Assembly: GCA_011911785.1 (NCBI GenBank)
Contig: GCA_011911785.1_4084.1
Length of the DNA: 64,000 bases
Reading direction: 5' to 3' (one strand)
Source of the DNA: a phage
Part shown: positions 1 through 64,000 of the stretch, piece after piece
How the letters are laid out: every line of letters begins with the position of its first letter
How positions within the stretch are numbered: the first letter of the stretch is position 1
Notes under the pieces: model-generated
The model's input: the letters and a program-made list of their open reading frames with translations, nothing else
What the model was told of the DNA's origin: nothing
Databases searched by the model: none
Position numbers and translations under genes: made by a program

Positions 1-141
1 TGATTTGTCTATCCCGTTGCATTGTACTGTACAGAATGTTAAACGCAAAAAAGATCTTTAATTAGCTTTACTTTATGCAGATACTTTGATATAGTGTCTG
101 CATAGGGGAAAGAAATTAAATTAACTTAAGAGGATAGTATA

Positions 142-411
142 ATGAAAAATATCAGTACTTTAATCGATGCAGGTACGCATGTTCGTCGGTCTATGGTTGC
201 AACCAGTACTACAAAACAAGTACCAAGCGGTTATCTTGTATTTGTACACGATGGAAAACTCCTGGAACGTTCAATCAATTTTGATGTTAAGAACAATTGT
301 CGTTTTATTATCTTTAAGCGTGAACAATATAAAATTGATTTGCCAGCGAAGCCCATTAGCGGGGCGTACAACGTGCAATCATTGTTTGAGCGTCAACCAT
401 ACACCTATTAA
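142..411 (+). CDS. hypothetical protein (89 aa)
   Basis: RBS AAGAGGA 7 nt upstream of ATG; intact ORF. Confidence 0.55.
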   Translation: MKNISTLIDAGTHVRRSMVATSTTKQVPSGYLVFVHDGKLLERSINFDVKNNCRFIIFKREQYKIDLPAKPISGAYNVQSLFERQPYTY

Positions 412-462
412 TCAAAACATCGTTAGCGGTCGATTTAGGCCGCTAATATTGAGGATAATACC

Positions 463-633
463 ATGAACGTTAATCAAGTACTGAATGAAGTTGAAAGCAT
501 CATTAAACCTATGCAGCGTAGCGATGCTATTCCTACACCGGAAGAATGCAGACTATACGAACAATACAGCGTAGAACAAGCCCAGGCGATGGCCCGTATT
601 CGTCCGGTTGCTAGTACTGATAAGGCGGTGTAA
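463..633 (+). CDS. hypothetical small protein (56 aa)
   Basis: below track cutoff; RBS GAGGA upstream of ATG 463; stop TAA 631-633. Confidence 0.4.
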   Translation: MNVNQVLNEVESIIKPMQRSDAIPTPEECRLYEQYSVEQAQAMARIRPVASTDKAV

Positions 634-634
634 T

Positions 635-844
635 ATGCTTACTGTACAGGATAAGATCGACATCTTAAAGGTTAATATGTATGTGATTGATGCCGTACCT
701 GGTAAAGTATTTGCATACGATGATTCTAATCGTAGTCCTTTCTATTGTAGTCATGTAGTTGGATACGTGCCGTTGGCGTATGTTATCGAAAGAGTGGTTG
801 ATGCAGCATACAATCATTTTTTAGAAAATAATACTTGCAATTAG
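635..844 (+). CDS. hypothetical protein (69 aa)
   Basis: track ORF 608-844 trimmed to ATG overlapping upstream stop (TAATATG). Confidence 0.4.
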   Translation: MLTVQDKIDILKVNMYVIDAVPGKVFAYDDSNRSPFYCSHVVGYVPLAYVIERVVDAAYNHFLENNTCN

Positions 845-896
845 TTTTCAGTACTGTATAATTGTTTACATAGAGGGGGGAAATGGTTCTCCCCTG
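835..896 (+). promoter_or_regulatory. sigma70-like promoter (TTGCAA-N16-TATAAT) plus G-rich 5'UTR stem-loop (PeSL-like cassette)
   Basis: TTGCAA 835-840, AGTACTG then TATAAT 857-862, hairpin GGGGGGAAatggTTCTCCCC about 873-895. Confidence 0.55.
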
Positions 897-913
897 ATAC
901 TAGGAGAATCAAA

Positions 914-1066
914 ATGAAACAATACAACGCTCGGTTTGATGTTACTATCGGCAACGGCAAAGGTCAATTTTCTTTCAGTACTCGTCGCAGTTATACAGAA
1001 AACTTCCTGCGTAATTGTGCATTGACCGCCGCACAAATTAAACATTACTTCCAGGCTAAAAAATGA
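914..1066 (+). CDS. hypothetical small protein (50 aa)
   Basis: RBS AGGAGAA upstream; below track cutoff. Confidence 0.45.
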   Translation: MKQYNARFDVTIGNGKGQFSFSTRRSYTENFLRNCALTAAQIKHYFQAKK

Positions 1067-1152
1067 AATCATTGGCTTATTACAGTTCGGCGGTGATCGG
1101 TGCATTGATCGCGGCATTGTTAGTAACCTATCTATTCTTTGTGGTGATTTAA
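1063..1152 (+). CDS. hypothetical 29-aa hydrophobic peptide (single predicted TM helix)
   Basis: ATGA stop/start overlap with previous ORF; MKSLAYYSSAVIGALIAALLVTYLFFVVI. Confidence 0.3.
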   Translation: MKSLAYYSSAVIGALIAALLVTYLFFVVI

Positions 1153-1290
1153 ATGAATCCTAACGGTTTAATTTACAGTGCTCCTAAAACGAAAGCAGAT
1201 AAAGCGAAAGCACGTAAAGCGAAAGTAAAGGAGTACATCAAGCAAGGCATGACGCGAAAAGCAGCAGTACTAAAAGCTAAAAATAAATGA
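1153..1290 (+). CDS. hypothetical Lys-rich small protein (45 aa)
   Basis: ATG directly after upstream stop; KAxKAK repeats. Confidence 0.35.
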   Translation: MNPNGLIYSAPKTKADKAKARKAKVKEYIKQGMTRKAAVLKAKNK

Positions 1291-1297
1291 AAAAAGT

Positions 1298-1375
1298 GGT
1301 TGACTTCGGTCAGCCATTTTGCTATTATATATTCATTGAGAGATAGCTCACTAGCCCACCGGGTGCGGAAGTGTA
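1298..1375 (+). promoter_or_regulatory. repeat copy 1 of 4: intrinsic-terminator hairpin fused to sigma70 promoter (TTGACT-N17-TATTAT) plus conserved leader
   Basis: hairpin TGGTTGAC-ttcg-GTCAGCCA then T-run; -35 inside 5' arm of stem; leader block ...AGCCCACCGGGTGC... Confidence 0.6.
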
Positions 1376-1409
1376 AATAAAATATATCAATCTAATAAGG
1401 AGTACTACA

Positions 1410-1592
1410 ATGTTTAAACCAATCGAACTAGCGGCATCACATATCATCGGTAAACCTGCCGTTATCATACGCCAGGAAGACGTAAACCTATGGATCATCT
1501 ATGTAGACATGAAAGAGATTGAGCGTCACGATGATTTCAAATCAGCGTCAATTGCGTATGATATGGCGTTATGTGAGTATCAAAGAGATTAA
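1410..1592 (+). CDS. hypothetical protein (60 aa)
   Basis: RBS AAGGAG upstream of ATG. Confidence 0.55.
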   Translation: MFKPIELAASHIIGKPAVIIRQEDVNLWIIYVDMKEIERHDDFKSASIAYDMALCEYQRD

Positions 1593-1612
1593 AAGTATTT
1601 TGCAAAAAGTAC

Positions 1613-1671
1613 TTGCATTGTACTTAGAATCAAGTATAATGTTTTACATAGCAAGGGGAAACGGTTTCCCC
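1613..1671 (+). promoter_or_regulatory. sigma70-like promoter (TTGCAT-N16-TATAAT) plus 5'UTR stem-loop (PeSL-like)
   Basis: AAGTAC-TTGCATT-GTACTT inverted repeat around -35; TATAAT 1635-1640; hairpin GGGGAAACggTTTCCCC 1655-1671. Confidence 0.6.
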
Positions 1672-1691
1672 TGGTAATAAGGAAACGAATC

Positions 1692-2033
1692 ATGACTATC
1701 TCAATTGCTCAATCTAACTTTGAAAACGAAATCATCGCCCAGGCACTGCGTTTAAATGATGGTCGGGCCGAAATTAATTACGGTTTCAATTCAGGCGGTT
1801 GTGAAAACTATCAGTACTTTGTAACGGCTGATGGCGGTGTCCTGGGAATCAATACAGTTATTGTAAACATTCAGAAAATTAATTTCAATGATCCAGACGA
1901 TAGCCAGTTTTACATTGTCGGCGTAGACGTGAACTATGAGGATGACTCACTAACTGATGATTGCACTGGTGAGAAGTTAGAAAGTGCATACGGTGAAGAT
2001 GATTATCAGTCCGGTCCAGAAGATTTCGAATAA
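1692..2033 (+). CDS. hypothetical acidic protein (113 aa)
   Basis: RBS AAGGAAA; D/E-rich C-terminal half. Confidence 0.6.
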   Translation: MTISIAQSNFENEIIAQALRLNDGRAEINYGFNSGGCENYQYFVTADGGVLGINTVIVNIQKINFNDPDDSQFYIVGVDVNYEDDSLTDDCTGEKLESAYGEDDYQSGPEDFE

Positions 2034-2047
2034 TATTAAAAAATAGT

Positions 2048-2106
2048 TTGACAATAGATTATAGTACTGTATAATAGTTTACATCAAGGGGAGAATAGTT
2101 CTCCCC
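2048..2106 (+). promoter_or_regulatory. sigma70-like promoter (TTGACA-N16-TATAAT) plus 5'UTR stem-loop (PeSL-like)
   Basis: TTGACA 2048-2053, AGTACTG-TATAAT 2070-2075, hairpin GGGGAGAAtagTTCTCCCC 2088-2106. Confidence 0.65.
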
Positions 2107-2128
2107 ACTAACAGAGAGAGAAAACAAA

Positions 2129-2341
2129 ATGGCTAATATCCGGTCGAAATTGAAAAATGCAAAACAAGTTTTATTTTCAGACCATGAATACTTTAATAAA
2201 GATATTACAGGAGTTACAAGTATCAAGGAAGTAAAAGAAAAAACTGGCGTTTTGTGTGATGTGCGATTGGTTGGAACATTTGGGAATAACGTGCTATATC
2301 GATGCGGTGATTATAACTTTACATTAACCATTATCGATTAA
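2129..2341 (+). CDS. hypothetical protein (70 aa)
   Basis: ORF downstream of promoter cassette; RBS GAGAGAGA. Confidence 0.55.
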   Translation: MANIRSKLKNAKQVLFSDHEYFNKDITGVTSIKEVKEKTGVLCDVRLVGTFGNNVLYRCGDYNFTLTIID

Positions 2342-2360
2342 AAATATTATCACAGTACTA

Positions 2361-2389
2361 TTGACAAAGATTGATAGTACTGGCATAAT
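2361..2389 (+). promoter_or_regulatory. sigma70-like promoter (TTGACA-N17-CATAAT)
   Basis: TTGACA 2361-2366, AGTACTG, CATAAT 2384-2389. Confidence 0.5.
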
Positions 2390-2423
2390 AGATTTTATCA
2401 ACTACACTACTAAGGAATTAAAA

Positions 2424-2603
2424 ATGGCTATCATCGCAAAAACTGAAATCGTTGGTCTGGATTCTATCATCATGACGTTTGAAGATCAAAAAGGGATGTA
2501 TGTAGTTTCCTATGGTGATTATGTTCGGGAGTATGAAACGGTAGACGAAGCCTTTGAAAGTTACATTCGCCAGGTGAATAAAGCATACGACGACTACCGC
2601 TAA
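2424..2603 (+). CDS. hypothetical small protein (59 aa)
   Basis: track ORF 2361-2603 trimmed: its first ATG lies inside the promoter; RBS AAGGAA precedes ATG 2424. Confidence 0.5.
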   Translation: MAIIAKTEIVGLDSIIMTFEDQKGMYVVSYGDYVREYETVDEAFESYIRQVNKAYDDYR

Positions 2604-2630
2604 AATATATTACCAGTACTATTAAAGATA

Positions 2631-2658
2631 TTGACATAGTTTGATAGTACTGTATAAT
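2631..2658 (+). promoter_or_regulatory. sigma70-like promoter (TTGACA-N16-TATAAT)
   Basis: TTGACA 2631-2636, AGTACTG-TATAAT 2653-2658. Confidence 0.55.
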
Positions 2659-2702
2659 AAGTTTTATCAACAGTAGTTAACTTAACCTAAGAGAGAAAGA
2701 AA

Positions 2703-2846
2703 ATGATCGCACTGGATTCATTCATCGAAGCAGTACTGGCAAAAACTGGCGAAGATCTGACCGCAGAACAATACGCAATGATCGAACAATGCCAGCAAGA
2801 CGGTAAATCGGTGAAAGATACTGTTAAGATTATCCGCAAGATGTAA
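2703..2846 (+). CDS. hypothetical small protein (47 aa)
   Basis: RBS AGAGAGAAAG; below track cutoff; followed by intrinsic terminator. Confidence 0.45.
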   Translation: MIALDSFIEAVLAKTGEDLTAEQYAMIEQCQQDGKSVKDTVKIIRKM

Positions 2847-2852
2847 GATTAT

Positions 2853-2883
2853 AGCCCACTGGTTAACGCTGGTGGGCTTTTTA
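2853..2883 (+). terminator. rho-independent terminator
   Basis: stem AGCCCAC/GTGGGCT followed by TTTTT. Confidence 0.65.
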
Positions 2884-2967
2884 GTATATACCTATCCGAT
2901 AGTACTACAAAATAGATTAGCTCGTTAGAATGCGTTTGAGAGCGTTTAAATAAGTACTAAAAAGTAA

Positions 2968-2995
2968 TTGACAGTACTGAAAGATAGTATATAAT
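2968..2995 (+). promoter_or_regulatory. sigma70-like promoter (TTGACA-N16-TATAAT)
   Basis: TTGACA 2968-2973 then AGTACTG; TATAAT 2990-2995. Confidence 0.55.
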
Positions 2996-3024
2996 ATTTT
3001 ATATCTTAACTGAGGATAGAAATC

Positions 3025-3381
3025 ATGGGAATACAACACATCACGCGTACTACTGACAATGGTGAGATCACTGGTTATCAAGTACAGGGAAAAGCGTCAC
3101 AATTGCAGTACTGGTTTGAAAAACGTGGATTGATTGCACCGGATCTTGATTATGACCGTGTAGCGTTTATTGATTCTCTTTATGTTGATTCTGCTAGTCG
3201 GGGTAATGGTGAAGGCACGGAATTGATGAACGCCTTTATTGATGCCGCCGATGATTCAGATTGTATCATTTTAGAATGCGATACGGGAGAAGATAACGCC
3301 TTTAATCTTAAAGAATGGTACGAAGGTTTCGGATTCGAAGTACTGATCGATAGTGAATATCCTATCATGATTTTATCGTAG
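3025..3381 (+). CDS. putative GNAT-family N-acetyltransferase (118 aa)
   Basis: RBS GAGGA; segment VAFIDSLYVDSASRGNGEGTELM resembles GNAT motif A (R-G-x-G-x-G). Confidence 0.5.
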   Translation: MGIQHITRTTDNGEITGYQVQGKASQLQYWFEKRGLIAPDLDYDRVAFIDSLYVDSASRGNGEGTELMNAFIDAADDSDCIILECDTGEDNAFNLKEWYEGFGFEVLIDSEYPIMILS

Positions 3382-3394
3382 TACTAAAAAGTAA

Positions 3395-3451
3395 TTGACA
3401 GTACTGATAGATAGTGTATAATGTTTTACATGAAGGGGAAACATCTTCCCC
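3395..3451 (+). promoter_or_regulatory. sigma70-like promoter plus 5'UTR stem-loop (PeSL-like)
   Basis: TTGACA 3395-3400, TATAAT 3417-3422, hairpin GGGGAAacatcTTCCCC. Confidence 0.6.
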
Positions 3452-3463
3452 TACTAAGAGGAA

Positions 3464-3658
3464 ATGAAAATGGAAAACTTATCAAGTATTTTAGTACAAG
3501 ATGAATACGGCAATCCAGGAAGTGCTATCATTGTTCGGGGTAATAAGGCAACGTTTGTTATTGCTGGTGGACCTGTACAGCGTAGCATTAAAAACAATGC
3601 CGTTACTATTAATAATGTACGCTATCGCTTAGATAAAGAATTGATTCACAAACTGTAA
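3464..3658 (+). CDS. hypothetical protein (64 aa)
   Basis: RBS AAGAGGA upstream. Confidence 0.55.
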   Translation: MKMENLSSILVQDEYGNPGSAIIVRGNKATFVIAGGPVQRSIKNNAVTINNVRYRLDKELIHKL

Positions 3659-3685
3659 TATTAATTTAATAGAGGATAACAATAA

Positions 3686-4009
3686 ATGTACATTCATACT
3701 ACTATCACAAAGGAAGTCCGTTGCCAGTTCGAAAGTATTCCGGGCGTATGTTTCATCACTGGTACGTTTTCCCCTGGTGATCGTGATAATCCAGTACTGT
3801 TACAATTACGCCATCCATCATGGGATAAAGCATTTGATCTACCGTTGAATGAATTCGCAACTACTGCTGAAAAGTACATTAAAAATATTCGCGAGAATGA
3901 TCGACTATTCATTAATGCTTTTAGTGATTCCGCGTTAAGCGAGATCCACGGCGTATTGGTTGCAATCATGGAATCTATGCAGAAAACTAAATTCAAACAA
4001 GGTGAATAA
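3686..4009 (+). CDS. hypothetical protein (107 aa)
   Basis: RBS GAGGA upstream of ATG. Confidence 0.6.
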   Translation: MYIHTTITKEVRCQFESIPGVCFITGTFSPGDRDNPVLLQLRHPSWDKAFDLPLNEFATTAEKYIKNIRENDRLFINAFSDSALSEIHGVLVAIMESMQKTKFKQGE

Positions 4010-4015
4010 AAACTA

Positions 4016-4075
4016 TTGACAATGCAATCCAGTACTGTATAATAAGTTACATGAAGGGGAGAAATGATTCTCCCC
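4016..4075 (+). promoter_or_regulatory. sigma70-like promoter plus 5'UTR stem-loop (PeSL-like)
   Basis: TTGACA 4016-4021, AGTACTG-TATAAT 4038-4043, hairpin GGGGAGAAatgaTTCTCCCC 4056-4075. Confidence 0.65.
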
Positions 4076-4093
4076 AGTACTGAGGAAAGAAAA

Positions 4094-4306
4094 ATGCAAG
4101 GTCAACTAATCGTTCGTAAATGGTCTGATACTAACGAAAAACCGTGGGATGTACAATACATCGCCCCCAATGGTGAATCCAGATATCAACCAGGTGTAAC
4201 GCATAGTACTGAGCAATTCGCCGCCGCACACCGTGAACGCCTGTTACAATCCATGCAGCAAGGCTTCGGTGAAAAATTCATCCAAGATCATTGGCTGAAA
4301 GATTAA
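4094..4306 (+). CDS. hypothetical protein (70 aa)
   Basis: track ORF 4064-4306 trimmed: first ATG is inside the UTR hairpin; RBS GAGGAAAG precedes ATG 4094. Confidence 0.55.
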   Translation: MQGQLIVRKWSDTNEKPWDVQYIAPNGESRYQPGVTHSTEQFAAAHRERLLQSMQQGFGEKFIQDHWLKD

Positions 4307-4314
4307 AAAAGTAC

Positions 4315-4371
4315 TTGTGAAGTACTTAGAATCAAGTATAATGTTTTACATAGAGAGGGGAATAGTTCCCC
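4315..4371 (+). promoter_or_regulatory. sigma70-like promoter (TTGTGA-N16-TATAAT) plus 5'UTR stem-loop (PeSL-like)
   Basis: TATAAT 4337-4342, hairpin GGGGAAtagTTCCCC 4357-4371. Confidence 0.55.
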
Positions 4372-4393
4372 TCCTAACAAAAAGGAAAGTAAC

Positions 4394-4567
4394 ATGATCC
4401 AAGTAGAATTGACAGTACTGAAAGATCTGTTTTATCGGATGGGTACTACTGGCGAATATCCGAAAGGTGATACCGCAAAACTTTACGTATCGCTGGATGT
4501 ATGGCAACGCGAACAATTAGCAACGGCCTGGCGTAAAGGCAAAGCAGATCGCGAGGTGCAAGCATGA
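4394..4567 (+). CDS. hypothetical small protein (57 aa)
   Basis: RBS AAGGAAAG; below track cutoff. Confidence 0.45.
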   Translation: MIQVELTVLKDLFYRMGTTGEYPKGDTAKLYVSLDVWQREQLATAWRKGKADREVQA

Positions 4568-4713
4568 AAGAATACTTATTCGAAGTTACATTTTTGGGGC
4601 AAGGTATGCACCAACTAGTAAGATCCAGCGGTTATAGTCTTAACCAGGCATGGAATAACTTAAAGAAAATGTACCCTAACGCTATCACATATCGCAACCC
4701 AAAAGAAGTTTAA
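4564..4713 (+). CDS. hypothetical small protein (49 aa)
   Basis: ATGA stop/start overlap with previous ORF. Confidence 0.4.
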   Translation: MKEYLFEVTFLGQGMHQLVRSSGYSLNQAWNNLKKMYPNAITYRNPKEV

Positions 4714-4727
4714 AAATAATTGAAAAA

Positions 4728-4806
4728 GGGATTGACTCCGGTCAGTCCCTTTGCTATTATATACGCATAGAAACAAATCAGCCCACAGGGTGCATAAATG
4801 TATCTA
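4728..4806 (+). promoter_or_regulatory. repeat copy 2 of 4: terminator hairpin fused to promoter (TTGACT-N17-TATTAT) plus conserved leader
   Basis: hairpin GGGATTGAC-tccg-GTCAGTCCC then TTT; TATTAT 4755-4760. Confidence 0.65.
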
Positions 4807-4859
4807 TTATATGCTGGTGGACGTATTATCTAGTACTGAAAACTATTATAAAAAAGTAC

Positions 4860-4926
4860 TTGCATTGTACTTAGAATCAAGTATAATGTTTTACATCAGG
4901 ACGGGGAATGAAACAAGTAACCCCGT
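4860..4926 (+). promoter_or_regulatory. sigma70-like promoter (TTGCAT-N16-TATAAT) plus stem-loop
   Basis: TATAAT 4882-4887; hairpin ACGGGG...CCCCGT 4901-4926. Confidence 0.5.
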
Positions 4927-4975
4927 TAAGTAGTCCAGGAGTAAGACATAAGAAAACCTCCCCTGATAAAATAGT

Positions 4976-5003
4976 TTGACAATAGAAAGTAAACGAGTAT
5001 AAT
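4976..5003 (+). promoter_or_regulatory. sigma70-like promoter (TTGACA-N16-TATAAT)
   Basis: TTGACA 4976-4981, TATAAT 4998-5003. Confidence 0.55.
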
Positions 5004-5035
5004 ACTTACATCAACCACTGATAAGGAAACATAAA

Positions 5036-5311
5036 ATGCGGATTCTACTGACAGCTAACGAAATCGAACAAGTACTGACTACTAACCTGCAAGACTGGAA
5101 ACGTGAAGCAGATATCCAGGCGGTTCAATGGCTTAACGATAAGTTAACGCCGGATGACTTAAGCAAGATTGTAGATCCTCAATTCTATGAAGATATTCAC
5201 GACACCGCGTTAAGCGTCGAGGATGTACTTGATAAGCACTACATTGATATTGATTTGCAGGTTTACGGTCGTAAAAACTTTATCACTATTCACGACATTT
5301 ACAATAATTAA
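5036..5311 (+). CDS. hypothetical protein (91 aa)
   Basis: RBS AAGGAAA upstream of ATG. Confidence 0.6.
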   Translation: MRILLTANEIEQVLTTNLQDWKREADIQAVQWLNDKLTPDDLSKIVDPQFYEDIHDTALSVEDVLDKHYIDIDLQVYGRKNFITIHDIYNN

Positions 5312-5314
5312 GTA

Positions 5315-5375
5315 TTGACAAAGTATCTTAGTACTGTATAATAGTTTACATCAAGTGAGGGGAATGGTTCCCCTC
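5315..5375 (+). promoter_or_regulatory. sigma70-like promoter plus 5'UTR stem-loop (PeSL-like)
   Basis: TTGACA 5315-5320, TATAAT 5337-5342, hairpin GAGGGGAAtggTTCCCCTC; near-identical to cassette at 5585. Confidence 0.65.
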
Positions 5376-5398
5376 CTAACTAAAAGAGAGAAATAAAA

Positions 5399-5581
5399 AT
5401 GGCTAAGTGCACTATCTGTAAGAAAGAAATCGTATTAGTTCCAAGTGCCCGTGAACGTGCCGCTCGGTTCGGTGGCAAAGCGTCAGACTATACAAAAATG
5501 TTTACTACCCATGCAGATTGCCAGGTAGCAAAACGTTCACAAGAAAGCGTAGAATTAATGCGTAAACTTTCCAGAAAATAA
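5399..5581 (+). CDS. hypothetical protein (60 aa), possible Zn-ribbon (CxxC...HxxC)
   Basis: RBS AGAGAGA; CTICKK...HADC. Confidence 0.5.
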   Translation: MAKCTICKKEIVLVPSARERAARFGGKASDYTKMFTTHADCQVAKRSQESVELMRKLSRK

Positions 5582-5584
5582 GTA

Positions 5585-5646
5585 TTGACAAAGTATCTTA
5601 GTACTGTATAATAGTTTACATCGAGTGAGGGGAAACGGTTCCCCTC
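5585..5646 (+). promoter_or_regulatory. sigma70-like promoter plus 5'UTR stem-loop (PeSL-like)
   Basis: TTGACA 5585-5590, TATAAT 5607-5612, hairpin GAGGGGAAacggTTCCCCTC. Confidence 0.65.
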
Positions 5647-5669
5647 CTAACAAAGAGAGAGAAATAAAA

Positions 5670-5993
5670 ATGGCTATGATCCTCACCCAGAAAGTAGAAC
5701 TGAAAATTGTAACCTCCTTTGACATTAAAGTTAATCGGTGGACTGATTCACACGGCAATACTTACCACTCTTGCTACGTGTCTGCTTTGATTGGTGATCG
5801 CTGGGAGGATTTAGGACATGAAACCTTTACTTACGGTTACGGCACACAAGGCGAATACACAGGCTTGGAGATCATTAAAGAAACCGTTATAGGTTTCAAC
5901 CCGAAAGAAAAAGTTATTCATCAAATAGAAAAAGAGATCAACAAAGAAATAACAGTTCGATACTACGATGTAAAACGTAAGAAAGACATGTAA
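5670..5993 (+). CDS. hypothetical protein (107 aa)
   Basis: track ORF 5625-5993 trimmed to ATG after RBS GAGAGAGA; upstream part is promoter/hairpin. Confidence 0.55.
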   Translation: MAMILTQKVELKIVTSFDIKVNRWTDSHGNTYHSCYVSALIGDRWEDLGHETFTYGYGTQGEYTGLEIIKETVIGFNPKEKVIHQIEKEINKEITVRYYDVKRKKDM

Positions 5994-6015
5994 TAGAATC
6001 CATTTAAAGTACTAT

Positions 6016-6044
6016 TTGACATTGCCCAGATAGTACTTTATAAT
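6016..6044 (+). promoter_or_regulatory. sigma70-like promoter (TTGACA-N17-TATAAT)
   Basis: TTGACA 6016-6021, TATAAT 6039-6044. Confidence 0.5.
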
Positions 6045-6092
6045 AGACTCTAGCTTGTAGTACTAATTAACTTAACTAATAGGATGTATACC

Positions 6093-6488
6093 ATGATTAC
6101 TAAATTCTACGCTACCCGTGAAGCTGCCCGTATTGTTGCACGCGAGGAAGGAGCAGCATTTAAAGACATGGGCACGACCGCACCGAAAGGCCAACGCTGG
6201 GCCGTACAGTTCAAAGAAATCTCTGATATTGTGCATTCACCTGAGCCAGTACTAACAGCAGCAGAACTAAAACGAGCGGATATGCTGGCGGCAGTACTTA
6301 ACGCACAAGATGAGTTTATCGCTGGTTCTGATATCAAAGTACAGGTAAATGCTAATGCATGGACTCACGCGGATCACCTGGCTAACCTGAAGCGTCCAAG
6401 TGAACTGGTTCGCAACCAAAAAGAGATCCGTCATGATCGTAAGGGTAATCGTGTAACAGTATACAGTAAACGCCGCCAGGTTATCTAA
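6093..6488 (+). CDS. hypothetical protein (131 aa)
   Basis: RBS AGGA then ATG 6093 (track starts 6084); followed by terminator. Confidence 0.6.
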   Translation: MITKFYATREAARIVAREEGAAFKDMGTTAPKGQRWAVQFKEISDIVHSPEPVLTAAELKRADMLAAVLNAQDEFIAGSDIKVQVNANAWTHADHLANLKRPSELVRNQKEIRHDRKGNRVTVYSKRRQVI

Positions 6489-6510
6489 TAACTTGCAGTA
6501 CTAACAACAC

Positions 6511-6536
6511 GGCGGGATCAGTTCCCGCCTTTTTTA
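6511..6536 (+). terminator. rho-independent terminator
   Basis: stem GGCGGGA/TCCCGCC followed by TTTTTT. Confidence 0.7.
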
Positions 6537-6550
6537 TAGGATAAACTAAA

Positions 6551-6805
6551 ATGATTAAGGTTCAACTATCAAAAGATAATATCTTGCGGGTACACTATAA
6601 AGCACCACAGAGAATCATCACAAAGGCCGTACAGCTTGCTAATGAGTTTATTAATGGTAATCTATTGCCCAGGAAGTTAAGCAACGGCAAACTGCGTGTA
6701 ATCGATGTAGACACTAACAACAGAATAGTAATCGAGAATACAGGAAAGATAAACCTATATGAACACCAACAATATAATAAGAAAATAAAACTAATATCAC
6801 GTTGA
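6551..6805 (+). CDS. hypothetical protein (84 aa)
   Basis: RBS AGGA upstream of ATG. Confidence 0.5.
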   Translation: MIKVQLSKDNILRVHYKAPQRIITKAVQLANEFINGNLLPRKLSNGKLRVIDVDTNNRIVIENTGKINLYEHQQYNKKIKLISR

Positions 6806-6830
6806 CAGTACTCAATTGTTTTAGTACTAT
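6802..6830 (+). promoter_or_regulatory. sigma70-like promoter (TTGACA-N17-TACTAT)
   Basis: duplicated cassette, also at 7078. Confidence 0.45.
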
Positions 6831-6858
6831 GTATCTATACCAACACGGGAGAAACAAA

Positions 6859-7077
6859 ATGAAATTATCTAAAATCGAAAAGAAAACTATTGATGAAGCA
6901 GTTAAGCACGGTTATACCTTTCGTAATGATTCACATTTTACCAATTTTCAACAAGGGTATCGTACTATTAAAAAACTTATTGACAAAGGTTTATTAGTTG
7001 AAGTCAATAACGGTAACGGTATCGAGTATCAACCAACACAAGACGCATTATCTTTAAAGAAATATGCAATTATCTAA
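6859..7077 (+). CDS. hypothetical protein (72 aa)
   Basis: track ORF 6802 trimmed to ATG after RBS GGGAGAAA. Confidence 0.5.
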   Translation: MKLSKIEKKTIDEAVKHGYTFRNDSHFTNFQQGYRTIKKLIDKGLLVEVNNGNGIEYQPTQDALSLKKYAII

Positions 7078-7106
7078 TTGACAGTACTCAATTGTTTTAG
7101 TACTAT
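7078..7106 (+). promoter_or_regulatory. sigma70-like promoter (TTGACA-N17-TACTAT)
   Basis: near-identical copy of cassette at 6802. Confidence 0.45.
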
Positions 7107-7142
7107 ATGTACATACCAACACGGAATAACTGGAGAAACAAA

Positions 7143-7370
7143 ATGATTAATATCTTAGAACGCATCAAAGAAACTACTACGCTGGTGGATCTACTCAATG
7201 TACTGACTTTTAAAGTAACTCGGTTTAGTACTCCTGAATTTATCAACCTCATTGATAGTAAAGGTGAATACCGCATCACTATTGAAAATGGTCGTGCTAA
7301 TGTATTCAGTACTAAATCAGGTAAAACCGCAATTCATTCAGTAATTGCAAATAAAACTGTTGCAATCTAA
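7143..7370 (+). CDS. hypothetical protein (75 aa)
   Basis: track ORF 7107 trimmed to ATG after RBS GGAGAAA. Confidence 0.5.
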   Translation: MINILERIKETTTLVDLLNVLTFKVTRFSTPEFINLIDSKGEYRITIENGRANVFSTKSGKTAIHSVIANKTVAI

Positions 7371-7378
7371 TTAGTACT

Positions 7379-7438
7379 AACATATAATAGTCACATCAAG
7401 GCAGGGAATACCTCCCTGCTATCTTAAAGAGTAAATGC
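7379..7438 (+). promoter_or_regulatory. sigma70-like promoter (TTGCAA-N17-TATAAT) plus 5'UTR stem-loop
   Basis: TATAAT 7402-7407; hairpin GCAGGGA...TCCCTGC. Confidence 0.5.
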
Positions 7439-7439
7439 A

Positions 7440-8024
7440 ATGCGTAATTATACTAAATTCATCCGTACACTGGCAGAAATGGAAACTAATAAAGAGATCC
7501 TTACAGCTTGTCGGTTGGCTGGTCTGGAGATCATCGGGGCCGGATCATCCCGTATCGTATTCGCTTTAAATGATCGGTTAGTGATTAAGGTCGCTAATTG
7601 TGACGCTGGCGTAGAACAAAATGAAACAGAATGTAAGGTATGGAATTTTTTAGATTATGACCGCCCTCACCTTAAACAGTACTTTGCTAAGGTGCATATG
7701 CATTTAAGCGATCCTGATAATATGTTTATTGTTATGGATCGTTTGAGTACTGCAAGCAAAGGCAGTGTAAAGCACGTTAACGCTTGCAATGAATTAAAGT
7801 ACAATGTCAAACGTAACACTATTGAACGCCAACACCATTTCGCTGATGCACTACAACACGTTGATGATACCTTATCAACACTAACGATAAGAGATATCAG
7901 AAAGCAGAACATAGGCCAAGATCGCAATGGCCTGATTAAAGTACTTGATTACGGTTTAACCCGCAATATCTGGAATCAGTACTATAAACAACGCGACGTA
8001 AAAGCCGTAACTATAACACGATAA
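7440..8024 (+). CDS. putative protein kinase-like protein (194 aa)
   Basis: Gly-loop IGAGSSRIVF, VIKV lysine, catalytic-loop-like IRDIRKQNI (compare HRDLKPENI), DFG-like LDYG. Confidence 0.5.
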   Translation: MRNYTKFIRTLAEMETNKEILTACRLAGLEIIGAGSSRIVFALNDRLVIKVANCDAGVEQNETECKVWNFLDYDRPHLKQYFAKVHMHLSDPDNMFIVMDRLSTASKGSVKHVNACNELKYNVKRNTIERQHHFADALQHVDDTLSTLTIRDIRKQNIGQDRNGLIKVLDYGLTRNIWNQYYKQRDVKAVTITR

Positions 8025-8038
8025 AAAAGATTAAAAAA

Positions 8039-8120
8039 GGGATTGACTCCAGTCAGTCCCTTTGCTATTATATAGTCATTGAGAGATAACTCACTGACCC
8101 ATAGGGTGCATAAGTGTATC
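8039..8120 (+). promoter_or_regulatory. repeat copy 3 of 4: terminator hairpin fused to promoter plus conserved leader
   Basis: hairpin GGGATTGAC-tcca-GTCAGTCCC then TTT; TATTAT 8066-8071. Confidence 0.65.
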
Positions 8121-8166
8121 TATAATATAAGTATTGTCAGTACTGAAAACTATTTTTAAAAAGTAC

Positions 8167-8229
8167 TTGCATTGTACTTAGATTCAAGTATAATGTTTTA
8201 CATAGAGAGGGGGAAATAGTTCTCCCTCA
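8167..8229 (+). promoter_or_regulatory. sigma70-like promoter (TTGCAT-N16-TATAAT) plus 5'UTR stem-loop (PeSL-like)
   Basis: AAGTAC-TTGCATT-GTACTT; TATAAT 8189-8194; G-rich hairpin. Confidence 0.6.
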
Positions 8230-8248
8230 AAGAATAAGGAATAAAATC

Positions 8249-8470
8249 ATGACTACAATGACTTGCATTTACGCTTCCAATCTTCTGAATGATGCGGCCT
8301 TTAATGTTGATTCAGAATATCAATGTTATCGGGATGAAAATAAAAAAGTTTTTGTAGTTGATAATAATGGTTTCCATATTGAATTACAATCCGGCTTCAC
8401 TGGTGTTGATGGTAAATCAGTATGGGGCGTTCAGGATGATAAAGGCACATATCATTTTAAACGTAATTAA
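8249..8470 (+). CDS. hypothetical protein (73 aa)
   Basis: RBS AAGGAA upstream. Confidence 0.55.
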   Translation: MTTMTCIYASNLLNDAAFNVDSEYQCYRDENKKVFVVDNNGFHIELQSGFTGVDGKSVWGVQDDKGTYHFKRN

Positions 8471-8473
8471 GTA

Positions 8474-8532
8474 TTGACAAAGTATATCAGTACTGTATAA
8501 TAGTTTACATCAAGGGGAGAATAGTTCTCCCC
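8474..8532 (+). promoter_or_regulatory. sigma70-like promoter plus 5'UTR stem-loop (PeSL-like)
   Basis: TTGACA 8474-8479, AGTACTG-TATAAT 8496-8501, hairpin GGGGAGAAtagTTCTCCCC 8514-8532. Confidence 0.65.
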
Positions 8533-8553
8533 GATACTAAAAGGAATAAAATC

Positions 8554-8961
8554 ATGACTACTACTAATCAAGCTCGGTCCATCACCAACGATAAAAATCA
8601 TGCTGCAATGGTCGCTGGTTACATTGAAGCTATGCAATTCAGTACTGTACACAATGAGAACGGCGACTACCTGGAAGATTATGAATTATCAGAGCAAGCC
8701 CATCAAGCGGCAGTGATTGCATGTTCTCGTTTCCTTGAGAAGTTTAGTAATGAAATGGAAGCAGTACAAAAACACCATAATCCTGATTATACTTATAGTC
8801 ATGCAGGTCATGATCTCTTTCTTACCCGCGAAGGTCACGGTACTGGCTTTTGGGATCGTGATATCGGTCACTATGACGATGTATTCACTAAGTACTGCGA
8901 AGAAATCAACGTTTGCGATCCCTATGTAGGCGATGATAATCTAATCTATATGGGCGAATAA
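8554..8961 (+). CDS. hypothetical protein (135 aa)
   Basis: RBS AAGGAA; His/Gly-rich motif HAGHDLFLTREGHGTGFWD. Confidence 0.6.
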   Translation: MTTTNQARSITNDKNHAAMVAGYIEAMQFSTVHNENGDYLEDYELSEQAHQAAVIACSRFLEKFSNEMEAVQKHHNPDYTYSHAGHDLFLTREGHGTGFWDRDIGHYDDVFTKYCEEINVCDPYVGDDNLIYMGE

Positions 8962-8967
8962 AAGTAT

Positions 8968-9026
8968 TTGACAAAGCATATCAGTACTGTATAATAGTTT
9001 ACATCAAGGGGAGAATAGTTCTCCCC
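8968..9026 (+). promoter_or_regulatory. sigma70-like promoter plus 5'UTR stem-loop (PeSL-like)
   Basis: near-identical copy of cassette at 8474; TTGACA 8968-8973, TATAAT 8990-8995. Confidence 0.65.
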
Positions 9027-9048
9027 ACTACTAAAAGGAAACAAAATT

Positions 9049-9321
9049 ATGTCTAGCTACTCCGCTACTATGATCATCAAAGATATGAACGGTAATCCTA
9101 CTTCCGCTGGTGGATCATTTGGAAACATTAACTTAGATGGTCGGTTATCAATGGAATCAGCCATCAATGCAGCGAAAGAAGTTTTTAAGAATGAATGTAC
9201 TGTAAGCAAGCTGGATTATATGGGCTTCGCTATCGAGAAAACTAAACGTTTTGTGGACTACAAAAATCCACTGATGATTGATACTAACCTGAAAGCTAAC
9301 GAAGTGGAATACTTATTATGA
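9049..9321 (+). CDS. hypothetical protein (90 aa)
   Basis: RBS AAGGAAA upstream. Confidence 0.55.
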   Translation: MSSYSATMIIKDMNGNPTSAGGSFGNINLDGRLSMESAINAAKEVFKNECTVSKLDYMGFAIEKTKRFVDYKNPLMIDTNLKANEVEYLL

Positions 9322-9509
9322 CAGTTGATGAAGTTAAAAAAGTACTGGCAGTACTACGCTATCATAATCATTGTAAGGTTAAGAATGATCCTGATTATGT
9401 TGATTCATCCCTGGAGGAAGACACCTTAAACGCGATAAGCCATATGCAAACATTAGCAAAGCGTATGACCGAAAAGAATAGGCCGGACTATATCGGAAAT
9501 AAAATTTAA
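9318..9509 (+). CDS. hypothetical protein (63 aa)
   Basis: ATGA stop/start overlap with previous ORF. Confidence 0.5.
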   Translation: MTVDEVKKVLAVLRYHNHCKVKNDPDYVDSSLEEDTLNAISHMQTLAKRMTEKNRPDYIGNKI

Positions 9510-9516
9510 AAAGTAC

Positions 9517-9578
9517 TTGCATTGTAGTTAGATTAACGTATAATGTTTTATATCGAGAGGGGGAAATGGTTTCCCCTC
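9517..9578 (+). promoter_or_regulatory. sigma70-like promoter (TTGCAT-N16-TATAAT) plus 5'UTR stem-loop
   Basis: TATAAT 9539-9544; hairpin GAGGGGGAAAtggTTTCCCCTC. Confidence 0.6.
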
Positions 9579-9596
9579 AAGTCCAGGAGATACACC

Positions 9597-9863
9597 ATGA
9601 ACACTATCGAAATCACTATCAATGCTCACGTATACGACAACGTAGTACTGCAAACTACTATGACCGCTAACGATACCAGTACTTTGCGGAATACTGTTAT
9701 AAGTGCTGTATGTGCCGCTATCGGTGATGTATCCCTGGAAAACGCAGAACACATCAATAACGGTTTCACTATGTGCAAACGTGATAACGCAAAACATATC
9801 ATCGTAGAAGGTTACGGCGGTGTAGAATATAATCTTTATATGAAAAAAGTACTTGCATCGTAA
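9597..9863 (+). CDS. hypothetical protein (88 aa)
   Basis: track ORF 9543 trimmed to ATG after RBS AGGAGA. Confidence 0.55.
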   Translation: MNTIEITINAHVYDNVVLQTTMTANDTSTLRNTVISAVCAAIGDVSLENAEHINNGFTMCKRDNAKHIIVEGYGGVEYNLYMKKVLAS

Positions 9864-9909
9864 GTAAAACAAAGTATAATGTTTTGCATAGGGGGAGATA
9901 TCCTCCCCC
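9853..9909 (+). promoter_or_regulatory. sigma70-like promoter (TTGCAT-N16-TATAAT) plus 5'UTR stem-loop
   Basis: TATAAT 9875-9880; hairpin GGGGGAGatatCCTCCCCC. Confidence 0.6.
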
Positions 9910-9928
9910 ACTAATAAGGAGTACTACG

Positions 9929-10153
9929 ATGGCTAATCATGATGAACTGATTCGGGAAGTAGCTAACCTGGCGGCAGAAAAGAAATCATTTGATTCTATC
10001 TATAACACCGCTCACCGTGATTCAGTACTGGCATGTAATCAGGATCAAAAAGATGAACTGATCGCAACCTATCATGAAGCGTGGAAGTATTACCGTCAAT
10101 GGGAGAAAGAAGAAAAAGCATCAACCATAAGAGGATTAAATAATCTAGTATAA
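9929..10153 (+). CDS. hypothetical protein (74 aa)
   Basis: track ORF 9884 trimmed to ATG after RBS AAGGAG. Confidence 0.55.
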   Translation: MANHDELIREVANLAAEKKSFDSIYNTAHRDSVLACNQDQKDELIATYHEAWKYYRQWEKEEKASTIRGLNNLV

Positions 10154-10160
10154 CAATAAA

Positions 10161-10189
10161 AGGGGATGATAATATCCCCTTAATAATTT
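10161..10189 (+). terminator. putative intrinsic terminator
   Basis: stem AGGGGAT/ATCCCCT followed by an A/T-rich tract. Confidence 0.45.
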
Positions 10190-10205
10190 CTATAATAGGT
10201 TAACA

Positions 10206-10472
10206 ATGAAAAAGAAAACAACATATCGCTATAATAAAAATTATCAATCCGTTGTATTAGATCACTCTATGCTCCCGCTCGTTGTCCCTGCCGTTGGTGT
10301 AGTCTATCAATCCATATACTGGTCAAGGAAACAACAAAAGTACTTAAAAGGCCCAATAGCACGCTATGAGGGTAATGGTGTATGGTCCGATCCGTTACAT
10401 CCAATCACTACGCGTTATATTGAATATTTTCCTTATTGTGACTACATTGAAATACATCCTAAATTTAATTGA
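10206..10472 (+). CDS. hypothetical protein (88 aa), paralog of 10553-10810
   Basis: shared motif GNGxWxDPxxP...DYIE with the next ORF. Confidence 0.55.
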   Translation: MKKKTTYRYNKNYQSVVLDHSMLPLVVPAVGVVYQSIYWSRKQQKYLKGPIARYEGNGVWSDPLHPITTRYIEYFPYCDYIEIHPKFN

Positions 10473-10477
10473 TAGTA

Positions 10478-10531
10478 TTGACAGTACTAACTGATAGTGT
10501 ATAATGTTTTGCATAGGGGGAATACTCCCCC
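10478..10531 (+). promoter_or_regulatory. sigma70-like promoter plus 5'UTR stem-loop
   Basis: TTGACA 10478-10483, TATAAT 10500-10505, hairpin GGGGG-aatact-CCCCC. Confidence 0.6.
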
Positions 10532-10552
10532 AATATTAAAAGGGGAAACATC

Positions 10553-10810
10553 ATGGAACAATTCACACAATATCGGGTAAATCCTCAAGCTATGGCCTAC
10601 GTAGAAGACCATAAAACGTTACCAGTACTGCAACCAGTTAAAGGCCGTATCTATCGTGGCCTTGCATGGAATACGGCCCAGGATGGATATAAAACCGTTG
10701 CCGTGGGGATGTATTGCGGTAATGGTGAATGGTTTGATCCAAATAATCCGGTAGCTATTGACAGTACTGAAAAAATGAAATGGGCCGACTATATCGAGGA
10801 TATCTCATAA
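10553..10810 (+). CDS. hypothetical protein (85 aa), paralog of 10206-10472
   Basis: RBS AAGGGGAAA; shared motif CGNGEWFDPNNP. Confidence 0.55.
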   Translation: MEQFTQYRVNPQAMAYVEDHKTLPVLQPVKGRIYRGLAWNTAQDGYKTVAVGMYCGNGEWFDPNNPVAIDSTEKMKWADYIEDIS

Positions 10811-10816
10811 AACTAT

Positions 10817-10877
10817 TTGACAGTACTATCATATAGTGTATAATGTTTTACATAGAGCGGGGGAATAGTTCTCCCGC
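10817..10877 (+). promoter_or_regulatory. sigma70-like promoter plus 5'UTR stem-loop
   Basis: TTGACA 10817-10822, TATAAT 10839-10844, hairpin GCGGGGGAAtagTTCTCCCGC. Confidence 0.6.
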
Positions 10878-10899
10878 CAATAGTTTGGAGTAAAACATT

Positions 10900-11100
10900 A
10901 TGTCAATCGCTAACGAAATGATCGCAGTACTGAAAGAAGCTAAAGCCAACCTGATCGACGTAAAGATCCAGGAACTACAATCCGGCTTAATCGGCTGTAC
11001 TTGTACCGCTGGTGGGGCGACAGATTATCGTGAATTCGAATCACTCGAATCGATGGTTCGGTATCTTACAATGATCGTGGAAGATTGGAAGATCATCTAA
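10900..11100 (+). CDS. hypothetical protein (66 aa)
   Basis: RBS GGAG upstream. Confidence 0.55.
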   Translation: MSIANEMIAVLKEAKANLIDVKIQELQSGLIGCTCTAGGATDYREFESLESMVRYLTMIVEDWKII

Positions 11101-11118
11101 CAAAAAAGAATAAAAAAA

Positions 11119-11196
11119 GGGATTGACTCCGGTCAGTCCCTTTGCTATTATATACGCATAGACAAAAACTAGCCCACAGGGTGCATAAGTGTATCC
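11119..11196 (+). promoter_or_regulatory. repeat copy 4 of 4: terminator hairpin fused to promoter plus conserved leader
   Basis: hairpin GGGATTGAC-tccg-GTCAGTCCC then TTT; TATTAT 11146-11151. Confidence 0.65.
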
Positions 11197-11264
11197 AAAA
11201 TATATAGTTAATAACGGTGAGTAACTATCTGCTGGTGGAGTGAAAACTATTAATAAAAAAAGTA

Positions 11265-11293
11265 TTGACAAAGTATATCAGTACTGCAATAAT
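11265..11293 (+). promoter_or_regulatory. sigma70-like promoter (TTGACA-N17-AATAAT)
   Basis: TTGACA 11265-11270, AGTACTG, weaker -10. Confidence 0.45.
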
Positions 11294-11347
11294 GTATCTC
11301 GTAGGGCGGCAATGGTGCGACGGCCCACAAAGTTAGGAGATTCACAA

Positions 11348-11680
11348 ATGAGTACTTCAATCGCCATCGTTAATGCTTTCATCCGTACCAATGTTTCTTC
11401 TGTATTCATCGACGGACTGGATCGGGAAGTAGAATACTCAATCATTATCGCACAGACTGCAAACGGTGCTCGGTATATCCTCAATGATAGCGAAGCAAAT
11501 CACTACTACTACACTAAAGCTACTGGCTTTAAACGCATCGATGCGGACGTAGTATACGCTAAGATGAATAAGCTGGTAGACAAGATTAACGCTAAAGGTA
11601 CTATCGATTTACAGTACTGGACCGAAACCGATCCAGAATATGGATCTCACCGCTACCTGAATCCAGGTATTAAAATGTAA
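11348..11680 (+). CDS. hypothetical protein (110 aa)
   Basis: track ORF 11240 trimmed to ATG after RBS AGGAGA. Confidence 0.55.
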   Translation: MSTSIAIVNAFIRTNVSSVFIDGLDREVEYSIIIAQTANGARYILNDSEANHYYYTKATGFKRIDADVVYAKMNKLVDKINAKGTIDLQYWTETDPEYGSHRYLNPGIKM

Positions 11681-11687
11681 AAAGTAC

Positions 11688-11749
11688 TTGCATAGTACTT
11701 AGTAAAGTGTATAATGTTTTACATAGAGAGGGGGAAATGGTTCTCCCTC
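11688..11749 (+). promoter_or_regulatory. sigma70-like promoter (TTGCAT-N16-TATAAT) plus 5'UTR stem-loop
   Basis: TATAAT 11710-11715; G-rich hairpin 11728-11749. Confidence 0.6.
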
Positions 11750-11769
11750 CTAAATTAAGGAGTACTACC

Positions 11770-12171
11770 ATGACTTTCTCAATCACTTCCTACGCTGACG
11801 TTTTAGTACTGGCTCGGACTTTTGGTAAAGCTGGCATGGAGTATGCTGTAAACAATGGTCACATGCACCCTGAATATTGCCGCATCATTGGAAGCTGTAA
11901 ACGTTGGGCAACTAACAATACGATTGAACTGGAAAACTTCAATGATGGTAACAATGAATATACTGTTGATGCAGTATTTGAAGCCGTTGATCTCGGCGGT
12001 ATCTATAACACTAACCTGAATGATGTGCGTATCGTTCGCACGGGGTTCGGTGCTTATGATGTATCCATCCGTGAAGCTATGGACACGGGATACATTAGTA
12101 AGGACTTGCTCGCTTACATCATGCAGCAGACTAAGGAGCGTAACGAAGCACGCACTATCTTAGGACTGTAA
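11770..12171 (+). CDS. hypothetical protein (133 aa)
   Basis: track ORF 11707 trimmed to ATG after RBS AAGGAG. Confidence 0.6.
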   Translation: MTFSITSYADVLVLARTFGKAGMEYAVNNGHMHPEYCRIIGSCKRWATNNTIELENFNDGNNEYTVDAVFEAVDLGGIYNTNLNDVRIVRTGFGAYDVSIREAMDTGYISKDLLAYIMQQTKERNEARTILGL

Positions 12172-12195
12172 GCATTACACATCACCAAACATCAT

Positions 12196-12215
12196 AGGCC
12201 GCTCTCTAGCGGCCT
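12196..12215 (+). other. GC-rich hairpin (weak terminator candidate, no T-run)
   Basis: stem AGGCCGCT/AGCGGCCT. Confidence 0.3.
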
Positions 12216-12239
12216 TAACTATATCAGGAGTACACACAC

Positions 12240-12449
12240 ATGATCTATACAGTATACAGCGTTCTAGGTACTATTGCAGGCGTACATGATAACGTCGATG
12301 ATGCTATGCGTACAGTACTGCAACAGGTTCCACTAAAGCCTAAGACTATTAAGCAGATGACAGCACGACTAACCAGGGCAAAGGCTGGCGGTGAAGTCTG
12401 GCAGGACTACGCGGATACGCAGATTATCATTGCAGTAAGTAATGATTAA
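12240..12449 (+). CDS. hypothetical protein (69 aa)
   Basis: RBS AGGAG upstream. Confidence 0.55.
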   Translation: MIYTVYSVLGTIAGVHDNVDDAMRTVLQQVPLKPKTIKQMTARLTRAKAGGEVWQDYADTQIIIAVSND

Positions 12450-12492
12450 TGAATTAAATGATTCAGTACTAAAACTATTAGTCAGAAAATAA

Positions 12493-12527
12493 TCGGTGCA
12501 TTTTAAAAATGCATCGTTTTTTATTTT
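12493..12527 (+). terminator. rho-independent terminator
   Basis: palindrome TGCATTTT-A-AAAATGCA followed by TTTTTT. Confidence 0.6.
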
Positions 12528-12684
12528 AACCAGTACACTATAACGTATGAAATAGTTTCGACCTGTGATTATATTCTTAGGCAACTAGGGGCAGGTAATG
12601 CTTAGCTGCGTGTATAGGGGTTCATAGGTGGGACAAAATTGTTTCGTATGCTACAATCATAACAAATAACATAAGGAGAAACCA

Positions 12685-13107
12685 ATGATTAAATTTAAAG
12701 TTGATTATAATTCTAATATACAAATGGATGCAAATGTTCAATTTCCAAAAAACTTACTAAAAATGTCATTCAGTTATCATATACCATCGAATTCTATGTT
12801 GATTGATTGTGTTAATAAGAATGAAGATGTTATGCGTTCAAGTGTTTATTTCATAAGTGATGATTCTGAAATATTTAACATTGAATATTCAGATTATAAA
12901 GGTCAATTTGTTTTAGATACACCCAGTAACCAATATAAATTCAACATTCTTGATGTATCAAATACAGTAATTAGTTCGTTTGATGTGGGTAATTTATCTG
13001 TTCCACATGACAACGGTGTATCTGGGGATTTATATGAAAACACCATGCCATATACTAAACAAGAAAATATGAGTATTAACGATATATGTAATTATTTGAA
13101 AAAATAA
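12685..13107 (+). CDS. hypothetical protein (140 aa)
   Basis: RBS AAGGAGA upstream; AT-rich composition like the downstream arrays. Confidence 0.6.
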   Translation: MIKFKVDYNSNIQMDANVQFPKNLLKMSFSYHIPSNSMLIDCVNKNEDVMRSSVYFISDDSEIFNIEYSDYKGQFVLDTPSNQYKFNILDVSNTVISSFDVGNLSVPHDNGVSGDLYENTMPYTKQENMSINDICNYLKK

Positions 13108-13114
13108 GTTCTAC

Positions 13115-13143
13115 TTGACATCATGCCTCGTATGGGGTATGAT
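13115..13143 (+). promoter_or_regulatory. sigma70-like promoter (TTGACA-N17-TATGAT) heading the small-protein array
   Basis: TTGACA 13115-13120, TATGAT 13138-13143. Confidence 0.55.
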
Positions 13144-13177
13144 GTTTTTTCATATATGAACCTATGGAATTTGCCCT

Positions 13178-13375
13178 ATGCGTATTTTAACCCAAGAAGA
13201 GCATCACGAAAGACTTATCAATAACATGGCTATGATAATGTATAAGTCACATAAACGTGGTAATGCCTATAAACGTGAATTAGTTATGGAACTATTCTTA
13301 GGAACTAACTTACAAAATGAATATGTTAAACTATATGTAAAAGAGTTATGTTTAGAGATAAATGGTAAACTATGA
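13178..13375 (+). CDS. LGTNYQ-family small protein (65 aa)
   Basis: motif FLGTNLQNEYV; first array member. Confidence 0.6.
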   Translation: MRILTQEEHHERLINNMAMIMYKSHKRGNAYKRELVMELFLGTNLQNEYVKLYVKELCLEINGKL

Positions 13376-13572
13376 AAATGCGTACATTAACTCAAGATGA
13401 ATATCATCATATACTACGTAAAAACACGGCAAGGATTTACCAAAGCAATGTGCACTTAGAAAGAGTTGAGTTGTACCTTTTGATTACGATGGGAACAAAC
13501 TATCAGGAAGTGTGGATAACTCACTATTTGGAATCTTTGAAAGCTGACATACGAGCGAGGTGCAAACATTGA
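13372..13572 (+). CDS. LGTNYQ-family small protein (66 aa)
   Basis: motif TMGTNYQEVWI; ATGA overlap. Confidence 0.6.
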   Translation: MKMRTLTQDEYHHILRKNTARIYQSNVHLERVELYLLITMGTNYQEVWITHYLESLKADIRARCKH

Positions 13573-13778
13573 AAATCATAACACAGACACAAGCATTTGG
13601 TCGTATATTGAAATACCTTGATGACATGATAGATATACATAGTGACCTCCCTAAAACTGTAATCGACGCCAAAAGAGCAGAATATCGCATGATGGCTGTA
13701 CTGGACACAAACTTTCAGGAAGAGTATGTCAATGATTGGATTGGATTTTTAATTGAAGATATAAAGAGTAAACTATGA
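13569..13778 (+). CDS. LGTNYQ-family small protein (about 69 aa), probable TTG start
   Basis: motif VLDTNFQEEYV; RBS GAGG 9 nt upstream of TTG overlapping the previous stop (TTGA). Confidence 0.5.
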   Translation: MKIITQTQAFGRILKYLDDMIDIHSDLPKTVIDAKRAEYRMMAVLDTNFQEEYVNDWIGFLIEDIKSKL

Positions 13779-13987
13779 TTATATTAACACCAGAGCAATA
13801 TAGGAAACGTTACAATTCTAAGCAGATTGAAATCTTGCTGATATATGCAGACAGGGATGATGTATACTTATCAAAAGTTATGGAAAAAGAATTACTTATG
13901 GGTGTCTTCTTAGGAACTGACCACCAGAAATCTTATGTCCAAGAGTATCTAATAGCTCTTGAGAAATACATCAGGAGTAAACTATGA
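13775..13987 (+). CDS. LGTNYQ-family small protein (70 aa)
   Basis: motif FLGTDHQKSYV; ATGA overlap. Confidence 0.6.
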   Translation: MIILTPEQYRKRYNSKQIEILLIYADRDDVYLSKVMEKELLMGVFLGTDHQKSYVQEYLIALEKYIRSKL

Positions 13988-14208
13988 ACTGCATTAATAA
14001 CTTTGAATACGAGGCTCGCTCAAGGTGTGCATCTCAAAAAGAGAACCACATTTACTTCACTATGATGTACTTATCTTGGAATGAAATTGAAGAAATGGTT
14101 GCTGAAGTATGGCTGTTTGAATTCATGGGGACGCAGTATCAGAATAGGTTTGTGGGTGAGTATCTTAATGTTCTTATGAAACATATAGAAAGAAAGGGAA
14201 TGAACTAA
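13984..14208 (+). CDS. LGTNYQ-family small protein (74 aa)
   Basis: motif FMGTQYQNRFV; ATGA overlap. Confidence 0.6.
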   Translation: MNCINNFEYEARSRCASQKENHIYFTMMYLSWNEIEEMVAEVWLFEFMGTQYQNRFVGEYLNVLMKHIERKGMN

Positions 14209-14459
14209 TGAAAGTATTATCAAGCACTGAGTATCAATCTGCCCTATTCTCTCTTATCAATACCCTTCGCAAGAACAATGAACTTTATCCTTCCCCTGAG
14301 AATGATGTAGTTAATGGTGACGTGTTTCTACTTAAATTCGTTGGGACTAATAAACAAGTTATCTTCACTGATCGTTATATCAATGCACTAAGAAACCTTG
14401 TAGCGTATAAAACCCGCCAGGCCAAAAGAGAATGGAAGAGACAATGCGATCCAGAATAA
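14208..14459 (+). CDS. LGTNYQ-family small protein (83 aa)
   Basis: motif FVGTNKQVIF; TAATG overlap. Confidence 0.6.
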   Translation: MKVLSSTEYQSALFSLINTLRKNNELYPSPENDVVNGDVFLLKFVGTNKQVIFTDRYINALRNLVAYKTRQAKREWKRQCDPE

Positions 14460-14692
14460 ATCACATCATGTACGTTAAACTATTTCAGAAACTAATCCAC
14501 AAACACTATGATACAGTATCTGATAAACTCACTAATGATATCAGCAGACTTATTCACTGTGAAGCAGAGATGCTTGTACTGATGACGGGAGACGATACAC
14601 AAACAATCGCTAAGGCAATAGAGAACTATCTGGAAGCATATCAACAACATATAAGAACGGAAGTCTGGAGACGAGAGAATGAAAATCCTTAG
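14432..14692 (+). CDS. divergent LGTNYQ-family small protein (86 aa)
   Basis: degenerate motif LMTGDDTQTI; start may be ATG 14444. Confidence 0.5.
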   Translation: MEETMRSRINHIMYVKLFQKLIHKHYDTVSDKLTNDISRLIHCEAEMLVLMTGDDTQTIAKAIENYLEAYQQHIRTEVWRRENENP

Positions 14693-14894
14693 TGGGTATG
14701 AATATTACAGGCTGTTGCGAACTATACAAGCAAAAGTTTCTAGTATTTCTTTAAACAAATCTATTGCACAAGTGGACAAATGTGTTATAATAACTGAAAT
14801 GAAGCTATCTATCTTCATTGGGACAAACTATCAAAGCATCTACACTGACGCATGGTTAGCAAGTCTACGTAACAAGGTGATATCCAGAGAATGA
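14679..14894 (+). CDS. LGTNYQ-family small protein (71 aa)
   Basis: motif FIGTNYQSIY. Confidence 0.6.
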   Translation: MKILSGYEYYRLLRTIQAKVSSISLNKSIAQVDKCVIITEMKLSIFIGTNYQSIYTDAWLASLRNKVISRE

Positions 14895-15109
14895 AAAATT
14901 TACAAGGTTTTGAATATATTAAGCTTCTGCAAACCTGTGAAATCCAAAGAAGAAAGATTCAAAAGGCTAAAAGAATTACCGCAGAACGAAAGTTTACACT
15001 GATAACTGAAGTCTATGTAGAGGCACTCTTAGGCACAAACTATCAACAAACGTATATAGACCTATGGATCGATGCACTCCAGAAAGAGGTTAAAAGTAAA
15101 TGCAAATGA
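14891..15109 (+). CDS. LGTNYQ-family small protein (72 aa)
   Basis: motif LLGTNYQQTY; ATGA overlap. Confidence 0.6.
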   Translation: MKNLQGFEYIKLLQTCEIQRRKIQKAKRITAERKFTLITEVYVEALLGTNYQQTYIDLWIDALQKEVKSKCK

Positions 15110-15324
15110 TTAATTTAAGTAAAGATGAATATTATGTACGTCTTGCAAAAACTTATTCATTACGCAAGGCCATTTATGAAAGTCACATTATTGAACAATC
15201 AAATAAGTGGATTGTAGTAAATGAGATCAAGATGCTTTCAGTCTTAGGAACAAACTATCAAGCGAGTGCTGTACTGAAGGTCATTAATGCACTTCAAAAT
15301 GAGGTCCAAAGTAAATGCAAATGA
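15100..15324 (+). CDS. LGTNYQ-family small protein (74 aa)
   Basis: motif VLGTNYQASA; conserved junction AAATGCAAATGA. Confidence 0.6.
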   Translation: MQMINLSKDEYYVRLAKTYSLRKAIYESHIIEQSNKWIVVNEIKMLSVLGTNYQASAVLKVINALQNEVQSKCK

Positions 15325-15578
15325 TTAATTTAAGTCAAGATGAATATAACGAGCGACTTGCAAAAATCTCACCTAAACGTAATGCAATCTATCACAGCCA
15401 AGAAATTCAACACAGTAAGAAGATGATTATGTTTCGTGAGTTAAAGATGGGTGTCTTCTTAGGAACAAACTATCAAGAGACAGAAGTAAATCGCGTCATA
15501 ACCGAGTTACTCATGGAAATCAGAGGTAAGCTGTACTTTCATCAAATGACCCAACCACTGAGGTGTAATGAGAAATGA
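15315..15578 (+). CDS. LGTNYQ-family small protein (87 aa)
   Basis: motif FLGTNYQETE; same junction as 15100. Confidence 0.6.
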   Translation: MQMINLSQDEYNERLAKISPKRNAIYHSQEIQHSKKMIMFRELKMGVFLGTNYQETEVNRVITELLMEIRGKLYFHQMTQPLRCNEK

Positions 15579-15811
15579 ATAAAATTAATAACATCAACTT
15601 AGCAGAAAGATTTGATAGAATTGGGGAAGCTCTGAGAAGATACGATAAAGCATATGGTCATTTAAGCTTTACCATAGAAACGAGATATGCCCTTGAAGAA
15701 GAGTTTAAAATGCATAGTCTCTTAGGCACACAGTATCAAAATCAATATGTTCAAAATTGGATTGAACTTTTAATCCAAACAATTCATGTGAGGAACATAA
15801 AATGCAAATGA
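15575..15811 (+). CDS. LGTNYQ-family small protein (78 aa)
   Basis: motif LLGTQYQNQY; ATGA overlap. Confidence 0.6.
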   Translation: MNKINNINLAERFDRIGEALRRYDKAYGHLSFTIETRYALEEEFKMHSLLGTQYQNQYVQNWIELLIQTIHVRNIKCK

Positions 15812-16056
15812 TATACTTAACAGACGATGAAATAAAAGAAAGAATAATTAAATCCAGAAAACATACAAATCAACTTCCAAAAGACCCAAATCAAACCCCT
15901 GCTGAAAGGAGTGCAGAAGTATTATATCAACAACTCCTGTACTTTCTTGGGACTGATAGACAGGATTATTATGTTCGATCGATTCTTAGATATCTTAAAA
16001 TGACTATTCAGGAAAAGATACATGACCAAATATATAAAAATCTTAACAGTCAATGA
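15802..16056 (+). CDS. LGTNYQ-family small protein (84 aa)
   Basis: motif FLGTDRQDYY. Confidence 0.6.
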   Translation: MQMIYLTDDEIKERIIKSRKHTNQLPKDPNQTPAERSAEVLYQQLLYFLGTDRQDYYVRSILRYLKMTIQEKIHDQIYKNLNSQ

Positions 16057-16279
16057 ATATCATAAGATTATCATGAAGACTAATATTGAGAATTCTAAAA
16101 AATCAAATACCAAGTACATTCTGGAACACACATTTGAAGAACGACAATTAGCTTTAGTTGAAGCAAAACTTCTTGCACTATTAGGGACTAACTATCAAGA
16201 CGAGTACGTAAGAAAACTAATATACCTTTTAACTAAACATATAAGAAAAAGAAAAGCACATGAAACACTTGACAGATGA
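16022..16279 (+). CDS. LGTNYQ-family small protein (85 aa)
   Basis: motif LLGTNYQDEY. Confidence 0.55.
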   Translation: MTKYIKILTVNEYHKIIMKTNIENSKKSNTKYILEHTFEERQLALVEAKLLALLGTNYQDEYVRKLIYLLTKHIRKRKAHETLDR

Positions 16280-16490
16280 CGAATACGGTGTTATCATCCT
16301 TGATGTTATCAATAAAGAATACCATAGGAAACAACGATACGCTTGTTATGAAGATAAACAGCTTTCTATAGCTGAACAACAATTAGTTCATTTATTAGGA
16401 ACAAACTATCAAGAACAATGCACTGAACGTTACCTGTATCTACTGTCGAGGAAAGCAAAAAGAGATTATGAAAATTTTAAACGAAGGTGA
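16260..16490 (+). CDS. LGTNYQ-family small protein (76 aa)
   Basis: motif LLGTNYQEQC. Confidence 0.6.
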   Translation: MKHLTDDEYGVIILDVINKEYHRKQRYACYEDKQLSIAEQQLVHLLGTNYQEQCTERYLYLLSRKAKRDYENFKRR

Positions 16491-16683
16491 TGAAGTAATA
16501 TTACTTATAGAGAATTCAAGTAAATTCTTAAACATATCACTGTCTGATATAGATGAAGATGACAAAGAAGTACTGAGAGCAGATTTAAGAGTACTGTTAC
16601 ATCTCGGAACAAACCTACAAGAGCAATTCGTTGAGGACTACATCGATGAACTTAAAGAATCAGTACTGAGAAGATGCAAATGA
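16468..16683 (+). CDS. LGTNYQ-family small protein (71 aa)
   Basis: motif HLGTNLQEQF. Confidence 0.6.
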   Translation: MKILNEGDEVILLIENSSKFLNISLSDIDEDDKEVLRADLRVLLHLGTNLQEQFVEDYIDELKESVLRRCK

Positions 16684-16925
16684 AAATCCTTTCACCAAGT
16701 GAATACCACGAACTATTAAGTAGTTTAATTCCAAAGTTACATCGTAGCTGGTCAGCAGAATTATCACAGGATGAAAAAAATATTCTAATAAGTGAAATCT
16801 ATGTTCTAGCTACTATAGGAACTAACTATCAAGAACACATCATCGTGGATTATATTAATACACTTCAAAGGTCTATCCAATGCAAATGCGAATCATTACC
16901 GGAGAAGAATACCGAACAATCATAA
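16674..16925 (+). CDS. LGTNYQ-family small protein (83 aa), C-terminally extended
   Basis: motif TIGTNYQEHI; the usual KCK-stop junction has lost its stop, giving a 13-codon read-through tail. Confidence 0.55.
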   Translation: MQMKILSPSEYHELLSSLIPKLHRSWSAELSQDEKNILISEIYVLATIGTNYQEHIIVDYINTLQRSIQCKCESLPEKNTEQS

Positions 16926-17122
16926 ATGGACTGTTTTTGAAGTTATTTGCCATTAACACATCAAAACTACCAGACACGGATAAAATTATTAAGTTAAATG
17001 AAATCTACGTTCAAGCAACTCTAGGAACTAACTATCAAGAAGCCAATGTTTATAATTACATTAATACACTTAAAAGGGTAATACAATTAAAATGCACAGA
17101 CAGCACATACACAAACCCCTAG
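16880..17122 (+). CDS. LGTNYQ-family small protein (80 aa)
   Basis: motif TLGTNYQEAN. Confidence 0.55.
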   Translation: MQMRIITGEEYRTIINGLFLKLFAINTSKLPDTDKIIKLNEIYVQATLGTNYQEANVYNYINTLKRVIQLKCTDSTYTNP

Positions 17123-17322
17123 GAACAGCAGAATACCTTGAACTAATGGCAGCAAACTTCTCATCCTTTCAGAAACTGATGCAAGAATCAAATAATGATT
17201 TAGAATATCATATCAAAAGTTCAGATTTAAGATTGTTACTCACTCTAGGAACAGACAGTCAGTACCAATTCGTACAGGAGCATATTAGAGCACTTTTAAA
17301 TGGCATCAGGAATAAACTATGA
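17092..17322 (+). CDS. LGTNYQ-family small protein (76 aa)
   Basis: motif TLGTDSQYQF. Confidence 0.55.
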   Translation: MHRQHIHKPLGTAEYLELMAANFSSFQKLMQESNNDLEYHIKSSDLRLLLTLGTDSQYQFVQEHIRALLNGIRNKL

Positions 17323-17534
17323 AGACAATATCTAATCAAGAGTACTTAGAACTATTCAGAAAGAATAATCACAAATTTTTAGTACTTGATACAAGAACTG
17401 ATATAGGGGAACTTGAAAAAAATCTTTTGCGTTCAGAGATGATAGTACTGACACTCTTAGGAACACAGCACCAAGAGAGAACTGTTAATTCACACATAGG
17501 GATTCTTATACAGATAGTACAGGAAAAGATATGA
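17319..17534 (+). CDS. LGTNYQ-family small protein (71 aa)
   Basis: motif LLGTQHQERT; ATGA overlap. Confidence 0.6.
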   Translation: MKTISNQEYLELFRKNNHKFLVLDTRTDIGELEKNLLRSEMIVLTLLGTQHQERTVNSHIGILIQIVQEKI

Positions 17535-17752
17535 GAATCATAACACAACAAGATATTCTTAAGTTCACAAGGGTTCATGCATCTGAATTTGATGCTATAT
17601 TATCAAAAAGTTACAACAACCCTTATACAGAAGATGTACACTACAGTGAATTATGGGTGTATATACTTTTAGATACAAATTATCAAGAGCAAGCAGTACA
17701 GAAGTATTTGACAGCTTTAAGTACTGCTATTGCTAATGGAATAGGTGTTTAA
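17531..17752 (+). CDS. LGTNYQ-family small protein (73 aa)
   Basis: motif LLDTNYQEQA; ATGA overlap. Confidence 0.6.
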   Translation: MRIITQQDILKFTRVHASEFDAILSKSYNNPYTEDVHYSELWVYILLDTNYQEQAVQKYLTALSTAIANGIGV

Positions 17753-17754
17753 AA

Positions 17755-18096
17755 ATGAAAACTAATATTCAACTTAAGGTTTATAAATCATTTGCAAGTA
17801 CATATATCAAATGCAGTCTATGTAAAGATGTAATGGACTACAAAGGTAAGCCATTCACGATTACTTACGATTCTACAAGAGGTTTTTATATATCTTTTGC
17901 TGATTACAAATATAACATGTACGAACACATTGACATTAAAGATTTAAGTACTTTATCTGAAGAAGAATACTTTCAAGAATCATTAGTATGGGATTTAGAG
18001 TTTCCTATGCCATTGGTACATAAGATGATAGTACTAATAAAAGAAACTAAACAGGAGCCTAATAGTGCTTATGAAGAACACATTATTGAGTACTGA
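17755..18096 (+). CDS. FQxS-motif family protein (113 aa)
   Basis: motif EEEYFQESLVWD. Confidence 0.65.
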   Translation: MKTNIQLKVYKSFASTYIKCSLCKDVMDYKGKPFTITYDSTRGFYISFADYKYNMYEHIDIKDLSTLSEEEYFQESLVWDLEFPMPLVHKMIVLIKETKQEPNSAYEEHIIEY

Positions 18097-18099
18097 ACC

Positions 18100-18330
18100 A
18101 TGAAAAGATTATCATTCGAAGAGTACTGCAAGCTTATTAATACTTTACAACCACAAATAAAACAAATAAATTCTCTTCCTATATCCCAAGAAGAACGTGC
18201 AGTACTGAAAGATGAGTTAATTTTAAAATGCACAGTAGGTACTAACTATCAAGCTGATAGTGTTCGTTATCTAATTTGGGGTTTAATGTGCATAATAGAG
18301 AACAAAGCAGTTGACAGTACTCTAATGTAG
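18100..18330 (+). CDS. LGTNYQ-family small protein (76 aa)
   Basis: motif TVGTNYQADS. Confidence 0.6.
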   Translation: MKRLSFEEYCKLINTLQPQIKQINSLPISQEERAVLKDELILKCTVGTNYQADSVRYLIWGLMCIIENKAVDSTLM

Positions 18331-18378
18331 TGCTATAGTACTTGTACTTTTCGAGCGTTCTAATAGAGGGTACAGATT

Positions 18379-18624
18379 ATGTTAAAATTTTTAAATTTTC
18401 TTATCGTCTTGTGTATTGTTCTTGGGATTGCACCGTTTGTATTAGCGTATCTGGATTCAGATGAAATGCACAAGATGAATTGCACAAAGACAGGACAGAG
18501 TAGAAAAGAGACGGTTATGATGCCCGTAACGGTTATTGTGAATAACATGCCGATTACAAACATGGTCCCTACCCTAACGACAACGTACCAGTACTCTTGC
18601 GATGACGGAGAGAGATGGAGATGA
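18379..18624 (+). CDS. hypothetical membrane protein (81 aa)
   Basis: N-terminal hydrophobic helix FLNFLIVLCIVLGIAPFVLAYL; RBS AGAGGG. Confidence 0.45.
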   Translation: MLKFLNFLIVLCIVLGIAPFVLAYLDSDEMHKMNCTKTGQSRKETVMMPVTVIVNNMPITNMVPTLTTTYQYSCDDGERWR

Positions 18625-18958
18625 TGCGATAATGCGTAAGATCAATTGTATAAAAAGAGCGAATACATGTTTCATTGCGTTGACCAATGTACCGGGTGGG
18701 TCTGGTGTTAAGATATTTGAGTACAATAAAGTTGATAATTGTTTCTATTGGGTAGAAGGTATCAAATCATATGAAAATACGATAGCAGTACCGAATCTAG
18801 TTGATATCTCTGAAGAAGAAGAGTTTCAGTACATGTTAGTACACGATGATTCTTTTGGGTTGACATACAAAGAGATGAAGGAAGTACAAAGGCAGATGAT
18901 ATCATGTATGAATATTTCTAAGCATTTCCTTCAAAATATTCATCCAATTTACGTATAA
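18602..18958 (+). CDS. FQxS-motif family protein (118 aa)
   Basis: motif EEEEFQYMLVHD. Confidence 0.6.
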   Translation: MTERDGDDAIMRKINCIKRANTCFIALTNVPGGSGVKIFEYNKVDNCFYWVEGIKSYENTIAVPNLVDISEEEEFQYMLVHDDSFGLTYKEMKEVQRQMISCMNISKHFLQNIHPIYV

Positions 18959-18967
18959 GAGATTAAT

Positions 18968-19303
18968 ATGAAATTCAACATTCATAGAATTAATTCCGGT
19001 TGTATATTTGCTTATACGCATGAGAATTACAAGAAGTACATGAATCATGAAGTACATTATGTTTTTGAGGACGGTAAAGAATATTTTGCTTATTTGAGTC
19101 CCAGGAGTTTAGGTAAGTACGAGTTGCTTCAGGATCTTTCTCTTATGCAGGAAGATGAATTATTTCAGTACAGTCTAATTCATGACCCTTATATGTTTGA
19201 TATAGATATTATGTGCAGTTTACAGAAGAGGATGAAAGAAGTTTGGGATTCGATTAAAAGAGGTGATTGTATAGAATATGATAGTATACAAGAAGATGCC
19301 TAA
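18968..19303 (+). CDS. FQxS-motif family protein (111 aa)
   Basis: motif EDELFQYSLIHD. Confidence 0.65.
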   Translation: MKFNIHRINSGCIFAYTHENYKKYMNHEVHYVFEDGKEYFAYLSPRSLGKYELLQDLSLMQEDELFQYSLIHDPYMFDIDIMCSLQKRMKEVWDSIKRGDCIEYDSIQEDA

Positions 19304-19496
19304 CGGATATGAATTGAAGTACAGACAGTTTATTCGAAATGTAGATTCAGATCCTTTTAATGTTAAAATGGCAGAGTTTGATTTATTATTTTATCTAGGA
19401 ACGAGAGCACAGCCACAATTCGTTGATGCATACATAAGGGCTTTACGAACAGAGATAGTATGCACACCAAAGGAGTCTAAATGTACAAAAATGTAA
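19278..19496 (+). CDS. LGTNYQ-family small protein (72 aa)
   Basis: motif YLGTRAQPQF. Confidence 0.55.
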   Translation: MIVYKKMPNGYELKYRQFIRNVDSDPFNVKMAEFDLLFYLGTRAQPQFVDAYIRALRTEIVCTPKESKCTKM

Positions 19497-19738
19497 ACCA
19501 TCATTTGTACGCATCGAAGTACAGGGATTTTTGTTTACAAGGGGGCGATGAAGATTTTGCTCTGCGATTATCGGAATTTAATATGTTATTTTATCTTGGT
19601 ACATCAGTACAAGAAGAAATGGTACAGAAATTTATCAAGCACCTTGAGCGAAAAATTCATACGCAAATTTTGGTTGTTAAGTTACAGAATGAGATAAATG
19701 AATACAATGCAGAATCTAACAATAGTACAGGATCTTAG
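19481..19738 (+). CDS. LGTNYQ-family small protein (85 aa)
   Basis: motif YLGTSVQEEM. Confidence 0.55.
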   Translation: MYKNVNHHLYASKYRDFCLQGGDEDFALRLSEFNMLFYLGTSVQEEMVQKFIKHLERKIHTQILVVKLQNEINEYNAESNNSTGS

Positions 19739-20099
19739 ACCAGTAATAATGATGTTAAATGCAAGACGAGATTTATGGCACGAAATGCATAACAAGAAGG
19801 ATTCATTTGCACAAATCAATTTAGTCTTTCAGGAGTTAATCCAGAGTGCATTGGGTGTTATCGAACCAAAATACAAAGATGGTATATTCTGTGTAAAGAA
19901 TGCAGTTCGTCCTCATGCAATTCCAAGGAAAATTAAGTTAGCCAGATTAACATTTGACGAGAGGGATTTCTTCAGTTATAATCCCAGTACAGCTTTATAT
20001 TTTATTCCTGATTCAGACAAATATCATCCTATCCATTACGGATGGATTATGTCTTATATAGTAAATGAAACGGAATACCCTATTAAATGGGAAAGATGA
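19698..20099 (+). CDS. hypothetical protein (133 aa), possibly a divergent array member
   Basis: ORF in array context; weak LVFQELIQSAL segment. Confidence 0.5.
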   Translation: MNTMQNLTIVQDLRPVIMMLNARRDLWHEMHNKKDSFAQINLVFQELIQSALGVIEPKYKDGIFCVKNAVRPHAIPRKIKLARLTFDERDFFSYNPSTALYFIPDSDKYHPIHYGWIMSYIVNETEYPIKWER

Positions 20100-20275
20100 T
20101 GATAGATACAAAGACATTAAATGCATTACAGGATTCATTATTAGATAGTATTAAGCTGTATTACAATATGCATTTGAGGGGTGGTATCAATGATTACAAT
20201 TATTATTTGAGTGTAATTATATTTGAGCATCTTTCAGTACAGGATAGAATTTTACACAAGTACAAACATTATTGA
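20087..20275 (+). CDS. hypothetical protein (62 aa)
   Basis: ORF coupled to neighbours. Confidence 0.4.
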   Translation: MGKMMIDTKTLNALQDSLLDSIKLYYNMHLRGGINDYNYYLSVIIFEHLSVQDRILHKYKHY

Positions 20276-20286
20276 GGAAACAAAAT

Positions 20287-20646
20287 ATGTTCAATAAAAT
20301 CATGTTCATTTTAACATTTGTGTTTTTATCATTCACAAACACCGCTCATGCAGCACAGGCAGTACAGGCATCATCGGATGTACCGTTATATGAAACATAC
20401 AAATTTGATTGCAGATTACAGAATAATGAAATAATCAATATCTTTTTACACAATACAGAAGTACCTTATTTGCAGATTGAAGCAACGAAGTACATGTATT
20501 ATGGTACGAATTCGGTACAGGAATTTTTATTTAAACACACAGAACAGGATGTAATTATATCATTGCAGTACGTTGATAGTTCATTGTCTTTAATGCATTT
20601 CAAGAATGCAGAGGGATTAGTTACAGTGCTCAAATGCTATAGGTAA
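20287..20646 (+). CDS. predicted secreted protein with Sec-type signal peptide (119 aa)
   Basis: N-terminus MFNKIMFILTFVFLSFTNTAHA-AQA; RBS GAGGAAA; contains YYGTNSVQEF segment. Confidence 0.55.
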   Translation: MFNKIMFILTFVFLSFTNTAHAAQAVQASSDVPLYETYKFDCRLQNNEIINIFLHNTEVPYLQIEATKYMYYGTNSVQEFLFKHTEQDVIISLQYVDSSLSLMHFKNAEGLVTVLKCYR

Positions 20647-20652
20647 TAATAT

Positions 20653-21168
20653 ATGAATGAAATTGAATTATTAACGCACAAGATTAGTACAATAATGCTT
20701 ATGCTCAAAAATAATCATCCTATACATAAGTACATTGATATAGATGAATTACGCATAGAAGATAGGCATGGTAAATTATCGTTTATGTTTCACAATGCAA
20801 ATAATGCAGGGAATGTTAACGTTTGTTTTGCAGCATTTACCCAAGCCAATCCAGTACAAACATCTCCTGTTGTATACGAAAATAAAGAAGGGTATTTGTG
20901 GGTAAACACAAACGATTATTTCTTTTATGATTTGAAACAAGATGATGAAGTAGAAGAACGAATTGATTTAATTGATATTAGTACAGATTGTAGTGCTGAA
21001 TTATTTCAGAAATCGTTATTATATAGTCCTCGTCAAATGCATTATCTAAAGTTATTCAGTTCATTGTACGCGAATCCTTTAATTAAGGGTTTTAAATTTT
21101 ATATAAAAGTTCCTGACATTCAAGCAGTTTATGATATTTTGATGCAAGGATATAGTTATGAAGTATAG
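20653..21168 (+). CDS. FQxS-motif family protein (171 aa)
   Basis: motif AELFQKSLLYS. Confidence 0.65.
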   Translation: MNEIELLTHKISTIMLMLKNNHPIHKYIDIDELRIEDRHGKLSFMFHNANNAGNVNVCFAAFTQANPVQTSPVVYENKEGYLWVNTNDYFFYDLKQDDEVEERIDLIDISTDCSAELFQKSLLYSPRQMHYLKLFSSLYANPLIKGFKFYIKVPDIQAVYDILMQGYSYEV

Positions 21169-21466
21169 AATGCTCTATACCAAAGATATGATTTATGTTG
21201 AATTAGAAGGCGATGAAGACGGTTGGAATTTGATTTATTCATGTAGTTCAGGTTGGTACATGGCACATTTAAATGATAACGAAGTCACAGATTATTTTGT
21301 AGATTTCAATACATTATCCGACGAAGAATTGTTTCAACAGCAATTAGTGATTGACACAGGTGGATATGATGTGTTATTATTAAAAAAGATACAGAAAGCT
21401 GTTATGAATTTTAATGCACATGTATCCGAATGGGAAAGGAAATATTATGACCTCGAAGTACAATAA
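21158..21466 (+). CDS. FQxS-motif family protein (102 aa)
   Basis: motif DEELFQQQLVID. Confidence 0.65.
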   Translation: MKYRMLYTKDMIYVELEGDEDGWNLIYSCSSGWYMAHLNDNEVTDYFVDFNTLSDEELFQQQLVIDTGGYDVLLLKKIQKAVMNFNAHVSEWERKYYDLEVQ

Positions 21467-21815
21467 TACATTTGATATTAATAAGTTAACAGAATGGTTT
21501 TATAATATTGAAATTGAAGCTATTCCGTATCACAAGTACGAACAACGTGATTTACGTAGTATAGATATTCGTGAGTTGTACGAGTATTATCAGAGTGCAT
21601 TAGAGATGCATAAGATATTTTTGAGTACAGAATACATGACACGTTGTAAGGATGCGTTTGATGAATTCAAGAAGAATGATAATTTAGTACAGAAATATGT
21701 AATAGCAAAGTACATGTACCTTCAGGGAATTACAAGTACAGTGCAATTCAATACAGTTCTTGCTTTAGTTGAGATTATTTTATTATGCAAAAATGTAAAG
21801 TGGAATTTAGTTTAG
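21447..21815 (+). CDS. hypothetical protein (about 122 aa), divergent array member
   Basis: track ORF 21414; segment ELYEYYQSALEMH. Confidence 0.5.
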   Translation: MTSKYNNTFDINKLTEWFYNIEIEAIPYHKYEQRDLRSIDIRELYEYYQSALEMHKIFLSTEYMTRCKDAFDEFKKNDNLVQKYVIAKYMYLQGITSTVQFNTVLALVEIILLCKNVKWNLV

Positions 21816-22282
21816 AGAGTGCTGTGCAGTACGTTAAGTACATTGAAGGTGTATACAATATAATGAAAGCATATGAAGGAAAAGGATATGCTTCAATAAA
21901 TCACAAATATGATTATATTAACAATCAGTTAGAAGAATCAAATTCAGGTAAAGTGCTTTTTAGTTTTTTATATTTTGCTCCTGACAATGTATATCCTGAT
22001 GAAAATGATCTTCGTCTGGAAAGAGATGACCTTTGGTATATGTATCCAGGACGTGATAAGCCAATGGATGATGCTTTGTTGGAAATCAAATACAGTCCAG
22101 AACCCTTGACACCGGAGTTGTGGTTCCAGTACAGTACAATACATGAAGAAATTGATATCTTTTTCTACGCAATATACAAGATGCTTTATGAGAATGGTGT
22201 GCTTAAGAATCATGTATATTTTTATTTCCAGCAAATGAAAAATGTATATGAGTCCTTTTACCCAACCGAGCCTGTATCGTAA
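21785..22282 (+). CDS. FQxS-motif family protein (165 aa)
   Basis: motif ELWFQYSTIHEE. Confidence 0.65.
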   Translation: MQKCKVEFSLESAVQYVKYIEGVYNIMKAYEGKGYASINHKYDYINNQLEESNSGKVLFSFLYFAPDNVYPDENDLRLERDDLWYMYPGRDKPMDDALLEIKYSPEPLTPELWFQYSTIHEEIDIFFYAIYKMLYENGVLKNHVYFYFQQMKNVYESFYPTEPVS

Positions 22283-22308
22283 GATATGGGCTTTTTTTCG
22301 TTTTGGTA

Positions 22309-22338
22309 TTGACACAGTACAGAATCGGTGCTAATATA
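22309..22338 (+). promoter_or_regulatory. sigma70-like promoter (TTGACA-N18-TAATAT)
   Basis: TTGACA 22309-22314, TAATAT 22333-22338; preceded by a T-run. Confidence 0.5.
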
Positions 22339-22362
22339 CCTGAACATTTTTAAGGAGAACCC

Positions 22363-22897
22363 CATGCAAACATCGCAAAAATCGCAAGTACAGAAAGCAA
22401 TGTCATTCAATGAAATTGGTGCATTTAAAGATAAGATTATTGATTGTATTGAATACGCGATTTGTAGTAATATCAAAAGTATAGAGGTATTTAACAAGTC
22501 AAATCGCTCTTACCATATGATGTACATTGCAAACAATAATGGTATCATTCCATTTGTTTCGGATAGTACAATATGGTTCGCTTGCGATGTGAAAAAATAC
22601 ACAATAGGTTCATATGTCTTCGGTAAACATGGTGATCTAATTATTCCTGAGCATTGTATGCAAGAAGAAGAATATTTTCAAAAGCAATGTGTACATGAAC
22701 CATTAGAGATGGTTGCTTTATATATGATACCTTATATCTCTAAATGTGTTCATGAGAATAAAGCTCCGTGGAATCATGAATTTGTATCGTTGAAGTTATT
22801 GTATAATGTTTTAGTACAATATTATGATTACAGACACGAGGGTACAATCAGCGATGTATGGGATTTCGAAAATTTAAGGGTAAAAACATATGAATAA
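22363..22897 (+). CDS. FQxS-motif family protein (178 aa)
   Basis: track ORF 22328 trimmed to ATG after RBS AAGGAGA; motif EEEYFQKQCVHE. Confidence 0.65.
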
Positions 22898-23528
22898 TTT
22901 TCCAAGAAATGCTTCACCGTATGAGGTGATGAAGTTCATGGAGCCTCATGTTCCTTATATGTTTGAAATGCTAAAGAAGTTCAATGCTATTTTCCCTGAG
23001 AATTCAAAATTGGAGATTCCATTTGATTCCGCATCCAGATACAGTGCATCCTGTGGTAAATTAGTTTTAGTTATCGGTAGTGACAGAATAGGTTTCAGGG
23101 AAGTATTTGACACGTCATTAGCATTTGGTATATTCGATAACAACAATAACATCACATACATTGACAAGTACATTTGCGACATAGCAGGTTCCTCTAAGCC
23201 GGATTCCTTTGTGGATTCAGTTGCAGATTATGGTGTTTCAAAAGATGGTAATGTAATAAGTACAAAGACGTTCATATCATTATCGTTAGAAGATGACATA
23301 TGTTACATTGCAGGGCAAGAGTACGAGGGTGTAGAGGAAGTGCTTTTTCAAATGTCCTTAGTACAGAAGGATATGGTGGACCCTACCGAAATCCTGAAGT
23401 TGTGCAAATATGCGAATGAGTACAAGAAATTGATTGAACCTGGGTTTAGTTTCAGTGCACAGAGTCCGCATTTTCAGATAAAAGTATATGAAGATTTCAT
23501 TTTGAAGTTAAAAGAGATTGTGTTATAA
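22890..23528 (+). CDS. FQxS-motif family protein (212 aa)
   Basis: motif EEVLFQMSLVQKD. Confidence 0.65.
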   Translation: MNNFPRNASPYEVMKFMEPHVPYMFEMLKKFNAIFPENSKLEIPFDSASRYSASCGKLVLVIGSDRIGFREVFDTSLAFGIFDNNNNITYIDKYICDIAGSSKPDSFVDSVADYGVSKDGNVISTKTFISLSLEDDICYIAGQEYEGVEEVLFQMSLVQKDMVDPTEILKLCKYANEYKKLIEPGFSFSAQSPHFQIKVYEDFILKLKEIVL

Positions 23529-23580
23529 TACGCAATAACATGCAATAACACACAATACAACAAAGACGGGAGTGATTTAG

Positions 23581-24117
23581 ATGATCCAGCACAAACATTT
23601 TGAGTACGAGTTCGCTGACAATTTAGTAAAAATCGTACAGGCGTTTGAGGCTGGGGATTTTGACCACATCTATCCTAAGCACAAGGAAGGATGGCTTGAG
23701 CCTAAGAGCGATATTGAAAAGTATCCATCTATTGTGTATTACAGGAGAGATACGGTAATGCACGCTGTAGGTGAGAAGATGCAGTTAGAGTATTGTCTTT
23801 TGTTCAATGCTATTACATCGGCTACATCAGCATCTGAAGAGTTCGCTCCAGTGAATTGGATTCGTTATTTGGATATGAGCAAGAGAGAGGAAGAAACCTT
23901 TTTTGGTTTAACAAAGCACGTTGATATTGCAACCTTGAATCCTAACATCCTGAGTCCTGAAGAATATTTTCAGGAGTCCTTAGTACAAGATCCTTATATT
24001 TTACAGGTGCAGCAAGTATATAATGTATTACGTGCTAATGTGAAAACGAATTTCTTTTTAGCTTTAACGTGGTACGATAGGTTAGTAAAAGATCTCAAAG
24101 AGATTAAGGGGGAGTAA
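23581..24117 (+). CDS. FQxS-motif family protein (178 aa)
   Basis: motif PEEYFQESLVQD; RBS GGGAG. Confidence 0.65.
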   Translation: MIQHKHFEYEFADNLVKIVQAFEAGDFDHIYPKHKEGWLEPKSDIEKYPSIVYYRRDTVMHAVGEKMQLEYCLLFNAITSATSASEEFAPVNWIRYLDMSKREEETFFGLTKHVDIATLNPNILSPEEYFQESLVQDPYILQVQQVYNVLRANVKTNFFLALTWYDRLVKDLKEIKGE

Positions 24118-24683
24118 TGCTGGACCTTCAGGACATAGAAAGTACATGCAAAGCGATAGAAGATGATTTAGAATACATCAAGGGGTTGTATTTAATTGTA
24201 GATAGGATTTACAAAAATCCGAATGCGTTTCAGGAAACGTACCAGCATGATAAATTTCGACACGAACCAATCATTACGCTTATGTCGGATTTATCGATTT
24301 ACGAAAGAAAATCCAACAAATCACATAGTGTATTATTTGTGAGTACAGATAGATTTTACAGTACAACATCAATTTGTTCAGATGTATCATGTGCATGGTT
24401 CAGTTCAAATGAATATATAACAGTTAAAAATAATGGCGAAAATGAGAAATTAAAAGTAAGTGAGCTTATTGATTTGATGCCATATAGTCCTGATGTAGTG
24501 TTTCAGTACAGTACATTGCACGATTATAATTCAATACGATATCGTTATTTTGTTAAGCATTATTATGATACCTTCGGGGAGTTAACGGAGAAGTTAACGT
24601 TGAGATTTGACCGTGATATTGATCTCGTTGCAATGCTTCAGTACATACAGTACGTGTTTGATAAGGACGCGGAAAAGGGGTAA
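24117..24683 (+). CDS. FQxS-motif family protein (188 aa)
   Basis: motif DVVFQYSTLHD; TAATG overlap. Confidence 0.65.
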   Translation: MLDLQDIESTCKAIEDDLEYIKGLYLIVDRIYKNPNAFQETYQHDKFRHEPIITLMSDLSIYERKSNKSHSVLFVSTDRFYSTTSICSDVSCAWFSSNEYITVKNNGENEKLKVSELIDLMPYSPDVVFQYSTLHDYNSIRYRYFVKHYYDTFGELTEKLTLRFDRDIDLVAMLQYIQYVFDKDAEKG

Positions 24684-24895
24684 TTTTAAAATGATAAATA
24701 TAGGCTTGTTTTTGGGGGCGTTTTGGGGGGTCAAAAAAATTTTCGCTGAAAAACATGTTAAGGTATATGTTTAATATAAAATTTTATATTGTGTTTTTCA
24801 GAGTACAGTTCATGTTTCCTTAAACAAAAAATACCCCGCCGCCGAACGTGCTCCTTATATTGTAGTTTACCTTATTAATTATAGTAGAGGTTATT

Positions 24896-25252
24896 ATGAG
24901 CAATGATTTTGCTATTCACAGTTTTTTCTACAAAAAGGTTGAGTTCTATTGTAATCTCGTTAAGGGTGATACCAATCATTCGTTGGACCAATATATTAAG
25001 TACACCTCAAATGGATTTTCTTTTATTGATTACGGTCGAGTGGGTGGTGGTGTTAATGAACCTATGCTGGACTATACAGAAATGGATGAGGCTACACTAT
25101 TTCAGGAATCATTAGTGTTCGATAAGAAATATATTTGTACACTAGATGAAGTTATTGGTATTCAGAATATCATGAAAGAACACTCTGCGAAGTGCATGAT
25201 AGAATTAACTCAAGATAAGCACAAGACTGTTCAGTACCATTTCAATCTTTAG
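24896..25252 (+). CDS. FQxS-motif family protein (118 aa)
   Basis: motif EATLFQESLVFD; RBS AGAGG. Confidence 0.65.
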   Translation: MSNDFAIHSFFYKKVEFYCNLVKGDTNHSLDQYIKYTSNGFSFIDYGRVGGGVNEPMLDYTEMDEATLFQESLVFDKKYICTLDEVIGIQNIMKEHSAKCMIELTQDKHKTVQYHFNL

Positions 25253-25263
25253 GGGTCTTAACT

Positions 25264-25608
25264 ATGACATACAATGAATACCGTGAAATAGATCTTCTCC
25301 AGAATACATTATATGAAATTGAAGATTTAATGCACGGATGGACAAGTCTTTCTTTCTTTAATGAAATGTTCGAAGAAATAAAAGTAGTACTACAGAAAAA
25401 ACATAATGGTACTAAAATTAAAATAAAGACTTTCACTGGAGAAGTCTGGTGCGGAGAAATTGTGAAATACATTATAACTCGCAATAACGCATCATTCTGT
25501 TTGAATACTGGTCATTACAGAAATCATTTCAACAATAGCAGTACTCAAGTTATTTCCGAGGAAGAATACAATGAGCACTGTAATAAACTTCTTAAGAGTA
25601 GATTCTAA
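25264..25608 (+). CDS. hypothetical protein (114 aa)
   Basis: ORF in array without the FQ motif. Confidence 0.5.
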   Translation: MTYNEYREIDLLQNTLYEIEDLMHGWTSLSFFNEMFEEIKVVLQKKHNGTKIKIKTFTGEVWCGEIVKYIITRNNASFCLNTGHYRNHFNNSSTQVISEEEYNEHCNKLLKSRF

Positions 25609-25934
25609 TGAATACTAAAATATATGTTTCTTCAAGTACAATGGGAAGTGGTTTTACTTATACGTGCTTTTTTACTACATTGAATAAAACACCTATATTG
25701 ATTATTCGTGATTTCAATGAATGTAATATAGAGTACGTATCCAAAACAGATAAGCTTCCTAATTACATCGAATGCGAATACATGGAGAACTATGAAAGTT
25801 TTATATTTCAGGAATCATTAGTATGGGATAAAGAAATCGATTTCTTTATGTACCTTGCATTACAAAAGTACTACAGAGATAACAAGGACCAAATAGTTCG
25901 TTCTTGCATTTATTCTATTAATCTGGAGTACTGA
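25608..25934 (+). CDS. FQxS-motif family protein (108 aa)
   Basis: motif ESFIFQESLVWD. Confidence 0.65.
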   Translation: MNTKIYVSSSTMGSGFTYTCFFTTLNKTPILIIRDFNECNIEYVSKTDKLPNYIECEYMENYESFIFQESLVWDKEIDFFMYLALQKYYRDNKDQIVRSCIYSINLEY

Positions 25935-26104
25935 TGCTTAAAAAAGAACAAATGGAATCATTAATGAATGCAGTTATTCGTCGTTTTGTTAAAGACATTA
26001 GTCATAAAAACTGTATTACAAATGACAGGTACGGTATAGAATTGTATATAGCTAATATTCACATGGCGTACAGAGAATATATTAAGACACGTCACAGGGG
26101 TTGA
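25934..26104 (+). CDS. hypothetical small protein (56 aa)
   Basis: below track cutoff; coupled start; ends in the duplicated junction CACAGGGGTTGAAATG. Confidence 0.35.
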   Translation: MLKKEQMESLMNAVIRRFVKDISHKNCITNDRYGIELYIANIHMAYREYIKTRHRG

Positions 26105-26105
26105 A

Positions 26106-26588
26106 ATGAGTTTAGAAAGTGCATTGAAAGAAGCAAAGAAGATTCATGAGTACATGAATATGGCAAAAGAAGGTTCAGTTTACGGTATTTTCAAAGACAC
26201 AAGTACTCAATATTATGTCTCTGATAACCTCATTGATAATGACTTCCCAGATACAGAAACGTGCGTACTAGATACCGACCCTAATGATTATGAATGTTTC
26301 ATTGATATGCATAATGAGTACATGGTCTATGTTAATGATGGAGATATTACCATCTACAGTACTGTCCACGATACCGATGACATTATAATTCCGTGTGCAG
26401 TACTGGAAGGTCCGTGGGATAGTGAAGAGTATTACTTCCAACAAAGTACTGTATACAATGAAGAAGAACTTGATTGTATTGTAATTATGTGGTACTTTAA
26501 AAGTATTGGTTCTGAGAACTTCTATTTCGATTACAGATACGTAAAGAAAACTGTAGATAACGGTATTAATAAACTTCACAGGGGTTGA
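26106..26588 (+). CDS. FQxS-motif family protein (160 aa), one of three recent paralogs
   Basis: motif EEYYFQQSTVYN; N-terminus MSLESALKEAKKIHEYM shared with 27033. Confidence 0.7.
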   Translation: MSLESALKEAKKIHEYMNMAKEGSVYGIFKDTSTQYYVSDNLIDNDFPDTETCVLDTDPNDYECFIDMHNEYMVYVNDGDITIYSTVHDTDDIIIPCAVLEGPWDSEEYYFQQSTVYNEEELDCIVIMWYFKSIGSENFYFDYRYVKKTVDNGINKLHRG

Positions 26589-26589
26589 A

Positions 26590-27033
26590 ATGAGTTTAGA
26601 AAGAGCACTAGAACTAGCCAACAAAATACATCACTTCCACGATAACATAAAAAGTGGGTTCTATGGTGATAAAGTAAGTGCATTTGGTAATGAGTATTAT
26701 CTATCAGGTATAAAGACATACTCTGCTGATATTTTACTTATGGGTCATGATAAAGACAATACTATACAGTACTCTTCATGTAGTCAATATACTAGTTTTA
26801 TGGTATATATTCCAGGTACTAAGATTACTTTTGACACATCAAATTCACCTGTTGACTTCGGGGTACTTGATGGCCCGTGGGGTACTGAAGAGTATTACTT
26901 CCAACAGAGTCTCATTTTTAACCAAGAAATGCTTGATTCCTTGGTTGTGTTGTGGTACTTTAAGGAATTGAATTTTGAACCATTCTTTCTTGACTGGGGA
27001 GCATGTGAATATTTAAGTACAGGGGATTTGTAA
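26590..27033 (+). CDS. FQxS-motif family protein (147 aa), recent paralog
   Basis: motif EEYYFQQSLIFN; N-terminus MSLERALELANKIH. Confidence 0.7.
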   Translation: MSLERALELANKIHHFHDNIKSGFYGDKVSAFGNEYYLSGIKTYSADILLMGHDKDNTIQYSSCSQYTSFMVYIPGTKITFDTSNSPVDFGVLDGPWGTEEYYFQQSLIFNQEMLDSLVVLWYFKELNFEPFFLDWGACEYLSTGDL

Positions 27034-27488
27034 TGTCGTTACAAAGTGCATTGAAAGAAGCAAAGAAGATTCATGAGTACATGATTAAGGTCAAAGGTGG
27101 AGAAATTCCAGGTATCTTCAAAATGTCAGAGACTGAATATTGCACGAAGAATATTGAGGATTTTGATGGTTCTGATACATTAGTACTGCAATGTGATGAT
27201 TATGATCATGATAATTGTGGTTATAACCCTTTGTACTACTTTATCAATTACTACCCAGGGTCAGATATAACCGTATACAACCCTGATTATTATGCTAAAG
27301 ATTTGACAATTCCGTTTTCAGTACTGGATGGTCCGTGGGATAGTGAAGAGTATTACTTTCAGCAAAGTACTGTATATACTGAACATGAACTCGATACTCT
27401 GGTCATTATGTGGTACTTTAAAAGTATAGATTCAACATGTTTCTATATGGATTATGAATACATAGAGACACAGAAATATAAGAGGTAA
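27033..27488 (+). CDS. FQxS-motif family protein (151 aa), recent paralog
   Basis: motif EEYYFQQSTVYT; N-terminus MSLQSALKEAKKIHEYM. Confidence 0.7.
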   Translation: MSLQSALKEAKKIHEYMIKVKGGEIPGIFKMSETEYCTKNIEDFDGSDTLVLQCDDYDHDNCGYNPLYYFINYYPGSDITVYNPDYYAKDLTIPFSVLDGPWDSEEYYFQQSTVYTEHELDTLVIMWYFKSIDSTCFYMDYEYIETQKYKR

Positions 27489-27493
27489 TTGTA

Positions 27494-27940
27494 ATGTTTT
27501 TTTATTATTATGAAGTAAATGATAAGTTGGTTCAGGATATTGTACAAATAATCAAGTACTTCAATGATAATCCTAAAGTATTGGGTAGTGAACTTGAATA
27601 CGAGAAAGGTGGGTGTGTATATTTTACTTTCTGCGGTGGGTGCTCTGATGAGCAATCATTTTTCAATTCTTATTCAAATTACATCTCCTATAATGCACTT
27701 GCAGACGAGTTGATTGTGGTACGTGACAGTAGTGATGACCGTACAGTGTATACCAGAGAGACAATACAAAGTGTAGGTAATGAAGAAGGATACTTTCAAT
27801 TGAGTACAGTACTTAATCATGAAGAACTACATGTATTACGTTTGTTTTATCTTATTAGTACTATGAACTTGAAGCACGATCAGGTATACATTGATTTAGA
27901 TTACTTTGAGTACTTACGTAAGATTAGTTCTAAAAAATAA
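27494..27940 (+). CDS. FQxS-motif family protein (148 aa)
   Basis: motif EEGYFQLSTVLN. Confidence 0.65.
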   Translation: MFFYYYEVNDKLVQDIVQIIKYFNDNPKVLGSELEYEKGGCVYFTFCGGCSDEQSFFNSYSNYISYNALADELIVVRDSSDDRTVYTRETIQSVGNEEGYFQLSTVLNHEELHVLRLFYLISTMNLKHDQVYIDLDYFEYLRKISSKK

Positions 27941-27950
27941 GTTCATGCTA

Positions 27951-27978
27951 TTGACAAGAGCCTGTACTGTGTTACAAT
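27951..27978 (+). promoter_or_regulatory. sigma70-like promoter (TTGACA-N16-TACAAT)
   Basis: TTGACA 27951-27956; TACAAT 27973-27978 flanked by inverted repeat CTGTG...CACAG. Confidence 0.5.
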
Positions 27979-28012
27979 GCACAGTAATATTAATTCAAAA
28001 GGTGCACATTAA

Positions 28013-28546
28013 ATGATTATTGATGCTTACAATGCTGAGGAAATGCAGGAATTATCTCGTAAAATCAACATTATAGTTCCTTTGCTTAAGGATTGCAGTA
28101 CTGGTTTGATTCCATCACGAGACATTATTAAAGAAGGATACTACCTACAGGCAGTCTATAAGGGTGGTACATTTCATCGTTGTCGTGTATTACGTGATGG
28201 CCTTCCTGCACTTACACTTATTGGTATTGGTATTGCCGTATGCGGCACGAACCGTTTGTACTTGAATGAAAAAAATCAAATCATGAATTTGTTTTATACA
28301 GGAAAAAGTACTGAATTATATTTTGGTATTCAGAACTGGTGGGATACAGTAAAGAGTAGTACTATTGAAATCCCAAAATACAATTACAACACATTTGAAG
28401 AGCAGATGTTTCAATTGTCATGTACAGATGACATGTACATGATTCTACGTCTCTATATGGAGATGCAAATGAACTTCAGAAGTAATTTATACATTGATAC
28501 TTCAACATTTGAATTCGAAGATGTATTCGTTGATGGTATATTATGA
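28013..28546 (+). CDS. FQxS-motif family protein (177 aa)
   Basis: motif EEQMFQLSCTDD. Confidence 0.65.
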   Translation: MIIDAYNAEEMQELSRKINIIVPLLKDCSTGLIPSRDIIKEGYYLQAVYKGGTFHRCRVLRDGLPALTLIGIGIAVCGTNRLYLNEKNQIMNLFYTGKSTELYFGIQNWWDTVKSSTIEIPKYNYNTFEEQMFQLSCTDDMYMILRLYMEMQMNFRSNLYIDTSTFEFEDVFVDGIL

Positions 28547-28770
28547 AGTATATTCCAAAACACCAGTACTACAGGATGTGTTCTGACATTTACACAAAAT
28601 GGAATACATTTCATCCCCTTTTGAAGAAGAGGCGTCCATATCATGATTACAAGTTGAATCATTTTCTTGGAACTAATTATCAAGAGGTTGTGATGAAAGA
28701 TTACATTTTTAACCTTCAGAAATTAATTCAGAATAAAGTTCAAGGAAAGGGGGAGTCACCGTGGGTATAA
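28543..28770 (+). CDS. LGTNYQ-family small protein (75 aa)
   Basis: motif FLGTNYQEVV; ATGA overlap. Confidence 0.6.
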   Translation: MKYIPKHQYYRMCSDIYTKWNTFHPLLKKRRPYHDYKLNHFLGTNYQEVVMKDYIFNLQKLIQNKVQGKGESPWV

Positions 28771-28967
28771 GACACAGAGACATGCAAGATATTCTTAACC
28801 AATACAGTGCTCAAATGTTCACTGCAATCAGGTCTTCCAATCAAAATGACGTGTCGGAATTACAGTTACTGATGTACATAGGGACACAATACCAGGAGGC
28901 TTCAGTTGAGACGTATATTAAGTACCTATTGGGTATTATAAGGATGAAAAATGGACAATACTTTTGA
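28761..28967 (+). CDS. LGTNYQ-family small protein (68 aa)
   Basis: motif YIGTQYQEAS. Confidence 0.6.
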   Translation: MGIRHRDMQDILNQYSAQMFTAIRSSNQNDVSELQLLMYIGTQYQEASVETYIKYLLGIIRMKNGQYF

Positions 28968-29187
28968 ACAAGCACCAGCATCGGATTTTAGTTATGGGTT
29001 TATTATAGATATATTTTCTGGTACTGAAGAATCGGATATACCTCTTTATATCTTTGCTAATATGCGTTATATTTTTCGTATTGCAGAGGACAGTGACAAA
29101 TCTGATATGTCTTTTATGATTAAAAAAATCATATACTTATCGTGCTATGAATATATGAATGAAATGAGCGAACACTATGACCTATGA
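28951..29187 (+). CDS. hypothetical protein (78 aa)
   Basis: ORF coupled to neighbours. Confidence 0.45.
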   Translation: MDNTFEQAPASDFSYGFIIDIFSGTEESDIPLYIFANMRYIFRIAEDSDKSDMSFMIKKIIYLSCYEYMNEMSEHYDL

Positions 29188-29725
29188 TGAGATAATTTCT
29201 TTTGCAAATAAGTTAAGTACACTAACCAAATTGACGGAAGTAGTACTGCAAGATGAGCGTATACTTTCTAGGAGTGAGCTAATTGTTTCACAACACGATT
29301 ACATGACGTATATGTCTTTCAGATCGTCAGGCCGAACAATTATTAAGTTCGGTTCTGTTCCTGAAACAAATGGAAAATTATCTATGTGCACCCATAACAA
29401 TGGGGAATTGTATGGATTAGTGTACAGAAAAGATTCGACAGTACTGAATACTTTTAATGCAGGTGCGAGTGCAGTTGATGTTACATCATTAAGCGATGTT
29501 GACAAACACATAGATTTACCACACATTGAAATTAATGAAGAAAGTGTTTTTCAGTTAAGTACTTTGTACAATGATATTGAAGTGTTTGGTATTTCTTTAT
29601 GGAATATCCTTCGTTTAAGGGATGATGCTCCTGTATTTGTATATGCAAATTATGAAGACATTGATACTTGTATTGATGAAATGGAGAAATACATTGATCA
29701 ATTTAAACAAAACTTCCACATTTGA
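29177..29725 (+). CDS. FQxS-motif family protein (182 aa)
   Basis: motif EESVFQLSTLYN. Confidence 0.65.
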   Translation: MTYDEIISFANKLSTLTKLTEVVLQDERILSRSELIVSQHDYMTYMSFRSSGRTIIKFGSVPETNGKLSMCTHNNGELYGLVYRKDSTVLNTFNAGASAVDVTSLSDVDKHIDLPHIEINEESVFQLSTLYNDIEVFGISLWNILRLRDDAPVFVYANYEDIDTCIDEMEKYIDQFKQNFHI

Positions 29726-30284
29726 TATTCACGAGAAAGCTAAGCTACTCATCAGTACTGCTGAATATTATTACGATACAGTACTGAGTCAATCACCTTC
29801 TACATTTCGTGATTTAGTTAAATCATTTAATAAAACACAAAAAGACTGTGAGCTTTCATATAATGGTGTGAACTTTATGTATATTAAACCATATATGTCA
29901 AAGCGTGATTTGATTAAATGCAATGATGATTTCAAGATTGATCGTGATTTAAATCGTTTCTTCTACGATGTAAGAAGCAATCTGTATCAACTTACATTAA
30001 ATTCCAGTACTTCTTTCATTATTGGATTGGGTAAGAATTTAGGCACAGGTACTTCATTTTATAATAAAGGTGCAGTACAAGATGTGGATCTCAATCCAAG
30101 TACTGATGTTGCATTCCAACAGGATTTGATTATGAATGTGGATTCAGCATCAGTATACAGTTCTAATGTTCTGTGTAAGGAATTTCAGAATTCCAAAATT
30201 CTTGAGTTATTGTACATTGCGGATTGCAATATACTGTACAAATTTTGTACTCATCTGAAGGAGATTTATGAAAAAAGAAATTAG
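29676..30284 (+). CDS. FQxS-motif family protein (about 202 aa)
   Basis: motif DVAFQQDLIMN; start uncertain, chose ATG 29676 (track 29622). Confidence 0.5.
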   Translation: MKWRNTLINLNKTSTFDIHEKAKLLISTAEYYYDTVLSQSPSTFRDLVKSFNKTQKDCELSYNGVNFMYIKPYMSKRDLIKCNDDFKIDRDLNRFFYDVRSNLYQLTLNSSTSFIIGLGKNLGTGTSFYNKGAVQDVDLNPSTDVAFQQDLIMNVDSASVYSSNVLCKEFQNSKILELLYIADCNILYKFCTHLKEIYEKRN

Positions 30285-30636
30285 AATCCAATTCGGTATG
30301 AGGAAAAAAGAGGTCATTTGTACACTGAATCATGCGGTCGTGGAAAGGTTTGATGCATTACAAAAATTCTCCCATTTTGTTCTTGTACTATATGAAAATG
30401 GGTCTTTTAAAATCTTCACATATGATGATTCAAAAAATTATCGTAATGATTTTGTAAATCTTACAGTACTGTCAGAAGAGGAATTCTTTCAGGAAAGTAC
30501 AGTCTGGGATTTACCAGGAGCACCAATTGAATACGTCCGTGCTACACAGGCAGAAATGATCAAAGCAATGCAGAACTATCCAGAAGATCATATGACTAAG
30601 TTTCCTGAATCTATTCATGTAGAGGTTGAGTACTGA
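30268..30636 (+). CDS. FQxS-motif family protein (122 aa)
   Basis: motif EEEFFQESTVWD. Confidence 0.65.
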   Translation: MKKEIRIQFGMRKKEVICTLNHAVVERFDALQKFSHFVLVLYENGSFKIFTYDDSKNYRNDFVNLTVLSEEEFFQESTVWDLPGAPIEYVRATQAEMIKAMQNYPEDHMTKFPESIHVEVEY

Positions 30637-30974
30637 TGGATTTAGTAAAAGTTACTATAGCCAAACATCAGTACTATGTAATGATTGAGTTAGGTTATAA
30701 CCACAAGAAAGAACATTTTTATTATCTTACATATGAAAAGAATATGTTCAAGATAATCACTAATAATTTAGCACGAGATGTATTTCATATTTTTGATTAC
30801 AGTGATTATAGTGAAGAAGAGTTATTTCAGGAATCATTAGTATGGGAGTACAATAGAATTGTAGATATTGAAAAGTTATTTAAGTATCAACAACTAATGA
30901 AAGATATAATGAATAACTATCCATGTGAACTACAAAGAGAACTGGAATTTATTGTCCAATACAAAGAGGTTTAA
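30636..30974 (+). CDS. FQxS-motif family protein (112 aa)
   Basis: motif EEELFQESLVWE. Confidence 0.65.
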   Translation: MDLVKVTIAKHQYYVMIELGYNHKKEHFYYLTYEKNMFKIITNNLARDVFHIFDYSDYSEEELFQESLVWEYNRIVDIEKLFKYQQLMKDIMNNYPCELQRELEFIVQYKEV

Positions 30975-30976
30975 TT

Positions 30977-31513
30977 ATGTTAGATTATGACAGAATAGAG
31001 AAAGATGATTGGGACGGTACTCACCATTTAAAGGTTGACACTTTTGAACACGCTCGCAGTACTGCTCAAGATCTTATGCAAATCCATGAGTTCATTTGTA
31101 ATAACAGAGAGACTTCTATTTGGACAAAATCTGACAGATTTATTGATTCAAGTTATGATTACTTCAGTATTCGTTCAAATCATCTAGATGATGACGGGTA
31201 CAGTGTTGATATGTTCAATATCAACAAATTTAATGACCCTGAATATGATCCAAAATACAGCGGTGGATTTTTAAGTTATTCCCCTAACTATGACAGAATA
31301 AAGTTCTTTTACGTAGATACTGACATTGTTCTTCCATTTATCGAAGAAGAACTTACCGAAGAACTGTTCTTTCAGATGAGTACTGTTGACGACCCGTACA
31401 TAGTTGGTGTACAATTCATGTTCTCTTGGCTTAAACAGAATAACTTCCCTCCTTTTTATGTTGACCTTACTTTTTACGATTTGATTTGGAATTTTGTTCG
31501 TAATCCATCTTGA
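30977..31513 (+). CDS. FQxS-motif family protein (178 aa)
   Basis: motif EELFFQMSTVDD. Confidence 0.65.
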   Translation: MLDYDRIEKDDWDGTHHLKVDTFEHARSTAQDLMQIHEFICNNRETSIWTKSDRFIDSSYDYFSIRSNHLDDDGYSVDMFNINKFNDPEYDPKYSGGFLSYSPNYDRIKFFYVDTDIVLPFIEEELTEELFFQMSTVDDPYIVGVQFMFSWLKQNNFPPFYVDLTFYDLIWNFVRNPS

Positions 31514-31539
31514 CACCTCCTTCTGTGCATGATATAATC
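31510..31539 (+). promoter_or_regulatory. sigma70-like promoter (TTGACA-N18-TATAAT)
   Basis: TTGACA 31510-31515, TATAAT 31534-31539. Confidence 0.5.
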
Positions 31540-31569
31540 TTTTTCATCTAATACGAAAAGGATCATATC

Positions 31570-32076
31570 ATGCAATTCAATCCTGAACTCTCATACAGTA
31601 ATGCTATAACTTTTGCAGACAATTTAATTCGCATTCATAACTTTTTAAGAGATGTTGAAACTAATTTTGACGTTACATATGTGGACCCCAAAAGTGGAGA
31701 GATGTTTACCGATACAGTACAGGTATCCAGTATTCTGTCATTTCGTATGCATATGTTATACAGCAAAGTTGAAGCACATAATAATGTAAGAATTCTTGGT
31801 TCGTCATTCTTTGGATTCAATGCGAAAGCGAAAGGTACTCTTCGTTTTTATAAAGAATTTTTGGAGTACGAAGATATAGAATATATAGATCTCATTGATA
31901 TCAATGATGAGTGTGAATACTTTCAGTACTGCACAATCTATTCAGAAGATGTGGTTTTTGCATTAACTGCAATATCTGAATTGCATAAAAAATTACCACC
32001 AGATGCCCAATTTTACTTTGACCTTAGTGATTATGATATCATGTTGGATCATATTAATCGTGTAGGAGAATTGTAA
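31570..32076 (+). CDS. FQxS-motif family protein (168 aa)
   Basis: motif ECEYFQYCTIYS; RBS AAAGGA. Confidence 0.65.
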   Translation: MQFNPELSYSNAITFADNLIRIHNFLRDVETNFDVTYVDPKSGEMFTDTVQVSSILSFRMHMLYSKVEAHNNVRILGSSFFGFNAKAKGTLRFYKEFLEYEDIEYIDLIDINDECEYFQYCTIYSEDVVFALTAISELHKKLPPDAQFYFDLSDYDIMLDHINRVGEL

Positions 32077-32579
32077 TGCCTGATATTAGCAAACTTAATT
32101 ACGATGAGATTGAACAGTACGCAAAAGATATCTACGAAATCTATGATGAATTCAAGAACAATACTACAGCATTTGGTTCAATGTATTCTCGAAAAAAGAG
32201 TCTTAACAGGGATAGGAAAAGTTGTTTAACATATACACAGAAATCGGGCGAAATGATGGAAATCTTCTGTGAATCATTTGATGATAGTGAATATAGTGTA
32301 GGCATGAATTACCTATCTTACTCAAAAAAAGGTGAAGTTGTAGTAGATTTACGTCTTGAAAATGGTCGTAATAGAAAGAGTAGTATCAATGAAGAAGATG
32401 TAAAACTAATTTCTGAAGAAGATTACTTTCAGTTAAGTACTACTATGAATATGTTGGTATTGAATGTCATAACACTCTACGGTTTCCTTCGATATAAGCA
32501 TGAAATTGAAACTGACTTCTATTTTGATTTGAATGATTTTGAAGTATGTAAGGGATATCTAAATGGGAAAAGTAGTTGA
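32076..32579 (+). CDS. FQxS-motif family protein (167 aa)
   Basis: motif EEDYFQLSTTMN. Confidence 0.65.
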   Translation: MPDISKLNYDEIEQYAKDIYEIYDEFKNNTTAFGSMYSRKKSLNRDRKSCLTYTQKSGEMMEIFCESFDDSEYSVGMNYLSYSKKGEVVVDLRLENGRNRKSSINEEDVKLISEEDYFQLSTTMNMLVLNVITLYGFLRYKHEIETDFYFDLNDFEVCKGYLNGKSS

Positions 32580-32901
32580 TATTGAGTACATGCACGATGG
32601 TGATGAAATTTTCATTGTCCAAAAAGAATGCAAGGCTGGACATTGGGTTATCTTCTCTGTAGAAGAGGATGAATCCATTGTATCTTTTATTTCTACTAAA
32701 CACAAAGATACGAATTTAGAACTTCTTTACAATTTAAGTGAAGAAGAACTATTTCAAATGAGCACTGCATTTGAATATGATGTATACGAATTATTAGATG
32801 TACAGAATATTTTGTTGGAGTCTCTTCAGAAACTAAAACACAAAGATTTATTTCTGGTTAAATCATTTATGATGCACAAATTTACACTTGAGGTGGATTA
32901 A
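32563..32901 (+). CDS. FQxS-motif family protein (112 aa)
   Basis: motif EEELFQMSTAFE. Confidence 0.65.
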   Translation: MGKVVDIEYMHDGDEIFIVQKECKAGHWVIFSVEEDESIVSFISTKHKDTNLELLYNLSEEELFQMSTAFEYDVYELLDVQNILLESLQKLKHKDLFLVKSFMMHKFTLEVD

Positions 32902-33332
32902 TGTATTTTGAAATTATAAAAGTTAAATCAAAGGCTTTACTTAATACAAGATTTCAAACGTATGGTTGCACTCATAGTGTAATGCTGGATGATAATAACG
33001 AATTGTATTATTCTAAAGTAACACAACCAGTACCGGAGAATAAATTCTATATCTATTCTCACAAAGATAACTCACAATATGACATTGAGAATCTCGCTGT
33101 AATGCCACCTGACGAGCTATTTCAGTACAGCTTAGTATGTCCTTACCGTGGTGATATTGACCTTCTCAAGAAGATTCAGGAGGGTTTAATGGACTTTGTG
33201 CCTAAGTCTAGCCCTGAATATTTTTCAACTAATGTAGAGTTTTTAAAGATCGAAAGAGAAATTCCTGATTATATGCTTAGTGATGATGAGTTCTACGATA
33301 AGCATTTCCCAGGAAAAAAATGGAGAGATTAA
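32901..33332 (+). CDS. FQxS-motif family protein (143 aa)
   Basis: motif PDELFQYSLVCP. Confidence 0.65.
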   Translation: MYFEIIKVKSKALLNTRFQTYGCTHSVMLDDNNELYYSKVTQPVPENKFYIYSHKDNSQYDIENLAVMPPDELFQYSLVCPYRGDIDLLKKIQEGLMDFVPKSSPEYFSTNVEFLKIEREIPDYMLSDDEFYDKHFPGKKWRD

Positions 33333-33802
33333 TGACATTCCAGGAAGATATTGATTTTGCAAAAAAGATTTACAAAATTCATCTTATAATGGAAAGTACT
33401 GAGTTCCAAAATCGTTCATATGTCGATAAGATTAAAAGCTGTGATAAAAGTTCATTTGTCATAAAACTACCTACATTCAAATCCAAAAGAGAGGCCATCT
33501 ACGCTACGATTTATGATGATTCAGAATACAATCTAATGGATTTGTACATGACCTTTACCCCAGGGAATACACTTGTATGTTACTTCCAATGGGAGGAAGA
33601 GACAATTGTACTTGATAATATAGGTTCTTATAAGCCTACTGAAGAGACGCACTTTCAGTTATCTTTGATCTATACAGAAGAAACAGTTCGTGCTATAATG
33701 TTGTATTCATATCTCAATAGTGTAAATGCCAGTGCTTTCTATCTGGATTTAGTACATCTTGAACTTATTGAGGAATTACTTGCAGAGGAACTTTCTCTAT
33801 GA
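33320..33802 (+). CDS. FQxS-motif family protein (160 aa)
   Basis: motif EETHFQLSLIYT. Confidence 0.65.
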   Translation: MERLMTFQEDIDFAKKIYKIHLIMESTEFQNRSYVDKIKSCDKSSFVIKLPTFKSKREAIYATIYDDSEYNLMDLYMTFTPGNTLVCYFQWEEETIVLDNIGSYKPTEETHFQLSLIYTEETVRAIMLYSYLNSVNASAFYLDLVHLELIEELLAEELSL

Positions 33803-34269
33803 TAGAATCCGAAGAGTTAGTACTGGATGGTCACGTTATCCGATACGATTCATATGCGGCGTGTATTGATTTTGCAAAGATTTTGATGAAGATTTATCAT
33901 GCTGGTAATAATGGTAAATTTGACAAAGTGTTTGAAAAATCATTTACTCATAATGCATGGTATTACGCTGGTACTGAAGTTTTAAACATAGGGGAATCAG
34001 TGTGTGATAATGAATCATTCATGAGCTTTGATTACTATTATATTCAGTACCATTCATACCTTGATAAAATTTGTGTTCATGACAGTGATTTTAAAGTATT
34101 ACCTTCATATATTGAAATATGTAATGAAGAGATGTACTTTCAAAACTCATTATTATATACAAGTAATATACTTTTACTATCTGTGATTGTAACATACTTA
34201 AGAAGCGAAGGACTTAATTCCTTTTATATTGATTTGGATTTCTTTAATACATTTTTGGAACATTTATAA
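33799..34269 (+). CDS. FQxS-motif family protein (156 aa)
   Basis: motif EEMYFQNSLLYT. Confidence 0.65.
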   Translation: MIESEELVLDGHVIRYDSYAACIDFAKILMKIYHAGNNGKFDKVFEKSFTHNAWYYAGTEVLNIGESVCDNESFMSFDYYYIQYHSYLDKICVHDSDFKVLPSYIEICNEEMYFQNSLLYTSNILLLSVIVTYLRSEGLNSFYIDLDFFNTFLEHL

Positions 34270-34278
34270 AGGTGCTAT

Positions 34279-34785
34279 ATGTCGAGGAAACTATCAGAAC
34301 TAATAAAGTTCGCAAAGGATTGTCTTGATACAATAACTTATTTGTACGTTAATGAAGTTAATTTGCATAGATATTTCGCTATCCATCACAGTACTGAATC
34401 GTCTTTCAATATTCGTCACGGTGCTCATAGTATATATTTTCATACTAAAGCTGAAGATCGTCTGGCTCATTCTATGTTTGAGAAAGGTAAAACGGACTAT
34501 ATTCTATTTCGTTCAGATGGTTCTGATATAAAATATATCGCTCACCAAAGAGGAAAAGCCCAATTTATTAATCATATACTTCCGTACATTACGGATTTAA
34601 CGGATGAAAATTATTTCCAAAATTCATTAATTTACAATGACTCTGAACTTAAAGCAATGTTTATTCTATCGTACTTTAAAAAATATAGTGAGTTTCAGAG
34701 AATTAGTTTTGAATTTGCTTCAATGAAGCACTTTATTAAACAGGTAAGGATTTTAAAAAATGCTGACAAACGAAACAATAGATAA
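34279..34785 (+). CDS. FQxS-motif family protein (168 aa)
   Basis: motif DENYFQNSLIYN. Confidence 0.65.
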   Translation: MSRKLSELIKFAKDCLDTITYLYVNEVNLHRYFAIHHSTESSFNIRHGAHSIYFHTKAEDRLAHSMFEKGKTDYILFRSDGSDIKYIAHQRGKAQFINHILPYITDLTDENYFQNSLIYNDSELKAMFILSYFKKYSEFQRISFEFASMKHFIKQVRILKNADKRNNR

Positions 34786-35374
34786 AATCAGTCAGATAAG
34801 TTTAGAACTAATTCGTATTCATGAATTTGCATGGCGTCTAACAAATCGTGTTATTTCATTTCATACCAGTACTGAACAAAATTCTACATACAAATTTGAC
34901 CGTGGTGACAAATGGTTTGATTTAATGGATGAAAATTGTAAAGCTATCATCTGCGTAAGAACAGAATTGACCGACCACAACAGAGAAAGAGATTTAGATA
35001 TATATATGCCCGGTTCTTATATTTGTATCTCAAGAAGCGATGGTATTTTTATTAGTTCATCTGGACTTAATTATCTTAATAAAGTCTACATTGATATGGA
35101 TGAAGAAGAAGAATACTATGTCACAACACATGAACCTGAATTTCTGGATATTCCAGATGATGATGTACTCGACGAAACATTGTTTCAGTACTCATTAATT
35201 CACAACGCCTGTGTTATTGATGCTATTAAATTTTGTAAAAATCTATCCCCTAAATTACCATTAACAAAGTATATCAAATTAGAACCTGAAATATTCAAAG
35301 AACAGGACTGGGATGGGTTATTACTTAAATTAAAAAGTATTACTGAAGAAAACATATGTACAATTGGGGATTAA
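34760..35374 (+). CDS. FQxS-motif family protein (204 aa)
   Basis: motif DETLFQYSLIHN. Confidence 0.65.
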   Translation: MLTNETIDKISQISLELIRIHEFAWRLTNRVISFHTSTEQNSTYKFDRGDKWFDLMDENCKAIICVRTELTDHNRERDLDIYMPGSYICISRSDGIFISSSGLNYLNKVYIDMDEEEEYYVTTHEPEFLDIPDDDVLDETLFQYSLIHNACVIDAIKFCKNLSPKLPLTKYIKLEPEIFKEQDWDGLLLKLKSITEENICTIGD

Positions 35375-35378
35375 TTGA

Positions 35379-36011
35379 ATGAGTACAAAAAGAAAACCAA
35401 TTTCAAAGTACGTGTTTCATCGCCTAGAGTATAAGCACTGCATTGCGTATGCACGAGCATTAACAGACATATTACCACGTCTGAAGGATGATAAGTTCCT
35501 TGAATGTTATGACATGCGTTTTCATAACAATGTTCTTGAGTACATAGAATCAGATGATAGTGAGTTGAATGAAGTATGGCTTGATTTCAGTCCTAGTGGT
35601 TTAGATAAAAATAGAGTTGGGAACTTGGGTCTATTTTATACGCACTGCTTGAACTTCGATTTGTCAGATAAAACATTAGTACTGGATAGTAATGAGGTAC
35701 TTAGATTGAACCTCAATGTTATGGATTATTCAGAAGAAGCATTCTTTCAAAATAGTTTAATATATGAACCGAATGATTTATTATATACTATTGTTTTCCC
35801 ATATCTACATGAGCACCTTAAAGGTACTACAGTTCAAAGAGCAGACATTACCTTTAGTTTAGTAAATTTATTCAAGTACAGTGACGTATTCAAAGAAATA
35901 TGTATTGAAGGCGGTTACTTCGATGACCTTGCTGATTTGAATAACATGGCGTTTGAAAATGATAATTATTTTAACGATACCTATATAGGCGGTTCAAGGA
36001 TAATGAAATGA
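35379..36011 (+). CDS. FQxS-motif family protein (210 aa)
   Basis: motif EEAFFQNSLIYE. Confidence 0.65.
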   Translation: MSTKRKPISKYVFHRLEYKHCIAYARALTDILPRLKDDKFLECYDMRFHNNVLEYIESDDSELNEVWLDFSPSGLDKNRVGNLGLFYTHCLNFDLSDKTLVLDSNEVLRLNLNVMDYSEEAFFQNSLIYEPNDLLYTIVFPYLHEHLKGTTVQRADITFSLVNLFKYSDVFKEICIEGGYFDDLADLNNMAFENDNYFNDTYIGGSRIMK

Positions 36012-36559
36012 GTCTACCATTAACAATAAACCCAGTACTAAAAGATCTATCTAAAGTTATTATTAACTTTTTTCCTATTGTACTACAAGATATAAAACCT
36101 ATATCAAATCTTGGTTCATGTTATATTCGACACAGTAATAATAAAAACGGTTCTATAGGTACTTTGTACATTAGTGATAGTTCATTGTTTCTTTTGCACC
36201 CTGAGTTATCAGATGAAGAAATTGCAGATGGTTGTTCGGAGGCACAGAATCGTGTACTCACACGTTATCCATATGTGTACATAAGCAGCATTAAACATAA
36301 AAATCTTGCTAATAACTTTTGCCAATGCAATCACGGTGATAACTTAATAGATTTAAATGTTGACGATGGGGTGCTTTTCCAGTACAGTACTCTATATGAT
36401 CAGTTAACAATGGATATCATCGAGTTGGATAAGCTAGTGCGTGATTACATCCCTGATGGTTTCTATCTTACAATGGATCTTAATGTACTGAATTCTGTAA
36501 TGGAACAAGGCACTCTACCAAACATTCTGAGAGACTTACGAGCATTTAAAAGACCCTGA
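36008..36559 (+). CDS. FQxS-motif family protein (183 aa)
   Basis: motif DGVLFQYSTLYD; followed by terminator. Confidence 0.65.
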   Translation: MSLPLTINPVLKDLSKVIINFFPIVLQDIKPISNLGSCYIRHSNNKNGSIGTLYISDSSLFLLHPELSDEEIADGCSEAQNRVLTRYPYVYISSIKHKNLANNFCQCNHGDNLIDLNVDDGVLFQYSTLYDQLTMDIIELDKLVRDYIPDGFYLTMDLNVLNSVMEQGTLPNILRDLRAFKRP

Positions 36560-36572
36560 TGGGTCTTTTTTC
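36551..36572 (+). terminator. rho-independent terminator
   Basis: stem AGACCC/GGGTCT followed by TTTTTT. Confidence 0.65.
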
Positions 36573-36581
36573 GTTTATAGG

Positions 36582-36610
36582 TTGACATTAGTAATGTAGA
36601 GTGTTAGAAT
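36582..36610 (+). promoter_or_regulatory. sigma70-like promoter (TTGACA-N17-TAGAAT)
   Basis: TTGACA 36582-36587, TAGAAT 36605-36610. Confidence 0.55.
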
Positions 36611-36641
36611 ATTGTAACCTATTTAAAAGAGAGCGTATTTT

Positions 36642-37190
36642 ATGGATAGCATTGTAAATATTATTGAATGCATGATTTATATTTTTAAAAACAGTCCTGA
36701 TAATAAGACTGTTAATTTTGAGTTAGGTGAATTAAATATCAACCCAAAAGAATCTCCATCAGTATATTCTAATATTACATTGTTCATTAGTGGTTTAGGT
36801 TATGTCGTAAAGATCATTAATGCAACACAACGTAGACAAGAATACAAGATGGAAATTCTACGCGGAGATAGTGAAATTCGTCTATATAATGTATCACGCT
36901 ACACTAAGATACTGGTAAAACATTCTTATGAAGATGACGAGAAGTTAGCTGTAGCTAAAATTGATTCAAACACTTTCAAAGAACAAATGTTCATGGCTGC
37001 TATGTCATATGATCAATTAACTTATAATAAGCTAGAAATGGGTTATAAATTACTTAGGTTATTAGAAGATCATTATGAAATTACAATTATGGACAAATTG
37101 CTTACCAAAAGCCAAGAGGAACTAGAGAAAATGCATTTGTTATTAAAAAAATATATTGATGATAATTTAAATTATGGAGAAGTACGTTGA
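36642..37190 (+). CDS. divergent FQxS-family-like protein (182 aa)
   Basis: degenerate motif [12 protein letters not shown]. Confidence 0.55.
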
Positions 37191-38599
37191 AAAGTAATTT
37201 AGAAAATATACGCAAAAAAGCCGATAATTTAGTACTATGTTGTATAGGGGCTTTATTTGCTGTTACTTTAGTTTCCGGTGTTGTTCATGGTAGTTTTATT
37301 ATTGCACTAATCGGTGCAGTTTTATTATTAGTAATGCTAACTCCTTTACTATTTGTTGAAAGTAATGCGTTCACTCGAACGTTGTTAAGTATAAATGTGA
37401 TGTGCTGGAGTGCGTTACTAATACATCTTGGCTTAGGGATGGTGGAATGGCACTTTACAGTTTTTGTCTTTTTAAGTTTATTGATTGTATGGCGTGACTG
37501 GCGTTGTGTATTAGCAGGTTCAGTACTGATTGCTATACATCATTTATTATTTGGATTGTTACAGGGTGCTGGAATTCCAATATTATTCGTGTTTTCTTTT
37601 CACCATATTTCGTTATGGCACATTATAGAGCACGCAATATATGTAGTAGTACAGGCAATAGTTCTGATGTACGTAGCGTACATTATGGAGAAAGATGCAA
37701 ATGAAGCAGATGAAATTCAACGAATTGCAAGATCAGTGAATTCTGAAGACGGCAATATTACTTTAGAAATACAAAATAATCATTTCAACTCCGAATTTGC
37801 ACAGACTTTTAGTAAAACAATATCAGCTATGCGTGAGGCAATTGAACAAGTACAAATTACAGTTCAGTCAATGAAAAGCAACTCCTATCATCTCGAAAGT
37901 AAAAGTAATGATTTAGCTTTCAGAACTGAAACACAAGGACAGGCACTTACTCAAATCGCTGCTGCTATGGAAGAATTAAGTGCTACATCTGCAAATACAT
38001 CTGATAACTCCAATACTGCAAAAAGTATGGTTAAAACTACAAAAGAATCCAGTACTAATGCAATTGAAAGTATCAATAATTGCAAAGAGCAGATGGATAG
38101 AATTAAAGAAGATTCTAATGCTATAGTTGCTATACTCAAAAATATAGAAACTATTGCTTTCCAGACTAATATTCTTTCTTTAAATGCCAGTATTGAAGCT
38201 GCTAAAGCTGGTGAACATGGTCGTGGATTCTCTGTTGTTGCACAGGAAGTTCGTAACTTAGCAATGAAATGTGATGCATGTAGTAAAGAAATTAAAGAAA
38301 TCGTTGATAACTCCGTAAAAAACAACAACCAAGGAATAGAACAAATCAACGAAACTGCAAGTGATATTGATTCTATTGTAAAAAATGTTGATTCACTCTT
38401 GCAGTTCATTGATGATTTAGCTATAATGGCTGAACAACAAAGCATTGCAATCCTTCAGGTTACCGAGAGTGTTAATATGATGGACCGTTCAGTACAGCAA
38501 AATGCGGAGCATGTAAAGGACACAATGATGATGGTAGACAATCAACAGTCTGAAGTACATGCTTTACAAAAAGCCACTTCGATTTTTAACGTGAAATAA
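37187..38599 (+). CDS. methyl-accepting chemotaxis protein (MCP)-like membrane transducer (470 aa)
   Basis: multiple N-terminal TM helices; C-terminal MCP signalling domain with core [35 protein letters not shown]; TTG start with TTGA overlap, RBS GGAGA. Confidence 0.8.
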
Positions 38600-38605
38600 T
38601 TTTAA

Positions 38606-38644
38606 AGCCAGGGTATTGACTCTGGCTTTTTTCTTTGCTATTAT
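38606..38644 (+). promoter_or_regulatory. intrinsic terminator fused to sigma70 promoter (TTGACT-N17-TATTAT)
   Basis: stem AGCCAG/CTGGCT with TTGACT in the loop, then a T-run that serves as spacer to TATTAT. Confidence 0.6.
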
Positions 38645-38672
38645 TTTAATATTATTTAACCGAGGATATCAT

Positions 38673-39227
38673 ATGGACAATTACCTATTAATCTTACAAA
38701 TTTACAACGAACTGGGAAAACTTCTTGAAACGTGTAATTCACAGGGACGTAAATTAAGAATCGGTTTCGATTATGAAATTGAATACACAGGAGAGGGTAT
38801 TGCAACGCAGCAGATGTTCACAGAAGAAAATAAAACTATTCTGTGCGTTTACCCACATGAAGGTGATGAGGAAGACTGTGTTGTTGATTTTTCATATGAC
38901 AGTTCTTGGGCTTTTATTTCACGTAATCCTCGAATGAAAGAGGCAGTGGATTACAAAGAACCATCATATGATCCTATTGCGTTGTTCAGTACTGAGAATT
39001 TAGAAGAACAAAATTTCCAGAGTTCTGTAACTCACGATAAATTAATCACTGATGCACTTACGATTGAAGCTTTAGCACGTAACTATAAATTTGATTTCAA
39101 TCTCAATAATTATTATATGTCATATAGTGCAACAGCATCATTACTCACTGATGATCAATTAGTAGTATTACTCAAGGACTTGAAAAACTACGCACAAACG
39201 AGAAAAGAACATGAAAACACTAATTGA
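38673..39227 (+). CDS. FQxS-motif family protein (184 aa)
   Basis: track ORF 38616 trimmed to ATG after RBS GAGGA; motif EEQNFQSSVTHD. Confidence 0.65.
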   Translation: MDNYLLILQIYNELGKLLETCNSQGRKLRIGFDYEIEYTGEGIATQQMFTEENKTILCVYPHEGDEEDCVVDFSYDSSWAFISRNPRMKEAVDYKEPSYDPIALFSTENLEEQNFQSSVTHDKLITDALTIEALARNYKFDFNLNNYYMSYSATASLLTDDQLVVLLKDLKNYAQTRKEHENTN

Positions 39228-39783
39228 TATTTTTAAAGTACTAGAAGAACTTACTCATAAGTTAGATGAACAAAAAAGAACTGAGAATATTTTTCATTAC
39301 TTCAACAATCCAATGTACCGATTAGTTTTTGATTGCAGTACTTTGTATCGTTATGCTAATATCCAAATACAACACTGCATTCAACATAAAACCAAAAATA
39401 TATGGTCAGTTGATGCTTCTTATGTGGCATCAGGCAGAGAGAGTAAATTTTTGGGTTCAGTTTCTGATTGTAGTCTTACTGTGAATAAACTCAAAGAAAC
39501 TAACGAATTAATCGTCAGAAATTTGTACGATGATTATTATGATGATGAAGAATATCTTCATATTGCACCTGAGCTACAAAATCCAGAAGAGCGAGAAGCA
39601 TATCTTTTCCAGTTGTCGTTGCTCCCAGGTTATGATATGATAGCTAAAGCTGATTTTGTATATCAACTATCAATGCAACTTGGTAGTGGGGAGTGTTCTG
39701 CTTTCAATAATCTATACAATGAAAGTACTGAAACACAAGAAGAATTATTGGAGGAATTAAATGCCTTTCTCAAATCTTTATAA
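39211..39783 (+). CDS. FQxS-motif family protein (190 aa)
   Basis: motif EAYLFQLSLLPGYD. Confidence 0.65.
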   Translation: MKTLIDIFKVLEELTHKLDEQKRTENIFHYFNNPMYRLVFDCSTLYRYANIQIQHCIQHKTKNIWSVDASYVASGRESKFLGSVSDCSLTVNKLKETNELIVRNLYDDYYDDEEYLHIAPELQNPEEREAYLFQLSLLPGYDMIAKADFVYQLSMQLGSGECSAFNNLYNESTETQEELLEELNAFLKSL

Positions 39784-40339
39784 TTACATGTCCGAAGAGT
39801 ATCAATATTACACTAAGATGGTTTTGAAAGTGAATGCTATTCTTAATAGTGATTTATGTAAAACTAAAAAGACATTTAATCTCCCATATATGCGTTTGAC
39901 GATTACTAAAGACCAGGAAGGTATGTATGATCATGCAGTAGTTTCGATGAATGATCTACGTGTCTTTCTGATAATTAAGTACAATAAAGAAGATTTAACC
40001 AACAACGATGGGTACATTAACTACGATTATATTATTGGAGGAAATGCTGAAGTTCCAGGGACAAGTGAATTTGCAGGGATTGTTATTTCAGGTAAAAAAA
40101 TTCCAAAGATTAATCTTAACAGTAGTACTATAGAAGAAGAACTATTCCAGTTAAGTACTATGTACAGTACTAACGAATTGGATTTATTACTTTTCAGTAC
40201 AATCGTCAATCATGAACTGGATAAGAAAGACAAATACTGTCCATTACAACAAATTGTTCATCGTTTTAAACGTAGTGAATTTAAAAGAATTCATGAAGGT
40301 CTGGACAGTCTTATCAACAATACTGGGGAGTTCTCATGA
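39761..40339 (+). CDS. FQxS-motif family protein (192 aa)
   Basis: motif EEELFQLSTMYS. Confidence 0.65.
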   Translation: MPFSNLYNYMSEEYQYYTKMVLKVNAILNSDLCKTKKTFNLPYMRLTITKDQEGMYDHAVVSMNDLRVFLIIKYNKEDLTNNDGYINYDYIIGGNAEVPGTSEFAGIVISGKKIPKINLNSSTIEEELFQLSTMYSTNELDLLLFSTIVNHELDKKDKYCPLQQIVHRFKRSEFKRIHEGLDSLINNTGEFS

Positions 40340-40896
40340 AATATAGTCTTTACAGTAGAGGAAAGTTTCTTGAGAAGTTCATTGAAGATTGTGTAGCTGC
40401 ACTGAGTTTAATTCGTGAAGGTGAATACATTAAAGTCAATCACACTGTACTAAGAGATCTTAATTTTTTTCTGAGTGGTGATTTGAATAATGATATGCAC
40501 TTCACAATAACGTACAACCACAAAGATATCATTGAAATCAATACACAACAACGACACATAAAAGAATACACCCGATTACGCAATACCAAGACAAAGCGTG
40601 TAGTAATTAAAAAAGGTGATGTAGAGTTGATGTGTAAAGATAGTACTGCAATAGATATCAGTACTTACTTCGATAATGAAGAAGATATGGATTGTGATTG
40701 CTTCCAGAAGAGTTTAATTATTGATGATCCGTATGTACTGTACGGTGCAGTACTGGCTCCGTTCTGTCAGAAGAACTTACCAGATGGATGTACGGTTGAA
40801 TTGAACTTGACAGAACTCATGAATGATGATATATTTGAGTACATGAGTACTAACTCCAAGGCAATGATTGAACATATTAAGGCAATCCAATGTTAA
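40336..40896 (+). CDS. FQxS-motif family protein (186 aa)
   Basis: motif DCDCFQKSLIID. Confidence 0.65.
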   Translation: MKYSLYSRGKFLEKFIEDCVAALSLIREGEYIKVNHTVLRDLNFFLSGDLNNDMHFTITYNHKDIIEINTQQRHIKEYTRLRNTKTKRVVIKKGDVELMCKDSTAIDISTYFDNEEDMDCDCFQKSLIIDDPYVLYGAVLAPFCQKNLPDGCTVELNLTELMNDDIFEYMSTNSKAMIEHIKAIQC

Positions 40897-41375
40897 ATCC
40901 AGAAGACGTTATTAAATTTTGTAAAATTCTTGTGAAGTATTCTCATAAATTTGTGCACGAAGTACAGATAATGATTGATGGTATTCCATTTAACTTCGTG
41001 AAAAACAACGACATTATATCTGTGTTCTGTGGCTCATGGACATTTTGTGAACTCAACTGTCAAGAATCTCAAAATGTTATTGTGAAACGAAACATGATCC
41101 TATCAAGGGAAAGTTCAGTATTCATTGAACCAAGTGGTGAAATCATATACGAGAAAAAGAACGGCGACAGAACTTTAGATGATTTTATGGCTGAATTGAG
41201 CCTTGATAATGAGTTTCATAGAAATGCAGTACTGATACATAGTGCTATGGTGCATGAAACTAATTTAAATTCTATATCAATTAATTTCGGTGTTTATTCT
41301 TATTACAAATTTACATTTGATATGATATTTCAAACACTTAACAAACATCCTATATTCTGGAAATGCAATGAATAA
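40890..41375 (+). CDS. hypothetical protein (161 aa), divergent array member
   Basis: ORF coupled to neighbours; motif degenerate. Confidence 0.5.
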   Translation: MLNPEDVIKFCKILVKYSHKFVHEVQIMIDGIPFNFVKNNDIISVFCGSWTFCELNCQESQNVIVKRNMILSRESSVFIEPSGEIIYEKKNGDRTLDDFMAELSLDNEFHRNAVLIHSAMVHETNLNSISINFGVYSYYKFTFDMIFQTLNKHPIFWKCNE

Positions 41376-41826
41376 AGACGATTACGAATTACTGAAAAAG
41401 TTAATCCAGTACTGCCTCAATGAACTGGATAATGGTAAAGCTCGAAAATCAGGTTCATGGTTTGATGTAAGCTATCCATCAGACGGCGATGATATGATGA
41501 CATTATGGTCAAATGAAAGATACATTGATTATAGTGTAATGGATAATACTACTATAGATTATGTCAATGACAATGTATGGTATTTCAATACACAGTTAAT
41601 CATTGATATTAAAAGTATAGATTTAAGTACTGAGATTGATGAAGCAACCATATTTCAATTAAGTACTTTGTATTCTGATGAAGTGATATATCCGTTATTA
41701 CTTCTCCTACAGTTGAGAGCCATTGCAGCGGAACGTGGTTTCACATCCATATCATTTGCTCATGACATTGATGTACGAAGAGCAGAAATTACAAAATTAG
41801 TTGAGGGATATGATGGAACACTTTAG
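41368..41826 (+). CDS. FQxS-motif family protein (152 aa)
   Basis: motif EATIFQLSTLYS. Confidence 0.65.
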   Translation: MNKDDYELLKKLIQYCLNELDNGKARKSGSWFDVSYPSDGDDMMTLWSNERYIDYSVMDNTTIDYVNDNVWYFNTQLIIDIKSIDLSTEIDEATIFQLSTLYSDEVIYPLLLLLQLRAIAAERGFTSISFAHDIDVRRAEITKLVEGYDGTL

Positions 41827-42304
41827 TACTAAAGACTTTGTGGAATTGCATAAAATTCTTGAAGAAAAATATATCAATGAACAATATGGTCGATTCGAAC
41901 TGGCTCCAGATATTATTCTTAAAATACAAAAAGATGGTATGATCCGAGTTGTATTTGAGCAGAAAAGAGGTTTAGACCATGACATTTTCATGCTCTTTGA
42001 TAGCAATAGTCCTATCTATGATGCACCAAGCTTCGATACAAGCACCATTGGTTCACAATCCGCAGTCTTTCATCCAGGAACTACTGTTGTAAAAATCGAT
42101 GGTGTAGATTGCAACATGCGACCTGTATCATTGGATGAAATTGATGAAGTTGAATTTCAGAACAGTACTGTGAATAATTATAGTGCAATGTTCACCTACA
42201 TGTGCTATCTTAACAGTACTTGTTGCAAATTTCTTATGTACACATCGTATGTAAATGAAGATGAAGTACTACACTATGTATTGAAAAAACTAAGAGAATT
42301 ATGA
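41801..42304 (+). CDS. FQxS-motif family protein (167 aa)
   Basis: motif DEVEFQNSTVNN. Confidence 0.65.
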   Translation: MRDMMEHFSTKDFVELHKILEEKYINEQYGRFELAPDIILKIQKDGMIRVVFEQKRGLDHDIFMLFDSNSPIYDAPSFDTSTIGSQSAVFHPGTTVVKIDGVDCNMRPVSLDEIDEVEFQNSTVNNYSAMFTYMCYLNSTCCKFLMYTSYVNEDEVLHYVLKKLREL

Positions 42305-42305
42305 T

Positions 42306-42908
42306 ATGATCATTGACATGCCTATTCTTAATAAAATGCTTAACCCTGTCATTACGTTAGCTAAAAGTATTTCTAATAATGAAAAGTTGCATCTCCCATA
42401 CTCTATGTTAACGTATGCAACTGATTTTTACAGGATTGAAATCTCGGCATGTGAACAACGAATTACACTAGCATTCAAACGCCTTGGTGCTGGACTTGCA
42501 AATGATTTTGATATTTCACTGATACTTCATGGTGAATTAGAAGATAGTAAAATTCTGTCCTATGAAAGAATTCTTCGCAGTACAAATGAAATAAAATTAT
42601 TCAAAACATTTTCACATTATAATGGTTCTGATGTTTCATATTATTTTGATAAGGATTCATTTAAGAATATCAAAAGTGTTGAAGTGAAAGATTTCAGCGA
42701 AGAATGGTATTTTCAAAATACATTAATTCATTCTTTACCTTCATATGAAGAAATGAAGATGAACATTGATCTTTATGAAAAATTAAAATCAGAACTGAAA
42801 TGTAATTTTCTATTATCAATGAACTACAAAAAGATCAGTACTGATGTGGTATTGGAAGATGAACTAATGAAACGAATTTGGTCTGCTATACCAGTTATTA
42901 AGGAATAA
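42306..42908 (+). CDS. FQxS-motif family protein (200 aa)
   Basis: motif EEWYFQNTLIHS. Confidence 0.65.
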   Translation: MIIDMPILNKMLNPVITLAKSISNNEKLHLPYSMLTYATDFYRIEISACEQRITLAFKRLGAGLANDFDISLILHGELEDSKILSYERILRSTNEIKLFKTFSHYNGSDVSYYFDKDSFKNIKSVEVKDFSEEWYFQNTLIHSLPSYEEMKMNIDLYEKLKSELKCNFLLSMNYKKISTDVVLEDELMKRIWSAIPVIKE

Positions 42909-42910
42909 TA

Positions 42911-43450
42911 ATGCACATTGCAACATTATCAAATACTAAAGAATTTGAGCTATGGCCTGAGAAAGTTAACAGCTTAAGACAGCGTTATGTGAATTTCTGC
43001 CGTGGTATCAGGAAAGCCAGTAGAATGTCACATTCACTAAGCATGTCAATTGATGGTTGTGTTATGAATGCAGATAAGAACCGTTTGTACGTTGAATCAT
43101 ACAGTTCGCAAGCTCTGTACATTATGCTTCATGCTGGTACACAAATCCCACAGAATTCGATTGGTTGTTATTCAATTACATGGTCTGGACGAAAGTCTAC
43201 TAAATTATATCCGTGCAAAAGAAACGACCAATCGTTCAGTGTTGATATTAATTACTGTGAGTACACTGAAGAAGAACACTTTCAGCACAGTACTCTTCAT
43301 GATATCATTGAGTACAATGAATGCATCAATGTACTGGATAAATGTTATGATTTAGAACATAATACTGGTATCGTTGTAGTTAATAATTGCTTTTTTGATA
43401 GTGATGTACTTGATACATTAGATTATTTTTTAGAGGGTTACAATGACTAA
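42911..43450 (+). CDS. FQxS-motif family protein (179 aa)
   Basis: motif EEEHFQHSTLHD. Confidence 0.65.
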   Translation: MHIATLSNTKEFELWPEKVNSLRQRYVNFCRGIRKASRMSHSLSMSIDGCVMNADKNRLYVESYSSQALYIMLHAGTQIPQNSIGCYSITWSGRKSTKLYPCKRNDQSFSVDINYCEYTEEEHFQHSTLHDIIEYNECINVLDKCYDLEHNTGIVVVNNCFFDSDVLDTLDYFLEGYND

Positions 43451-44060
43451 CATTAGAACAGAGTATGTTAAGTACGAGAAAGCACTACGTGATTTACTAA
43501 ACATTGCACCGGATTTAATTAGAGCTAAACAAACACTATTTGACAAGTACGGTCCGAAAAGTGAACTCAAGCTATCAAAAAAGGGAAAACCCACACAATA
43601 TACAACGCTGTATAATAGATATAGCGTTGGGATTTGTAATATCTATACAGATGAATTAGTACTGGAATTAACCCAAGACGATGATGAAGAAGCACATGAT
43701 TTATTTCCTGAATTTGAAGAGTGCATGTTTAGTCCAGGTAATCCAGTGTTTTTAACCTTAAATGATGGAAGAAAAACGCTAAAAGAATCGTTCATCACAT
43801 ATGATGCCAAAACTAAAACACTAATGGATATTGAATCTGGGTATAAGACTGATCTGAAATCACTTGAAGATTGTAAGGGTGCATTGTTTCAGATGGGTGT
43901 AATCACAGAGGTTACCACTACACCAGAAGAATTATGGCTTATGGTTTCAGTACTGAATGATTGGTACAAAGTGAAGAGTCTACGAAATATGTTCATTTAT
44001 ATCAAGCCTGATTGCATCAAGAAAGAAACACTAATTAACAATATGGTAATACCTGAATGA
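43443..44060 (+). CDS. FQxS-motif family protein (205 aa)
   Basis: motif KGALFQMGVITE. Confidence 0.6.
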   Translation: MTNIRTEYVKYEKALRDLLNIAPDLIRAKQTLFDKYGPKSELKLSKKGKPTQYTTLYNRYSVGICNIYTDELVLELTQDDDEEAHDLFPEFEECMFSPGNPVFLTLNDGRKTLKESFITYDAKTKTLMDIESGYKTDLKSLEDCKGALFQMGVITEVTTTPEELWLMVSVLNDWYKVKSLRNMFIYIKPDCIKKETLINNMVIPE

Positions 44061-44656
44061 AAAAAGATCCAAATGAAGACTTAATCAATTCTTTAAGTAC
44101 TATCAAAGATTTGTGGTTACGATATCGTGGATTGTATAGTGTTAAAGATACAGAAAATAACATACTCCAAAGTCTTAAAATCACGATTCGAATGCAATTC
44201 AAAAATGGAATGGCAGTTGATGTTGAGATGAACAAAACTGGAGTTTATGTATATGATGGTTCTCGAACTGCAATCTTTATGGCAGAATTCATAGATGAAG
44301 ACTGTAATCTATATTGTTCATACGACATTGAAAGTGGTGATATCGAAATGTTCGCTAATGAACCTATCCTGCTCCGTTTCACTAAATCATGGAATGAAGA
44401 TTACATTATATATCAAAATGGAGGCTTCTTAAATTCCGATGAGGAACCCATCGATAACATAGAAGAAATGGCATTCCAGAGTAGTACTGTTAATGATGAT
44501 GCATTATCTTATCAAGAAATCCTTGACACAGTGAATGGTTATGATAAGATACAGGCTGCAATGAAAGAGAACGGTATCTGTTACCTTACAGTACTGGACA
44601 AACTCTTCTACGATGAACTGTGTTCGTACCTGAACTGTATTCTCACTGAGGATTGA
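44057..44656 (+). CDS. FQxS-motif family protein (199 aa)
   Basis: motif EEMAFQSSTVND. Confidence 0.65.
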   Translation: MKKDPNEDLINSLSTIKDLWLRYRGLYSVKDTENNILQSLKITIRMQFKNGMAVDVEMNKTGVYVYDGSRTAIFMAEFIDEDCNLYCSYDIESGDIEMFANEPILLRFTKSWNEDYIIYQNGGFLNSDEEPIDNIEEMAFQSSTVNDDALSYQEILDTVNGYDKIQAAMKENGICYLTVLDKLFYDELCSYLNCILTED

Positions 44657-45072
44657 TGATGATTCTATACCATGCAAGTACTGTTAAAATTGACAACTTC
44701 TACATTCCTTATGGTGGTTTACATATGGGAGGGAAGCATAGTGCTCTTGAGGCTGCGTTACGCAAGCTGAGAAGCCCACTGAACGTTGTTGATGCTGACA
44801 CGGTGTACTTGCATACCTTAGAAGTTGACGTTGATAACGTGCTTCTGTGTGAGGATATGGGTAGTGATGACGAATGGCGATCACTTATTGAGTATTGTGA
44901 TACTGAAGGTTACGATGCAGTTCAGTACAAGAATGAATACGAGCCGGACAATGTTCCTAGTTATATGATTTGGGATACATCTAAAGTTCGTATTGTTGAA
45001 GTTGATGCTATGCATATGGATGAAGCTGAAATGATTATCGAAGATTTTCTTGATGAATATGAAGGTGTATAA
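44653..45072 (+). CDS. hypothetical protein (139 aa)
   Basis: ORF in array without the FQ motif. Confidence 0.5.
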   Translation: MMMILYHASTVKIDNFYIPYGGLHMGGKHSALEAALRKLRSPLNVVDADTVYLHTLEVDVDNVLLCEDMGSDDEWRSLIEYCDTEGYDAVQYKNEYEPDNVPSYMIWDTSKVRIVEVDAMHMDEAEMIIEDFLDEYEGV

Positions 45073-45596
45073 TGACTGATTCAATGACAGTACTGGTACG
45101 TACTAAGTTACTATTGAAGATTGGTGAGATTTTCACAGATCTTATGCACAATCAAATTGATATTACAGAACTAGATATTAAGCAACCGTGGGAAATTACA
45201 AGGTTCTCGGCGTTCCACCGATTGTCATATAAAGGTGAAACTGTTCTTGATTTTAATCACAAAGCAAAATTCATGGATTATGCCGCGTTGTACCGAAATA
45301 ATTATTCAGGTTGTATAACCAATAACTTCAAAGGAATAAAAGTACAGATTGAATCAATTGAATTTAACGAATTACTATATCCAGAATTTAAGTTAACTGA
45401 AGAATCTATGTTTCAGTACTCACTAATTCTAAAAGATCTAGAAACTCTAGAGTACTACAGAGAGTTAGTAGATATTTTTATGAATGTTCGTCTTTCAAAA
45501 GATATTGTGATATTCTGGTATACAGAGCGTATTACAGAGGAAGTACTTGAAGAATTTCTCGTAAATATGACAGCTATTAAGGAGAATTTATGTTAG
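45072..45596 (+). CDS. FQxS-motif family protein (174 aa)
   Basis: motif EESMFQYSLILKD. Confidence 0.65.
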   Translation: MTDSMTVLVRTKLLLKIGEIFTDLMHNQIDITELDIKQPWEITRFSAFHRLSYKGETVLDFNHKAKFMDYAALYRNNYSGCITNNFKGIKVQIESIEFNELLYPEFKLTEESMFQYSLILKDLETLEYYRELVDIFMNVRLSKDIVIFWYTERITEEVLEEFLVNMTAIKENLC

Positions 45597-46054
45597 ACAT
45601 TTTAGGAAACATTGATACGGTAAACTTTTTTATTCAAGACGCAATTATCAATATCACATCAAAGCCAATCCAAGTTAGAAGTAACTTTTATAGTGGGGAT
45701 GGTTATATGGTTGATATTGTTGAAGTTAAGAAAAATGTTTTCCAAATCAATATTCTCACACAAACGAGAACACAGATTTCTCGTATCATCATCAATAAAG
45801 ATGAAGCCGTCATTCGTTATAATTCAAAATTCATGATGTTCTTTAAAAAGAAAACTGGTATGTTCAGTACTAATCTCTTTGATGAATCATTTTATTCAAC
45901 CGATGTGGAATCTACCTTCTTCACACAAAGTACATTTATCAAATTTGATAGTATTGAGTTCGATTCAAATATCATGTCAGAAACATTACAATGCCTAAAG
46001 GTATTACATAATGAATTTACCAACTTTATCGATAGCCGAAACAAGATTAACTAA
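45590..46054 (+). CDS. divergent FQxS-family-like protein (154 aa)
   Basis: degenerate motif ESTFFTQSTFIKFD. Confidence 0.55.
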   Translation: MLDILGNIDTVNFFIQDAIINITSKPIQVRSNFYSGDGYMVDIVEVKKNVFQINILTQTRTQISRIIINKDEAVIRYNSKFMMFFKKKTGMFSTNLFDESFYSTDVESTFFTQSTFIKFDSIEFDSNIMSETLQCLKVLHNEFTNFIDSRNKIN

Positions 46055-46469
46055 TATAAATGAATTAGTTAATGCTATCTTATCATGCAAATTAAAAATT
46101 GATACCAAATGTAAGTACAATGGTATTAATTTATACAAATTAAAATATTCACGAATACATAATTCAGTAAAATACATTTACGGTACTAGTCAAATCATCT
46201 TTGAAACGGTTACAGTGAACAGTAAATTACTTATTGATGTTTATATCAGTAATAAGATTAAAAATTCACAAAAAGTGTTGACAGTTTCTTCTGATAATGT
46301 TACTATGTTTGATACCAACAATAAGAAGTTAGATATTGATTTAGATGTTATTCTTGATGGTGACTTATTCCAGTACGAGTGTATTGGTCTAAATAATCCA
46401 TTTGATAAATCAGTACTAGTCAATTTAATCAAACATATTAAGGGTATTTTAGATGAAACTAACAACTGA
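46011..46469 (+). CDS. FQxS-motif family protein (152 aa)
   Basis: motif DGDLFQYECIGLN. Confidence 0.6.
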   Translation: MNLPTLSIAETRLTNINELVNAILSCKLKIDTKCKYNGINLYKLKYSRIHNSVKYIYGTSQIIFETVTVNSKLLIDVYISNKIKNSQKVLTVSSDNVTMFDTNNKKLDIDLDVILDGDLFQYECIGLNNPFDKSVLVNLIKHIKGILDETNN

Positions 46470-46953
46470 TATGAAACTTTGCATTTCTTTGATTATGCGT
46501 TCATTCGATGACAAAAGGACAAGTAAAGTTACTATCACCAATGACCATTTACAATGCAGTACACTCAATAGTACTGTAGTTTTCGGATTACATAGCCTCC
46601 GTTTGACGATAGTAAATAATATTGACAATACGGCGATGTGTATTACCCCCTGCCACGTTCAGGATGAACATGGTGTTTATCTTCACCACATGGGGACTTC
46701 GTATTTCATTTTCAATGAAGAAAAGGGAGTACAAAAAGACTTTAACACGTTGTGCGTAGACGGCGGTGAATTGTTCCAGATGGGAACTTTATATCAGTGT
46801 GATTTTACTGATACATCTGAAGTACTTCCATTATTTCTTGATCTCATTAAGAATTTAGGTTCATTTACTGGTCGCTATAACAAATCATTAAAGGCACAGG
46901 CAATTCAAAATATCTCGGAAGCAATAGAATATTACGAAAACGCTGTGTCGTAA
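46453..46953 (+). CDS. FQxS-motif family protein (166 aa)
   Basis: motif GGELFQMGTLYQ. Confidence 0.6.
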   Translation: MKLTTDMKLCISLIMRSFDDKRTSKVTITNDHLQCSTLNSTVVFGLHSLRLTIVNNIDNTAMCITPCHVQDEHGVYLHHMGTSYFIFNEEKGVQKDFNTLCVDGGELFQMGTLYQCDFTDTSEVLPLFLDLIKNLGSFTGRYNKSLKAQAIQNISEAIEYYENAVS

Positions 46954-46993
46954 CACCAGCACATGGATGTGCGATGACGATCAAGGATAGATC

Positions 46994-47467
46994 ATGGAGA
47001 TTAAAACTGTTGAAAACGGAAAGATTGATGACATTTTAGAGTTGGACGCTTTCAAAGTGCATGATATAATGTTTAACGTAAGAGACATTATCCAATGCCT
47101 TTTCTTGTGCAGCAAGTCAATGTATGAACATTTCCATTGCCCACGTACTAATATTTTTATACTAACTATCAGTACTGAAAACTCATTTATAATGGGTATA
47201 CCAATGAATACGAATGAAGAATATATTGATTGTGTTGTTCGTAATGATCCTTCTATCACACCACAGAGTGAAGTGCATAAGAAGAAAAATACATATACTA
47301 TTAAAGACGATAAAATTATGATGTGCGTTACCAAGGGTTTTCTACTTGACAACTTCATAATCAAAGATAGTTATCATGACTTTAAAGTATCTGAGAAGCA
47401 AGTCAACGTAGTTCTATATGCAAGTGATATCGAGAGCCTTACAGTGAAAGATCCAGACCTGGAGTAA
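46994..47467 (+). CDS. hypothetical protein (157 aa)
   Basis: RBS AAGGA; preferred over the overlapping hydrophobic minus-strand ORF. Confidence 0.55.
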   Translation: MEIKTVENGKIDDILELDAFKVHDIMFNVRDIIQCLFLCSKSMYEHFHCPRTNIFILTISTENSFIMGIPMNTNEEYIDCVVRNDPSITPQSEVHKKKNTYTIKDDKIMMCVTKGFLLDNFIIKDSYHDFKVSEKQVNVVLYASDIESLTVKDPDLE

Positions 47468-47469
47468 TT

Positions 47470-47607
47470 ATGGCTAAGAAATCTAAAGTAAACAACTTTG
47501 TTGCAAAGCACTGTAATGAGTTTAATAAGGCTCAAGTGCACGTGGACCGCAAGAAAGCTGCAAAAAATGGAAAAATTAAACACCAGTCGAGATTTTATCT
47601 CGACTAA
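47470..47607 (+). CDS. hypothetical basic small protein (45 aa)
   Basis: below track cutoff; Lys-rich; stop sits inside the terminator stem. Confidence 0.35.
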   Translation: MAKKSKVNNFVAKHCNEFNKAQVHVDRKKAAKNGKIKHQSRFYLD

Positions 47608-47613
47608 TTTTTT
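47585..47613 (+). terminator. rho-independent terminator
   Basis: stem AGTCGAGA/TCTCGACT followed by a T-run. Confidence 0.6.
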
Positions 47614-47629
47614 GTCCGAGGAAATGTAA

Positions 47630-48466
47630 ATGTTCTTAAACTTCAAAGAGTATTCAGTACTTGATCATATCAAGATTCTATCTGAGAATCCTGAAACATT
47701 TGGTGCAGTAAAAACAGCAAATGGAGAATCTTATGATGTTTATAACATTACAGGACATACTGTTTCTGTAAAAAACAATATCCGTCCTTCGACACTAGAT
47801 ATTAATATTCGTAATAATGAAACTTATGAAACTTCACTATCATACGAATATGATTCAGATCTTAAGTCTGAAATATTCAACACACCATCAGTCCATTATT
47901 ACAAGTCAGAAGATACAATTCGTTACCGAGATACCACGATTAATGATATAGTTTTTAATCGTAGAATTAATGCCAGTGGTATAGTTTCAGTTCGTAGTAC
48001 TGATAGATTTGCAAAATATACTGTCGAAAATAATGTACGATCATTTGAAACAACTTTCCGTCTAACACAAGGTACAGAAGAAAGCAACATCACACTCCAA
48101 GAACGTTTGTCATCAGACGGGATTATTATGCGTAGTGTTGCTTTTTTCAGATATAACACCGAAGATGGGCGTCCAGTGATGTGTGATTTGGATATCACTC
48201 GTACAGGTGATAAAACAATCGCCACTATAACCTCTGGATACCGACATTCGTTTACATTAGAACTGGATGTACCTGATGCATCATTACTTGGTATTTTTGA
48301 TCCGCTGGCAGCATTTCAAGCAGAGTTAGTACTGAACCCTAAGCAGTACGAGATTCTTGATATCTTACGTAAAGGCATAGTTAATAAGTTGAAAACTTAC
48401 CAACAGTTAGGTGGTAAGATGAGTATAGTTAATACTATTCTCGAAAATATTGAAAGAGTAAGTTAA
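47630..48466 (+). CDS. hypothetical protein (278 aa)
   Basis: RBS GAGGAAA; long intact ORF. Confidence 0.6.
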   Translation: MFLNFKEYSVLDHIKILSENPETFGAVKTANGESYDVYNITGHTVSVKNNIRPSTLDINIRNNETYETSLSYEYDSDLKSEIFNTPSVHYYKSEDTIRYRDTTINDIVFNRRINASGIVSVRSTDRFAKYTVENNVRSFETTFRLTQGTEESNITLQERLSSDGIIMRSVAFFRYNTEDGRPVMCDLDITRTGDKTIATITSGYRHSFTLELDVPDASLLGIFDPLAAFQAELVLNPKQYEILDILRKGIVNKLKTYQQLGGKMSIVNTILENIERVS

Positions 48467-48486
48467 TACATGGAGATAGATTTAGT

Positions 48487-48789
48487 ATGGATACTAAATT
48501 TGAAATTAAATTCTTGACACAACCATATACTCCTAATACTGGGAAACGTTTTATTCCTGAAGGAGCAGTAGAGGTTGTTCACCCTGATGGTACTAAATTG
48601 TATTTGAATCCATGTTCATATGAGCGTGCTGTTGAAATGCTTATCATGAACTGTAAGCACAATACAAAGACAGAGGACAGTAAGTACATCAGTTATCTAT
48701 ATAGCGAGCACATCCTCGACTTCCAAGACGAGAATATGTTCATCCTTGCAATTCAAGACTTTGAAAATTGGATTGAAAATATTGTCTAA
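48487..48789 (+). CDS. hypothetical protein (100 aa)
   Basis: intact ORF. Confidence 0.5.
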   Translation: MDTKFEIKFLTQPYTPNTGKRFIPEGAVEVVHPDGTKLYLNPCSYERAVEMLIMNCKHNTKTEDSKYISYLYSEHILDFQDENMFILAIQDFENWIENIV

Positions 48790-48796
48790 AATCATC

Positions 48797-48824
48797 TGGA
48801 CATATGACAATTCAATGATATAAT
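48797..48824 (+). promoter_or_regulatory. sigma70-like promoter (TGGACA-N16-TATAAT)
   Basis: TGGACA 48797-48802, TATAAT 48819-48824. Confidence 0.45.
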
Positions 48825-48855
48825 GTTCGCATCTTTTTGATAAACGGAGATAAAG

Positions 48856-49242
48856 ATGAATACAAGTTCTATTCTAAAAGCAATTGGTGGTGTACTTCTC
48901 ATCGAGGTACAAGGTGAACCAAAACTATGTTGTTTAGAAGATATGAAACAAACTAAATTCTTTGGTACTGGTCAGATTTTCAATGCAATTCGCGTTTTGA
49001 ATGATAAAACAGTAGGTGACTACGGTCGTGCATGGCCTAACTATCGCAATGACGAAGGTGAAATCAGTACTGACTGGAAAACAATTGAAGCTGTTCGTCA
49101 GAATTGTGATTCAGATTGGGATTTCATTGTTGAAGTGTGTAATCAACTTCAAGAAGAAGTACCAGAGATTGTTGAACGTAAAGAAGTACTATCACAGCTA
49201 GAGAAGTTCCGTCACGGAACACTACAATACGAAGTACTGTAA
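48856..49242 (+). CDS. hypothetical protein (128 aa)
   Basis: RBS GGAGA upstream. Confidence 0.55.
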   Translation: MNTSSILKAIGGVLLIEVQGEPKLCCLEDMKQTKFFGTGQIFNAIRVLNDKTVGDYGRAWPNYRNDEGEISTDWKTIEAVRQNCDSDWDFIVEVCNQLQEEVPEIVERKEVLSQLEKFRHGTLQYEVL

Positions 49243-49296
49243 TATCTCCGATTATTAAAACAAACTAATTAAACATTATATAAAAAGGAATTTAAA

Positions 49297-49605
49297 ATGG
49301 AAGACAACGGAATGAAATTTGATATGTTTGAAGGTGTACCAGAGTTTGATTTCAACAAGCTTGAAAATGGCGAAGAAGCAGAACTCGTAAGTGTTACCTT
49401 AAAATCGGATACTAAGAAGAAATACTCTTCAGCAGTTCGTGCTCGTTCACAAGAAGAATATGAAACGTTCATTGAAAGTATTCATTATGAAACAATGACT
49501 CGTGCAGATGGAAGTACTTATGAAGTTCGCGTTACAGTACTGAAACCTGAAGTTAATCCTCTTGAGAATTTGAAACCAGTCTACTGCTGGGGAACCTCAA
49601 ACTAA
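49297..49605 (+). CDS. hypothetical protein (102 aa)
   Basis: RBS AAGGAA; followed by terminator. Confidence 0.55.
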   Translation: MEDNGMKFDMFEGVPEFDFNKLENGEEAELVSVTLKSDTKKKYSSAVRARSQEEYETFIESIHYETMTRADGSTYEVRVTVLKPEVNPLENLKPVYCWGTSN

Positions 49606-49620
49606 TACATAATAAAAAAA

Positions 49621-49646
49621 GGTCGGGAATATTCTCGGCCTTTTTG
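49621..49646 (+). terminator. rho-independent terminator (A-run and T-run flank the stem)
   Basis: AAAAAAA-GGTCGGGAATATTCTCGGCC-TTTTT. Confidence 0.65.
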
Positions 49647-49659
49647 TCTATGAGGCACT

Positions 49660-50499
49660 ATGAAATTAAATTTTATTATCAACTTTAATGTTAAAGAAAC
49701 CGATCATTACGCATCAGAAGATGACCGTGTTGCACCAGCTTCGTCTGAATACATCAGAAATGAAAATGTCCATATGCATGAAAATTATTTCGACTTTGGT
49801 AATTTTATTATCTACCGTGGATTTAAGGATGTTGTATTCCGTTCCAGATATGAAGACTTTGAACATGCACTCGTTGATGTACCGGATGAATTAGTATTCC
49901 AGTTCATGTTACTTGGTATTAAAGATTATGACTTTATAGTTTATAACCATTATACTAAGCGTATTATGATTGGTAATGATTCATATGATCTTACTTATTA
50001 TTCCAGTACTGATGAAGATTTAGAAAATATTAAACGCCGTTCTGGTGGTATACGTAATTGTTCATCTTCAAACTCCAGTAGAATGAGTGAAAGGTTTTTT
50101 GATTTCAAAAATAGCAATAATAACGACTGTGAAGACGCGGACAATACTGAACATGTAATGTTTGAAATTGACCACAATAATGGATATAATGACTTCCTTA
50201 ATGTTCTGAAGCCTTATATCAATCATAAATTCATCAAAGATGTAAATCTGGTAGCTCGTGACTTACAGTACAGTGATCGTACTGGTGGTATGCCTGTACC
50301 AATGGATCGTGTATGTACGAACAATACAGTGTTTAATGTACCACGAGAAGATGTTGCATTTGTATTTCTGGCATTTTTGAATTCAGATGCACTATGGGAC
50401 GATAATGAAAGACAATTTAGTTCAAGACATATTGAAATAATTCGTCAAAACACACTACTTCTGTGGAAGAAATTTACTGAAAATACCCAGGACAAATAA
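49660..50499 (+). CDS. hypothetical protein (279 aa) with Asn/Ser-rich linker
   Basis: intact ORF; partial family-like segment DELVFQFMLLG. Confidence 0.55.
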   Translation: MKLNFIINFNVKETDHYASEDDRVAPASSEYIRNENVHMHENYFDFGNFIIYRGFKDVVFRSRYEDFEHALVDVPDELVFQFMLLGIKDYDFIVYNHYTKRIMIGNDSYDLTYYSSTDEDLENIKRRSGGIRNCSSSNSSRMSERFFDFKNSNNNDCEDADNTEHVMFEIDHNNGYNDFLNVLKPYINHKFIKDVNLVARDLQYSDRTGGMPVPMDRVCTNNTVFNVPREDVAFVFLAFLNSDALWDDNERQFSSRHIEIIRQNTLLLWKKFTENTQDK

Positions 50500-50519
50500 A
50501 TTCTTGGTGATATAATGAT

Positions 50520-50552
50520 GAGTGGCAATATATCTTTGTCACTCTTTTTTTT
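50520..50552 (+). terminator. rho-independent terminator
   Basis: 9-bp stem GAGTGGCAA/TTGTCACTC followed by T8. Confidence 0.7.
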
Positions 50553-51191
50553 AATCCTGAAAGGTTCCATATGGAAATGATTAAGAGCCTAATCCACTCG
50601 AAAATGTAGAGGGTAGATGAGTAGTCCTTTCAGTACGAACAGCAGATGAAACCCGTCAGATGTGGGCATATTATGAACCCCTCACGGCAATGCGGCTGTA
50701 TAAAGAACTCCGATAAGCACACAGAGAGTTCCTAGATAGACATATAAGGATCGCACCTTACCAGATTTGCTAAGGGAGATTTCATTAGAAATTGCGGTCA
50801 ACTATTTGTACAAGATAGTTGCGTCCAAAATTTGGTGAAATCAAATACCAGTACTGTTCATATGGTACTCGTATTATGTGTCGGGATGTTTAAGACCGAC
50901 GACCGTTGCTACAAGAACCGCGATAGAGAGAAACAGAGCAACCCGCTTTCGCCTCGTTAAGAGAATTCGTGATATGAAATATGTGAAGACCACCAGCGTC
51001 AAATTTTAATTCTTTCCCCCAGTGGGGGGATGAAATATGCTCTTCCAAACCTCGTCAATATTAATTAAAACCATTTAGTACTATTAGAATTATTCAGAGC
51101 GTAGCGATGAATTAATTCTACTGATGTTGATTGAGTGCTAACGAAATCAACATCGAGTACATTATTTGATGTTTCCTAAAAAGGAATAATA
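50553..51191. other. ORF-free, GC-richer intergenic island (candidate structured RNA or regulatory region)
   Basis: about 640 bp with no ORF of 60 codons or more on either strand; visibly less AT-rich than flanks; contains hairpin CCCCCAGTGGGGGG. Confidence 0.35.
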
Positions 51192-51734
51192 ATGCCTGTA
51201 TTTTCAAAGAACAAAACAACAGAGATCATTTATAAATCAAAAGAATTTGAAGTACTAGAAGAATTTGATAGAGATTCATTTGATGGATATAAAATAGTAA
51301 AAGAAAAAGGAACTATCAATCATATTGTTGAGTACATGGGAGGTGTAGAACTAGCAAAAATCACTTGTAGACCTACAAAAAACCCAGTAATTTTTTCTGT
51401 TCGCTATGGACATTACGGAGAAGAGCGATATAATTCTAATACAGTATCAAGGAAATTCCATGTTGTAGATGGGAAATTAGAAGGGGAATCCAGACAATAT
51501 AGTGTTCTTGGACTTCCTTTGTCAGTGAAGTACTTCCATCAAGGACATGATGTTACTATTGAAATTATGGATTTTATTGGGTTCAATGGTACAGTAGATG
51601 ACTTCAACTTCTATGTATTAGCAGAAGATGAAGCATTCAATATAATGATGAAGTACGGTTCTAGATTTAAATTTTTATATGAGTACAACCTGGACAGTAA
51701 ACTGTTCGATAATATCTTACAGAACTGTCTATAA
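51192..51734 (+). CDS. hypothetical protein (180 aa)
   Basis: RBS AAGGAA upstream. Confidence 0.6.
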   Translation: MPVFSKNKTTEIIYKSKEFEVLEEFDRDSFDGYKIVKEKGTINHIVEYMGGVELAKITCRPTKNPVIFSVRYGHYGEERYNSNTVSRKFHVVDGKLEGESRQYSVLGLPLSVKYFHQGHDVTIEIMDFIGFNGTVDDFNFYVLAEDEAFNIMMKYGSRFKFLYEYNLDSKLFDNILQNCL

Positions 51735-51751
51735 TTAAAGGACTTAATGAT

Positions 51752-52279
51752 ATGGGGAAAAAGGATAATCCCACAAAAAACAAACATTCAGTACACTTCA
51801 GTACTGGAAAAGATAACTGGACTACTCCAAAGGAATTCTTTGAAGATTTGGATGAAGTCTGGGGATTTACACTTGATGCAGCATGTGTTAAAGAAACTGC
51901 ATTATGTGACAAGTTTTTTACACCGGAAGATGATAGTCTTTCACAGGATTGGGGAAACAATATCGTCTGGTTAAACCCCCCTTACAGTGACTTAAAACCT
52001 TGGCTATCTAAGGCAGTTGATGCTTATAATAATGGTGCAACAGTACTGATACTTGTTCCATCACGTACTGATACAATTGCATTTCAGGAATATGCATCTA
52101 AGCTTTGTGACTGTATTTGTTTTATTAAAGGACGTTTAAAATTTGGCATCCCTGAAGAACCAGATAAAAAGACTGATAGTGCTCCATTCCCTAGCTGTTT
52201 AATAGTACTGGATAAGTACTTAACACCAGCTAAAATCAACCATCTTAAATCTATCGGTCAGGTGATGAAGAATATATGA
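51752..52279 (+). CDS. dam: phage Dam-family DNA N6-adenine methyltransferase (175 aa)
   Basis: catalytic NPPY motif (WLNPPYSD) and overall organisation of small phage N6-adenine methyltransferases. Confidence 0.8.
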   Translation: MGKKDNPTKNKHSVHFSTGKDNWTTPKEFFEDLDEVWGFTLDAACVKETALCDKFFTPEDDSLSQDWGNNIVWLNPPYSDLKPWLSKAVDAYNNGATVLILVPSRTDTIAFQEYASKLCDCICFIKGRLKFGIPEEPDKKTDSAPFPSCLIVLDKYLTPAKINHLKSIGQVMKNI

Positions 52280-52815
52280 AAGACACTTGTATAGTAACGT
52301 ATGGACGTATAAATCCAGTGCATTTGGGACATGGGTTAATTTTTGATAAAGCCGTATCGATGAAAGAACAATACAATGCTGATTTAAAAATATACCTTAG
52401 TACTACACAAGATTGTATCAAGAATCCATTACCACCTGAATTGAAAATGTATTACACTGAGGGTTTCTATCCAAGAATTCAACACAACATCAGTACTGAA
52501 GATAATCTTTTTGATATTATGCAGGAATTGAATGGTAAGTACAGTGATGTTCTTTTCATATGTGGTTCAGACAGGATAGAAAACTTTCAAAATGTACTTG
52601 ACAGATACAATGGAAACTTGTATAATTTTCGTAATATAAAAGCAATCCAAGCTGGTATAGACCGAACCGTTAGCAAGTACAGTTCAACTGAAATGCGTTC
52701 TTTTGCTAAGCGTGATGATTTTGAAAGCTTCAGTTCTTATCTACCAGGTGATGATAATGACTTGAAAATAAAACTTTTTAAAGATGTAATAAAATACATG
52801 AGGAAAGAACCATGA
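52276..52815 (+). CDS. putative nucleotidyltransferase (HxGH / ISxT cytidylyl- or adenylyltransferase fold, 179 aa)
   Basis: N-terminal GRINPVHLGH (HxGH motif) and later SKYSSTEMR (ISSTxxR-like); ATGA overlap with dam. Confidence 0.55.
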   Translation: MKDTCIVTYGRINPVHLGHGLIFDKAVSMKEQYNADLKIYLSTTQDCIKNPLPPELKMYYTEGFYPRIQHNISTEDNLFDIMQELNGKYSDVLFICGSDRIENFQNVLDRYNGNLYNFRNIKAIQAGIDRTVSKYSSTEMRSFAKRDDFESFSSYLPGDDNDLKIKLFKDVIKYMRKEP

Positions 52816-53105
52816 CAGTACTCTTCAAAACTAACCCAGTACTATGGGAACAAAATGAAAGTTCAGGATATCGTAATATCCAAGTAGAATACAAAGGTAA
52901 CACTATTGTATCGGTTGTTGCGAACAAAACCCTAGGTGAATGGACATGTCAAGTGGTTCCAATGGGTTATTCATATCGTCTGGATGAAGTTGAATTTCTC
53001 GCTAATCTTTATTCACAAATGCAGTTCATTATGAACTTTCTTTGCACTGATACTGATCTTACACACGATGATGTAATCAACTTACTGGACAATTTACATG
53101 TCTGA
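52812..53105 (+). CDS. hypothetical protein (97 aa)
   Basis: ATGA overlap with previous ORF. Confidence 0.5.
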   Translation: MTVLFKTNPVLWEQNESSGYRNIQVEYKGNTIVSVVANKTLGEWTCQVVPMGYSYRLDEVEFLANLYSQMQFIMNFLCTDTDLTHDDVINLLDNLHV

Positions 53106-53388
53106 AATAAATGATATCACTTCTATCATATTGGATGAGTGTATTTTAGGATCATACGAAACATTTTCAGTACTAGACGGTATAGAACTATGGCACATTA
53201 AATGCCGTGGTATCAATGGCTTCAGTACTGAATGTAAAAAACTCTTGACTTCGTGCAGTACTGAAGGTAAACTGTGTACAGTGAGGTCATCACCGAGTCT
53301 TTCATATACTGGATATATAATTTATCTTGGAAGTGATCATTTATTCTATCTCACCAAGGAGAACTATTTTGACAAATACAAACAGTAA
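53098..53388 (+). CDS. hypothetical protein (96 aa)
   Basis: ORF coupled to previous. Confidence 0.5.
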   Translation: MSEINDITSIILDECILGSYETFSVLDGIELWHIKCRGINGFSTECKKLLTSCSTEGKLCTVRSSPSLSYTGYIIYLGSDHLFYLTKENYFDKYKQ

Positions 53389-53986
53389 TACATATTTTCG
53401 TTACCTACGCCTTGGGCTATCACTTCGTCCAATTCGAGGTAAATGTGATTCTCTTGCTGATTTAGATTATGCATATTCCATTTATGATGATGGTGTACAG
53501 TATGTTCTGGGTGACTTCGGTGAGTTTGAAGAAACCAATGACAGTACTGGTATTATGGACGGCATTGAGAATCTAGATTGCATCGTAAACAGTTCAAGAC
53601 ATGATGTAATCAAAGAAATTCATAAATTTATTGAAACTAACACAGCAAAAACTACATGGTGTTTAGTAGGTACAGATCCACAAATGGCAATTGCTTTTGG
53701 TAATGAAGATGGATATGTAGCACAACTTATCATGGATTTTGCATCTAAAGAGAAATTTGAAGAATTCAAAGCAAAGATGGTTCAATCACTTCTTCAGATG
53801 GGTATCCCTGAAGATAAGATGCCAGAGATTCAAGATATTGAAGAATTTGTCTTAATTCCTTCAGATGAAAAATATGACGTATTATTCAGTACTCTGAACA
53901 TTCCAGGTGTTATCGTTGAAAGCTTTGATGACGATGATGGTGAAATCTACATCGAACTGGATGATGATGACGACGACGATGAATAA
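53369..53986 (+). CDS. hypothetical protein with poly-Asp C-terminus (about 205 aa), probable TTG start
   Basis: RBS AAGGAGA 6 nt upstream of TTG 53369 (track starts 53327); C-terminus DDDDGEIYIELDDDDDDDE. Confidence 0.5.
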   Translation: MTNTNSNTYFRYLRLGLSLRPIRGKCDSLADLDYAYSIYDDGVQYVLGDFGEFEETNDSTGIMDGIENLDCIVNSSRHDVIKEIHKFIETNTAKTTWCLVGTDPQMAIAFGNEDGYVAQLIMDFASKEKFEEFKAKMVQSLLQMGIPEDKMPEIQDIEEFVLIPSDEKYDVLFSTLNIPGVIVESFDDDDGEIYIELDDDDDDDE

Positions 53987-53991
53987 TAATT

Positions 53992-54019
53992 ATGCCCGAC
54001 TTTGTTCGGGCATCTTTTT
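53992..54019 (+). terminator. rho-independent terminator
   Basis: stem GCCCGA/TCGGGC followed by a T-run. Confidence 0.65.
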
Positions 54020-54031
54020 AAGGAAAAGTAA

Positions 54032-54304
54032 ATGGACTATCGAGTACTGAATAGAACATATAAAGCTTTATACAAAACATATATTGAAAGTAAAGTACAT
54101 AATCCTATCATTTATAAAAATCCAGTTTATATTATATGGAATGAATATTTTACAATGATTCAAAATTACTTTTACTCTAACGAAATCTTTATAGATGGTG
54201 AAATGCGTAAGCTAACACGCGTTGATAGTATAGGTGGTGAAATTGTGTTATTCTATACTGATTCTATTATTGGACAACAATCTATAAATTTAGAGATATT
54301 ATAA
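54032..54304 (+). CDS. YIGK-motif ~90-aa paralog family member (90 aa)
   Basis: first of tandem paralogs; RBS AAGGAAAAG. Confidence 0.55.
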   Translation: MDYRVLNRTYKALYKTYIESKVHNPIIYKNPVYIIWNEYFTMIQNYFYSNEIFIDGEMRKLTRVDSIGGEIVLFYTDSIIGQQSINLEIL

Positions 54305-54570
54305 TGAATTATAAGGATTTACATTTCACCTATAAACTAACATTTTATATGTATCGTTACGCTGATAACAACTTAATGGATAATGCATTTTATCATCGTT
54401 TGTGGAGTGATTATATAAAATCTTTACGTGAACATTTTATAGGTACTATAATTCAATACGAAGGTAAAACAGTAAAAATATTTCAAGTTGATAGTTACAA
54501 CGGGGATCTATGCTTCAGGGGTAGAGATTCTAGTGATGGATTACATGAGATTTATATCTATGAATTATAA
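54304..54570 (+). CDS. YIGK-motif family member (88 aa)
   Basis: N-terminus MNYKDLHFTYK; segment REHFIGTIIQYEGK. Confidence 0.6.
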   Translation: MNYKDLHFTYKLTFYMYRYADNNLMDNAFYHRLWSDYIKSLREHFIGTIIQYEGKTVKIFQVDSYNGDLCFRGRDSSDGLHEIYIYEL

Positions 54571-54835
54571 GGATTTACAATTCACGTACAAAATTCTTCA
54601 TGAACAATATGAACGTGGTGAAGGAATATTAACTTACGATGAACGAGATTTTTTTCTTACATTGTGGTGTGAATATTTGGCAATGATTAACGAGATTTTT
54701 GTTGATAAAGAATATATGATTGACGACATGACTGTACGTATTATCAGAATTAAAAGTTATAATGGAAGTCTTGTTGGAATTTACTATAACAATGAAAAGG
54801 CGAAAAGCGGATTTGTTGATTTGGAGTACCTATGA
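54560..54835 (+). CDS. YIGK-motif family member (91 aa)
   Basis: track ORF 54488 trimmed to MNYKDLQFTYK start. Confidence 0.55.
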   Translation: MNYKDLQFTYKILHEQYERGEGILTYDERDFFLTLWCEYLAMINEIFVDKEYMIDDMTVRIIRIKSYNGSLVGIYYNNEKAKSGFVDLEYL

Positions 54836-55095
54836 ACTATCATGATTTACAATTCACATATCAACTTTTATATGATGATATGAATAACGAATTAGGTTTC
54901 TACTATGAAGTACGTAATAAAATATGGTCAAATTATCTATCTGAGATACAACATCATTTTATAGGACTTCCAATACGTAGAAATAATAAAAACTATCGTT
55001 GTACTGATGTAGTAAGTCATAGAGGTAGGTTGCGTTTAGAATTCTACCGCAGAGACGGGGACTTCATTGGTATAAATTTACTGGATTTTAAATGA
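54832..55095 (+). CDS. YIGK-motif family member (87 aa)
   Basis: N-terminus MNYHDLQFTYQ; segment QHHFIGLPIRRNNK; ATGA overlap. Confidence 0.6.
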   Translation: MNYHDLQFTYQLLYDDMNNELGFYYEVRNKIWSNYLSEIQHHFIGLPIRRNNKNYRCTDVVSHRGRLRLEFYRRDGDFIGINLLDFK

Positions 55096-55379
55096 TGAAA
55101 AACAACTTAAAGGAAATACAAGTATTTTATAGCTTCTTATACTTGTCATATGTAACAGATGAGTACTATGAAAGTGTGTATTATTTTTTATGGCAACATT
55201 ACCGTACTATAGTAAGAGATTTATATATAGGAAAATCTATCATATCCAATGGTGAAAAATGTACCTGTACTGATGTTGTTAGTTTTAATGGTTCTTTAAC
55301 ACTGTGTTTCAGATGCGATAATAATAGTGGGTCATTTTCATTAAACGTATATCAGTTAGAAGGAATAAATTTTGAATAA
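55092..55379 (+). CDS. YIGK-motif family member (95 aa)
   Basis: segment RDLYIGKSIISNGEKCTCTDVVS. Confidence 0.6.
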   Translation: MMKNNLKEIQVFYSFLYLSYVTDEYYESVYYFLWQHYRTIVRDLYIGKSIISNGEKCTCTDVVSFNGSLTLCFRCDNNSGSFSLNVYQLEGINFE

Positions 55380-55572
55380 GTGTCCATATTGTAACAGTAC
55401 TCAATTAGCTCGTTTCCGCTTAGATTCAGACTGGGCCACTGGTGCTGGGGATTTCTTTCCCATCAATGATGATGCGGAATACACTGAAGAACAGCACAAA
55501 GATTTTGATAAATCATGGCGACCAGACATTGAGTGCATTTATTGCCTTAATTGTGAGCGTGTACATGACTAA
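55372..55572 (+). CDS. small Zn-ribbon protein (66 aa)
   Basis: CPYC...CIYCLNC paired-Cys motifs. Confidence 0.5.
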   Translation: MNKCPYCNSTQLARFRLDSDWATGAGDFFPINDDAEYTEEQHKDFDKSWRPDIECIYCLNCERVHD

Positions 55573-55828
55573 AGCTGAACTAATAGTTCATACATATAAA
55601 ATGATAGCCAGTACTGAGTTATCCTGTGGTGCAGATAATCCAGTACTGGACTATTTTATAGAATCTTTGAAAGAACATTATATTGGTAAATCACTGATTC
55701 TTAATAATATTAATTTCACTGTAAAGGATGTAGCACCTGGAAAAAACGTACTAATAGTATGTGTTACTTCATCTGATAACCCAGTATACCCAATAACAAT
55801 AATTTTTGAGGTATTAGGTGATTTATGA
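55565..55828 (+). CDS. YIGK-motif family member (87 aa)
   Basis: track ORF 55442 trimmed to ATG overlapping the upstream stop; segment KEHYIGKSLILNNI. Confidence 0.5.
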   Translation: MTKAELIVHTYKMIASTELSCGADNPVLDYFIESLKEHYIGKSLILNNINFTVKDVAPGKNVLIVCVTSSDNPVYPITIIFEVLGDL

Positions 55829-56115
55829 ATATCATTTTAATACAGAAAACATATTCTATATTGGTGAAAGATTATTCCATTACTTTCGATTCACAAGAAA
55901 GTGCTCTACATAACCTATACAAAAACGTAACACAAGAATACAGAAATATGTTTTCTGACTTAGTAGTAGGAAGGTATTTCAGTACTAGAAAATATCCAAA
56001 ACTTCAAGCAGAGGATGTTTCTTTTTATTTCAATGGTCATATTACTATTCATAGTTTAGACCAAAATTCACCAACGTACTTAAACTTTTCATTCGATGAG
56101 GTAACCTTTTTATGA
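55825..56115 (+). CDS. YIGK-family-like protein (96 aa)
   Basis: ATGA overlap; divergent paralog. Confidence 0.5.
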   Translation: MNIILIQKTYSILVKDYSITFDSQESALHNLYKNVTQEYRNMFSDLVVGRYFSTRKYPKLQAEDVSFYFNGHITIHSLDQNSPTYLNFSFDEVTFL

Positions 56116-56294
56116 GAACATTATTTTTTATCTGGAGTCTTTTTTCTCTTGCAGTACTGACAGTTGCAGGTGCTTATTCATTTTCAACAATGAATACATG
56201 GTATATCAATTTACTATTTCCAATTGTCGGTGTAGGTTTAGGATTTACTTTACATAGTGTATGTAAGGATTTCAATGACAAATCAAACAAATGA
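56112..56294 (+). CDS. hypothetical small membrane protein (60 aa, two predicted TM helices)
   Basis: hydrophobic segments LFFIWSLFSLAVLTVAGA and INLLFPIVGVGLGFTL. Confidence 0.45.
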   Translation: MRTLFFIWSLFSLAVLTVAGAYSFSTMNTWYINLLFPIVGVGLGFTLHSVCKDFNDKSNK

Positions 56295-56559
56295 AGTACT
56301 TATTGCTGAAACAATGAAGATGATTTATAGTATTACTACAGCACAGAATATGCCCTATCCCATTAAGTCTTTATTGAGGACCGTGTATCTTGTGACTGTG
56401 CAGGAATACTATAAATCCAAGCACAAAAGCATTATTAGTGTTTATCGTGATTATGAAAGGATTCGTATTTTGTACTGGAACAAGAACCGAGTACGTTCTG
56501 AATGTGACCTTGCGGACTTCAAATTAGAGAATCTTTATTGTTATAAAGCGGGACAGTAG
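56275..56559 (+). CDS. hypothetical protein (about 94 aa)
   Basis: track ORF 56257; start uncertain. Confidence 0.45.
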   Translation: MTNQTNEVLIAETMKMIYSITTAQNMPYPIKSLLRTVYLVTVQEYYKSKHKSIISVYRDYERIRILYWNKNRVRSECDLADFKLENLYCYKAGQ

Positions 56560-56617
56560 TATAAGTAGTGATATAATTGTTGGTATGGAATAATAACTAA
56601 CACAAGGAGCGTGTAGA

Positions 56618-57346
56618 GTGATTGACCGTATCAGATTTGCCAGCGAGTTAGCAAACCAATTAAACATTGCAAATTTCCAAATGCTAACATCCGTAATGGC
56701 AGAACATGCAACTGCATATTCAGTAAGTGGTGTCCAATGCGGACAAGAGAATTTACTAGCTGATGTATACAGTGAAGTGCAAGGTAAACAATATTCAGTC
56801 AAAACATACAAGGATAAGTTTGTTAGTCTGTATATGAACGGCGATATTGAAGAAGAACGTAAGTTTACCGATTTTATTATTGAACGCCGTGTATCAGGTG
56901 TGTCAAACCCGAATGCTGCAAGTGATGTAGTATTTGATGAAGTACTGAAAGATATATACGAAAATGAAGCGAAAAGTAAGAATCATTACAATGTACGTGA
57001 AACTAACACAGTGCTCTTGGGATATGATGAAGACGAATTTTTCTATTATTTCCGTATAACTGAAGTACCTTTTGATTATAAAAAACCACATACCACATGT
57101 GCTCGTGAATTTACTGAAAAGAGTAAAAACTACAAAAAGCACGAAGGCAATCGTTGTAGTGTAAATGGTTATGATGAGAATGGTGTACACATTTATGAAT
57201 GGGTACATCCGAACTGTCAGACTTACACACGTTGCCTTAAAAAGAGATATAATTTAGAAGAACATGAATCTTTCTACTTCAAAGTTAAGAAGCAAGATTA
57301 TAACAGACCAGACGATTCTGAATTACTTGGTATGATTTACTTCTAA
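56618..57346 (+). CDS. hypothetical protein (242 aa), GTG start
   Basis: RBS AAGGAG 8 nt upstream of GTG; Cys/His-containing C-terminal region. Confidence 0.55.
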   Translation: MIDRIRFASELANQLNIANFQMLTSVMAEHATAYSVSGVQCGQENLLADVYSEVQGKQYSVKTYKDKFVSLYMNGDIEEERKFTDFIIERRVSGVSNPNAASDVVFDEVLKDIYENEAKSKNHYNVRETNTVLLGYDEDEFFYYFRITEVPFDYKKPHTTCAREFTEKSKNYKKHEGNRCSVNGYDENGVHIYEWVHPNCQTYTRCLKKRYNLEEHESFYFKVKKQDYNRPDDSELLGMIYF

Positions 57347-57354
57347 GGTAAGTT

Positions 57355-57633
57355 ATGAATTTACAAAGAGATGTGTGGACATATGAATATCTTTTAGAAC
57401 TTTATGGTGATATGTATCTTAAAAATAAACCATACATAGACGATATAAGGGCTATGATAGATGATTTTTCTTCTGAGTTTATTCCACTTTATACTAATAA
57501 AGAAGTTACACATAAATCAATGAATAAATCAGGTATTATTGATGAAATTGATTTTGATACACATGGTGTGTATTTTTATATTATTTTCTCCAATGATACT
57601 GTTGGTATATACACGTATAAAGAATTAAAATAA
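57355..57633 (+). CDS. hypothetical protein (92 aa)
   Basis: ORF followed by terminator. Confidence 0.5.
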   Translation: MNLQRDVWTYEYLLELYGDMYLKNKPYIDDIRAMIDDFSSEFIPLYTNKEVTHKSMNKSGIIDEIDFDTHGVYFYIIFSNDTVGIYTYKELK

Positions 57634-57638
57634 GTACA

Positions 57639-57666
57639 GGCCAGCATGGATTGCTGGTCTTTTTTG
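57639..57666 (+). terminator. rho-independent terminator
   Basis: stem GGCCAGCA/TGCTGGTC followed by TTTTTT. Confidence 0.65.
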
Positions 57667-57676
57667 TAGGTACATT

Positions 57677-57976
57677 ATGGACAAAATACAATTAGTTAGT
57701 AGTACGATAACAATGCTTGCTGATGTTGCCAGATGGAGCAGTGGTGGTTCAGTTAGTACTATGCTCGGTATACTCACGCAATACACCTATACCTGCAATG
57801 CAATGTTATATGGTAAGGAAGTTGAAATTGATGATCCCTATGGAATTCCCATATCATATGACCGAGGTGTAATAAAAAGAGTTACTCTGAGACTAACATA
57901 TCATCCATATTTTGTAGTAGAACTTCCTGATGGAAAATTAAGAGAATATGTTGCTAAAAGGTTAAAACTAAAATGA
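57677..57976 (+). CDS. hypothetical protein (99 aa)
   Basis: intact ORF. Confidence 0.5.
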   Translation: MDKIQLVSSTITMLADVARWSSGGSVSTMLGILTQYTYTCNAMLYGKEVEIDDPYGIPISYDRGVIKRVTLRLTYHPYFVVELPDGKLREYVAKRLKLK

Positions 57977-58551
57977 ATATTGTAGAATTAAGTACTAAGC
58001 TGATTACTATGCGTAACGAGTGGTACAATTGGTATTATAACGGTACTGACATGGATTTTTCAAAATATCCATTTATGGAATCAGGATGTGATTCAAGATA
58101 CCGCTGGTTGAGTAAAGATGATTCTGGTTTACATATTCGAGTTGATGATAGTGGTCAGGGAATTATAAAAGATTTACTTCAAGTTGAAGAACTCGTCCAT
58201 GATGAGTGGTGTGATAATGATCCATACCTAGGAAATATAATTTATGTAACTGAAGATGATTGTATATTCGTCATTCAGCGTCATGGTGATTCTATGTTTT
58301 ATATAGCAGACAGCAGTACACCTGAAGGTGCAGCATCAGATGGTCTTATTCCTAAGATTAATATATTAGATTTTGGCTTACCTGAGCACTTCCAGATGAG
58401 TACTCTATTCGATATTCCACCGTTTGAGTTTTTTGAAGAATTTAAATTGTACTACAGTGAACTTCAAAAATTGAGTACCGAGAGTCGTATTGAAATAACA
58501 GTCAGGTACATGGACGGGGTAAAATTAACCGACACGGGGATAGAATTTTGA
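57973..58551 (+). CDS. FQxS-motif family protein (192 aa), outlying member
   Basis: motif PEHFQMSTLFD; ATGA overlap. Confidence 0.6.
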   Translation: MNIVELSTKLITMRNEWYNWYYNGTDMDFSKYPFMESGCDSRYRWLSKDDSGLHIRVDDSGQGIIKDLLQVEELVHDEWCDNDPYLGNIIYVTEDDCIFVIQRHGDSMFYIADSSTPEGAASDGLIPKINILDFGLPEHFQMSTLFDIPPFEFFEEFKLYYSELQKLSTESRIEITVRYMDGVKLTDTGIEF

Positions 58552-59237
58552 TTAAAGACTTAGACCGAATTTTGTATGTACTAAGGGGTGTAATTACTTT
58601 ACAACCACAGATTAACCGCATGGAGAGAGCCTTTGAATTAAAATCAAGAGAAACTCCATATTCACATATATCAAATGTAGTTGGTTCATTCTGCTCTGAA
58701 GACTCTGCATATGATATATATGTGTGTGAAGTACAGCCCAGTAATGATCTTGGTTTTGCAATCTTCGATAAAAATCAAGTACTGGTCAGTATGTTTCAGT
58801 GTAATAATCCTTTCTGGAAAACATGCCTGTACCCTGATTGGGCTATGCTTGACCCTACGAATAGTAAGATTAAAGTATATGACTCTAAGAATGAAGAAGT
58901 TGTTATTGATTTAGATGAATCAATGACAGAGGAAGAACACTTCCAGCTTATGATGATGCGTGCGATGCCAGACTATGAAGCAATGATTAACACAGTACAA
59001 TACATTAAGGATACGATGAGATCATTGTGTAATCATGAGTTTTGTCATCCAGTATCGTATGAACATTTGGATTTAGATTTCAGTACTATCAAGTTTAAAG
59101 ATAGTGTTATTGAATATATCCAAGAGAACACTAAATTTGATTTTATTAGTACTATGATTAATAATCCTGATACAAATTTCAGACGACAGTACAATGAGTC
59201 TTTATCTAATGGACGTGATACCAGTTGGTGGAAATAA
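58548..59237 (+). CDS. FQxS-family-like protein (229 aa), outlying member
   Basis: motif EEEHFQLMMMRA. Confidence 0.55.
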   Translation: MIKDLDRILYVLRGVITLQPQINRMERAFELKSRETPYSHISNVVGSFCSEDSAYDIYVCEVQPSNDLGFAIFDKNQVLVSMFQCNNPFWKTCLYPDWAMLDPTNSKIKVYDSKNEEVVIDLDESMTEEEHFQLMMMRAMPDYEAMINTVQYIKDTMRSLCNHEFCHPVSYEHLDLDFSTIKFKDSVIEYIQENTKFDFISTMINNPDTNFRRQYNESLSNGRDTSWWK

Positions 59238-59238
59238 T

Positions 59239-59502
59239 ATGAATATCCAAGATAGATTGCAATTGTTGCACACACTTGAAGAAGCTGCTTTTGAACTTGT
59301 TAATAAAATTGCACAAGAACTCCCAAAAGGAACCAACATTCGTGTTCGTGAAATGGATTATTTAACGGGAGAAATTGAAGAAAAAGTTCTAACAGTGATC
59401 AAAGTAACATACTATGAATCAGAGTTATCAATTCAATGTAAGTCAGATAATGGTTACGTTTCCTACTATGGCACAGATGTAGATATAGAGGTAATTAGAT
59501 GA
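59239..59502 (+). CDS. hypothetical protein (87 aa)
   Basis: track ORF 59194 trimmed to ATG just after the upstream stop. Confidence 0.45.
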   Translation: MNIQDRLQLLHTLEEAAFELVNKIAQELPKGTNIRVREMDYLTGEIEEKVLTVIKVTYYESELSIQCKSDNGYVSYYGTDVDIEVIR

Positions 59503-60644
59503 GTAATTTACGAGAAATATACAATGATTTAATGGAACTATGTGAATCTAATGATGCATTTTTCTATATAGATCACACAAGCCCAGGTGGTGGTTTATAC
59601 CGTGTATTCACCTATCGTCTGGCATCTTATACTGATTTCACAAATAAAAATGCACTAGAAACTCGTGGTTCTATGTGGGAAATTGATTCCAACGGAATTA
59701 TGATTCGTTGTGCAGCACGTACAATGAAAAAGTTCTTCAATGCATATGAAAACCCTTACACAATGTTCAGTACTGATACTACCTGTGATGATATTGCGGT
59801 TGTAATGCCTAAGCTAGATGGTTCTATCATCAGCACATTCCGTGATAACGATGGTGAAATCCGTTGTAAATCACACACTTCGTTATCGTCTGACCATGCT
59901 ATTAACAGTACTCGCCTTTTGAACGAGAACCAAAATCTCTATCAATACATTGATGAAGCAGACCGTTTGGGCTATACTGTGAATCTGGAATACACAAGCC
60001 CAGAGTATCGAATTGTGTTACCATATCAGGTGGAACAGTTATTTGTTCTTAACGTTCGTCATCGTATTAGTGGTGAGTTGTTATGCGGTAAAGCACTACG
60101 TGATAAGTTTCCATGCCTTTCACAGTACAGTACTAATATGACAGGTAATGACATTCATCATACATTCCCGATTATGCCTACATTTAAAGAGTCAATCGAT
60201 AAAGTACGTTCTATGCTTGACATTGAAGGTTTTGTGTGTATAATGAAAGATGGTACAATGTGCAAAATCAAAACTGACTGGTATTGCTCTTTGCATTTAA
60301 CAAAAGATTCCATTCTTATTGATTCCCATTTATATGAAGCTGTACTGACTGGTGCAAGTGATGACTTAAAACAATTGTTCAGTACTGATACATATGCAAT
60401 GGATAAGATATTAAGAATGGAACAATTGGTATTTTCGTGCTATAATGCTTTACAAGATGAGGTAGAAAGCTTCGTCCATGCATACAAGCACTTAGAGCGA
60501 AAGGAATTCGCACAAAAGGTTCAGCAAGATTTACCTAATGTATTGAACCGACAAGGCTTGGCCTTTGCGTTGTACAATGGCAAAAGTGTCGATTATAAAG
60601 AGACTTTACTAAAGTACTACAAAGATGTACTAAAGGATTTTTAG
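59499..60644 (+). CDS. rnlA: RNA ligase 1 (T4 Rnl1 / gp63-like), 381 aa
   Basis: colinear similarity to T4 RnlA as recalled (LMELC...FFY start, adenylation KxDG motif VVMPKLDGS, EGFV and K-x-K segments). Confidence 0.85.
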   Translation: MSNLREIYNDLMELCESNDAFFYIDHTSPGGGLYRVFTYRLASYTDFTNKNALETRGSMWEIDSNGIMIRCAARTMKKFFNAYENPYTMFSTDTTCDDIAVVMPKLDGSIISTFRDNDGEIRCKSHTSLSSDHAINSTRLLNENQNLYQYIDEADRLGYTVNLEYTSPEYRIVLPYQVEQLFVLNVRHRISGELLCGKALRDKFPCLSQYSTNMTGNDIHHTFPIMPTFKESIDKVRSMLDIEGFVCIMKDGTMCKIKTDWYCSLHLTKDSILIDSHLYEAVLTGASDDLKQLFSTDTYAMDKILRMEQLVFSCYNALQDEVESFVHAYKHLERKEFAQKVQQDLPNVLNRQGLAFALYNGKSVDYKETLLKYYKDVLKDF

Positions 60645-60673
60645 TACTAACTAGCCCAGCACAAGGAGAAGTG

Positions 60674-60928
60674 ATGGCTAAACCTAAGTATAAAAATGAT
60701 GGTTCCCTTTCTCCTACTGAGTTCAGGAAAATACAACAAGAAATCGATGATTTACAGCACAAACGCTCAATGAAAGGTGTGAAGATTAGTAAGAAGCGAA
60801 TCGAGAATACTTTTGGGTGTAGTAGTACTGAATATAAGAAGAAAAGGAAACCAAAGGATGTTAAGCCGAGAATACATGATGTAACTCGCTATACATCAAA
60901 ACGTGAAAATAAATTCGATCCACTATAA
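60674..60928 (+). CDS. hypothetical basic protein (84 aa)
   Basis: RBS AAGGAGA; Lys/Arg-rich. Confidence 0.5.
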   Translation: MAKPKYKNDGSLSPTEFRKIQQEIDDLQHKRSMKGVKISKKRIENTFGCSSTEYKKKRKPKDVKPRIHDVTRYTSKRENKFDPL

Positions 60929-60937
60929 GGAGTTCAT

Positions 60938-61174
60938 ATGAAAGTTGAAGTTCAGCATAGTATTGTTCAGGATATGTCAGTGGTTAAGTTTCTTTCTCTG
61001 AAAGATTACTTCAGATGTATCAAGTTCCTTGAAGAATCTCAATTACAGTGGACCCCCTTAAAGTACAGTTCATCCAATGACACTGCTAGTATTCGTTGTG
61101 ATGAAGCTGTACTTGTAAAAATCTCCAAGCGATTTGGAGTTGGGAAATACAATGAAAAACAATCATTCAAGTGA
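60938..61174 (+). CDS. hypothetical protein (78 aa)
   Basis: RBS AAGGAG upstream. Confidence 0.5.
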   Translation: MKVEVQHSIVQDMSVVKFLSLKDYFRCIKFLEESQLQWTPLKYSSSNDTASIRCDEAVLVKISKRFGVGKYNEKQSFK

Positions 61175-61406
61175 TTTGTTATATTATAAAGTACTATCAG
61201 AATGTTTGACGGATATATTGTACCGTGAGAGTAATACTCTACGTGAAAAATATATTAACAAAAGAGTACGTTATAAATCATCTTATGATGGGATGAATGT
61301 TTATGGTAAAATCACTAATGTATATGTAGATGATGATTTTACATTGAATATCATTGTCGATAATTGTATTAGTATCTCAATTGATGATATTATTGAGGTA
61401 ATCTAA
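61134..61406 (+). CDS. hypothetical protein (90 aa), possibly related to the YIGK family
   Basis: segment KYINKRVRYKSSYDGMNVYGKI. Confidence 0.45.
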   Translation: MELGNTMKNNHSSDLLYYKVLSECLTDILYRESNTLREKYINKRVRYKSSYDGMNVYGKITNVYVDDDFTLNIIVDNCISISIDDIIEVI

Positions 61407-61717
61407 TGAATAAAGCATTAAAAGAACTTAATAATTTAATGAATGCAGAAATTGAATTAACTAATACTATTTCTGAAATTGTTCATGATATGATTACACA
61501 ATACAAGAAATCACTCATTGGTAAGAAAGTTGAATGCTGGGATTACAACACTAAAACATGGTTCGAAACTATCATTAGTGATGTTAATGTTAAATTTCAT
61601 GTAGTTACTCATCACATTTCTGACGAGTGCTATGTAGAAGTAACTATAGGACACAACACGCGACATGAACGTTTTTCGTGGTACAATCTAAAGAATGTGA
61701 AATTTATTGAGGATTAA
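61406..61717 (+). CDS. hypothetical protein (103 aa), possibly related to the YIGK family
   Basis: segment SLIGKKVECWDYNTKTWFETI. Confidence 0.45.
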   Translation: MNKALKELNNLMNAEIELTNTISEIVHDMITQYKKSLIGKKVECWDYNTKTWFETIISDVNVKFHVVTHHISDECYVEVTIGHNTRHERFSWYNLKNVKFIED

Positions 61718-62650
61718 ATGCCAACTATTACACTAACAGTTGGATTGCCAGGATGTGGTAAAACCACGTGGGCAGTGCAAGAAATTAAAAAAGCAAAGTC
61801 CAAGACTATCAACATCAACCGTGATGATATTCGAGAGTCTATGGCTGGGTCACATGATGCTTATAAATTCACTGATGCGAACGAGAAGTACGTAACTAAT
61901 CAACAGTTCAGTGCAGCAAACGCCGCAGCAGCGAATGGATGGAACATTATTGTGTCCGATACGAACCTGAAACAAGGTTTTCGTGATGAATGGAAACGTT
62001 GGGCTAAAGATAATGGTTATGATTACAAAGAAAAGAACTTCTATGATGATTTTGTGCCTAATGAAGACCGTGGTGCAGATGTTCATGAATTCTTTAAGAT
62101 TAAAGAGTTCGTAAAACTTTGTAAGAAATATAACCTCCAGCGTGAGCGTTCAGTTCAAGATGATATCATTGACACAATGGCAGATACGTACTATTATAGA
62201 AAGGCATTACACATTGGTTACTATGGTAATGCACGTGAAGCTGCTATCATTGTTGATATCGACGGTACTCTTGCTCATAAGTGGGGACGTAACCCGTTTG
62301 ATGAAAGTACTGTCCTTCAGGATACACCAGATGAAGAAGTAATTCTGTCTGTCATTGCTGAGGCTGTTTTCCATAAGCGTAAGGTAATCGTCATGAGTGG
62401 GCGTACTGAAGGGTGTCGTGCTGATACTGAACAGTGGCTTAAGAATTGGGGCATTCCCTACGATGTATTGTTAATGCGAGCTATCGATGATAAACGTCCT
62501 GATGATGTTGTCAAATTCGAGTTGTATATGAATAACGTTGTTAATCATTACGATGTTAAGAAAGTATTTGATGACAGGGCCGCCGTTGTATTCATGTGGC
62601 GTAAGCTACTAGGCTTGAAAGTATTTCAGGTGGAACCTGGACTATTTTGA
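61718..62650 (+). CDS. pseT: polynucleotide 5'-kinase / 3'-phosphatase (T4 Pnk-like), 310 aa
   Basis: N-terminal P-loop GLPGCGKTT and C-terminal HAD-type DxDGT motif (IVDIDGTLA); colinear with T4 PseT as recalled. Confidence 0.85.
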   Translation: MPTITLTVGLPGCGKTTWAVQEIKKAKSKTININRDDIRESMAGSHDAYKFTDANEKYVTNQQFSAANAAAANGWNIIVSDTNLKQGFRDEWKRWAKDNGYDYKEKNFYDDFVPNEDRGADVHEFFKIKEFVKLCKKYNLQRERSVQDDIIDTMADTYYYRKALHIGYYGNAREAAIIVDIDGTLAHKWGRNPFDESTVLQDTPDEEVILSVIAEAVFHKRKVIVMSGRTEGCRADTEQWLKNWGIPYDVLLMRAIDDKRPDDVVKFELYMNNVVNHYDVKKVFDDRAAVVFMWRKLLGLKVFQVEPGLF

Positions 62651-62657
62651 TTATTAC

Positions 62658-62688
62658 AAAGGGATCAGTACTGATCCCTTTTCTTTTA
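62658..62688 (+). terminator. rho-independent terminator
   Basis: perfect palindrome AAAGGGATCAGTACTGATCCCTTT followed by a T-rich tract. Confidence 0.65.
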
Positions 62689-62702
62689 ATTTAGGTGATA
62701 TA

Positions 62703-62963
62703 ATGGATAATAGTTATGATGTACATTTCAAACAATGCCAGTTGGTTTTACACTCCCTAATGGAAGAGTTGCGAATCAAGTACATAGGCAAAATTGCTAC
62801 ATGTTTATCAACTGGAAGACGTGGGCAAATTGTAGAGATTTATTATTCTCCACTTAGTGATGAAATTAAAATAAAAGCTAAAATATTCCTAACTGGATCT
62901 AACGATTTCTTGGGTGAACATATGGTAAAAATTATCTCTGAATTATCTATATCGGATGAATAA
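62703..62963 (+). CDS. YIGK-motif family member (86 aa)
   Basis: segment RIKYIGKIATCLSTGRRG. Confidence 0.55.
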   Translation: MDNSYDVHFKQCQLVLHSLMEELRIKYIGKIATCLSTGRRGQIVEIYYSPLSDEIKIKAKIFLTGSNDFLGEHMVKIISELSISDE

Positions 62964-62965
62964 AC

Positions 62966-63232
62966 ATGAATATTAATATAGATTTCCAATTTGTTAATTC
63001 ACATATTCAAGTACTGAAAAATTTAGTAAAGCAACTATCAGAAAAATATAAAGATACATATGTTAAATGTGTCTATGATACAAGTGACTGGGAACGCATT
63101 ATTAAAATTGATTCAGTATATCTTGATACTAACAATAATATAGTTGTATCTGGCGTTGATATGTATGGGCATAGATACCAATTCACAACGCGAGCAACAA
63201 TAACTACTGTGGATGGATATGAATACGAATGA
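62966..63232 (+). CDS. YIGK-family-like protein (88 aa)
   Basis: tandem paralog. Confidence 0.5.
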   Translation: MNINIDFQFVNSHIQVLKNLVKQLSEKYKDTYVKCVYDTSDWERIIKIDSVYLDTNNNIVVSGVDMYGHRYQFTTRATITTVDGYEYE

Positions 63233-63518
63233 ATTCCAAGCATTATTGAAAACATTATATCTTCTTAAAGAAGAATCTCTTGCAATGTATAATGAAAAAC
63301 AATACAAGTTTGAAGAACAACTCATTCATTTTCATGATGAATATCTTGACTTTTTGAATAAAAAATACTCAAATGTTCAGTGCAAATATCGAGGTAGTGA
63401 TGTTATTATTACCAAAATCGAATCCAGTACTTACGGATATCCATACCTTTGTTGCAAATATATCCCAAGTAATATAACATTTCGCTCAAGAATGTATTCG
63501 AGGTTTATTTTTTCATGA
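63213..63518 (+). CDS. YIGK-family-like protein (101 aa)
   Basis: tandem paralog. Confidence 0.5.
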   Translation: MDMNTNEFQALLKTLYLLKEESLAMYNEKQYKFEEQLIHFHDEYLDFLNKKYSNVQCKYRGSDVIITKIESSTYGYPYLCCKYIPSNITFRSRMYSRFIFS

Positions 63519-63796
63519 ATAATGATTCATTGAAGTTTTTTTATTATCATTATCGTATTTTACGTAGTTTATATTTTTCAGAATCCGATGAAAGATTACT
63601 AACATCATTATCAGTACTGATGGATAATTACGAGAACGAATTATCAAAAGTGGTTTTTGGTGTCAATGTTCTAGATGATACCGATTTAACATGGACAATT
63701 ATTGAAGTGGCGACCTGGAATGGTAATATTTTGTACAGGTGCGAACGAGCAGGTTTTTTATGGGATGCAACATATGACGAGATTAGAATTGTATGA
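63515..63796 (+). CDS. YIGK-family-like protein (93 aa)
   Basis: ATGA overlap; tandem paralog. Confidence 0.5.
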   Translation: MNNDSLKFFYYHYRILRSLYFSESDERLLTSLSVLMDNYENELSKVVFGVNVLDDTDLTWTIIEVATWNGNILYRCERAGFLWDATYDEIRIV

Positions 63797-63803
63797 CAGG
63801 CAA

Positions 63804-64000
63804 GTGAAATTGATAAGAGATACTCGTCGTTTCTTTCATACTCAATTAGTAGACCCATGTTATGATATTTCCGATTTCCTTGAAACCTATCTCCTTGATC
63901 TAACTACACCACTGCTTAAAAAATACGTAGGCACAAAAGCTATATATCTTGGAAGAGAAGTTGAAATTACCAACATATCATATTCTTATGGGGCATACAT
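63804..64000 (+). CDS. YIGK-motif family member, 3'-truncated by window end
   Basis: open frame to window edge; segment KKYVGTKAIYLGREVEI; GTG or TTG start. Confidence 0.4.
   Translation, partial: MKLIRDTRRFFHTQLVDPCYDISDFLETYLLDLTTPLLKKYVGTKAIYLGREVEITNISYSYGAY

Follow-up and report, generated by a model that had tools for sequence, protein, structure and literature searches.

A predicted terminator overlapping an early promoter precedes a covarying leader RNA in the terminal repeats of Rak2-like jumbo phages

In the ~21-kb direct terminal repeat of early genes of an Asteriusvirus (a Rak2/121Q/PBECO4-like jumbo coliphage), we observed four copies of a cassette in which a predicted intrinsic terminator and a sigma-70 promoter, P1, overlap within the same 35 bases, and in which a ~48-nt structured RNA motif begins at the predicted +1 of this promoter. 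These copies lie in the window, that is, the whole 64-kb stretch of DNA that was analysed. Sequence comparison gives good support to this stop-restart architecture and also supports the assignment of the leader as a covarying structured RNA. The leader motif is a previously undescribed RNA module that is conserved in all the related giant phages. The reading that we favour, with slightly better than even confidence, is that of a stop-restart cassette of the immediate-early region, where the structured RNA module would be the product of P1 and the gene would be expressed from a second promoter, P2. The elements predicted in the window are the following.

1296-1317 (+): copy 1 terminator hairpin, GTGGTTGAC-ttcg-GTCAGCCAT, 5 nt past the stop of ORF 1153-1290
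1300-1305 (+): copy 1 -35, TTGACT
1323-1328 (+): copy 1 -10, TATTAT with TGc before it; predicted +1 at ~1335
1334-1381 (+): copy 1 leader motif (covariance model 53.9 bits, E 1e-10); helix 1 TGAG-agatag-CTCA, helix 2 GCCC-acc-GGGT
1376-1590: inserted gene cassette that shortens the copy 1 leader tail
4728-4749 (+): copy 2 terminator hairpin, GGGATTGAC-tccg-GTCAGTCCC, 14 nt past the stop of ORF 4564-4713
4732-4737 (+): copy 2 -35, TTGACT
4755-4760 (+): copy 2 -10, TATTAT with TGc before it, 17-nt spacer; predicted +1 at ~4767
4766-4808 (+): copy 2 leader motif, subtype lacking helix 1 (33.9 bits, E 1.6e-5); unpaired AGAAACAAA, helix 2 GCCC-aca-GGGT, tail UGCAUAAAUGUAUCUAU
4813-4820: Chi site in the linker between the copy 2 leader and its P2
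4860-4887 (+): P2 of copy 2, AAAAAAGTAC-TTGCAT, 16-nt spacer, TATAAT (repeat family D2)
8039-8060 (+): copy 3 terminator hairpin, loop tccA, 14 nt past the stop of ORF 7440-8024
8043-8048 (+): copy 3 -35
8066-8071 (+): copy 3 -10, TATTAT; predicted +1 at ~8078
8077-8124 (+): copy 3 leader motif, the top-scoring one in the window (65.9 bits, E 1e-13); helix 1 TGAG-agataa-CTCA, helix 2 ACCC-ata-GGGT, full tail
8167-8194 (+): P2 of copy 3, TTGCAT, 16-nt spacer, TATAAT (families D1, D2, D4), with a 5'-UTR hairpin, a ribosome-binding site and an ATG (8249) downstream
11119-11140 (+): copy 4 terminator hairpin, 18 nt past the stop of ORF 10900-11100
11123-11128 (+): copy 4 -35
11146-11151 (+): copy 4 -10, TATTAT; predicted +1 at ~11158
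11157-11199 (+): copy 4 leader motif, subtype lacking helix 1 (36.7 bits, E 3e-6)
11231-11238: Chi site in the linker before the copy 4 P2
11265-11293 (+): P2 of copy 4, TTGACA, 17-nt spacer, AATAAT with TG; gene start at ~11348
38606-38644 (+): variant outside the terminal repeat, hairpin AGCCAG-(ggtattgact)-CTGGCT plus T-run
38616-38621 and 38639-38644 (+): promoter of this variant, TTGACT and TATTAT with a 17-nt spacer; gene ATG at 38673

The original prediction described one GC-rich stem with a 4-nt loop and a T-run for all four copies. We observed that the hairpin GGGATTGAC-tccg-GTCAGTCCC is exact in copies 2 and 4, where zero matches are expected by chance, while copy 3 has one change, in the loop (tccA), and copy 1 has a variant stem with the loop ttcg. 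The hairpins have UNCG-type 4-nt loops, stems of 9-12 bp and the tail UUUGCUAUUAU, and the four in the window begin 5-18 nt after the upstream stop codons. They combine the G+C-containing stem, the U-rich tract and the position after a stop codon that characterize intrinsic terminators; a scan of the window called them as such, and ARNold did the same for the equivalent hairpins in phage G17. In the window only a short U-tract (UUUGC) directly follows the stem, and termination may accordingly be partial. The hairpins also have the properties expected of elements acting as RNA from the transcribed strand. In every hairpin-bearing copy, G.U pairs in the stem give the sense RNA a stability 3-9 kcal/mol greater than that of its reverse complement (-12.5 versus -6.4 kcal/mol for copy 1, and -19.5 versus -13.2 kcal/mol for copy 2, whose stem is lengthened by AAA/TTT pairing). 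Moreover, the outer stem differs among relatives (GGGG/CCCC, GTAC/GTAC, AGGC/GCCT and GTGG/CCAT) and covaries across genera.

The predicted P1 was found in all four copies as proposed, with TTGACT in the 5' arm of the hairpin, a 17-nt spacer and TATTAT, and a TG at the extended -10 position (TGcTATTAT) completes its match to a sigma-70 promoter. This promoter is present at 64 of the 68 leader-motif copies that we identified in related terminal repeats (see below), with a 17-nt spacer in 51 and the TG in 47; 78% of the 68 family members reach a promoter score of 10 or more out of 12, a level seen at 1% of random positions. Identical -35 and -10 elements were marked by the annotators of Yersinia phage fHe-Yen9-03. 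In ~38 of the 49 sense-oriented copies from nine phage regions, the -35 is enclosed by a hairpin of -7.5 to -19.5 kcal/mol, and relatives in at least five groups keep the overlap. The -10 ends exactly 5 nt before position 1 of the covariance model in 53 of 64 copies. The conservation across genera, the covariation of the outer stem, the stability confined to the sense strand and the fixed distance from promoter to RNA start together strongly support the overlap of terminator and promoter. From these features we infer that termination and initiation would both take place at the cassettes, and that P1 transcription probably starts at the start of the conserved motif.

The leader consists of helix 1, helix 2 of the form (A/G)CCC-N3-4-GGGU, and a tail, UGC-N5-UGUAUCUAU. 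We observed that all four pairs of helix 1 change on both sides (88 cells) and that 94.8% of cells are paired, although alignments made with a covariance model are fitted to the structure and favour such pairing counts. The covariation score of helix 1 (0.39) was reached by 0 of 500 shuffles, and slid controls gave 0.01-0.05. The covariation was repeated on 55 distinct metagenome and IMG/VR sequences, an outside set that had no part in building the covariance model. The loop of helix 2 is variable in sequence and either 3 or 4 nt long, as would suit an RNA loop rather than a DNA site. Helix 2 has a mutually exclusive alternative, GGGUGC/GUAUCU, which is likewise 92% pair-compatible, so the fold is not settled. 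The complement of the leader tail is not enriched in the window.

A conserved leader of about 40 nt had been predicted for all copies. The 38-nt sequence quoted for it fits copy 2 alone (at most 3 mismatches), whereas a single covariance model matches all four copies with E values from 1e-13 to 2e-5. Copies 2 and 4, which are 89% alike over 101 nt, form the subtype in which the stretch corresponding to helix 1 is A-rich and unpaired. Copy 3 has 63% identity to copy 2 over the same length, and a distinct 5' half that it has in common with copy 1. In the 64-kb window, this model returned exactly four matches. What had been taken for a local four-copy repeat is, on this evidence, part of a clade-wide RNA motif family, which has 68 members across 219 kb of related terminal-repeat sequence; each terminal repeat holds 4-12 of them, on both strands. 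The motif was found only in Rak2-like jumbo phages, where it is kept across genera having only about a third of their proteins in common; its sequence is also kept between non-orthologous copies on both strands. A comparison of the window with Rfam 15 gave no gathering-level match, and permissive scans gave only chance-level matches. The variant at 38606 keeps TTGACT-17-TATTAT; however, it has another hairpin with the -35 in its loop and a gene at 38673, and the covariance model finds no leader motif there.

Downstream of the sense copies there is consistently a separate P2 and then a gene. In agreement with the original prediction, copies 2-4 have no conserved ORF between leader and following promoter; the mechanical ORF 4751-4933 occurs in copy 2 alone and begins within the promoter. 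In copy 1, gene 1410-1592 directly follows the leader, and comparison with phage G17 identifies it as an insertion between the leader and the second promoter, with one breakpoint (1375) at the 3' end of the motif. The cassette indels between the window and G17 end at repeated regulatory elements, most of them at repeats of the Type A promoter, such as the pair 2953-3004 and 3380-3431 that flanks ORF 3025-3381.

In the window, no terminator separates the leader from the next promoter, so the RNA made from P1 may be nothing more than a long 5' UTR belonging to the gene downstream. The proposal of a short non-coding transcript is supported as to its non-coding nature, to which the covarying structure and the stand-alone units of relatives point; a short product in the window would require processing or a block. 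Among the 68 motif copies, 26 are cargo-free, that is, have no coding sequence. Ten antisense copies in relatives have an intrinsic terminator within 10-40 nt, and these ten fit the description of stand-alone small-RNA genes, unlike the window copies. Such promoter-motif-terminator units, for example L001 205-315 (-) and L004 6760-6856 (-), look like genes for small RNAs of ~90-100 nt. Sixteen copies occur in convergent pairs, which form ~200-bp imperfect palindromes with a Fur-box-like sequence at the centre.

Among the known systems, the closest are the PeSLs (promoter-early stem-loops), the composite terminator/promoter cassettes of T4-type phages (Arbiol et al. 2010, PMC2839356; Comeau et al. 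2014, PMC4122927). Like these, the window cassettes are small repeated intergenic elements that lie amid tiny early ORFans and would insulate cassettes from one another, combining in one motif a stem-loop that terminates upstream transcription and a strong early promoter, sigma-70-like, that serves the following gene; the window indels likewise end at repeated promoter cassettes. The PeSL has an AT-rich region upstream of its -35 and the stem-loop as an additional component, and an overlap is not described (PMC2839356). In the window cassette, by contrast, the 5' arm of the stem provides the -35 and the U-rich tail includes the -10, and a conserved structured RNA stands at +1, followed by a second promoter. 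The terminal repeat of PA5oct, a distant jumbo relative, has two non-coding RNAs that were highly transcribed in RNA-seq, ncRNA001 and ncRNA002 (PMC7318152). These resemble the present elements as ORF-free intergenic stretches in a long terminal repeat; however, their lengths are 236 and 451 nt, and a search of the PA5oct repeat with the covariance model found no motif copy. A lambda-type nut site consists of boxA plus boxB. The leader resembles it in having, close to an early promoter, a hairpin of variable stem with a purine-rich, GNRA-like loop, but boxA (GCTCTT) is absent from all four cassettes, the loop sequence varies among the copies of one genome and some copies lack the hairpin.

In the stop-restart reading that we favour, the hairpin with its UNCG-type loop and U-rich tail would act at the RNA level to terminate transcripts from the preceding block of small early genes. 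At the DNA level, the same bases would be P1, a promoter for host sigma-70. The -35, TTGAC(T), would come from the 5' arm of the hairpin, and the 17-bp spacer would consist of the remainder of the loop, the 3' arm and the T-run. TGnTATTAT would serve as the extended -10 and also lengthen the U-rich tail. The first base transcribed would be the A of 'cAU', 7 nt past the -10, and the module would be produced at once, with helix 1 presenting its purine-rich loop or, in the other subtype, with the A-rich stretch remaining unpaired. The module may function in the first minutes of infection as a multi-copy, factor-binding small RNA or as a 5' RNA tag, and the downstream gene would be expressed separately from P2, 70-100 bp further on. 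The RNA of the sense copies would end by processing in the AU-rich linker or by a block at P2.

We weighed this reading against others. The module could instead be a cis-acting RNA that folds on emerging from RNA polymerase just after P1 and makes this polymerase resistant to pausing and termination, so that P1 transcripts would pass the early terminators to the distal (delayed-early) genes and P2-type transcripts would stop at the next one. The precedent is given by the put RNAs of HK022 (putL, putR), two-stem-loop RNAs of ~70 nt that are encoded immediately after the early promoter PL and act without a protein factor (PMC9378689). Read-through of terminators of the put type depends on the zinc-binding domain of the RNA polymerase beta' subunit. 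The motif resembles them in its place at the start of an early, host-polymerase transcript, in its two stem-loops with conserved unpaired bases, and in its terminator-rich surroundings (one terminator per 1.5-2 kb of the early region). We consider this unlikely, as the ten antisense copies stand almost directly before a well-formed terminator and 16 copies are in convergent pairs, where read-through would yield only antisense or colliding transcription. The motif is also shorter than put, which has two copies per genome against 4-12 per terminal repeat on both strands here, and we regard the resemblance as architectural only, that of a two-stem-loop RNA after an early promoter. Equally improbable to us are plain tandem promoters behind a terminator, where the leader would be a generic 5' stem-loop shielding the P1 mRNA from 5'-end-dependent decay and its conservation would reflect gene conversion among repeats and not a specific function. 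That P2 transcripts also begin with a 5' hairpin (families D1, D4 and D13), that nothing in the window terminates transcription between motif and gene, and that the thermodynamic z-scores of the window transcripts are unremarkable would all agree with it. However, the conservation of CCC..GGGUGC..UGUAUCUAU across genera far exceeds what a generic protective hairpin needs, and it extends to non-orthologous copies on both strands. Cargo-free units exist as well.

A function at the DNA level, either as an operator for a phage or host protein at +25 to +55 of P1 or as a PeSL-like patch of recombination homology that shuffles cassettes, appears quite improbable. The covariation of helix 1, the change in loop length of helix 2 and the strand-specific G.U pairs are RNA signatures, and most indel breakpoints are at the Type A promoter family and not at the motif, even though one coincides with copy 1 and the palindromes of the convergent pairs speak for such a function. 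T4 ori(uvsY) and ori(34) are transcription-primed replication origins. The order of promoter, conserved segment and AT-rich stretch, in a phage group distantly related to T4, recalls an origin where a persistent R-loop of the P1 transcript would prime leading-strand synthesis in the terminal repeat, but we hold this to be very improbable given the 4-12 copies per repeat on both strands and an RNA-type covariation that an R-loop does not need; nor was an unwinding element evident.

The role of the stop-restart cassette's RNA, as a small RNA or decoy or as a put-like modifier of RNA polymerase, can be suggested from sequence features. Tentatively, the module may represent a phage RNA of a new class, whose target would be either the transcription machinery of the host or one of its defence or regulatory proteins. 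If this were true, it would either modify E. coli RNA polymerase in the factor-independent manner of put or serve as a decoy made in many copies. As many as a dozen promoters in the duplicated genome ends would produce it during the first minutes of infection, and it would be common to all enterobacterial Rak2-like jumbo phages.

The four terminator–promoter–leader cassettes (copies 1–4, at ∼1296, 4728, 8039 and 11119 on the plus strand) all carry TTGACT, a 17-nt spacer and TATTAT, with a TG one base 5′ of the −10. The original prediction had described one hairpin common to the four copies and a variant at 38606–38644. We confirmed the observation: the 22-nt hairpin, for which no chance matches are expected, is identical at 4728 and 11119, differs at one position at 8039 and occurs as a variant at 1296. 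The site at 38606–38644 retains the promoter, but its hairpin is different and the leader is absent. The hairpins lie 5–18 nt downstream of stop codons, and in the annotation of G17 the same hairpins are marked as terminators by ARNold. Terminator and promoter fit together because of the spacer/−10 geometry: TTGAC is followed by the loop-opening T, the 17-nt spacer then consists of the other three bases of the loop, the 3′ arm (9 nt) and TTTGC, and the A/T-rich −10 lengthens the U-rich tail.

We compared the homologous regions of G17, CBB, fHe-Yen9-03, Muenster, Munch, pEa_SNUABM_12, Hallingskeid and RaK2. Of the 49 gene-sense copies, ∼38 carried a hairpin (−7.5 to −19.5 kcal/mol) with a 5′ arm ending in TTGAC. 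Its outer stem varies among the copies (GGGG/CCCC, GTAC/GTAC, AGGC/GCCT, GTGG/CCAT), and its loop is mostly UUCG or UCCG with a C–G closing pair. The sense RNA hairpin is more stable than the reverse-complement RNA by 3–9 kcal/mol, because the 3′ arm is frequently GUYRG and gives G·U pairs. When the relatives' antisense promoter copies, which run against the genes of the region, were folded, no terminator-type hairpin was found. The G·U strand bias, the varied outer stems and the absence of the hairpin from antisense copies strongly suggest that it is selected as a sense-strand RNA structure, i.e. as a predicted terminator. The fusion of this hairpin with the −35 appears to be an old, maintained design. 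Thus, the overlap of terminator and promoter originally read from the window is well supported by the comparison with relatives, and we regard the predicted cassette architecture as solid.

The promoter overlapping the hairpin (P1) is followed, from its predicted +1, by a leader of ∼48 nt. We searched for this leader by a regex scan and then with a covariance model, R1, from a 20-sequence seed. The leader sequence first quoted is exact only in copy 2, but all four copies fit this one model, and a scan of the whole window (64 kb) gave exactly four copies.

Leader motif copies in the window (covariance model R1)
1334–1381, plus strand: leader motif, copy 1
4766–4808, plus strand: leader motif, copy 2
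8077–8124, plus strand: leader motif, copy 3
11157–11199, plus strand: leader motif, copy 4

In 219 kb of related DNA, R1 matched 68 copies. A promoter lies directly upstream in 64 of them, the remaining four having a shifted model start. The promoter score was at least 10/12 in 78%, compared with 1% of random positions; the spacer was 17 nt in 51 copies, and the TG was present in 47. The distance from the −10 end to model position 1 was exactly 5 nt in 53 copies, and therefore the A of 'cAU' falls at the expected +1. In the annotation of fHe-Yen9-03 these hexamers are marked as well, and so is a second promoter further downstream.

The motif consists of helix 1, helix 2 and a tail. Helix 1 (3–5 bp) occurs with at least 15 distinct stems, and its loop is rich in purines (GAGAAA, GCGAAA, AGAUAA, AGAACAA). 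In alignments fitted to the model, which favours the pairing counts, two-sided changes were observed at all four pairs (88 cells) and 94.8% of the cells were paired; the ungapped seed alignment and an independent sequence set lessen this bias. None of 500 shuffles attained the covariation score, slid controls gave 0.01–0.05 versus 0.39, and the covariation was reproduced on 55 distinct metagenome and IMG/VR contig sequences outside the model building. RNAalifold on a plain MAFFT alignment recovered helix 2 alone, because helix 1 was out of register there; a structure-aware seed was built in its place. Helix 2, (A/G)CCC-N3–4-GGGU, is almost invariant, with two CCU/AGG compensations and loops varying in sequence and length, a pattern more in keeping with an RNA than with a site in duplex DNA. 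The tail, UGC-N5-UGUAUCUAU, also shows sequence conservation. The 3′ half of the motif may instead fold into GGGUGC/GUAUCU, a helix that is mutually exclusive with helix 2; this alternative is 92% pair-compatible, but its support comes mainly from one-sided transitions. A subtype without helix 1, seen in window copies 2 and 4 and also in other genera, leaves an A-rich stretch unpaired. We regard the leader as a new, clade-wide, strongly covarying structured RNA motif.

Several other readings of the leader were considered. The minimum-energy fold of copy 3 contains a pseudoknot that pairs the loop of helix 1 (AGAUA) with the tail (UAUCU); we rejected it, since variable loops (GAGAAA, GCGAAA, AGAACAA) stand against an invariant tail. 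Inspection of the alignment gave inconsistent registers across copies both for a closing helix (5′ AUAG/3′ CUAU) and for a small hairpin inside the tail. A −10-like pause element in the tail was rejected by eye, many copies lacking the position-6 T. Resemblances to a DnaA box and to the RfaH ops failed on inspection of the motif variants. The tail complement, used to seek a base-pairing target, was not enriched in the window. No Rfam family matched the whole window at gathering level or two regions in permissive mode, a matching family for the motif is absent from Rfam 15, and ARAGORN found no tRNA in the window.

The first 12 kb of the window are ∼91% identical, as a mosaic of blocks, to Asteriusvirus genomes (121Q, PBECO4, G17, fEgEco12 and others; 350–380 kb). 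The element occurs four times per genome and eight times where a record contains the ∼21-kb direct terminal repeat twice; therefore, all four window copies lie inside this repeat. The repeat was experimentally confirmed in fEgEco12 (PMC13070987) and is annotated in the CBB and Muenster records. This region is densely filled with small plus-strand ORFs, almost every one of which has its own near-consensus promoter and 5′-UTR hairpin ('Type A').

Type A promoters in the window
820–11780: Type A repeat family, at least 14 copies (e.g. 827–893, 1605–1671, 2040–2106, 8159–8225, 11680–11746)

The Type A layout is an A-rich upstream element, TTGACA or TTGCAT, a 16–17-nt spacer, TATAAT, GTTTTACAT, a 5′-terminal hairpin (GGGGGAAAtaGTTCTCCC) and a ribosome-binding site. 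This family is larger than the terminator–promoter cassette family. Near the predicted right boundary of the repeat lies a promoter-like site at 13115–13146 (TTGACA, 17-nt spacer, TATGAT). Its −35 and −10 occupy opposite arms of a 13-bp hairpin, TTTTTC comes directly after the hairpin, and the site is a putative further terminator/promoter overlap of different design.

In sense copies, oriented with the genes, the motif is followed by a 15–45-nt AT-rich linker and then by a Type A promoter (P2; AAAAAGTACTTGCAt, spacer, TATAAT), a 5′ UTR and the gene; no terminator was found between the motif and this second promoter. Copy 1 of the window passes straight into an inserted gene cassette, where G17 has the ancestral second promoter. 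In agreement with the initial reading, no ORF is common to the copies between leader and next promoter, and ORF comparison among the copies ruled out a conserved small ORF in the leader. In relatives, a bidirectional intrinsic terminator follows ten antisense copies within 10–40 nt, giving promoter–motif–terminator units of ∼90–100 nt with no ORF, and 16 copies stand in convergent pairs, 68–90 nt apart, near the left genome end. As 26 of the 68 copies are without coding cargo and the sense copies have a separate gene promoter, we infer that the product of P1 would be the RNA module itself; the function discussed below for this module is likewise a putative one.

After the second promoter of copy 2, a further ORF-free stretch of ∼80 nt (4895–4975) could, by inspection, be closed by ATCAGG/CCTGAT around an inner hairpin, ACGGGG...CCCCGT, and may be another non-coding transcript; a third consensus promoter (TTGACA at 4976, TATAAT ending at 5003) and a gene at 5036 follow. 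Between the convergent promoter–motif pairs of relatives, near the left genome end, we also observed a Fur-box-like palindrome, e.g. GATAATGATAATCATTTAC (two mismatches to consensus); the window has none at up to three mismatches.

Fur-box-like sites in terminal-repeat regions of relatives
L005 (Munch), 6682, 1591 and 24: Fur-box-like sites
L008 (RaK2), 149: Fur-box-like site
L006, ∼17088: Fur-box-like site

Chi sites (GCTGGTGG) were found at 2868, 3563, 4813, 7181, 9106, 11008 and 11231 on the plus strand and at 50990 on the minus strand. They are strongly enriched and co-oriented in the terminal-repeat part (seven in 8.4 kb, where all 64 kb would be expected to have 0.36). The linkers past copies 2 and 4 contain one site each, and a further site falls within the 3′ arm of the terminator at 2853–2878. 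All the enterobacterial relatives compared had the sense bias (4–8 sense versus 0–2 antisense per 11–26 kb), and the Pseudomonas phage PA5oct had no Chi in 40 kb. Sites in this orientation would be readable by RecBCD that enters at the right-hand end of the genome. We counted 231 occurrences of the palindrome AGTACT in the whole window, coding and non-coding, versus 18.8 ± 4.3 expected. It is part of promoter contexts and of the post-leader linker and is wholly absent from ∼12470–16569 and 18595–25386; a factor-binding site and a DNA-modification signature are possibilities, and by inspection the relatives look GTAC-rich. Repeat units ∼215 nt apart with a common GGAACAAACTATCAA at 13467–17697 are probably tandem paralogous small genes, and three repeat copies of ∼100–170 nt lie at 26342–27433 with ∼460-nt spacing.

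The Rak2-like jumbo phages (Asteriusvirus, Alcyoneusvirus, Mimasvirus and Eneladusvirus) are under development for therapy, and their early programme is nearly all 'hypothetical protein'. BLAST matches for the element were confined to these phages, with E. coli, Salmonella, Klebsiella, Cronobacter, Pectobacterium, Erwinia, Yersinia and Serratia as hosts. In exact-pattern scans, the viral genomes matched were all of 345–378 kb, and metagenome contigs matched with several copies each. We rejected host origin or mimicry, as a scan of 185,579 bacterial and archaeal genomes yielded seven scattered matches, close to the chance expectation of ∼4 (a hand estimate), with none in Enterobacterales. Our literature search found no published description of the element, and it is not described in the CBB, fEgEco12, Sharanji or PA5oct papers or in a jumbo-phage review. 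The terminal repeat of PA5oct encodes two abundant non-coding RNAs defined by RNA-seq (PMC7318152); the motif was not found in either, and they are therefore a precedent, not a homologue.

The closest known kind is PeSL of T4-type phages, a repeated composite of a stem-loop terminator and a sigma-70-like early promoter, by which ORFan cassettes are insulated and shuffled (PMC2839356, PMC4122927). The terminator–promoter composite logic is common to both, but in the present element the promoter is inside the terminator and a conserved structured RNA at +1 is followed by a second promoter. Shuffling at repeated regulatory cassettes is visible in the window, mainly at Type A promoters. Gene-cassette indels relative to G17 end at repeated promoter cassettes (2950–3384, 1376–1590, 7190–7419, 10116–10536), and an ORF at 3025–3381 lies between 52-nt direct repeats that are 92% identical (2953–3004, 3380–3431); the indel pattern would fit PeSL-like modular shuffling. 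In function, the nearest analogy is the HK022 put RNA (PMC9378689), a promoter-proximal RNA with two stem-loops, but a purely antitermination role is made less likely by the copies that lack cargo and by those in convergent pairs. Lambda nut is excluded because boxA is absent from all four cassettes. These comparisons suggest a PeSL-like cassette bearing a previously undescribed RNA family.

The analysis provides a testable early-transcription map of the terminal repeat, with terminators, two host-type promoter classes and predicted starts, and the natural maximal overlap of terminator and promoter would be useful as a compact insulator part. The undescribed covarying motif, promoter-fused, many-copied and clade-restricted, is a candidate small RNA or polymerase-modifying RNA in host takeover. 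If it is put-like, factor-independent RNA antitermination would reach beyond a few lambdoid phages.

What the first reader, a model, noticed from the sequence alone, without database searches (positions are those of the whole stretch)
1605..11701. Inverted repeat AAGTAC-TTGCATT-GTACTT embracing the -35 of a promoter subclass
Promoters at 1613, 4860, 8167, 9517, 9853 and 11688 share AAAAAGTACTTGCAT(T/C)GTA(C/G)TT, in which the -35 hexamer sits between inverted AGTAC arms. This is typical of an operator overlapping a promoter and would allow one regulator to control this subclass, whereas the TTGACA subclass carries AGTACTG at the -10 instead.
Basis: seen in the sequence. Interest (0 to 1): 0.45.

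Follow-up and report, generated by a model that had tools for sequence, protein, structure and literature searches.

The report
Phased AGTACT boxes in early promoters
The inverted repeat around the -35 box of six early promoters of this giant E. coli phage is real, but it is two neighbouring copies of a short palindrome (AGTACT) that sits in nearly every early promoter of this phage group and occurs about ten times too often across the whole genome. It therefore points to a genome-wide recognition signal, not a private switch for six genes.

Summary
Six + strand sites match AAGTACTTGCATYGTASTT with at most 2 mismatches (0 expected), and each embraces the -35 of a strong sigma-70-type promoter. 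The window is a 121Q/PBECO4-like jumbo coliphage (Asteriusvirus). Bases 1-12.5 kb lie in the ~21-kb direct terminal repeat, which is packed with small early genes.

The "subclass operator" reading is only partly supported. AGTACT is its own reverse complement, so two copies 11 bp apart form an inverted repeat automatically.
- The left copy, abutting the -35, occurs in 68 of 75 non-redundant TTGCA-type promoters and in five genus-level groups.
- The right copy occurs in only 15 of 75, only in Asteriusvirus. Orthologous promoters of sister phages carry unrelated spacers in its place.
- 120 of 124 early promoters carry (A)GTAC(T) at one of a few slots about 10 bp apart.

AGTACT is also enriched 7-17-fold genome-wide in all enterobacterial Rak2-like genera sampled. 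This arises through synonymous codon choice and is under purifying selection. The motif is rare in E. coli and not enriched in T4, PA5oct or Atu_ph07.

Most likely an unidentified symmetric DNA-binding factor reads AGTACT genome-wide and acts on all early promoters. This is inferred, not shown. I found no description of the motif in the searchable literature.

The parts
1607..1640 (+). Promoter with AGTACT at slot 1 (1608-1613, its last T is the first T of the -35), -35 TTGCAT (1613-1618), TGTACT at slot 2 (1619-1624) and -10 TATAAT (1635-1640). It drives gene 1692-2033.
   Evidence: In sister phages the orthologous promoters lack the right arm.
4309..4342 (+).
   Evidence: AGTACT just after the -35 is kept in the four sister genomes with an alignable orthologue.
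4854..4887 (+). Promoter with slots 1 and 2 filled: -35 at 4860-4865, -10 at 4882-4887. A further CAGTACTG-like copy lies upstream (AGTACTG at 4832-4838).
   Evidence: The right arm is replaced by AGTATCACGATAAGCG in phages Ec-M-J and UE-S1.
8161..8194 (+). Promoter with slots 1 and 2 filled: -35 at 8167-8172, -10 at 8189-8194. An upstream CAGTACTG lies at 8138-8145.
   Evidence: The right arm is replaced by ACTATCTCAATGAGCG in 121Q and UE-S1.
9511..9544 (+). Promoter with slot 1 intact and a degenerate right arm (TGTAGT): -35 at 9517-9522, -10 at 9539-9544.
   Evidence: The degenerate arm is unchanged in three sister genomes.
9847..9880 (+). Promoter with slot 1 intact and a degenerate right arm (CGTAAG): -35 at 9853-9858, -10 at 9875-9880.
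   Evidence: Orthologues read TGTAAGT, AATAACT or AGTACTG at this place.
11682..11715 (+). Promoter with two perfect AGTACT copies 11 bp apart (11683-11688 and 11694-11699): -35 at 11688-11693, -10 at 11710-11715.
   Evidence: [A/T]GTACTTAG is kept in all five sister genomes while the rest of the spacer varies.
835..862 (+). TTGCAA promoter with CAGTACTG abutting the -10 (slot 3).
2048..2075 (+). TTGACA-16-TATAAT promoter with AGTACTG abutting the -10 (slot 3). The same design occurs at 2631-2658, 4016-4043, 5315-5342, 5585-5612, 8474-8501 and 8968-8995.
2968..2995 (+). TTGACAGTACT promoter, with the motif overlapping the last base of the -35 (slot 2). The same design occurs at 3395-3422, 10478-10505 and 10817-10844.
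6802..6830 (+). Weaker promoter TTGACAGTACTCAATTGTTTTAGTACTAT, in which a second AGTACT overlaps the -10 (TACTAT). It lies upstream of the winged-helix gene. A twin lies at 7078-7106.
6859..7077 (+). Early gene for a 72-aa winged-helix DNA-binding protein. It is only a candidate regulator.
   Evidence: pLDDT 91.7; best structural matches are AspA, MarR and MecI (TM 0.77-0.85). Homologues were found only among Asteriusvirus-like contigs, and the gene is missing from the TH47 locus.
1..64000 (.). Genome-wide over-representation of the palindrome (C)AGTACT(G): 231 copies of AGTACT (21.5 expected) and 62 of CAGTACTG (0.62 expected).

Best explanation
The six sites are strong sigma-70-type early promoters in the direct terminal repeat of an Asteriusvirus jumbo phage. 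The inverted repeat is not a dedicated 19-bp operator. It is two adjacent copies of one short self-complementary element, (C)AGTACT(G).

The element occupies a few fixed slots about 10 bp apart, so all lie on one face of the helix:
- slot 1 abuts the -35 on its 5' side;
- slot 2 starts at or one base after the end of the -35;
- slot 3 abuts the -10;
- further copies lie near 50, 60 and 76 bp upstream of the -10.

Almost every early promoter has at least one slot filled. TTGCA-type promoters use slot 1. TTGACA-type promoters use slot 2 or slot 3. The six promoters of the finding are TTGCA-type promoters that also carry a slot-2 copy. They share it largely by descent or gene conversion of one spacer cassette.

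The same element is spread through the whole genome far above chance, through synonymous codon choice. It is conserved between sister phages and rare in host DNA.

Inferred mechanism (not shown): a symmetric, probably dimeric, DNA-binding factor recognises AGTACT along the phage genome. It could be phage-encoded or, less likely, specific to Enterobacterales hosts. At early promoters its sites flank the -35 and -10 boxes, so it can modulate host RNA polymerase at all early promoters together. Coordinated shut-off after the early phase is the most plausible effect. Promoters with two sites 11 bp apart would be bound more tightly, which is a difference of degree and not a separate circuit.
For: Identity and setting:
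- 90-92% identity to 121Q-like phages. The matching region of vB_Ec-M-J is annotated as a 21.5-kb direct terminal repeat.
- 13 perfect 12/12 TTGACA-N16/17-TATAAT promoters on the + strand in 12.5 kb.

Slots:
- Among 124 non-redundant early promoters from 8 loci, 120 carry GTAC at one of four positions.
- The left AGTAC occurs in 68 of 75 TTGCA promoters but only 2 of 43 TTGAC promoters.
- 40 of 41 TTGAC-type promoters without slot 1 carry a spacer copy, against 26 of 68 TTGCA-type promoters with slot 1 (Fisher p = 5e-11).
- Slots 2 and 3 are never filled together.
- In 163 promoters from 12 loci, AGTACT peaks at offsets -27 (92), -7 (63), -17/-16 (19), -50/-51 (15), -60/-61 (8) and -76/-77 (10), measured from the first T of TATAAT. 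Apart from one copy at -18 and one at -10, none lies in between from -26 to -8.

Deep conservation:
- RaK2 early promoters read AAGTAC-TTGACA-N9-CAGTACTG-TATAAT.
- CBB, fHe-Yen9-04 and metagenomic relatives show slots 1 and 3.

The right arm is not the conserved part:
- It occurs in 15 of 75 TTGCA promoters and in none of about 27 TTGCA promoters of other genera.
- Orthologous promoters swap whole spacers.

Genome-wide signal:
- 231 observed against 21.5 expected in the window, and 7-17-fold enrichment in Asteriusvirus, Munch-like phages, RaK2, GAP32 and CBB, including core-gene regions.
- The motif occurs in all three reading frames.
- Ser-Thr is encoded as AGT-ACT 83 of 129 times, against 17 expected from codon usage.
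- Flanks are symmetric (C before and G after, 113 each), and full palindromes exceed the number expected from independent halves.
- Sites are conserved 78-88%, against 46-56% for controls.
- A 50-kb sample of E. coli K-12 has 3 copies against 11.6 expected.
- The motif is not enriched in T4, PA5oct or Atu_ph07.
Against: - No binding protein has been identified. The only DNA-binding candidate found nearby, a 72-aa winged-helix protein, is restricted to Asteriusvirus and absent from the TH47 locus, which still has the palindromic promoters.
- The promoters are paralogues that exchange cassettes. The fixed positions therefore partly reflect common descent, and the counts are not independent.
- Outside promoters, GTAC sites show no pairing or periodicity.
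- One 5-kb island carries only the strand-specific, non-palindromic variant AGTACA (33 copies) and no AGTACT. A purely symmetric duplex-DNA reader does not explain this.
- Promoters, transcription start sites and timing are predicted from sequence only.
- Samples from other genera are 7-12 kb each, and the E. coli sample is 50 kb.
Confidence: 0.5

Rival explanations
1. The 19-bp inverted repeat AAGTAC-N7-GTACTT is an operator for a specific repressor or activator dimer that controls only this promoter subclass.
For: - The dyad embraces the -35 in 4-5 promoters of the window.
- At 11682, and at the 4309 variant, the slot-2 copy is kept in all sister genomes with an alignable orthologue while the neighbouring spacer bases vary.
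- An early winged-helix DNA-binding protein is encoded nearby, and like the two-copy arrangement it is confined to Asteriusvirus.
Against: - Symmetry is limited to the arms, and each arm is itself an (imperfect) copy of the self-complementary AGTACT.
- The right arm is lost through spacer replacement at orthologous promoters of 1607, 4854 and 8161, and varies between orthologues at 9847. The degenerate arm of 9511 is unchanged in three orthologues.
- The left arm occurs in 68 of 75 TTGCA promoters whether or not the right arm is present.
- The three perfect copies are identical over the whole promoter.
- The arm motif occurs hundreds of times elsewhere.
- TH47 keeps the palindromic promoters but lacks the winged-helix gene in the locus examined.
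- The 11-bp pair spacing is barely above background in 52 kb of early DNA: 8 observed against 5.1 expected.
Confidence: 0.1
2. AGTACT is an intrinsic promoter or DNA-structure element read by host RNA polymerase alone. Phased, flexible G-TA-C steps on one helical face would help the DNA wrap around the polymerase and make the early promoters very strong. No separate factor is involved.
For: - The slots are about 10 bp apart.
- Early promoters must fire with host polymerase alone immediately after injection.
- The weaker -35 variant TTGCA is the one coupled to slot 1.
Against: - It does not explain the 7-17-fold enrichment, the purifying selection or the synonymous-codon bias inside late and core genes.
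- It does not explain the absence from T4, which uses the same host polymerase.
- It does not explain the preference for the symmetric C..G flanks.
Confidence: 0.2
3. AGTACT is the target of a phage enzyme, such as a methyltransferase or other modifying enzyme, a nicking or cleaving endonuclease, or a primase. Its presence in promoters is secondary to a genome-wide need for such sites.
For: - Palindromes of 6-8 bp are typical targets of type II restriction-modification enzymes. AGTACT is the ScaI site (established knowledge).
- Genome-wide sites are single and dispersed.
- RaK2 encodes two putative DNA methyltransferases (PMC3622015).
- The strand-specific AGTACA island fits a strand-directed process better than a symmetric binder does.
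Against: - It does not explain the strict slot positions relative to the -35 and -10, or the rule that almost every promoter has at least one copy.
- fEgEco12 DNA gave the restriction patterns predicted in silico with all enzymes tried (PMC13070987). Whether ScaI was among them is not stated.
- I did not search for a cognate enzyme.
Confidence: 0.15
4. There is no function. The repeat reflects recent duplication and gene conversion of one promoter cassette, and AGTACT abundance is a neutral compositional quirk.
For: - Three of the six sites are identical over about 46 nt.
- Spacers move between promoters as whole modules.
Against: - The motif is conserved above controls.
- It is created by non-random synonymous codon choice in three frames.
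- It is shared by genera with little DNA similarity.
- Its placement in promoters follows rules.
Confidence: 0.05

Closest known systems
RpoD-like early promoters with an UP-like element in Rak2-like jumbo phages (vB_PcaM_CBB paper, PMC5259590; GAP32 record annotates 'TTGACA(N15-17)TATAAT' promoters)
   Same: The same phage group, the same host-polymerase promoter type, an A-rich upstream element, and clustering in the early region and terminal repeat.
   Different: Those descriptions do not mention AGTACT, its fixed slots, the TTGCA/TTGACA coupling or the inverted repeat.
Classical operators overlapping a promoter (for example lambda cI/Cro operators or LexA boxes). Named from general knowledge.
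   Same: Dyad symmetry overlapping the -35 or -10, which could give one factor control of several promoters.
   Different: Here the symmetric unit is 6-8 bp and not 14-20 bp. It occurs at several alternative positions, is present in about 97% of early promoters, and occurs hundreds of times outside promoters. The second arm is not conserved at orthologous promoters.
Bacillus phage SPO1 TF1 and phage phi29 p6: phage-encoded genome-coating DNA-binding proteins whose preferred sites overlap early promoters. Named from memory as a functional analogy only.
   Same: Early genes with strong host-type promoters (in SPO1 also inside a terminal redundancy), and a factor that binds along the phage genome and represses early promoters.
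   Different: TF1 selects hydroxymethyluracil DNA and p6 reads bendability, not a defined palindrome. No homologue was sought or found here, and binding is untested.
HIP1 (GCGATCGC), the highly iterated palindrome of cyanobacterial genomes. Named from memory.
   Same: A short palindrome over-represented many-fold genome-wide, including inside genes in all frames, and conserved across related genomes. Its function is unresolved.
   Different: A different sequence, a virus and not a cell, and here the motif has in addition a rule-bound position in promoters.
E. coli SlmA-binding sequence GTGAGTACTCAC. Recalled from memory as a lead only.
   Same: It contains AGTACT at its centre. From memory, SlmA occurs in Enterobacterales, the hosts of all motif-rich phages, and not in Pseudomonas.
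   Different: The phage motif prefers C before and G after (113 of 231 each). G before is depleted (18 of 231), and the outer GT..AC is not enriched. As far as sequence shows, it is therefore not a SlmA site.

Membership tests
Sigma-70 (RpoD)-type early promoter | A -35 hexamer resembling TTGACA, a 16-18-bp spacer and a -10 TATAAT | tested here: met
   All six sites have TTGCAT-16 bp-TATAAT. Neighbouring promoters are perfect 12/12 matches.
Sigma-70 (RpoD)-type early promoter | A position upstream of a gene with a ribosome-binding site, on the coding strand | tested here: met
   Each is followed within 40-60 nt by a Shine-Dalgarno sequence and an ATG. The exception is 4854, which is followed by a second promoter at 4976-5003.
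Sigma-70 (RpoD)-type early promoter | Transcription starts there early in infection, by host polymerase | not testable with these tools
   No transcriptome of an Asteriusvirus was found.
Repressor operator (inverted repeat) controlling a promoter subclass | Dyad symmetry overlapping core promoter elements | tested here: met
   6-bp arms AAGTAC/GTACTT flank the -35 in 4 of 6 sites. They are degenerate in 9511 and 9847.
Repressor operator (inverted repeat) controlling a promoter subclass | Both half-sites conserved at orthologous promoters | tested here: not met
   The right arm is replaced by unrelated spacers in sister phages at 1607, 4854 and 8161 and varies at 9847. It is conserved only at 11682 and 4309.
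Repressor operator (inverted repeat) controlling a promoter subclass | The site is restricted to the regulated promoters | tested here: not met
   The arm motif is present in 120 of 124 early promoters and 231 times in the window.
Repressor operator (inverted repeat) controlling a promoter subclass | A cognate DNA-binding protein, and changed kinetics of the subclass | not testable with these tools
   There is only a candidate winged-helix gene at 6859-7077. Binding was not tested.
Genome-wide over-represented palindrome (HIP1-like) | A many-fold excess over composition across the genome | tested here: met
   231 observed against 21.5 expected in the window. AGTACT is the top palindromic hexamer in every Rak2-like locus.
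Genome-wide over-represented palindrome (HIP1-like) | Present inside genes in all frames through synonymous choice | tested here: met
   Frame counts are 81/29/61. AGT-ACT is used for 83 of 129 Ser-Thr pairs, against 17 expected.
Genome-wide over-represented palindrome (HIP1-like) | Individual sites maintained between related genomes | tested here: met
   78-88% are conserved, against 46-56% for controls, in five genome pairs.
SlmA-binding sequence | The GT-G-AGTACT-C-AC flanks | tested here: not met
   The flank profile shows C/G and not G/C next to the core, and no GT/AC further out. The SlmA consensus itself is recalled from memory.

The most novel reading that the evidence does not exclude
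Enterobacterial Rak2-like jumbo phages mark their 350-kb genomes with more than a thousand copies of (C)AGTACT(G). In the samples taken, this is a roughly 60-fold higher density than in host DNA. A dedicated symmetric factor reads the mark and uses the phased copies built into every terminal-repeat promoter to switch the whole early programme. That would be a combined genome 'self-mark' and global early-gene operator. The strand-specific AGTACA island would be a deliberately exempt region.
Probability: 0.3. Interest if true: 0.75.

Novelty: new variant of a known kind. Interest (0 to 1): 0.55.

Why it matters
The Rak2-like jumbo phages (121Q, PBECO4, RaK2, GAP32, CBB and many therapy candidates) have hundreds of unknown genes, and how their gene expression is timed is essentially uncharacterised.

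A single 6-8-bp element that sits in rule-bound positions in almost every early promoter, and is also selected genome-wide, gives a concrete handle:
- It can be used as bait to fish out the reader protein.
- It can be mutated in reporter constructs.
- It separates phage from host DNA by about 60-fold in site density.

It also warns against reading each local palindrome in these genomes as a private operator.

Tried and rejected
- **Host-factor look-alikes, recalled from memory.** The SlmA site shares the core, but the flank profile disagrees. The LexA box shares only its left half, TACTGTATA, with AGTACTGTATAAT; the second half, ACAG, is absent at the required spacing (read). The TrpR operator shares GTACT but not CTAG. 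None was pursued further.
- **RNA explanations.** There is no Rfam family and no tRNA in the window. The promoter copies lie upstream of the predicted start sites, so they are not in their own transcripts.
- **Protein-based search of IMG/VR for related loci.** It returned only 121Q.
- **A loosely specified DNA pattern.** It returned mostly chance hits; only contigs with several hits were used.
- **Literature searches** for CAGTACTG, for AGTACT with palindrome, and for an Asteriusvirus transcriptome. They returned nothing relevant. The RaK2, CBB, fEgEco12 and fENko-Kae01 papers and the 2026 jumbo-phage review do not mention the motif.
- **The genes downstream of the six promoters.** All are small proteins of unknown function with no common theme.
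- **The 72-aa winged-helix protein as the motif reader.** It is a real DNA-binding fold, but it is not clade-wide and is missing from the TH47 locus, so it is at most a local regulator.
- **Maximal-order Markov expectations.** They hide the enrichment because all sub-words are enriched too. Base-composition and codon-usage expectations were used instead.

Full report
**1. Observation**

The pattern AAGTACTTGCATYGTASTT, allowing two mismatches, matches six times, all on the + strand: 1607, 4854, 8161, 9511, 9847 and 11682. None was found in 100 shuffles. It is followed by a 16-bp spacer, TATAAT, the conserved GTTTTACAT, a GC-rich hairpin, a Shine-Dalgarno sequence and an ATG.

Some details differ from the description:
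- Only 1607, 4854, 8161 and 11682 have an intact GTAC in both arms. Site 9511 has GTAG and 9847 has GTAA.
- A seventh site of the same design (4309-4327, -35 TTGTGA) was missed.
- The three perfect copies are identical over about 46 nt, the whole promoter.
- Of 13 TTGACA promoters in 1-12.5 kb, seven carry AGTACTG abutting the -10 as stated. An eighth, at 6039, has AGTACTT there, four carry TTGACAGTACT instead, and one has none.

**2. What the region is**

Bases 1-12,000 are 90-92% identical to 121Q/PBECO4/slurp01-like jumbo coliphages of the genus Asteriusvirus. In vB_Ec-M-J the matching region lies inside an annotated 21.5-kb direct terminal repeat, and in fENko-Kae01 inside a 19.7-kb one. 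The repeat is packed with small genes of unknown function, most with their own promoter. The simple promoter scan finds 13 perfect 12/12 sigma-70 consensus promoters on the + strand in 12.5 kb. The six downstream genes have no Pfam family and no shared theme.

**3. The arms are copies of a self-complementary hexamer**

AGTACT is its own reverse complement. Two copies side by side therefore form an inverted repeat with no need for a larger symmetric operator. In the six sites the left copy, AGTACT, ends on the first T of the -35. The right copy, TGTACT or AGTACT, starts one base after the -35, 11 bp from the first.

**4. Rules across promoters**

I collected 124 non-redundant early promoters from the window, four other Asteriusvirus genomes and two Munch-like phages.
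- 120 carry GTAC at one of four fixed positions.
- AGTAC abutting the -35 occurs in 68 of 75 TTGCA-type promoters but only 2 of 43 TTGAC-type promoters.
- TTGAC-type promoters carry the motif in the spacer instead. Twenty-eight have it abutting the -10, 12 have it abutting the -35, and none has both.
- TTGAC-type promoters without the upstream copy have a spacer copy in 40 of 41 cases. TTGCA-type promoters with the upstream copy have one in 26 of 68 (Fisher p = 5e-11).
- The arrangement in the finding (upstream copy plus a copy just after the -35) accounts for 15 of the 75 TTGCA-type promoters, 14 of them with an intact upstream copy.

With 163 promoters from 12 loci, perfect AGTACT peaks at offsets -27, -17/-16 and -7 from the first T of TATAAT. 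Further peaks lie upstream at about -38, -50, -60 and -76. Apart from one copy at -18 and one at -10, none lies in between from -26 to -8. The spacing of about 10-11 bp puts all copies on one helical face.

**5. Deep conservation of the left and -10 copies, but not of the right arm**

RaK2 (Alcyoneusvirus) early promoters read AAGTAC-TTGACA-N9-CAGTACTG-TATAAT followed by a 5' hairpin. CBB, fHe-Yen9-04 and two large metagenomic contigs show the same upstream and -10 copies. None of about 27 TTGCA promoters in these genera or in Munch-like phages has GTAC just after the -35.

Within Asteriusvirus, orthologous promoters exchange whole 16-bp spacers.
- The right arm at 1607 is present only in the window.
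- At 4854 it is absent in two of five sister genomes.
- At 8161 it is absent in two of four.
- The degenerate arm of 9511 is unchanged in three sister genomes.
- At 9847 the position reads CGTAAGT, TGTAAGT, AATAACT or AGTACTG, depending on the genome.
- Only at 11682 and 4309 is the copy after the -35 kept in all sister genomes with an alignable orthologue.

**6. The motif is a genome-wide signal**

AGTACT occurs 231 times in the 64-kb window against 21.5 expected from base composition. CAGTACTG occurs 62 times against 0.62 expected. It is the most over-represented palindromic hexamer in every Rak2-like locus examined. That includes 12-kb core-gene slices of RaK2 (27 against 3.9), GAP32 (28 against 4.0) and CBB (27 against 4.0).

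Several lines show the excess is selected at the DNA level:
- Inside genes the motif occurs in all three frames, with counts of 81/29/61.
- Ser-Thr pairs are encoded AGT-ACT 83 of 129 times, against 17 expected from codon usage. Val-Leu pairs are encoded GTA-CTN 89 of 164 times, against 37 expected.
- Flanks are symmetric, with C before and G after 113 times each. Full palindromes exceed what independent halves would give.
- Between Asteriusvirus genomes that are 85-88% identical, 78-88% of AGTACT sites are unchanged, against 46-56% of control hexamers of the same composition.
- Outside promoters the sites are single and dispersed.
- A 50-kb sample of E. coli K-12 has 3 copies against 11.6 expected.
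- T4, PA5oct and Atu_ph07 slices show no excess.

**7. Interpretation**

Shown:
- The inverted repeat exists.
- Its arms are instances of a clade-wide element with rule-bound promoter positions.
- The element is under selection throughout the genome.
- The second arm is a variable, lineage-restricted addition.

Inferred:
- A symmetric DNA-binding factor reads AGTACT.
- Because its sites flank the -35 and -10 in nearly all early promoters, it controls the early programme as a whole.
- Two-copy promoters differ only in affinity.

I rank this above three rivals: an intrinsic polymerase or bendability element, which cannot explain the coding-region signal or its absence from T4; an enzyme target, which cannot explain the slot rules; and neutral duplication, which is contradicted. 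The subclass-operator model remains possible for the two sites where the second copy is conserved, but it fails two of its defining tests.

**8. Candidate reader**

A 72-aa early protein (6859-7077) is predicted with high confidence (pLDDT 91.7) as a winged helix. Its closest structural matches are AspA, MarR and MecI. Its own promoter has AGTACT abutting the -35 and overlapping the -10. However, homologues appear only among Asteriusvirus-like contigs. The gene is also absent from the TH47 locus, which keeps the palindromic promoters. It is a lead for a local regulator, not for the clade-wide reader.

**9. Novelty and limits**

Published descriptions of these phages mention RpoD-like promoters with UP-like elements (PMC5259590). 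The papers I could search do not mention AGTACT, the slots or the palindrome. That library is open-access only, so prior description elsewhere cannot be excluded.

All promoter, start-site and timing statements are sequence predictions. Promoter counts are inflated by shared ancestry, and samples from other genera are small.

Noticed in passing
window 19698-24683 (broader 18.5-25 kb): A 5-kb block of 11 tightly packed + strand genes has no AGTACT and no GTACT at all. It has 33 copies of AGTACA (1.8 expected), all on the + strand, in all three frames and at non-homologous positions. The reverse complement TGTACT is absent. A weaker version occurs in phage fENko-Kae01 (L002 22.8-25.8 kb: 13 AGTACA against 4 AGTACT). 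Unexplained.
   Followed up: partly
window 2868, 3563, 4813, 7181, 9106, 11008, 11231: Seven copies of the E. coli Chi sequence GCTGGTGG lie in one orientation, all inside the terminal-repeat early region (0.22 expected for the whole window). Only one copy lies in the opposite orientation, at 50990. This may protect a genome end against RecBCD.
   Followed up: no
window, about 3-30 nt downstream of each predicted early start site (for example 1651-1675, 8205-8226, 11715-11741): 17 of 19 early transcripts would begin with a stable 5' stem-loop (-10 to -16 kcal/mol) 1-6 nt from the predicted 5' end. The stem sequences differ between promoters and genera while pairing is kept. They look like 5'-end stabilisers.
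   Followed up: partly
window 1293-1400, 4725-4835, 8036-8140, 11116-11225: A four-copy module. A hairpin with a 12-bp stem (AAAGGGATTGACTCCGGTCAGTCCCTTT) embeds a TTGACT-N17-TGcTATTAT promoter-like site. It is followed by about 55 conserved nt that include GCCCACAGGGTGC. Three copies lie 125-315 nt upstream of the palindromic promoters. A similar GCCCACAGGGTGC occurs in a metagenomic relative (L015). There is no Rfam match.
   Followed up: partly
window 4895-5003: The promoter at 4854 is followed after about 90 nt by a second, perfect TTGACA-16-TATAAT promoter (4976-5003), ahead of gene 5036-5311. The first promoter may therefore make only a short hairpin-containing RNA.
   Followed up: no
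window 6859-7077: A 72-aa early protein with a confidently predicted winged-helix DNA-binding fold (closest matches AspA, MarR and MecI). It is annotated 'transcriptional regulator' in phage Turkey5.
   Followed up: yes
window 13178-17752: A run of about 20 overlapping 65-87-aa + strand ORFs with no promoters of their own, just past the terminal repeat. AGTACT is sparse there (7 copies in 4.6 kb).
   Followed up: no
window 3025-3381 and 7440-8024: The early region encodes a GNAT acetyltransferase (Pfam E = 6e-9) and a weakly kinase-like protein (below the Pfam cut-off, annotated Ser/Thr kinase in relatives). Both are plausible host-takeover enzymes.
   Followed up: no

Follow-up and report, generated by a model that had tools for sequence, protein, structure and literature searches.

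A predicted early gene of a jumbo coliphage encodes a putative minimal protein-kinase-like enzyme of the PHROG 4301 family

The gp0.7 kinase of phage T7 (T7K) phosphorylates most of the host proteome and disarms several defence systems (PMC13645617). Its kinase domain is hyperactive although minimal, and its hyper-promiscuity has been credited to a DPV motif (PMC13645617). The pathogen effectors OspG of Shigella and NleH1 and NleH2 of E. coli, which are used against the host, are active though 'lacking subdomains VIII-XI' (PMC12756638). An early phage protein kinase is thus already known as a general kind. Homologues of the gene reported here carry the label "protein kinase" or "putative protein kinase" in the records of phages K64-1, Munch, Muenster, SE_PL, ph0011, Turkey3 and fEgEco12, with the Muenster record citing HHpred 99.9% to the kinase 6J5T_M, and the orthologue in phage Sharanji (WNN14351.1) has been listed as "another protein kinase ... 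function is unknown" (PMC11895373). From these labels and that one paper, the kinase-like nature of the gene must be taken as already known. A literature search on minimal kinases and phages returned nothing on the PHROG 4301 family, to which the gene belongs. What appears to be undescribed in the literature searched is PHROG 4301 as a distinct, widespread family of minimal kinases with an arginine in the G-loop and a Gln-Asn pair in αC, together with its tandem copies and tape-measure fusions and its co-residence with a T7K-type kinase.

The window—the whole stretch of DNA that was analysed, 64,000 nt in length—comes from a jumbo coliphage of the 121Q/PBECO4 type (Asteriusvirus, Rak2-like). 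By megablast, the region is 88–93% identical to 121Q/PBECO4/phAPEC6/Sharanji-type jumbo coliphages with genomes of 348–386 kb. An earlier sequence-only reading had placed in it a small gene of 194 codons, and this is borne out by the list of open reading frames and by the translation (Table 1). The gene was compared with three close orthologues, from which it differs by approximately 40 synonymous and 9–17 non-synonymous substitutions; the resulting dN/dS of 0.05–0.08 reflects strong purifying selection, and we therefore regard it as a real coding gene. Orthologues with 91–96% identity were identified by tblastn in 35 Asteriusvirus/Rak2-like phages, and homologues with 35–39% identity in Klebsiella phages RaK2, K64-1 and Muenster, Salmonella phages Munch and SE_PL, E. 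coli phage EJP2, Xanthomonas phage XbC2 and Erwinia phage Kaldavass. No second PHROG 4301 copy was found within the 64-kb window.

Table 1. Features of the putative kinase gene, its product and its flanks. Nucleotide positions are those of the window; structural elements are those of the predicted model.
Feature	Position (nt)	Residues	Strand	Basis or remark
Promoter of σ70 type (predicted), TTGCAA-17 nt-TATAAT, 10/12 match	7360..7388		+	Consensus scan; promoter function inferred
5' leader stem-loop, stem GCAGGGA / TCCCTGC, loop ATACC	7399..7421		+	Sequence; lies between promoter and RBS
Shine-Dalgarno-like AAGAG	7427..7431		+	Sequence; 8 nt 5' of the ATG
CDS, putative minimal protein-kinase-like enzyme, PHROG 4301	7440..8024	1-194	+	ORF list; dN/dS; phrog_4301 E = 2e-41; AlphaFold2 (AF2); fold matches
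N-terminal helices, two		4-26		AF2 model
β1 to β3		30-52		AF2 model
Gly-rich ATP-binding loop, G33-A-G35-S-S-R38-I-V40 (GAGSSRIV)	7536..7559	33-40	+	Aligns with G-loop of PKC-beta and T7K
VIKV	7581..7592	48-51	+	Sequence
β3 (VAIK-type) lysine, K50	7587..7589	50	+	227/227 units; aligns with kinase β3 Lys
Long αC		55-73		AF2 model
αC motif, Q60-N61-x-x-E64	7617..7631	60-64	+	Residue census; within helix 55-73 of the model
β5 and hinge		96-100		AF2 model
αD		109-120		AF2 model
αE		129-145		AF2 model
Catalytic loop, β7, β8, D-Y-G				AF2 model; in this order after αE
Catalytic loop, I150-R-D152-I-R-K-Q-N157 (IRDIRKQN)	7887..7910	150-157	+	D152 as catalytic Asp, N157 as D+5 Asn
DFG-equivalent metal-binding motif, L169-D170-Y-G172 (LDYG)	7944..7955	169-172	+	22 residues before the protein end
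Last short helix		175-182		AF2 model; the chain terminates thereafter
Terminator-like 12-bp stem-loop just past the stop codon	8036..8063		+	Consensus scan; without a clean T-tract, function uncertain

Residue conservation was assessed in a census of 227 domain units out of 210 proteins. Lysine K50 is present in all 227 units, the αC glutamate E64 in 226 (99.6%), D170 in 225 (99%) and G172 in 223 (98%), and D152 is found in 217 (96%), with Glu in five more; among 15 phage homologues K50, E64, D152 and D170 are invariant. Within the Gly-rich loop, G33 is retained in 197 units and G35 in 220, and all 227 have R38, which stands where the third G-loop glycine would be. Both Q60 and N61, one turn ahead of the αC glutamate, occur in 222 units (98%). 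R38, Q60 and N61 are family-specific invariants. The catalytic loop is more variable: N157 is conserved in at least 90% of the jumbo-phage homologues, with H, N, S or Q occupying this position across the wider family, and position 150, R151 and K155 all vary among homologues. It is R154, not K155, that aligns with the lysine of HRDxK (D+2), and R154 is likewise variable. By these alignments, the PHROG 4301 protein would be classed as a non-RD kinase that also lacks the D+2 Lys found in Ser/Thr kinases.

The Gly-rich loop followed by VIKV and the LDYG in place of DFG that the sequence-only reading had described are both present, and its proposed check, that the catalytic Lys and Asp be positionally conserved in homologues, gave 96–100% for K50, D152 and D170 over the 227 copies. 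Its match of the catalytic loop to HRDxKxxN stands in part: D152 is conserved, as is N157 in the jumbo-phage subgroup, but R151 and K155 are not. In substance, its structural inference of a kinase holds.

Similarity to protein kinases was examined both for the single sequence and for the family. Alone, the protein matches Pfam Pkinase with an E-value of 0.001 over profile positions 25–152 of 263, and its 18.9 bits fall short of the gathering cut-off of 31.7 bits; the corresponding PDB match is to PKC-theta (E = 0.012). These single-sequence alignments are in register at VIKV/VAIK, RD..N/RDLKxxN and DYG/DFG. A family profile, derived from an alignment of 56 sequences, matches MKK4 (1.1e-5) and PKC-beta (9e-5), and every motif between the G-loop and DFG is in register; AKT and BTK are its other best matches, and its top 60 PDB matches are protein kinases only. 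Just 6 of the 56 family members match Pfam Pkinase at an E-value of 0.01 or below. Kinase-PolyVal (PF18762) is matched by one of the 56 (E = 0.0069) and not by the query, and a link to that family was rejected on the strength of this single weak match. No NCBIfam family is assigned to the query. Membership in a defence system was also rejected, as PADLOC gave weak generic PD-T4-6 kinase matches (E ~4e-4). The resemblance to kinases exceeds chance, with single-sequence scores that are marginal and family-level evidence that is solid, and the sequence likeness points to protein kinases over small-molecule kinases. The features of the PKL superfamily are present—G-loop, β3 Lys with αC Glu, catalytic Asp, D+5 Asn and DFG-type Asp—and those of PF00069 that are missing are the gathering score, the activation segment DFG...APE, αF, subdomains VIII–XI, and the His, Arg and Lys of HRDxKxxN.

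The structure was predicted with AlphaFold2 on the family alignment (mean pLDDT 95.3, pTM 0.90). The model has an N-lobe, αC, hinge, αD/αE, catalytic loop and DFG equivalent, in agreement with the kinase-like bilobal fold that had been named beforehand as a check on the assignment. Foldseek comparison with the PDB returned MEK1, OSR1, Lpg2603, PRPK and p38 at probabilities of 0.94–1.0, mostly 1.0 (the value for MEK1, OSR1 and PRPK), with E-values of 1e-4 to 1e-3 and TMq of 0.4–0.47; superposition on solved kinases covers only ~120–130 of the 194 residues, with TM-scores of 0.4–0.47. Against the viral structures of BFVD, the matches are the RaK2 homologue (TM 0.85) and many small uncharacterised phage proteins, and the best annotated ones are the T7-like "protein kinase" entries of Pantoea SK1, RSB1, Cota and fPS-53 (E ~3e-6 to 4e-5, TMq ~0.55). 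The 194-aa protein is without an activation segment, P+1 loop, APE motif and helices αF–αI (Hanks subdomains VIII–XI); all of the canonical peptide-binding elements are missing, as are the C-terminal ~110 residues of a canonical kinase domain. The minimal architecture is not a local truncation: across the family, the domain stops 0–30 aa from the C-terminus in nearly all members.

To determine the extent of the family, 1.84 billion cluster representatives were searched exhaustively with phmmer, which identified 280 relatives (50%-identity clusters) at E-values of 1e-3 or below, mostly from large phages. The relatives are unannotated, and none of the 280 clusters has a curated model or known function. 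They are phage-borne where the context is visible, and several are on contigs of 320–350 kb; one adjoins genes for a 5'-3' exonuclease, a dUTPase and a RecA-like protein. Many members hold two to four tandem copies of the domain, with the catalytic set intact in each. Two intact copies are embedded in a 3,248-aa tape-measure protein (identified by multiple TMP PHROGs and Pfam PhageMin_Tail), a hint that some phages may physically deliver the domain at infection.

The sequence-only reading had also supposed an early promoter upstream, and the predicted σ70-like element found there is positionally conserved in orthologues, reading TTGCCA-17-TAAGAT/TAATAT in Sharanji and vB_Ec-M-J and a perfect TTGACA-17-TATAAT in EJP2. 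The first 11 kb of the window contains 13 perfect (12/12) TTGACA-16/17-TATAAT promoters, between positions 2048 and 10844 and all on the + strand, compared with only three in the other 53 kb. A repeated cassette is evident, with the order A-rich upstream element, -35 hexamer, "agtactgTATAAT", "agtttacatcaa", GC-rich leader hairpin and RBS. The promoter of the putative kinase gene shares the layout 'agtact..TATAATagt.acatcaag + hairpin' with its 13 perfect-consensus neighbours, and promoter and hairpin together form a degenerate copy of this early cassette. The exact sequence of the leader hairpin occurs once in the window, and the hairpin is missing from the orthologous leaders of Sharanji and vB_Ec-M-J. 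GC-rich hairpins likewise lie 3' of the -10 element in most cassette copies of the window, and the idea of a unique insertion was rejected in favour of the usual stem-loop of the cassette, whose role is possibly to stabilise the transcript. The aligned orthologues show A-G-rich equivalents of the RBS. Downstream, the terminator-like stem-loop overlaps the next promoter-like site (8043–8071).

The genomes of vB_Ec-M-J and Muenster are annotated with direct terminal repeats of ~20 kb, and in both of them the gene falls within the repeat. Terminal repeats are ~21 kb in fEgEco12 and others (PMC13070987). For the related phage CBB, blocks of short ORFs that are rich in RpoD promoters and reach into the terminal repeat were interpreted by the authors as genes for early takeover of the host (PMC5259590). 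This context gives good support to the predicted early expression of the putative kinase gene. The virion proteome of phAPEC6 comprises 62 proteins and does not include the orthologue, gp500c. Packaging into the virion was rejected for this lineage on that basis; here the protein would be synthesised in the infected cell and not injected. Synteny across seven loci is conserved but shuffled, and no consistently adjacent partner or substrate gene was seen among them.

From the sequence and the predicted model, the 194-residue product is very probably a stripped-down, catalytically intact protein-kinase-like enzyme. We think it probable that the gene encodes an active minimal kinase, expressed early from promoters for host RNA polymerase, that serves takeover or counter-defence by phosphorylating proteins of the host, the phage or both. 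Host RNA polymerase would transcribe it from one of the σ70 cassettes that are densely arrayed across the early region of the terminal repeat. The enzyme is predicted to keep the ATP-binding N-lobe (G-loop, Lys50 and Glu64), the hinge, αD/αE, Asp152/Asn157 and the Mg-binding Asp170-Tyr-Gly, and once made it would most likely be constitutively active, because it lacks an activation loop through which it could be regulated, and its catalytic Asp is not preceded by a conserved Arg. Arg38 and Gln60/Asn61 may assume phosphate contacts and the positioning of αC. Its most likely role would be to phosphorylate proteins of the host, and perhaps of the phage, early in infection for the sake of takeover or counter-defence, a role functionally analogous to that of T7 gp0.7 and performed by a separate enzyme family. 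As a counterpoint, the gene's own promoter is weaker (10/12), and N157 is variable outside the jumbo-phage subgroup.

A different use of the same fold has to be considered, in which an active kinase-fold phosphotransferase acts on a small molecule or other non-protein substrate—a defence nucleotide or second messenger, an envelope sugar or lipid, or an antibiotic-like compound—as do the aminoglycoside, choline and Kdo kinases. The absence of any but protein kinases from the top 60 PDB profile matches speaks against this, as do the Pfam matches, which are mainly to Pkinase (6 of the 56 members), and the nearest annotated viral structural matches, which are the T7-like protein kinases. Two hallmarks of APH/ChoK are lacking, since the Brenner motif has no conserved His here and there is no C-terminal helical substrate subdomain. 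T7K, OspG and NleH, which are equally truncated, are proven protein kinases, and we consider a small-molecule substrate unlikely.

Phosphotransfer itself could also be questioned. The C-lobe is drastically reduced and the invariant G-loop Arg and αC Q-N pair are non-canonical, so that the protein might be a pseudokinase that acts as a scaffold or inhibitor by binding ATP or a host protein, or might perform other, AMPylation-like chemistry. Kinase folds that AMPylate or glutamylate exist (SelO and SidJ), and the Foldseek matches include an atypical kinase of Legionella, Lpg2603. In pseudokinases, one or more of the Lys, the catalytic Asp and the DFG Asp have typically been lost, whereas here the Lys, both Asp and the αC Glu are 96–100% conserved over 227 divergent copies, with the motifs in canonical register. 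Near-total conservation of catalytic residues is the pattern expected of active phosphotransfer, and we judge a pseudokinase or other chemistry highly improbable. The marginal single-sequence scores (18.9 against 31.7 bits; PDB E = 0.012) and the fact that short motifs such as VIKV and DYG are individually common might still suggest a chance resemblance in a small protein of unrelated fold; with profile searches, profile-profile comparison, structure prediction, two independent fold searches and the invariance of catalytic residues all in agreement, this explanation is effectively refuted.

The parallel to the T7 early kinase drawn in the sequence-only reading is reasonable as an analogy, but does not extend to membership in the T7K family. 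All 56 members tested are taken by PHROG 4301 (annotated "unknown function"), and T7K by PHROG 2828. HMM searches gave no significant cross-detection between the two families, and the T7K HMM scores the 194-codon ORF at E ~1. Using hhalign, the family aligns with the T7K family in register over 148 columns (86.8% probability, E 4e-6), compared with a probability of 3% for the family profile against the single T7K sequence. Common to both are an 'AG(L/F)xxLGxG ... VIKV' N-lobe signature, a D-x4-N catalytic loop, and a minimal kinase domain stopping ~25 residues past the metal-binding Asp, and T7K is likewise without a canonical activation segment or αF–αI. Both are phage-encoded in the early region, with transcription by host RNA polymerase (predicted for PHROG 4301). 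The differences lie in the metal-binding motif, which is an invariant T-D-P (DPV) in T7K homologues and D170-Y-G172 in PHROG 4301; in αC, with 'QNxxE' in PHROG 4301 and 'KKEDSGAAY' in T7K; and in the G-loop, which has the Arg in PHROG 4301 and reads 'GHFSAA' in T7K. The PHROG 4301 protein is missing both the DPV to which the promiscuity of T7K is credited and the C-terminal shut-off/DNA-binding domain. With the PHROG assignment, the D-Y-G motif, the C-terminal domain and the T7K HMM all against it, T7K family membership is not supported, and we read PHROG 4301 and T7K as what would be two related, separate families of phage minimal kinases.

A true T7K homologue is present in the same lineage. 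This is gp144 of Sharanji (WNN14432.1), a 224-aa protein with "ITDP", which scores 99% against the T7K profile and 12.7% against the PHROG 4301 family; its gene is ~46 kb from the PHROG 4301 orthologue, and gp144-type homologues are kept in ~25 related phages. They are presumably the "jumbophage" branch of PMC13645617. No T7K-type paralogue was found within the 64-kb window using phmmer and the T7K profile. Since a T7K-type kinase is already available to these phages, a further promiscuous enzyme might be redundant.

PHROG 4301 would constitute a distinct, widespread family of putative phage kinases even smaller than the T7 kinase, and the Asteriusvirus/Rak2-like phages with both raise the question of whether labour is split by timing, by substrates or by the defence systems addressed, or whether one of the two works on non-protein targets. 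A broader proposal, which we offer tentatively and would not expect to hold in full, is that PHROG 4301 evolved independently as a second 'loose-cannon' lineage of constitutive kinases, in which the G-loop Arg and αC Gln-Asn replace the activation segment, and which is deployed at the start of infection—through terminal-repeat promoters, tandem proteins or ejected tape-measure fusions—alongside a T7K-type kinase and against host defences or machinery. A catalytic core of ~165 residues would also make an attractive minimal model for a kinase without an activation segment or αF scaffold. Should the protein be inactive or redundant, the gene would be merely another annotated hypothetical early gene.

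Other known systems differ from PHROG 4301 to varying degrees. Canonical Ser/Thr/Tyr kinases (PF00069/PF07714) agree with it in the order and spacing of the five core catalytic residues, and differ in that their HRD His, HRD Arg and D+2 Lys are not conserved in PHROG 4301. APH/ChoK enzymes are characterised by the His of the Brenner motif HxDxxxxN and a C-terminal helical substrate subdomain, neither of which is present in the PHROG 4301 protein. Bud32/PRPK and RIO kinases keep helices beyond the DFG equivalent, and are universal cellular proteins that act in KEOPS or pre-ribosome complexes; no sequence-level match to either was found in Pfam or NCBIfam with the query, or in Pfam with the family members. 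The kinase domains of OspG and NleH1-2, at ~190–200 residues, consist of an N-lobe with a truncated C-lobe, as does the PHROG 4301 protein, and a core of this type, without subdomains VIII–XI, is what the predicted model and the family show for the 194-aa protein.

A consensus scan located 13 perfect-consensus sigma-70 promoters (TTGACA-16/17-TATAAT) within ~9 kb on the + strand of the window, at 2048-10844, and three in the other 53 kb. The 13 are copies of one longer cassette, in which an upstream element rich in A is followed by the -35 hexamer, then agtactgTATAAT and agtttacatcaa, a leader hairpin of high GC content (for example, GGGGAGAATAGTTCTCCCC) and an RBS; a small ORF lies downstream of each. 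This hairpin, conserved among the leaders, could lend stability to early transcripts or be a target of regulation. Strong + strand promoters are sparser past ~12 kb, and the G+C content is ~37% across 1-16 kb and ~33% in the remainder. The shift in G+C and promoter density occupies a zone at ~12,000-16,000.

The kinase-like gene (PHROG 4301) sits among some 15 small ORFs of unknown function, which are kept at 25-85% identity among distantly related Rak2-like phages and shuffled in order from one phage to another, as seen when window 3000-12500 is compared with K64-1, Munch, EJP2, XbC2, Muenster and the metagenomic jumbo-phage contig L008. These ORFs look like a conserved early-gene module, and the module merits systematic annotation. 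The product of a neighbouring 84-aa ORF is predicted from its homologues to be an early-region protein of toxin fold; the K64-1 homologue has the record name 'YafQ-like ribonuclease toxin', that on L008 is ParE_like by Pfam, and Munch also retains the ORF. The stem-loop 3' of the kinase is overlapped by TTGACT-17-TATTAT, a promoter-like sequence that carries a TG extension, and a sequence scan found no clean T-tract in the stem-loop; this element could be a terminator and promoter combined, or a leader structure.

Features of the kinase neighbourhood and the T7-type kinase of a related phage
Feature	Position	Strand	Remarks
Conserved flanking ORF (example)	4394-4564
Conserved flanking ORF (example)	5036-5308
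Conserved flanking ORF (example)	6084-6485
84-aa ORF	6551-6805	+	46-79% identity to toxin-annotated homologues
Terminator-like stem-loop, 12 bp	within 8036-8071	+	directly 3' of kinase stop codon
Conserved flanking ORF (example)	11240-11677
Conserved flanking ORF (example)	11707-12168
Conserved flanking ORF (example)	12240-12446
gp144, T7-kinase-family protein	Sharanji OR545507.1 66182-66856 (L021:22183-22857)	-	outside window

By homology with vB_Ec-M-J, the terminal-repeat boundary would lie near window position 12,300, since the DTR of that phage is 1-21,525 and its kinase is at 16,690.

The PHROG 4301 domain is present in 2-4 tandem copies in many metagenomic proteins (e.g. P0021, P0033, P0037 and P0112), and P0127, a metagenomic phage tape-measure protein of 3,248 aa (L023:2318-12064), contains two (aa ~650-1070), both catalytically intact by sequence. 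Besides the PHROG 4301 kinase, Asteriusvirus phages have a further gene, for gp144, whose product is a true member of the T7 kinase family, so that these phages carry two different predicted minimal kinases. Sharanji gp144 is 224 aa long with an 'ITDP' motif, and matches the profile of the T7 gp0.7 family with an hhalign probability of 99%; it has no shut-off domain.
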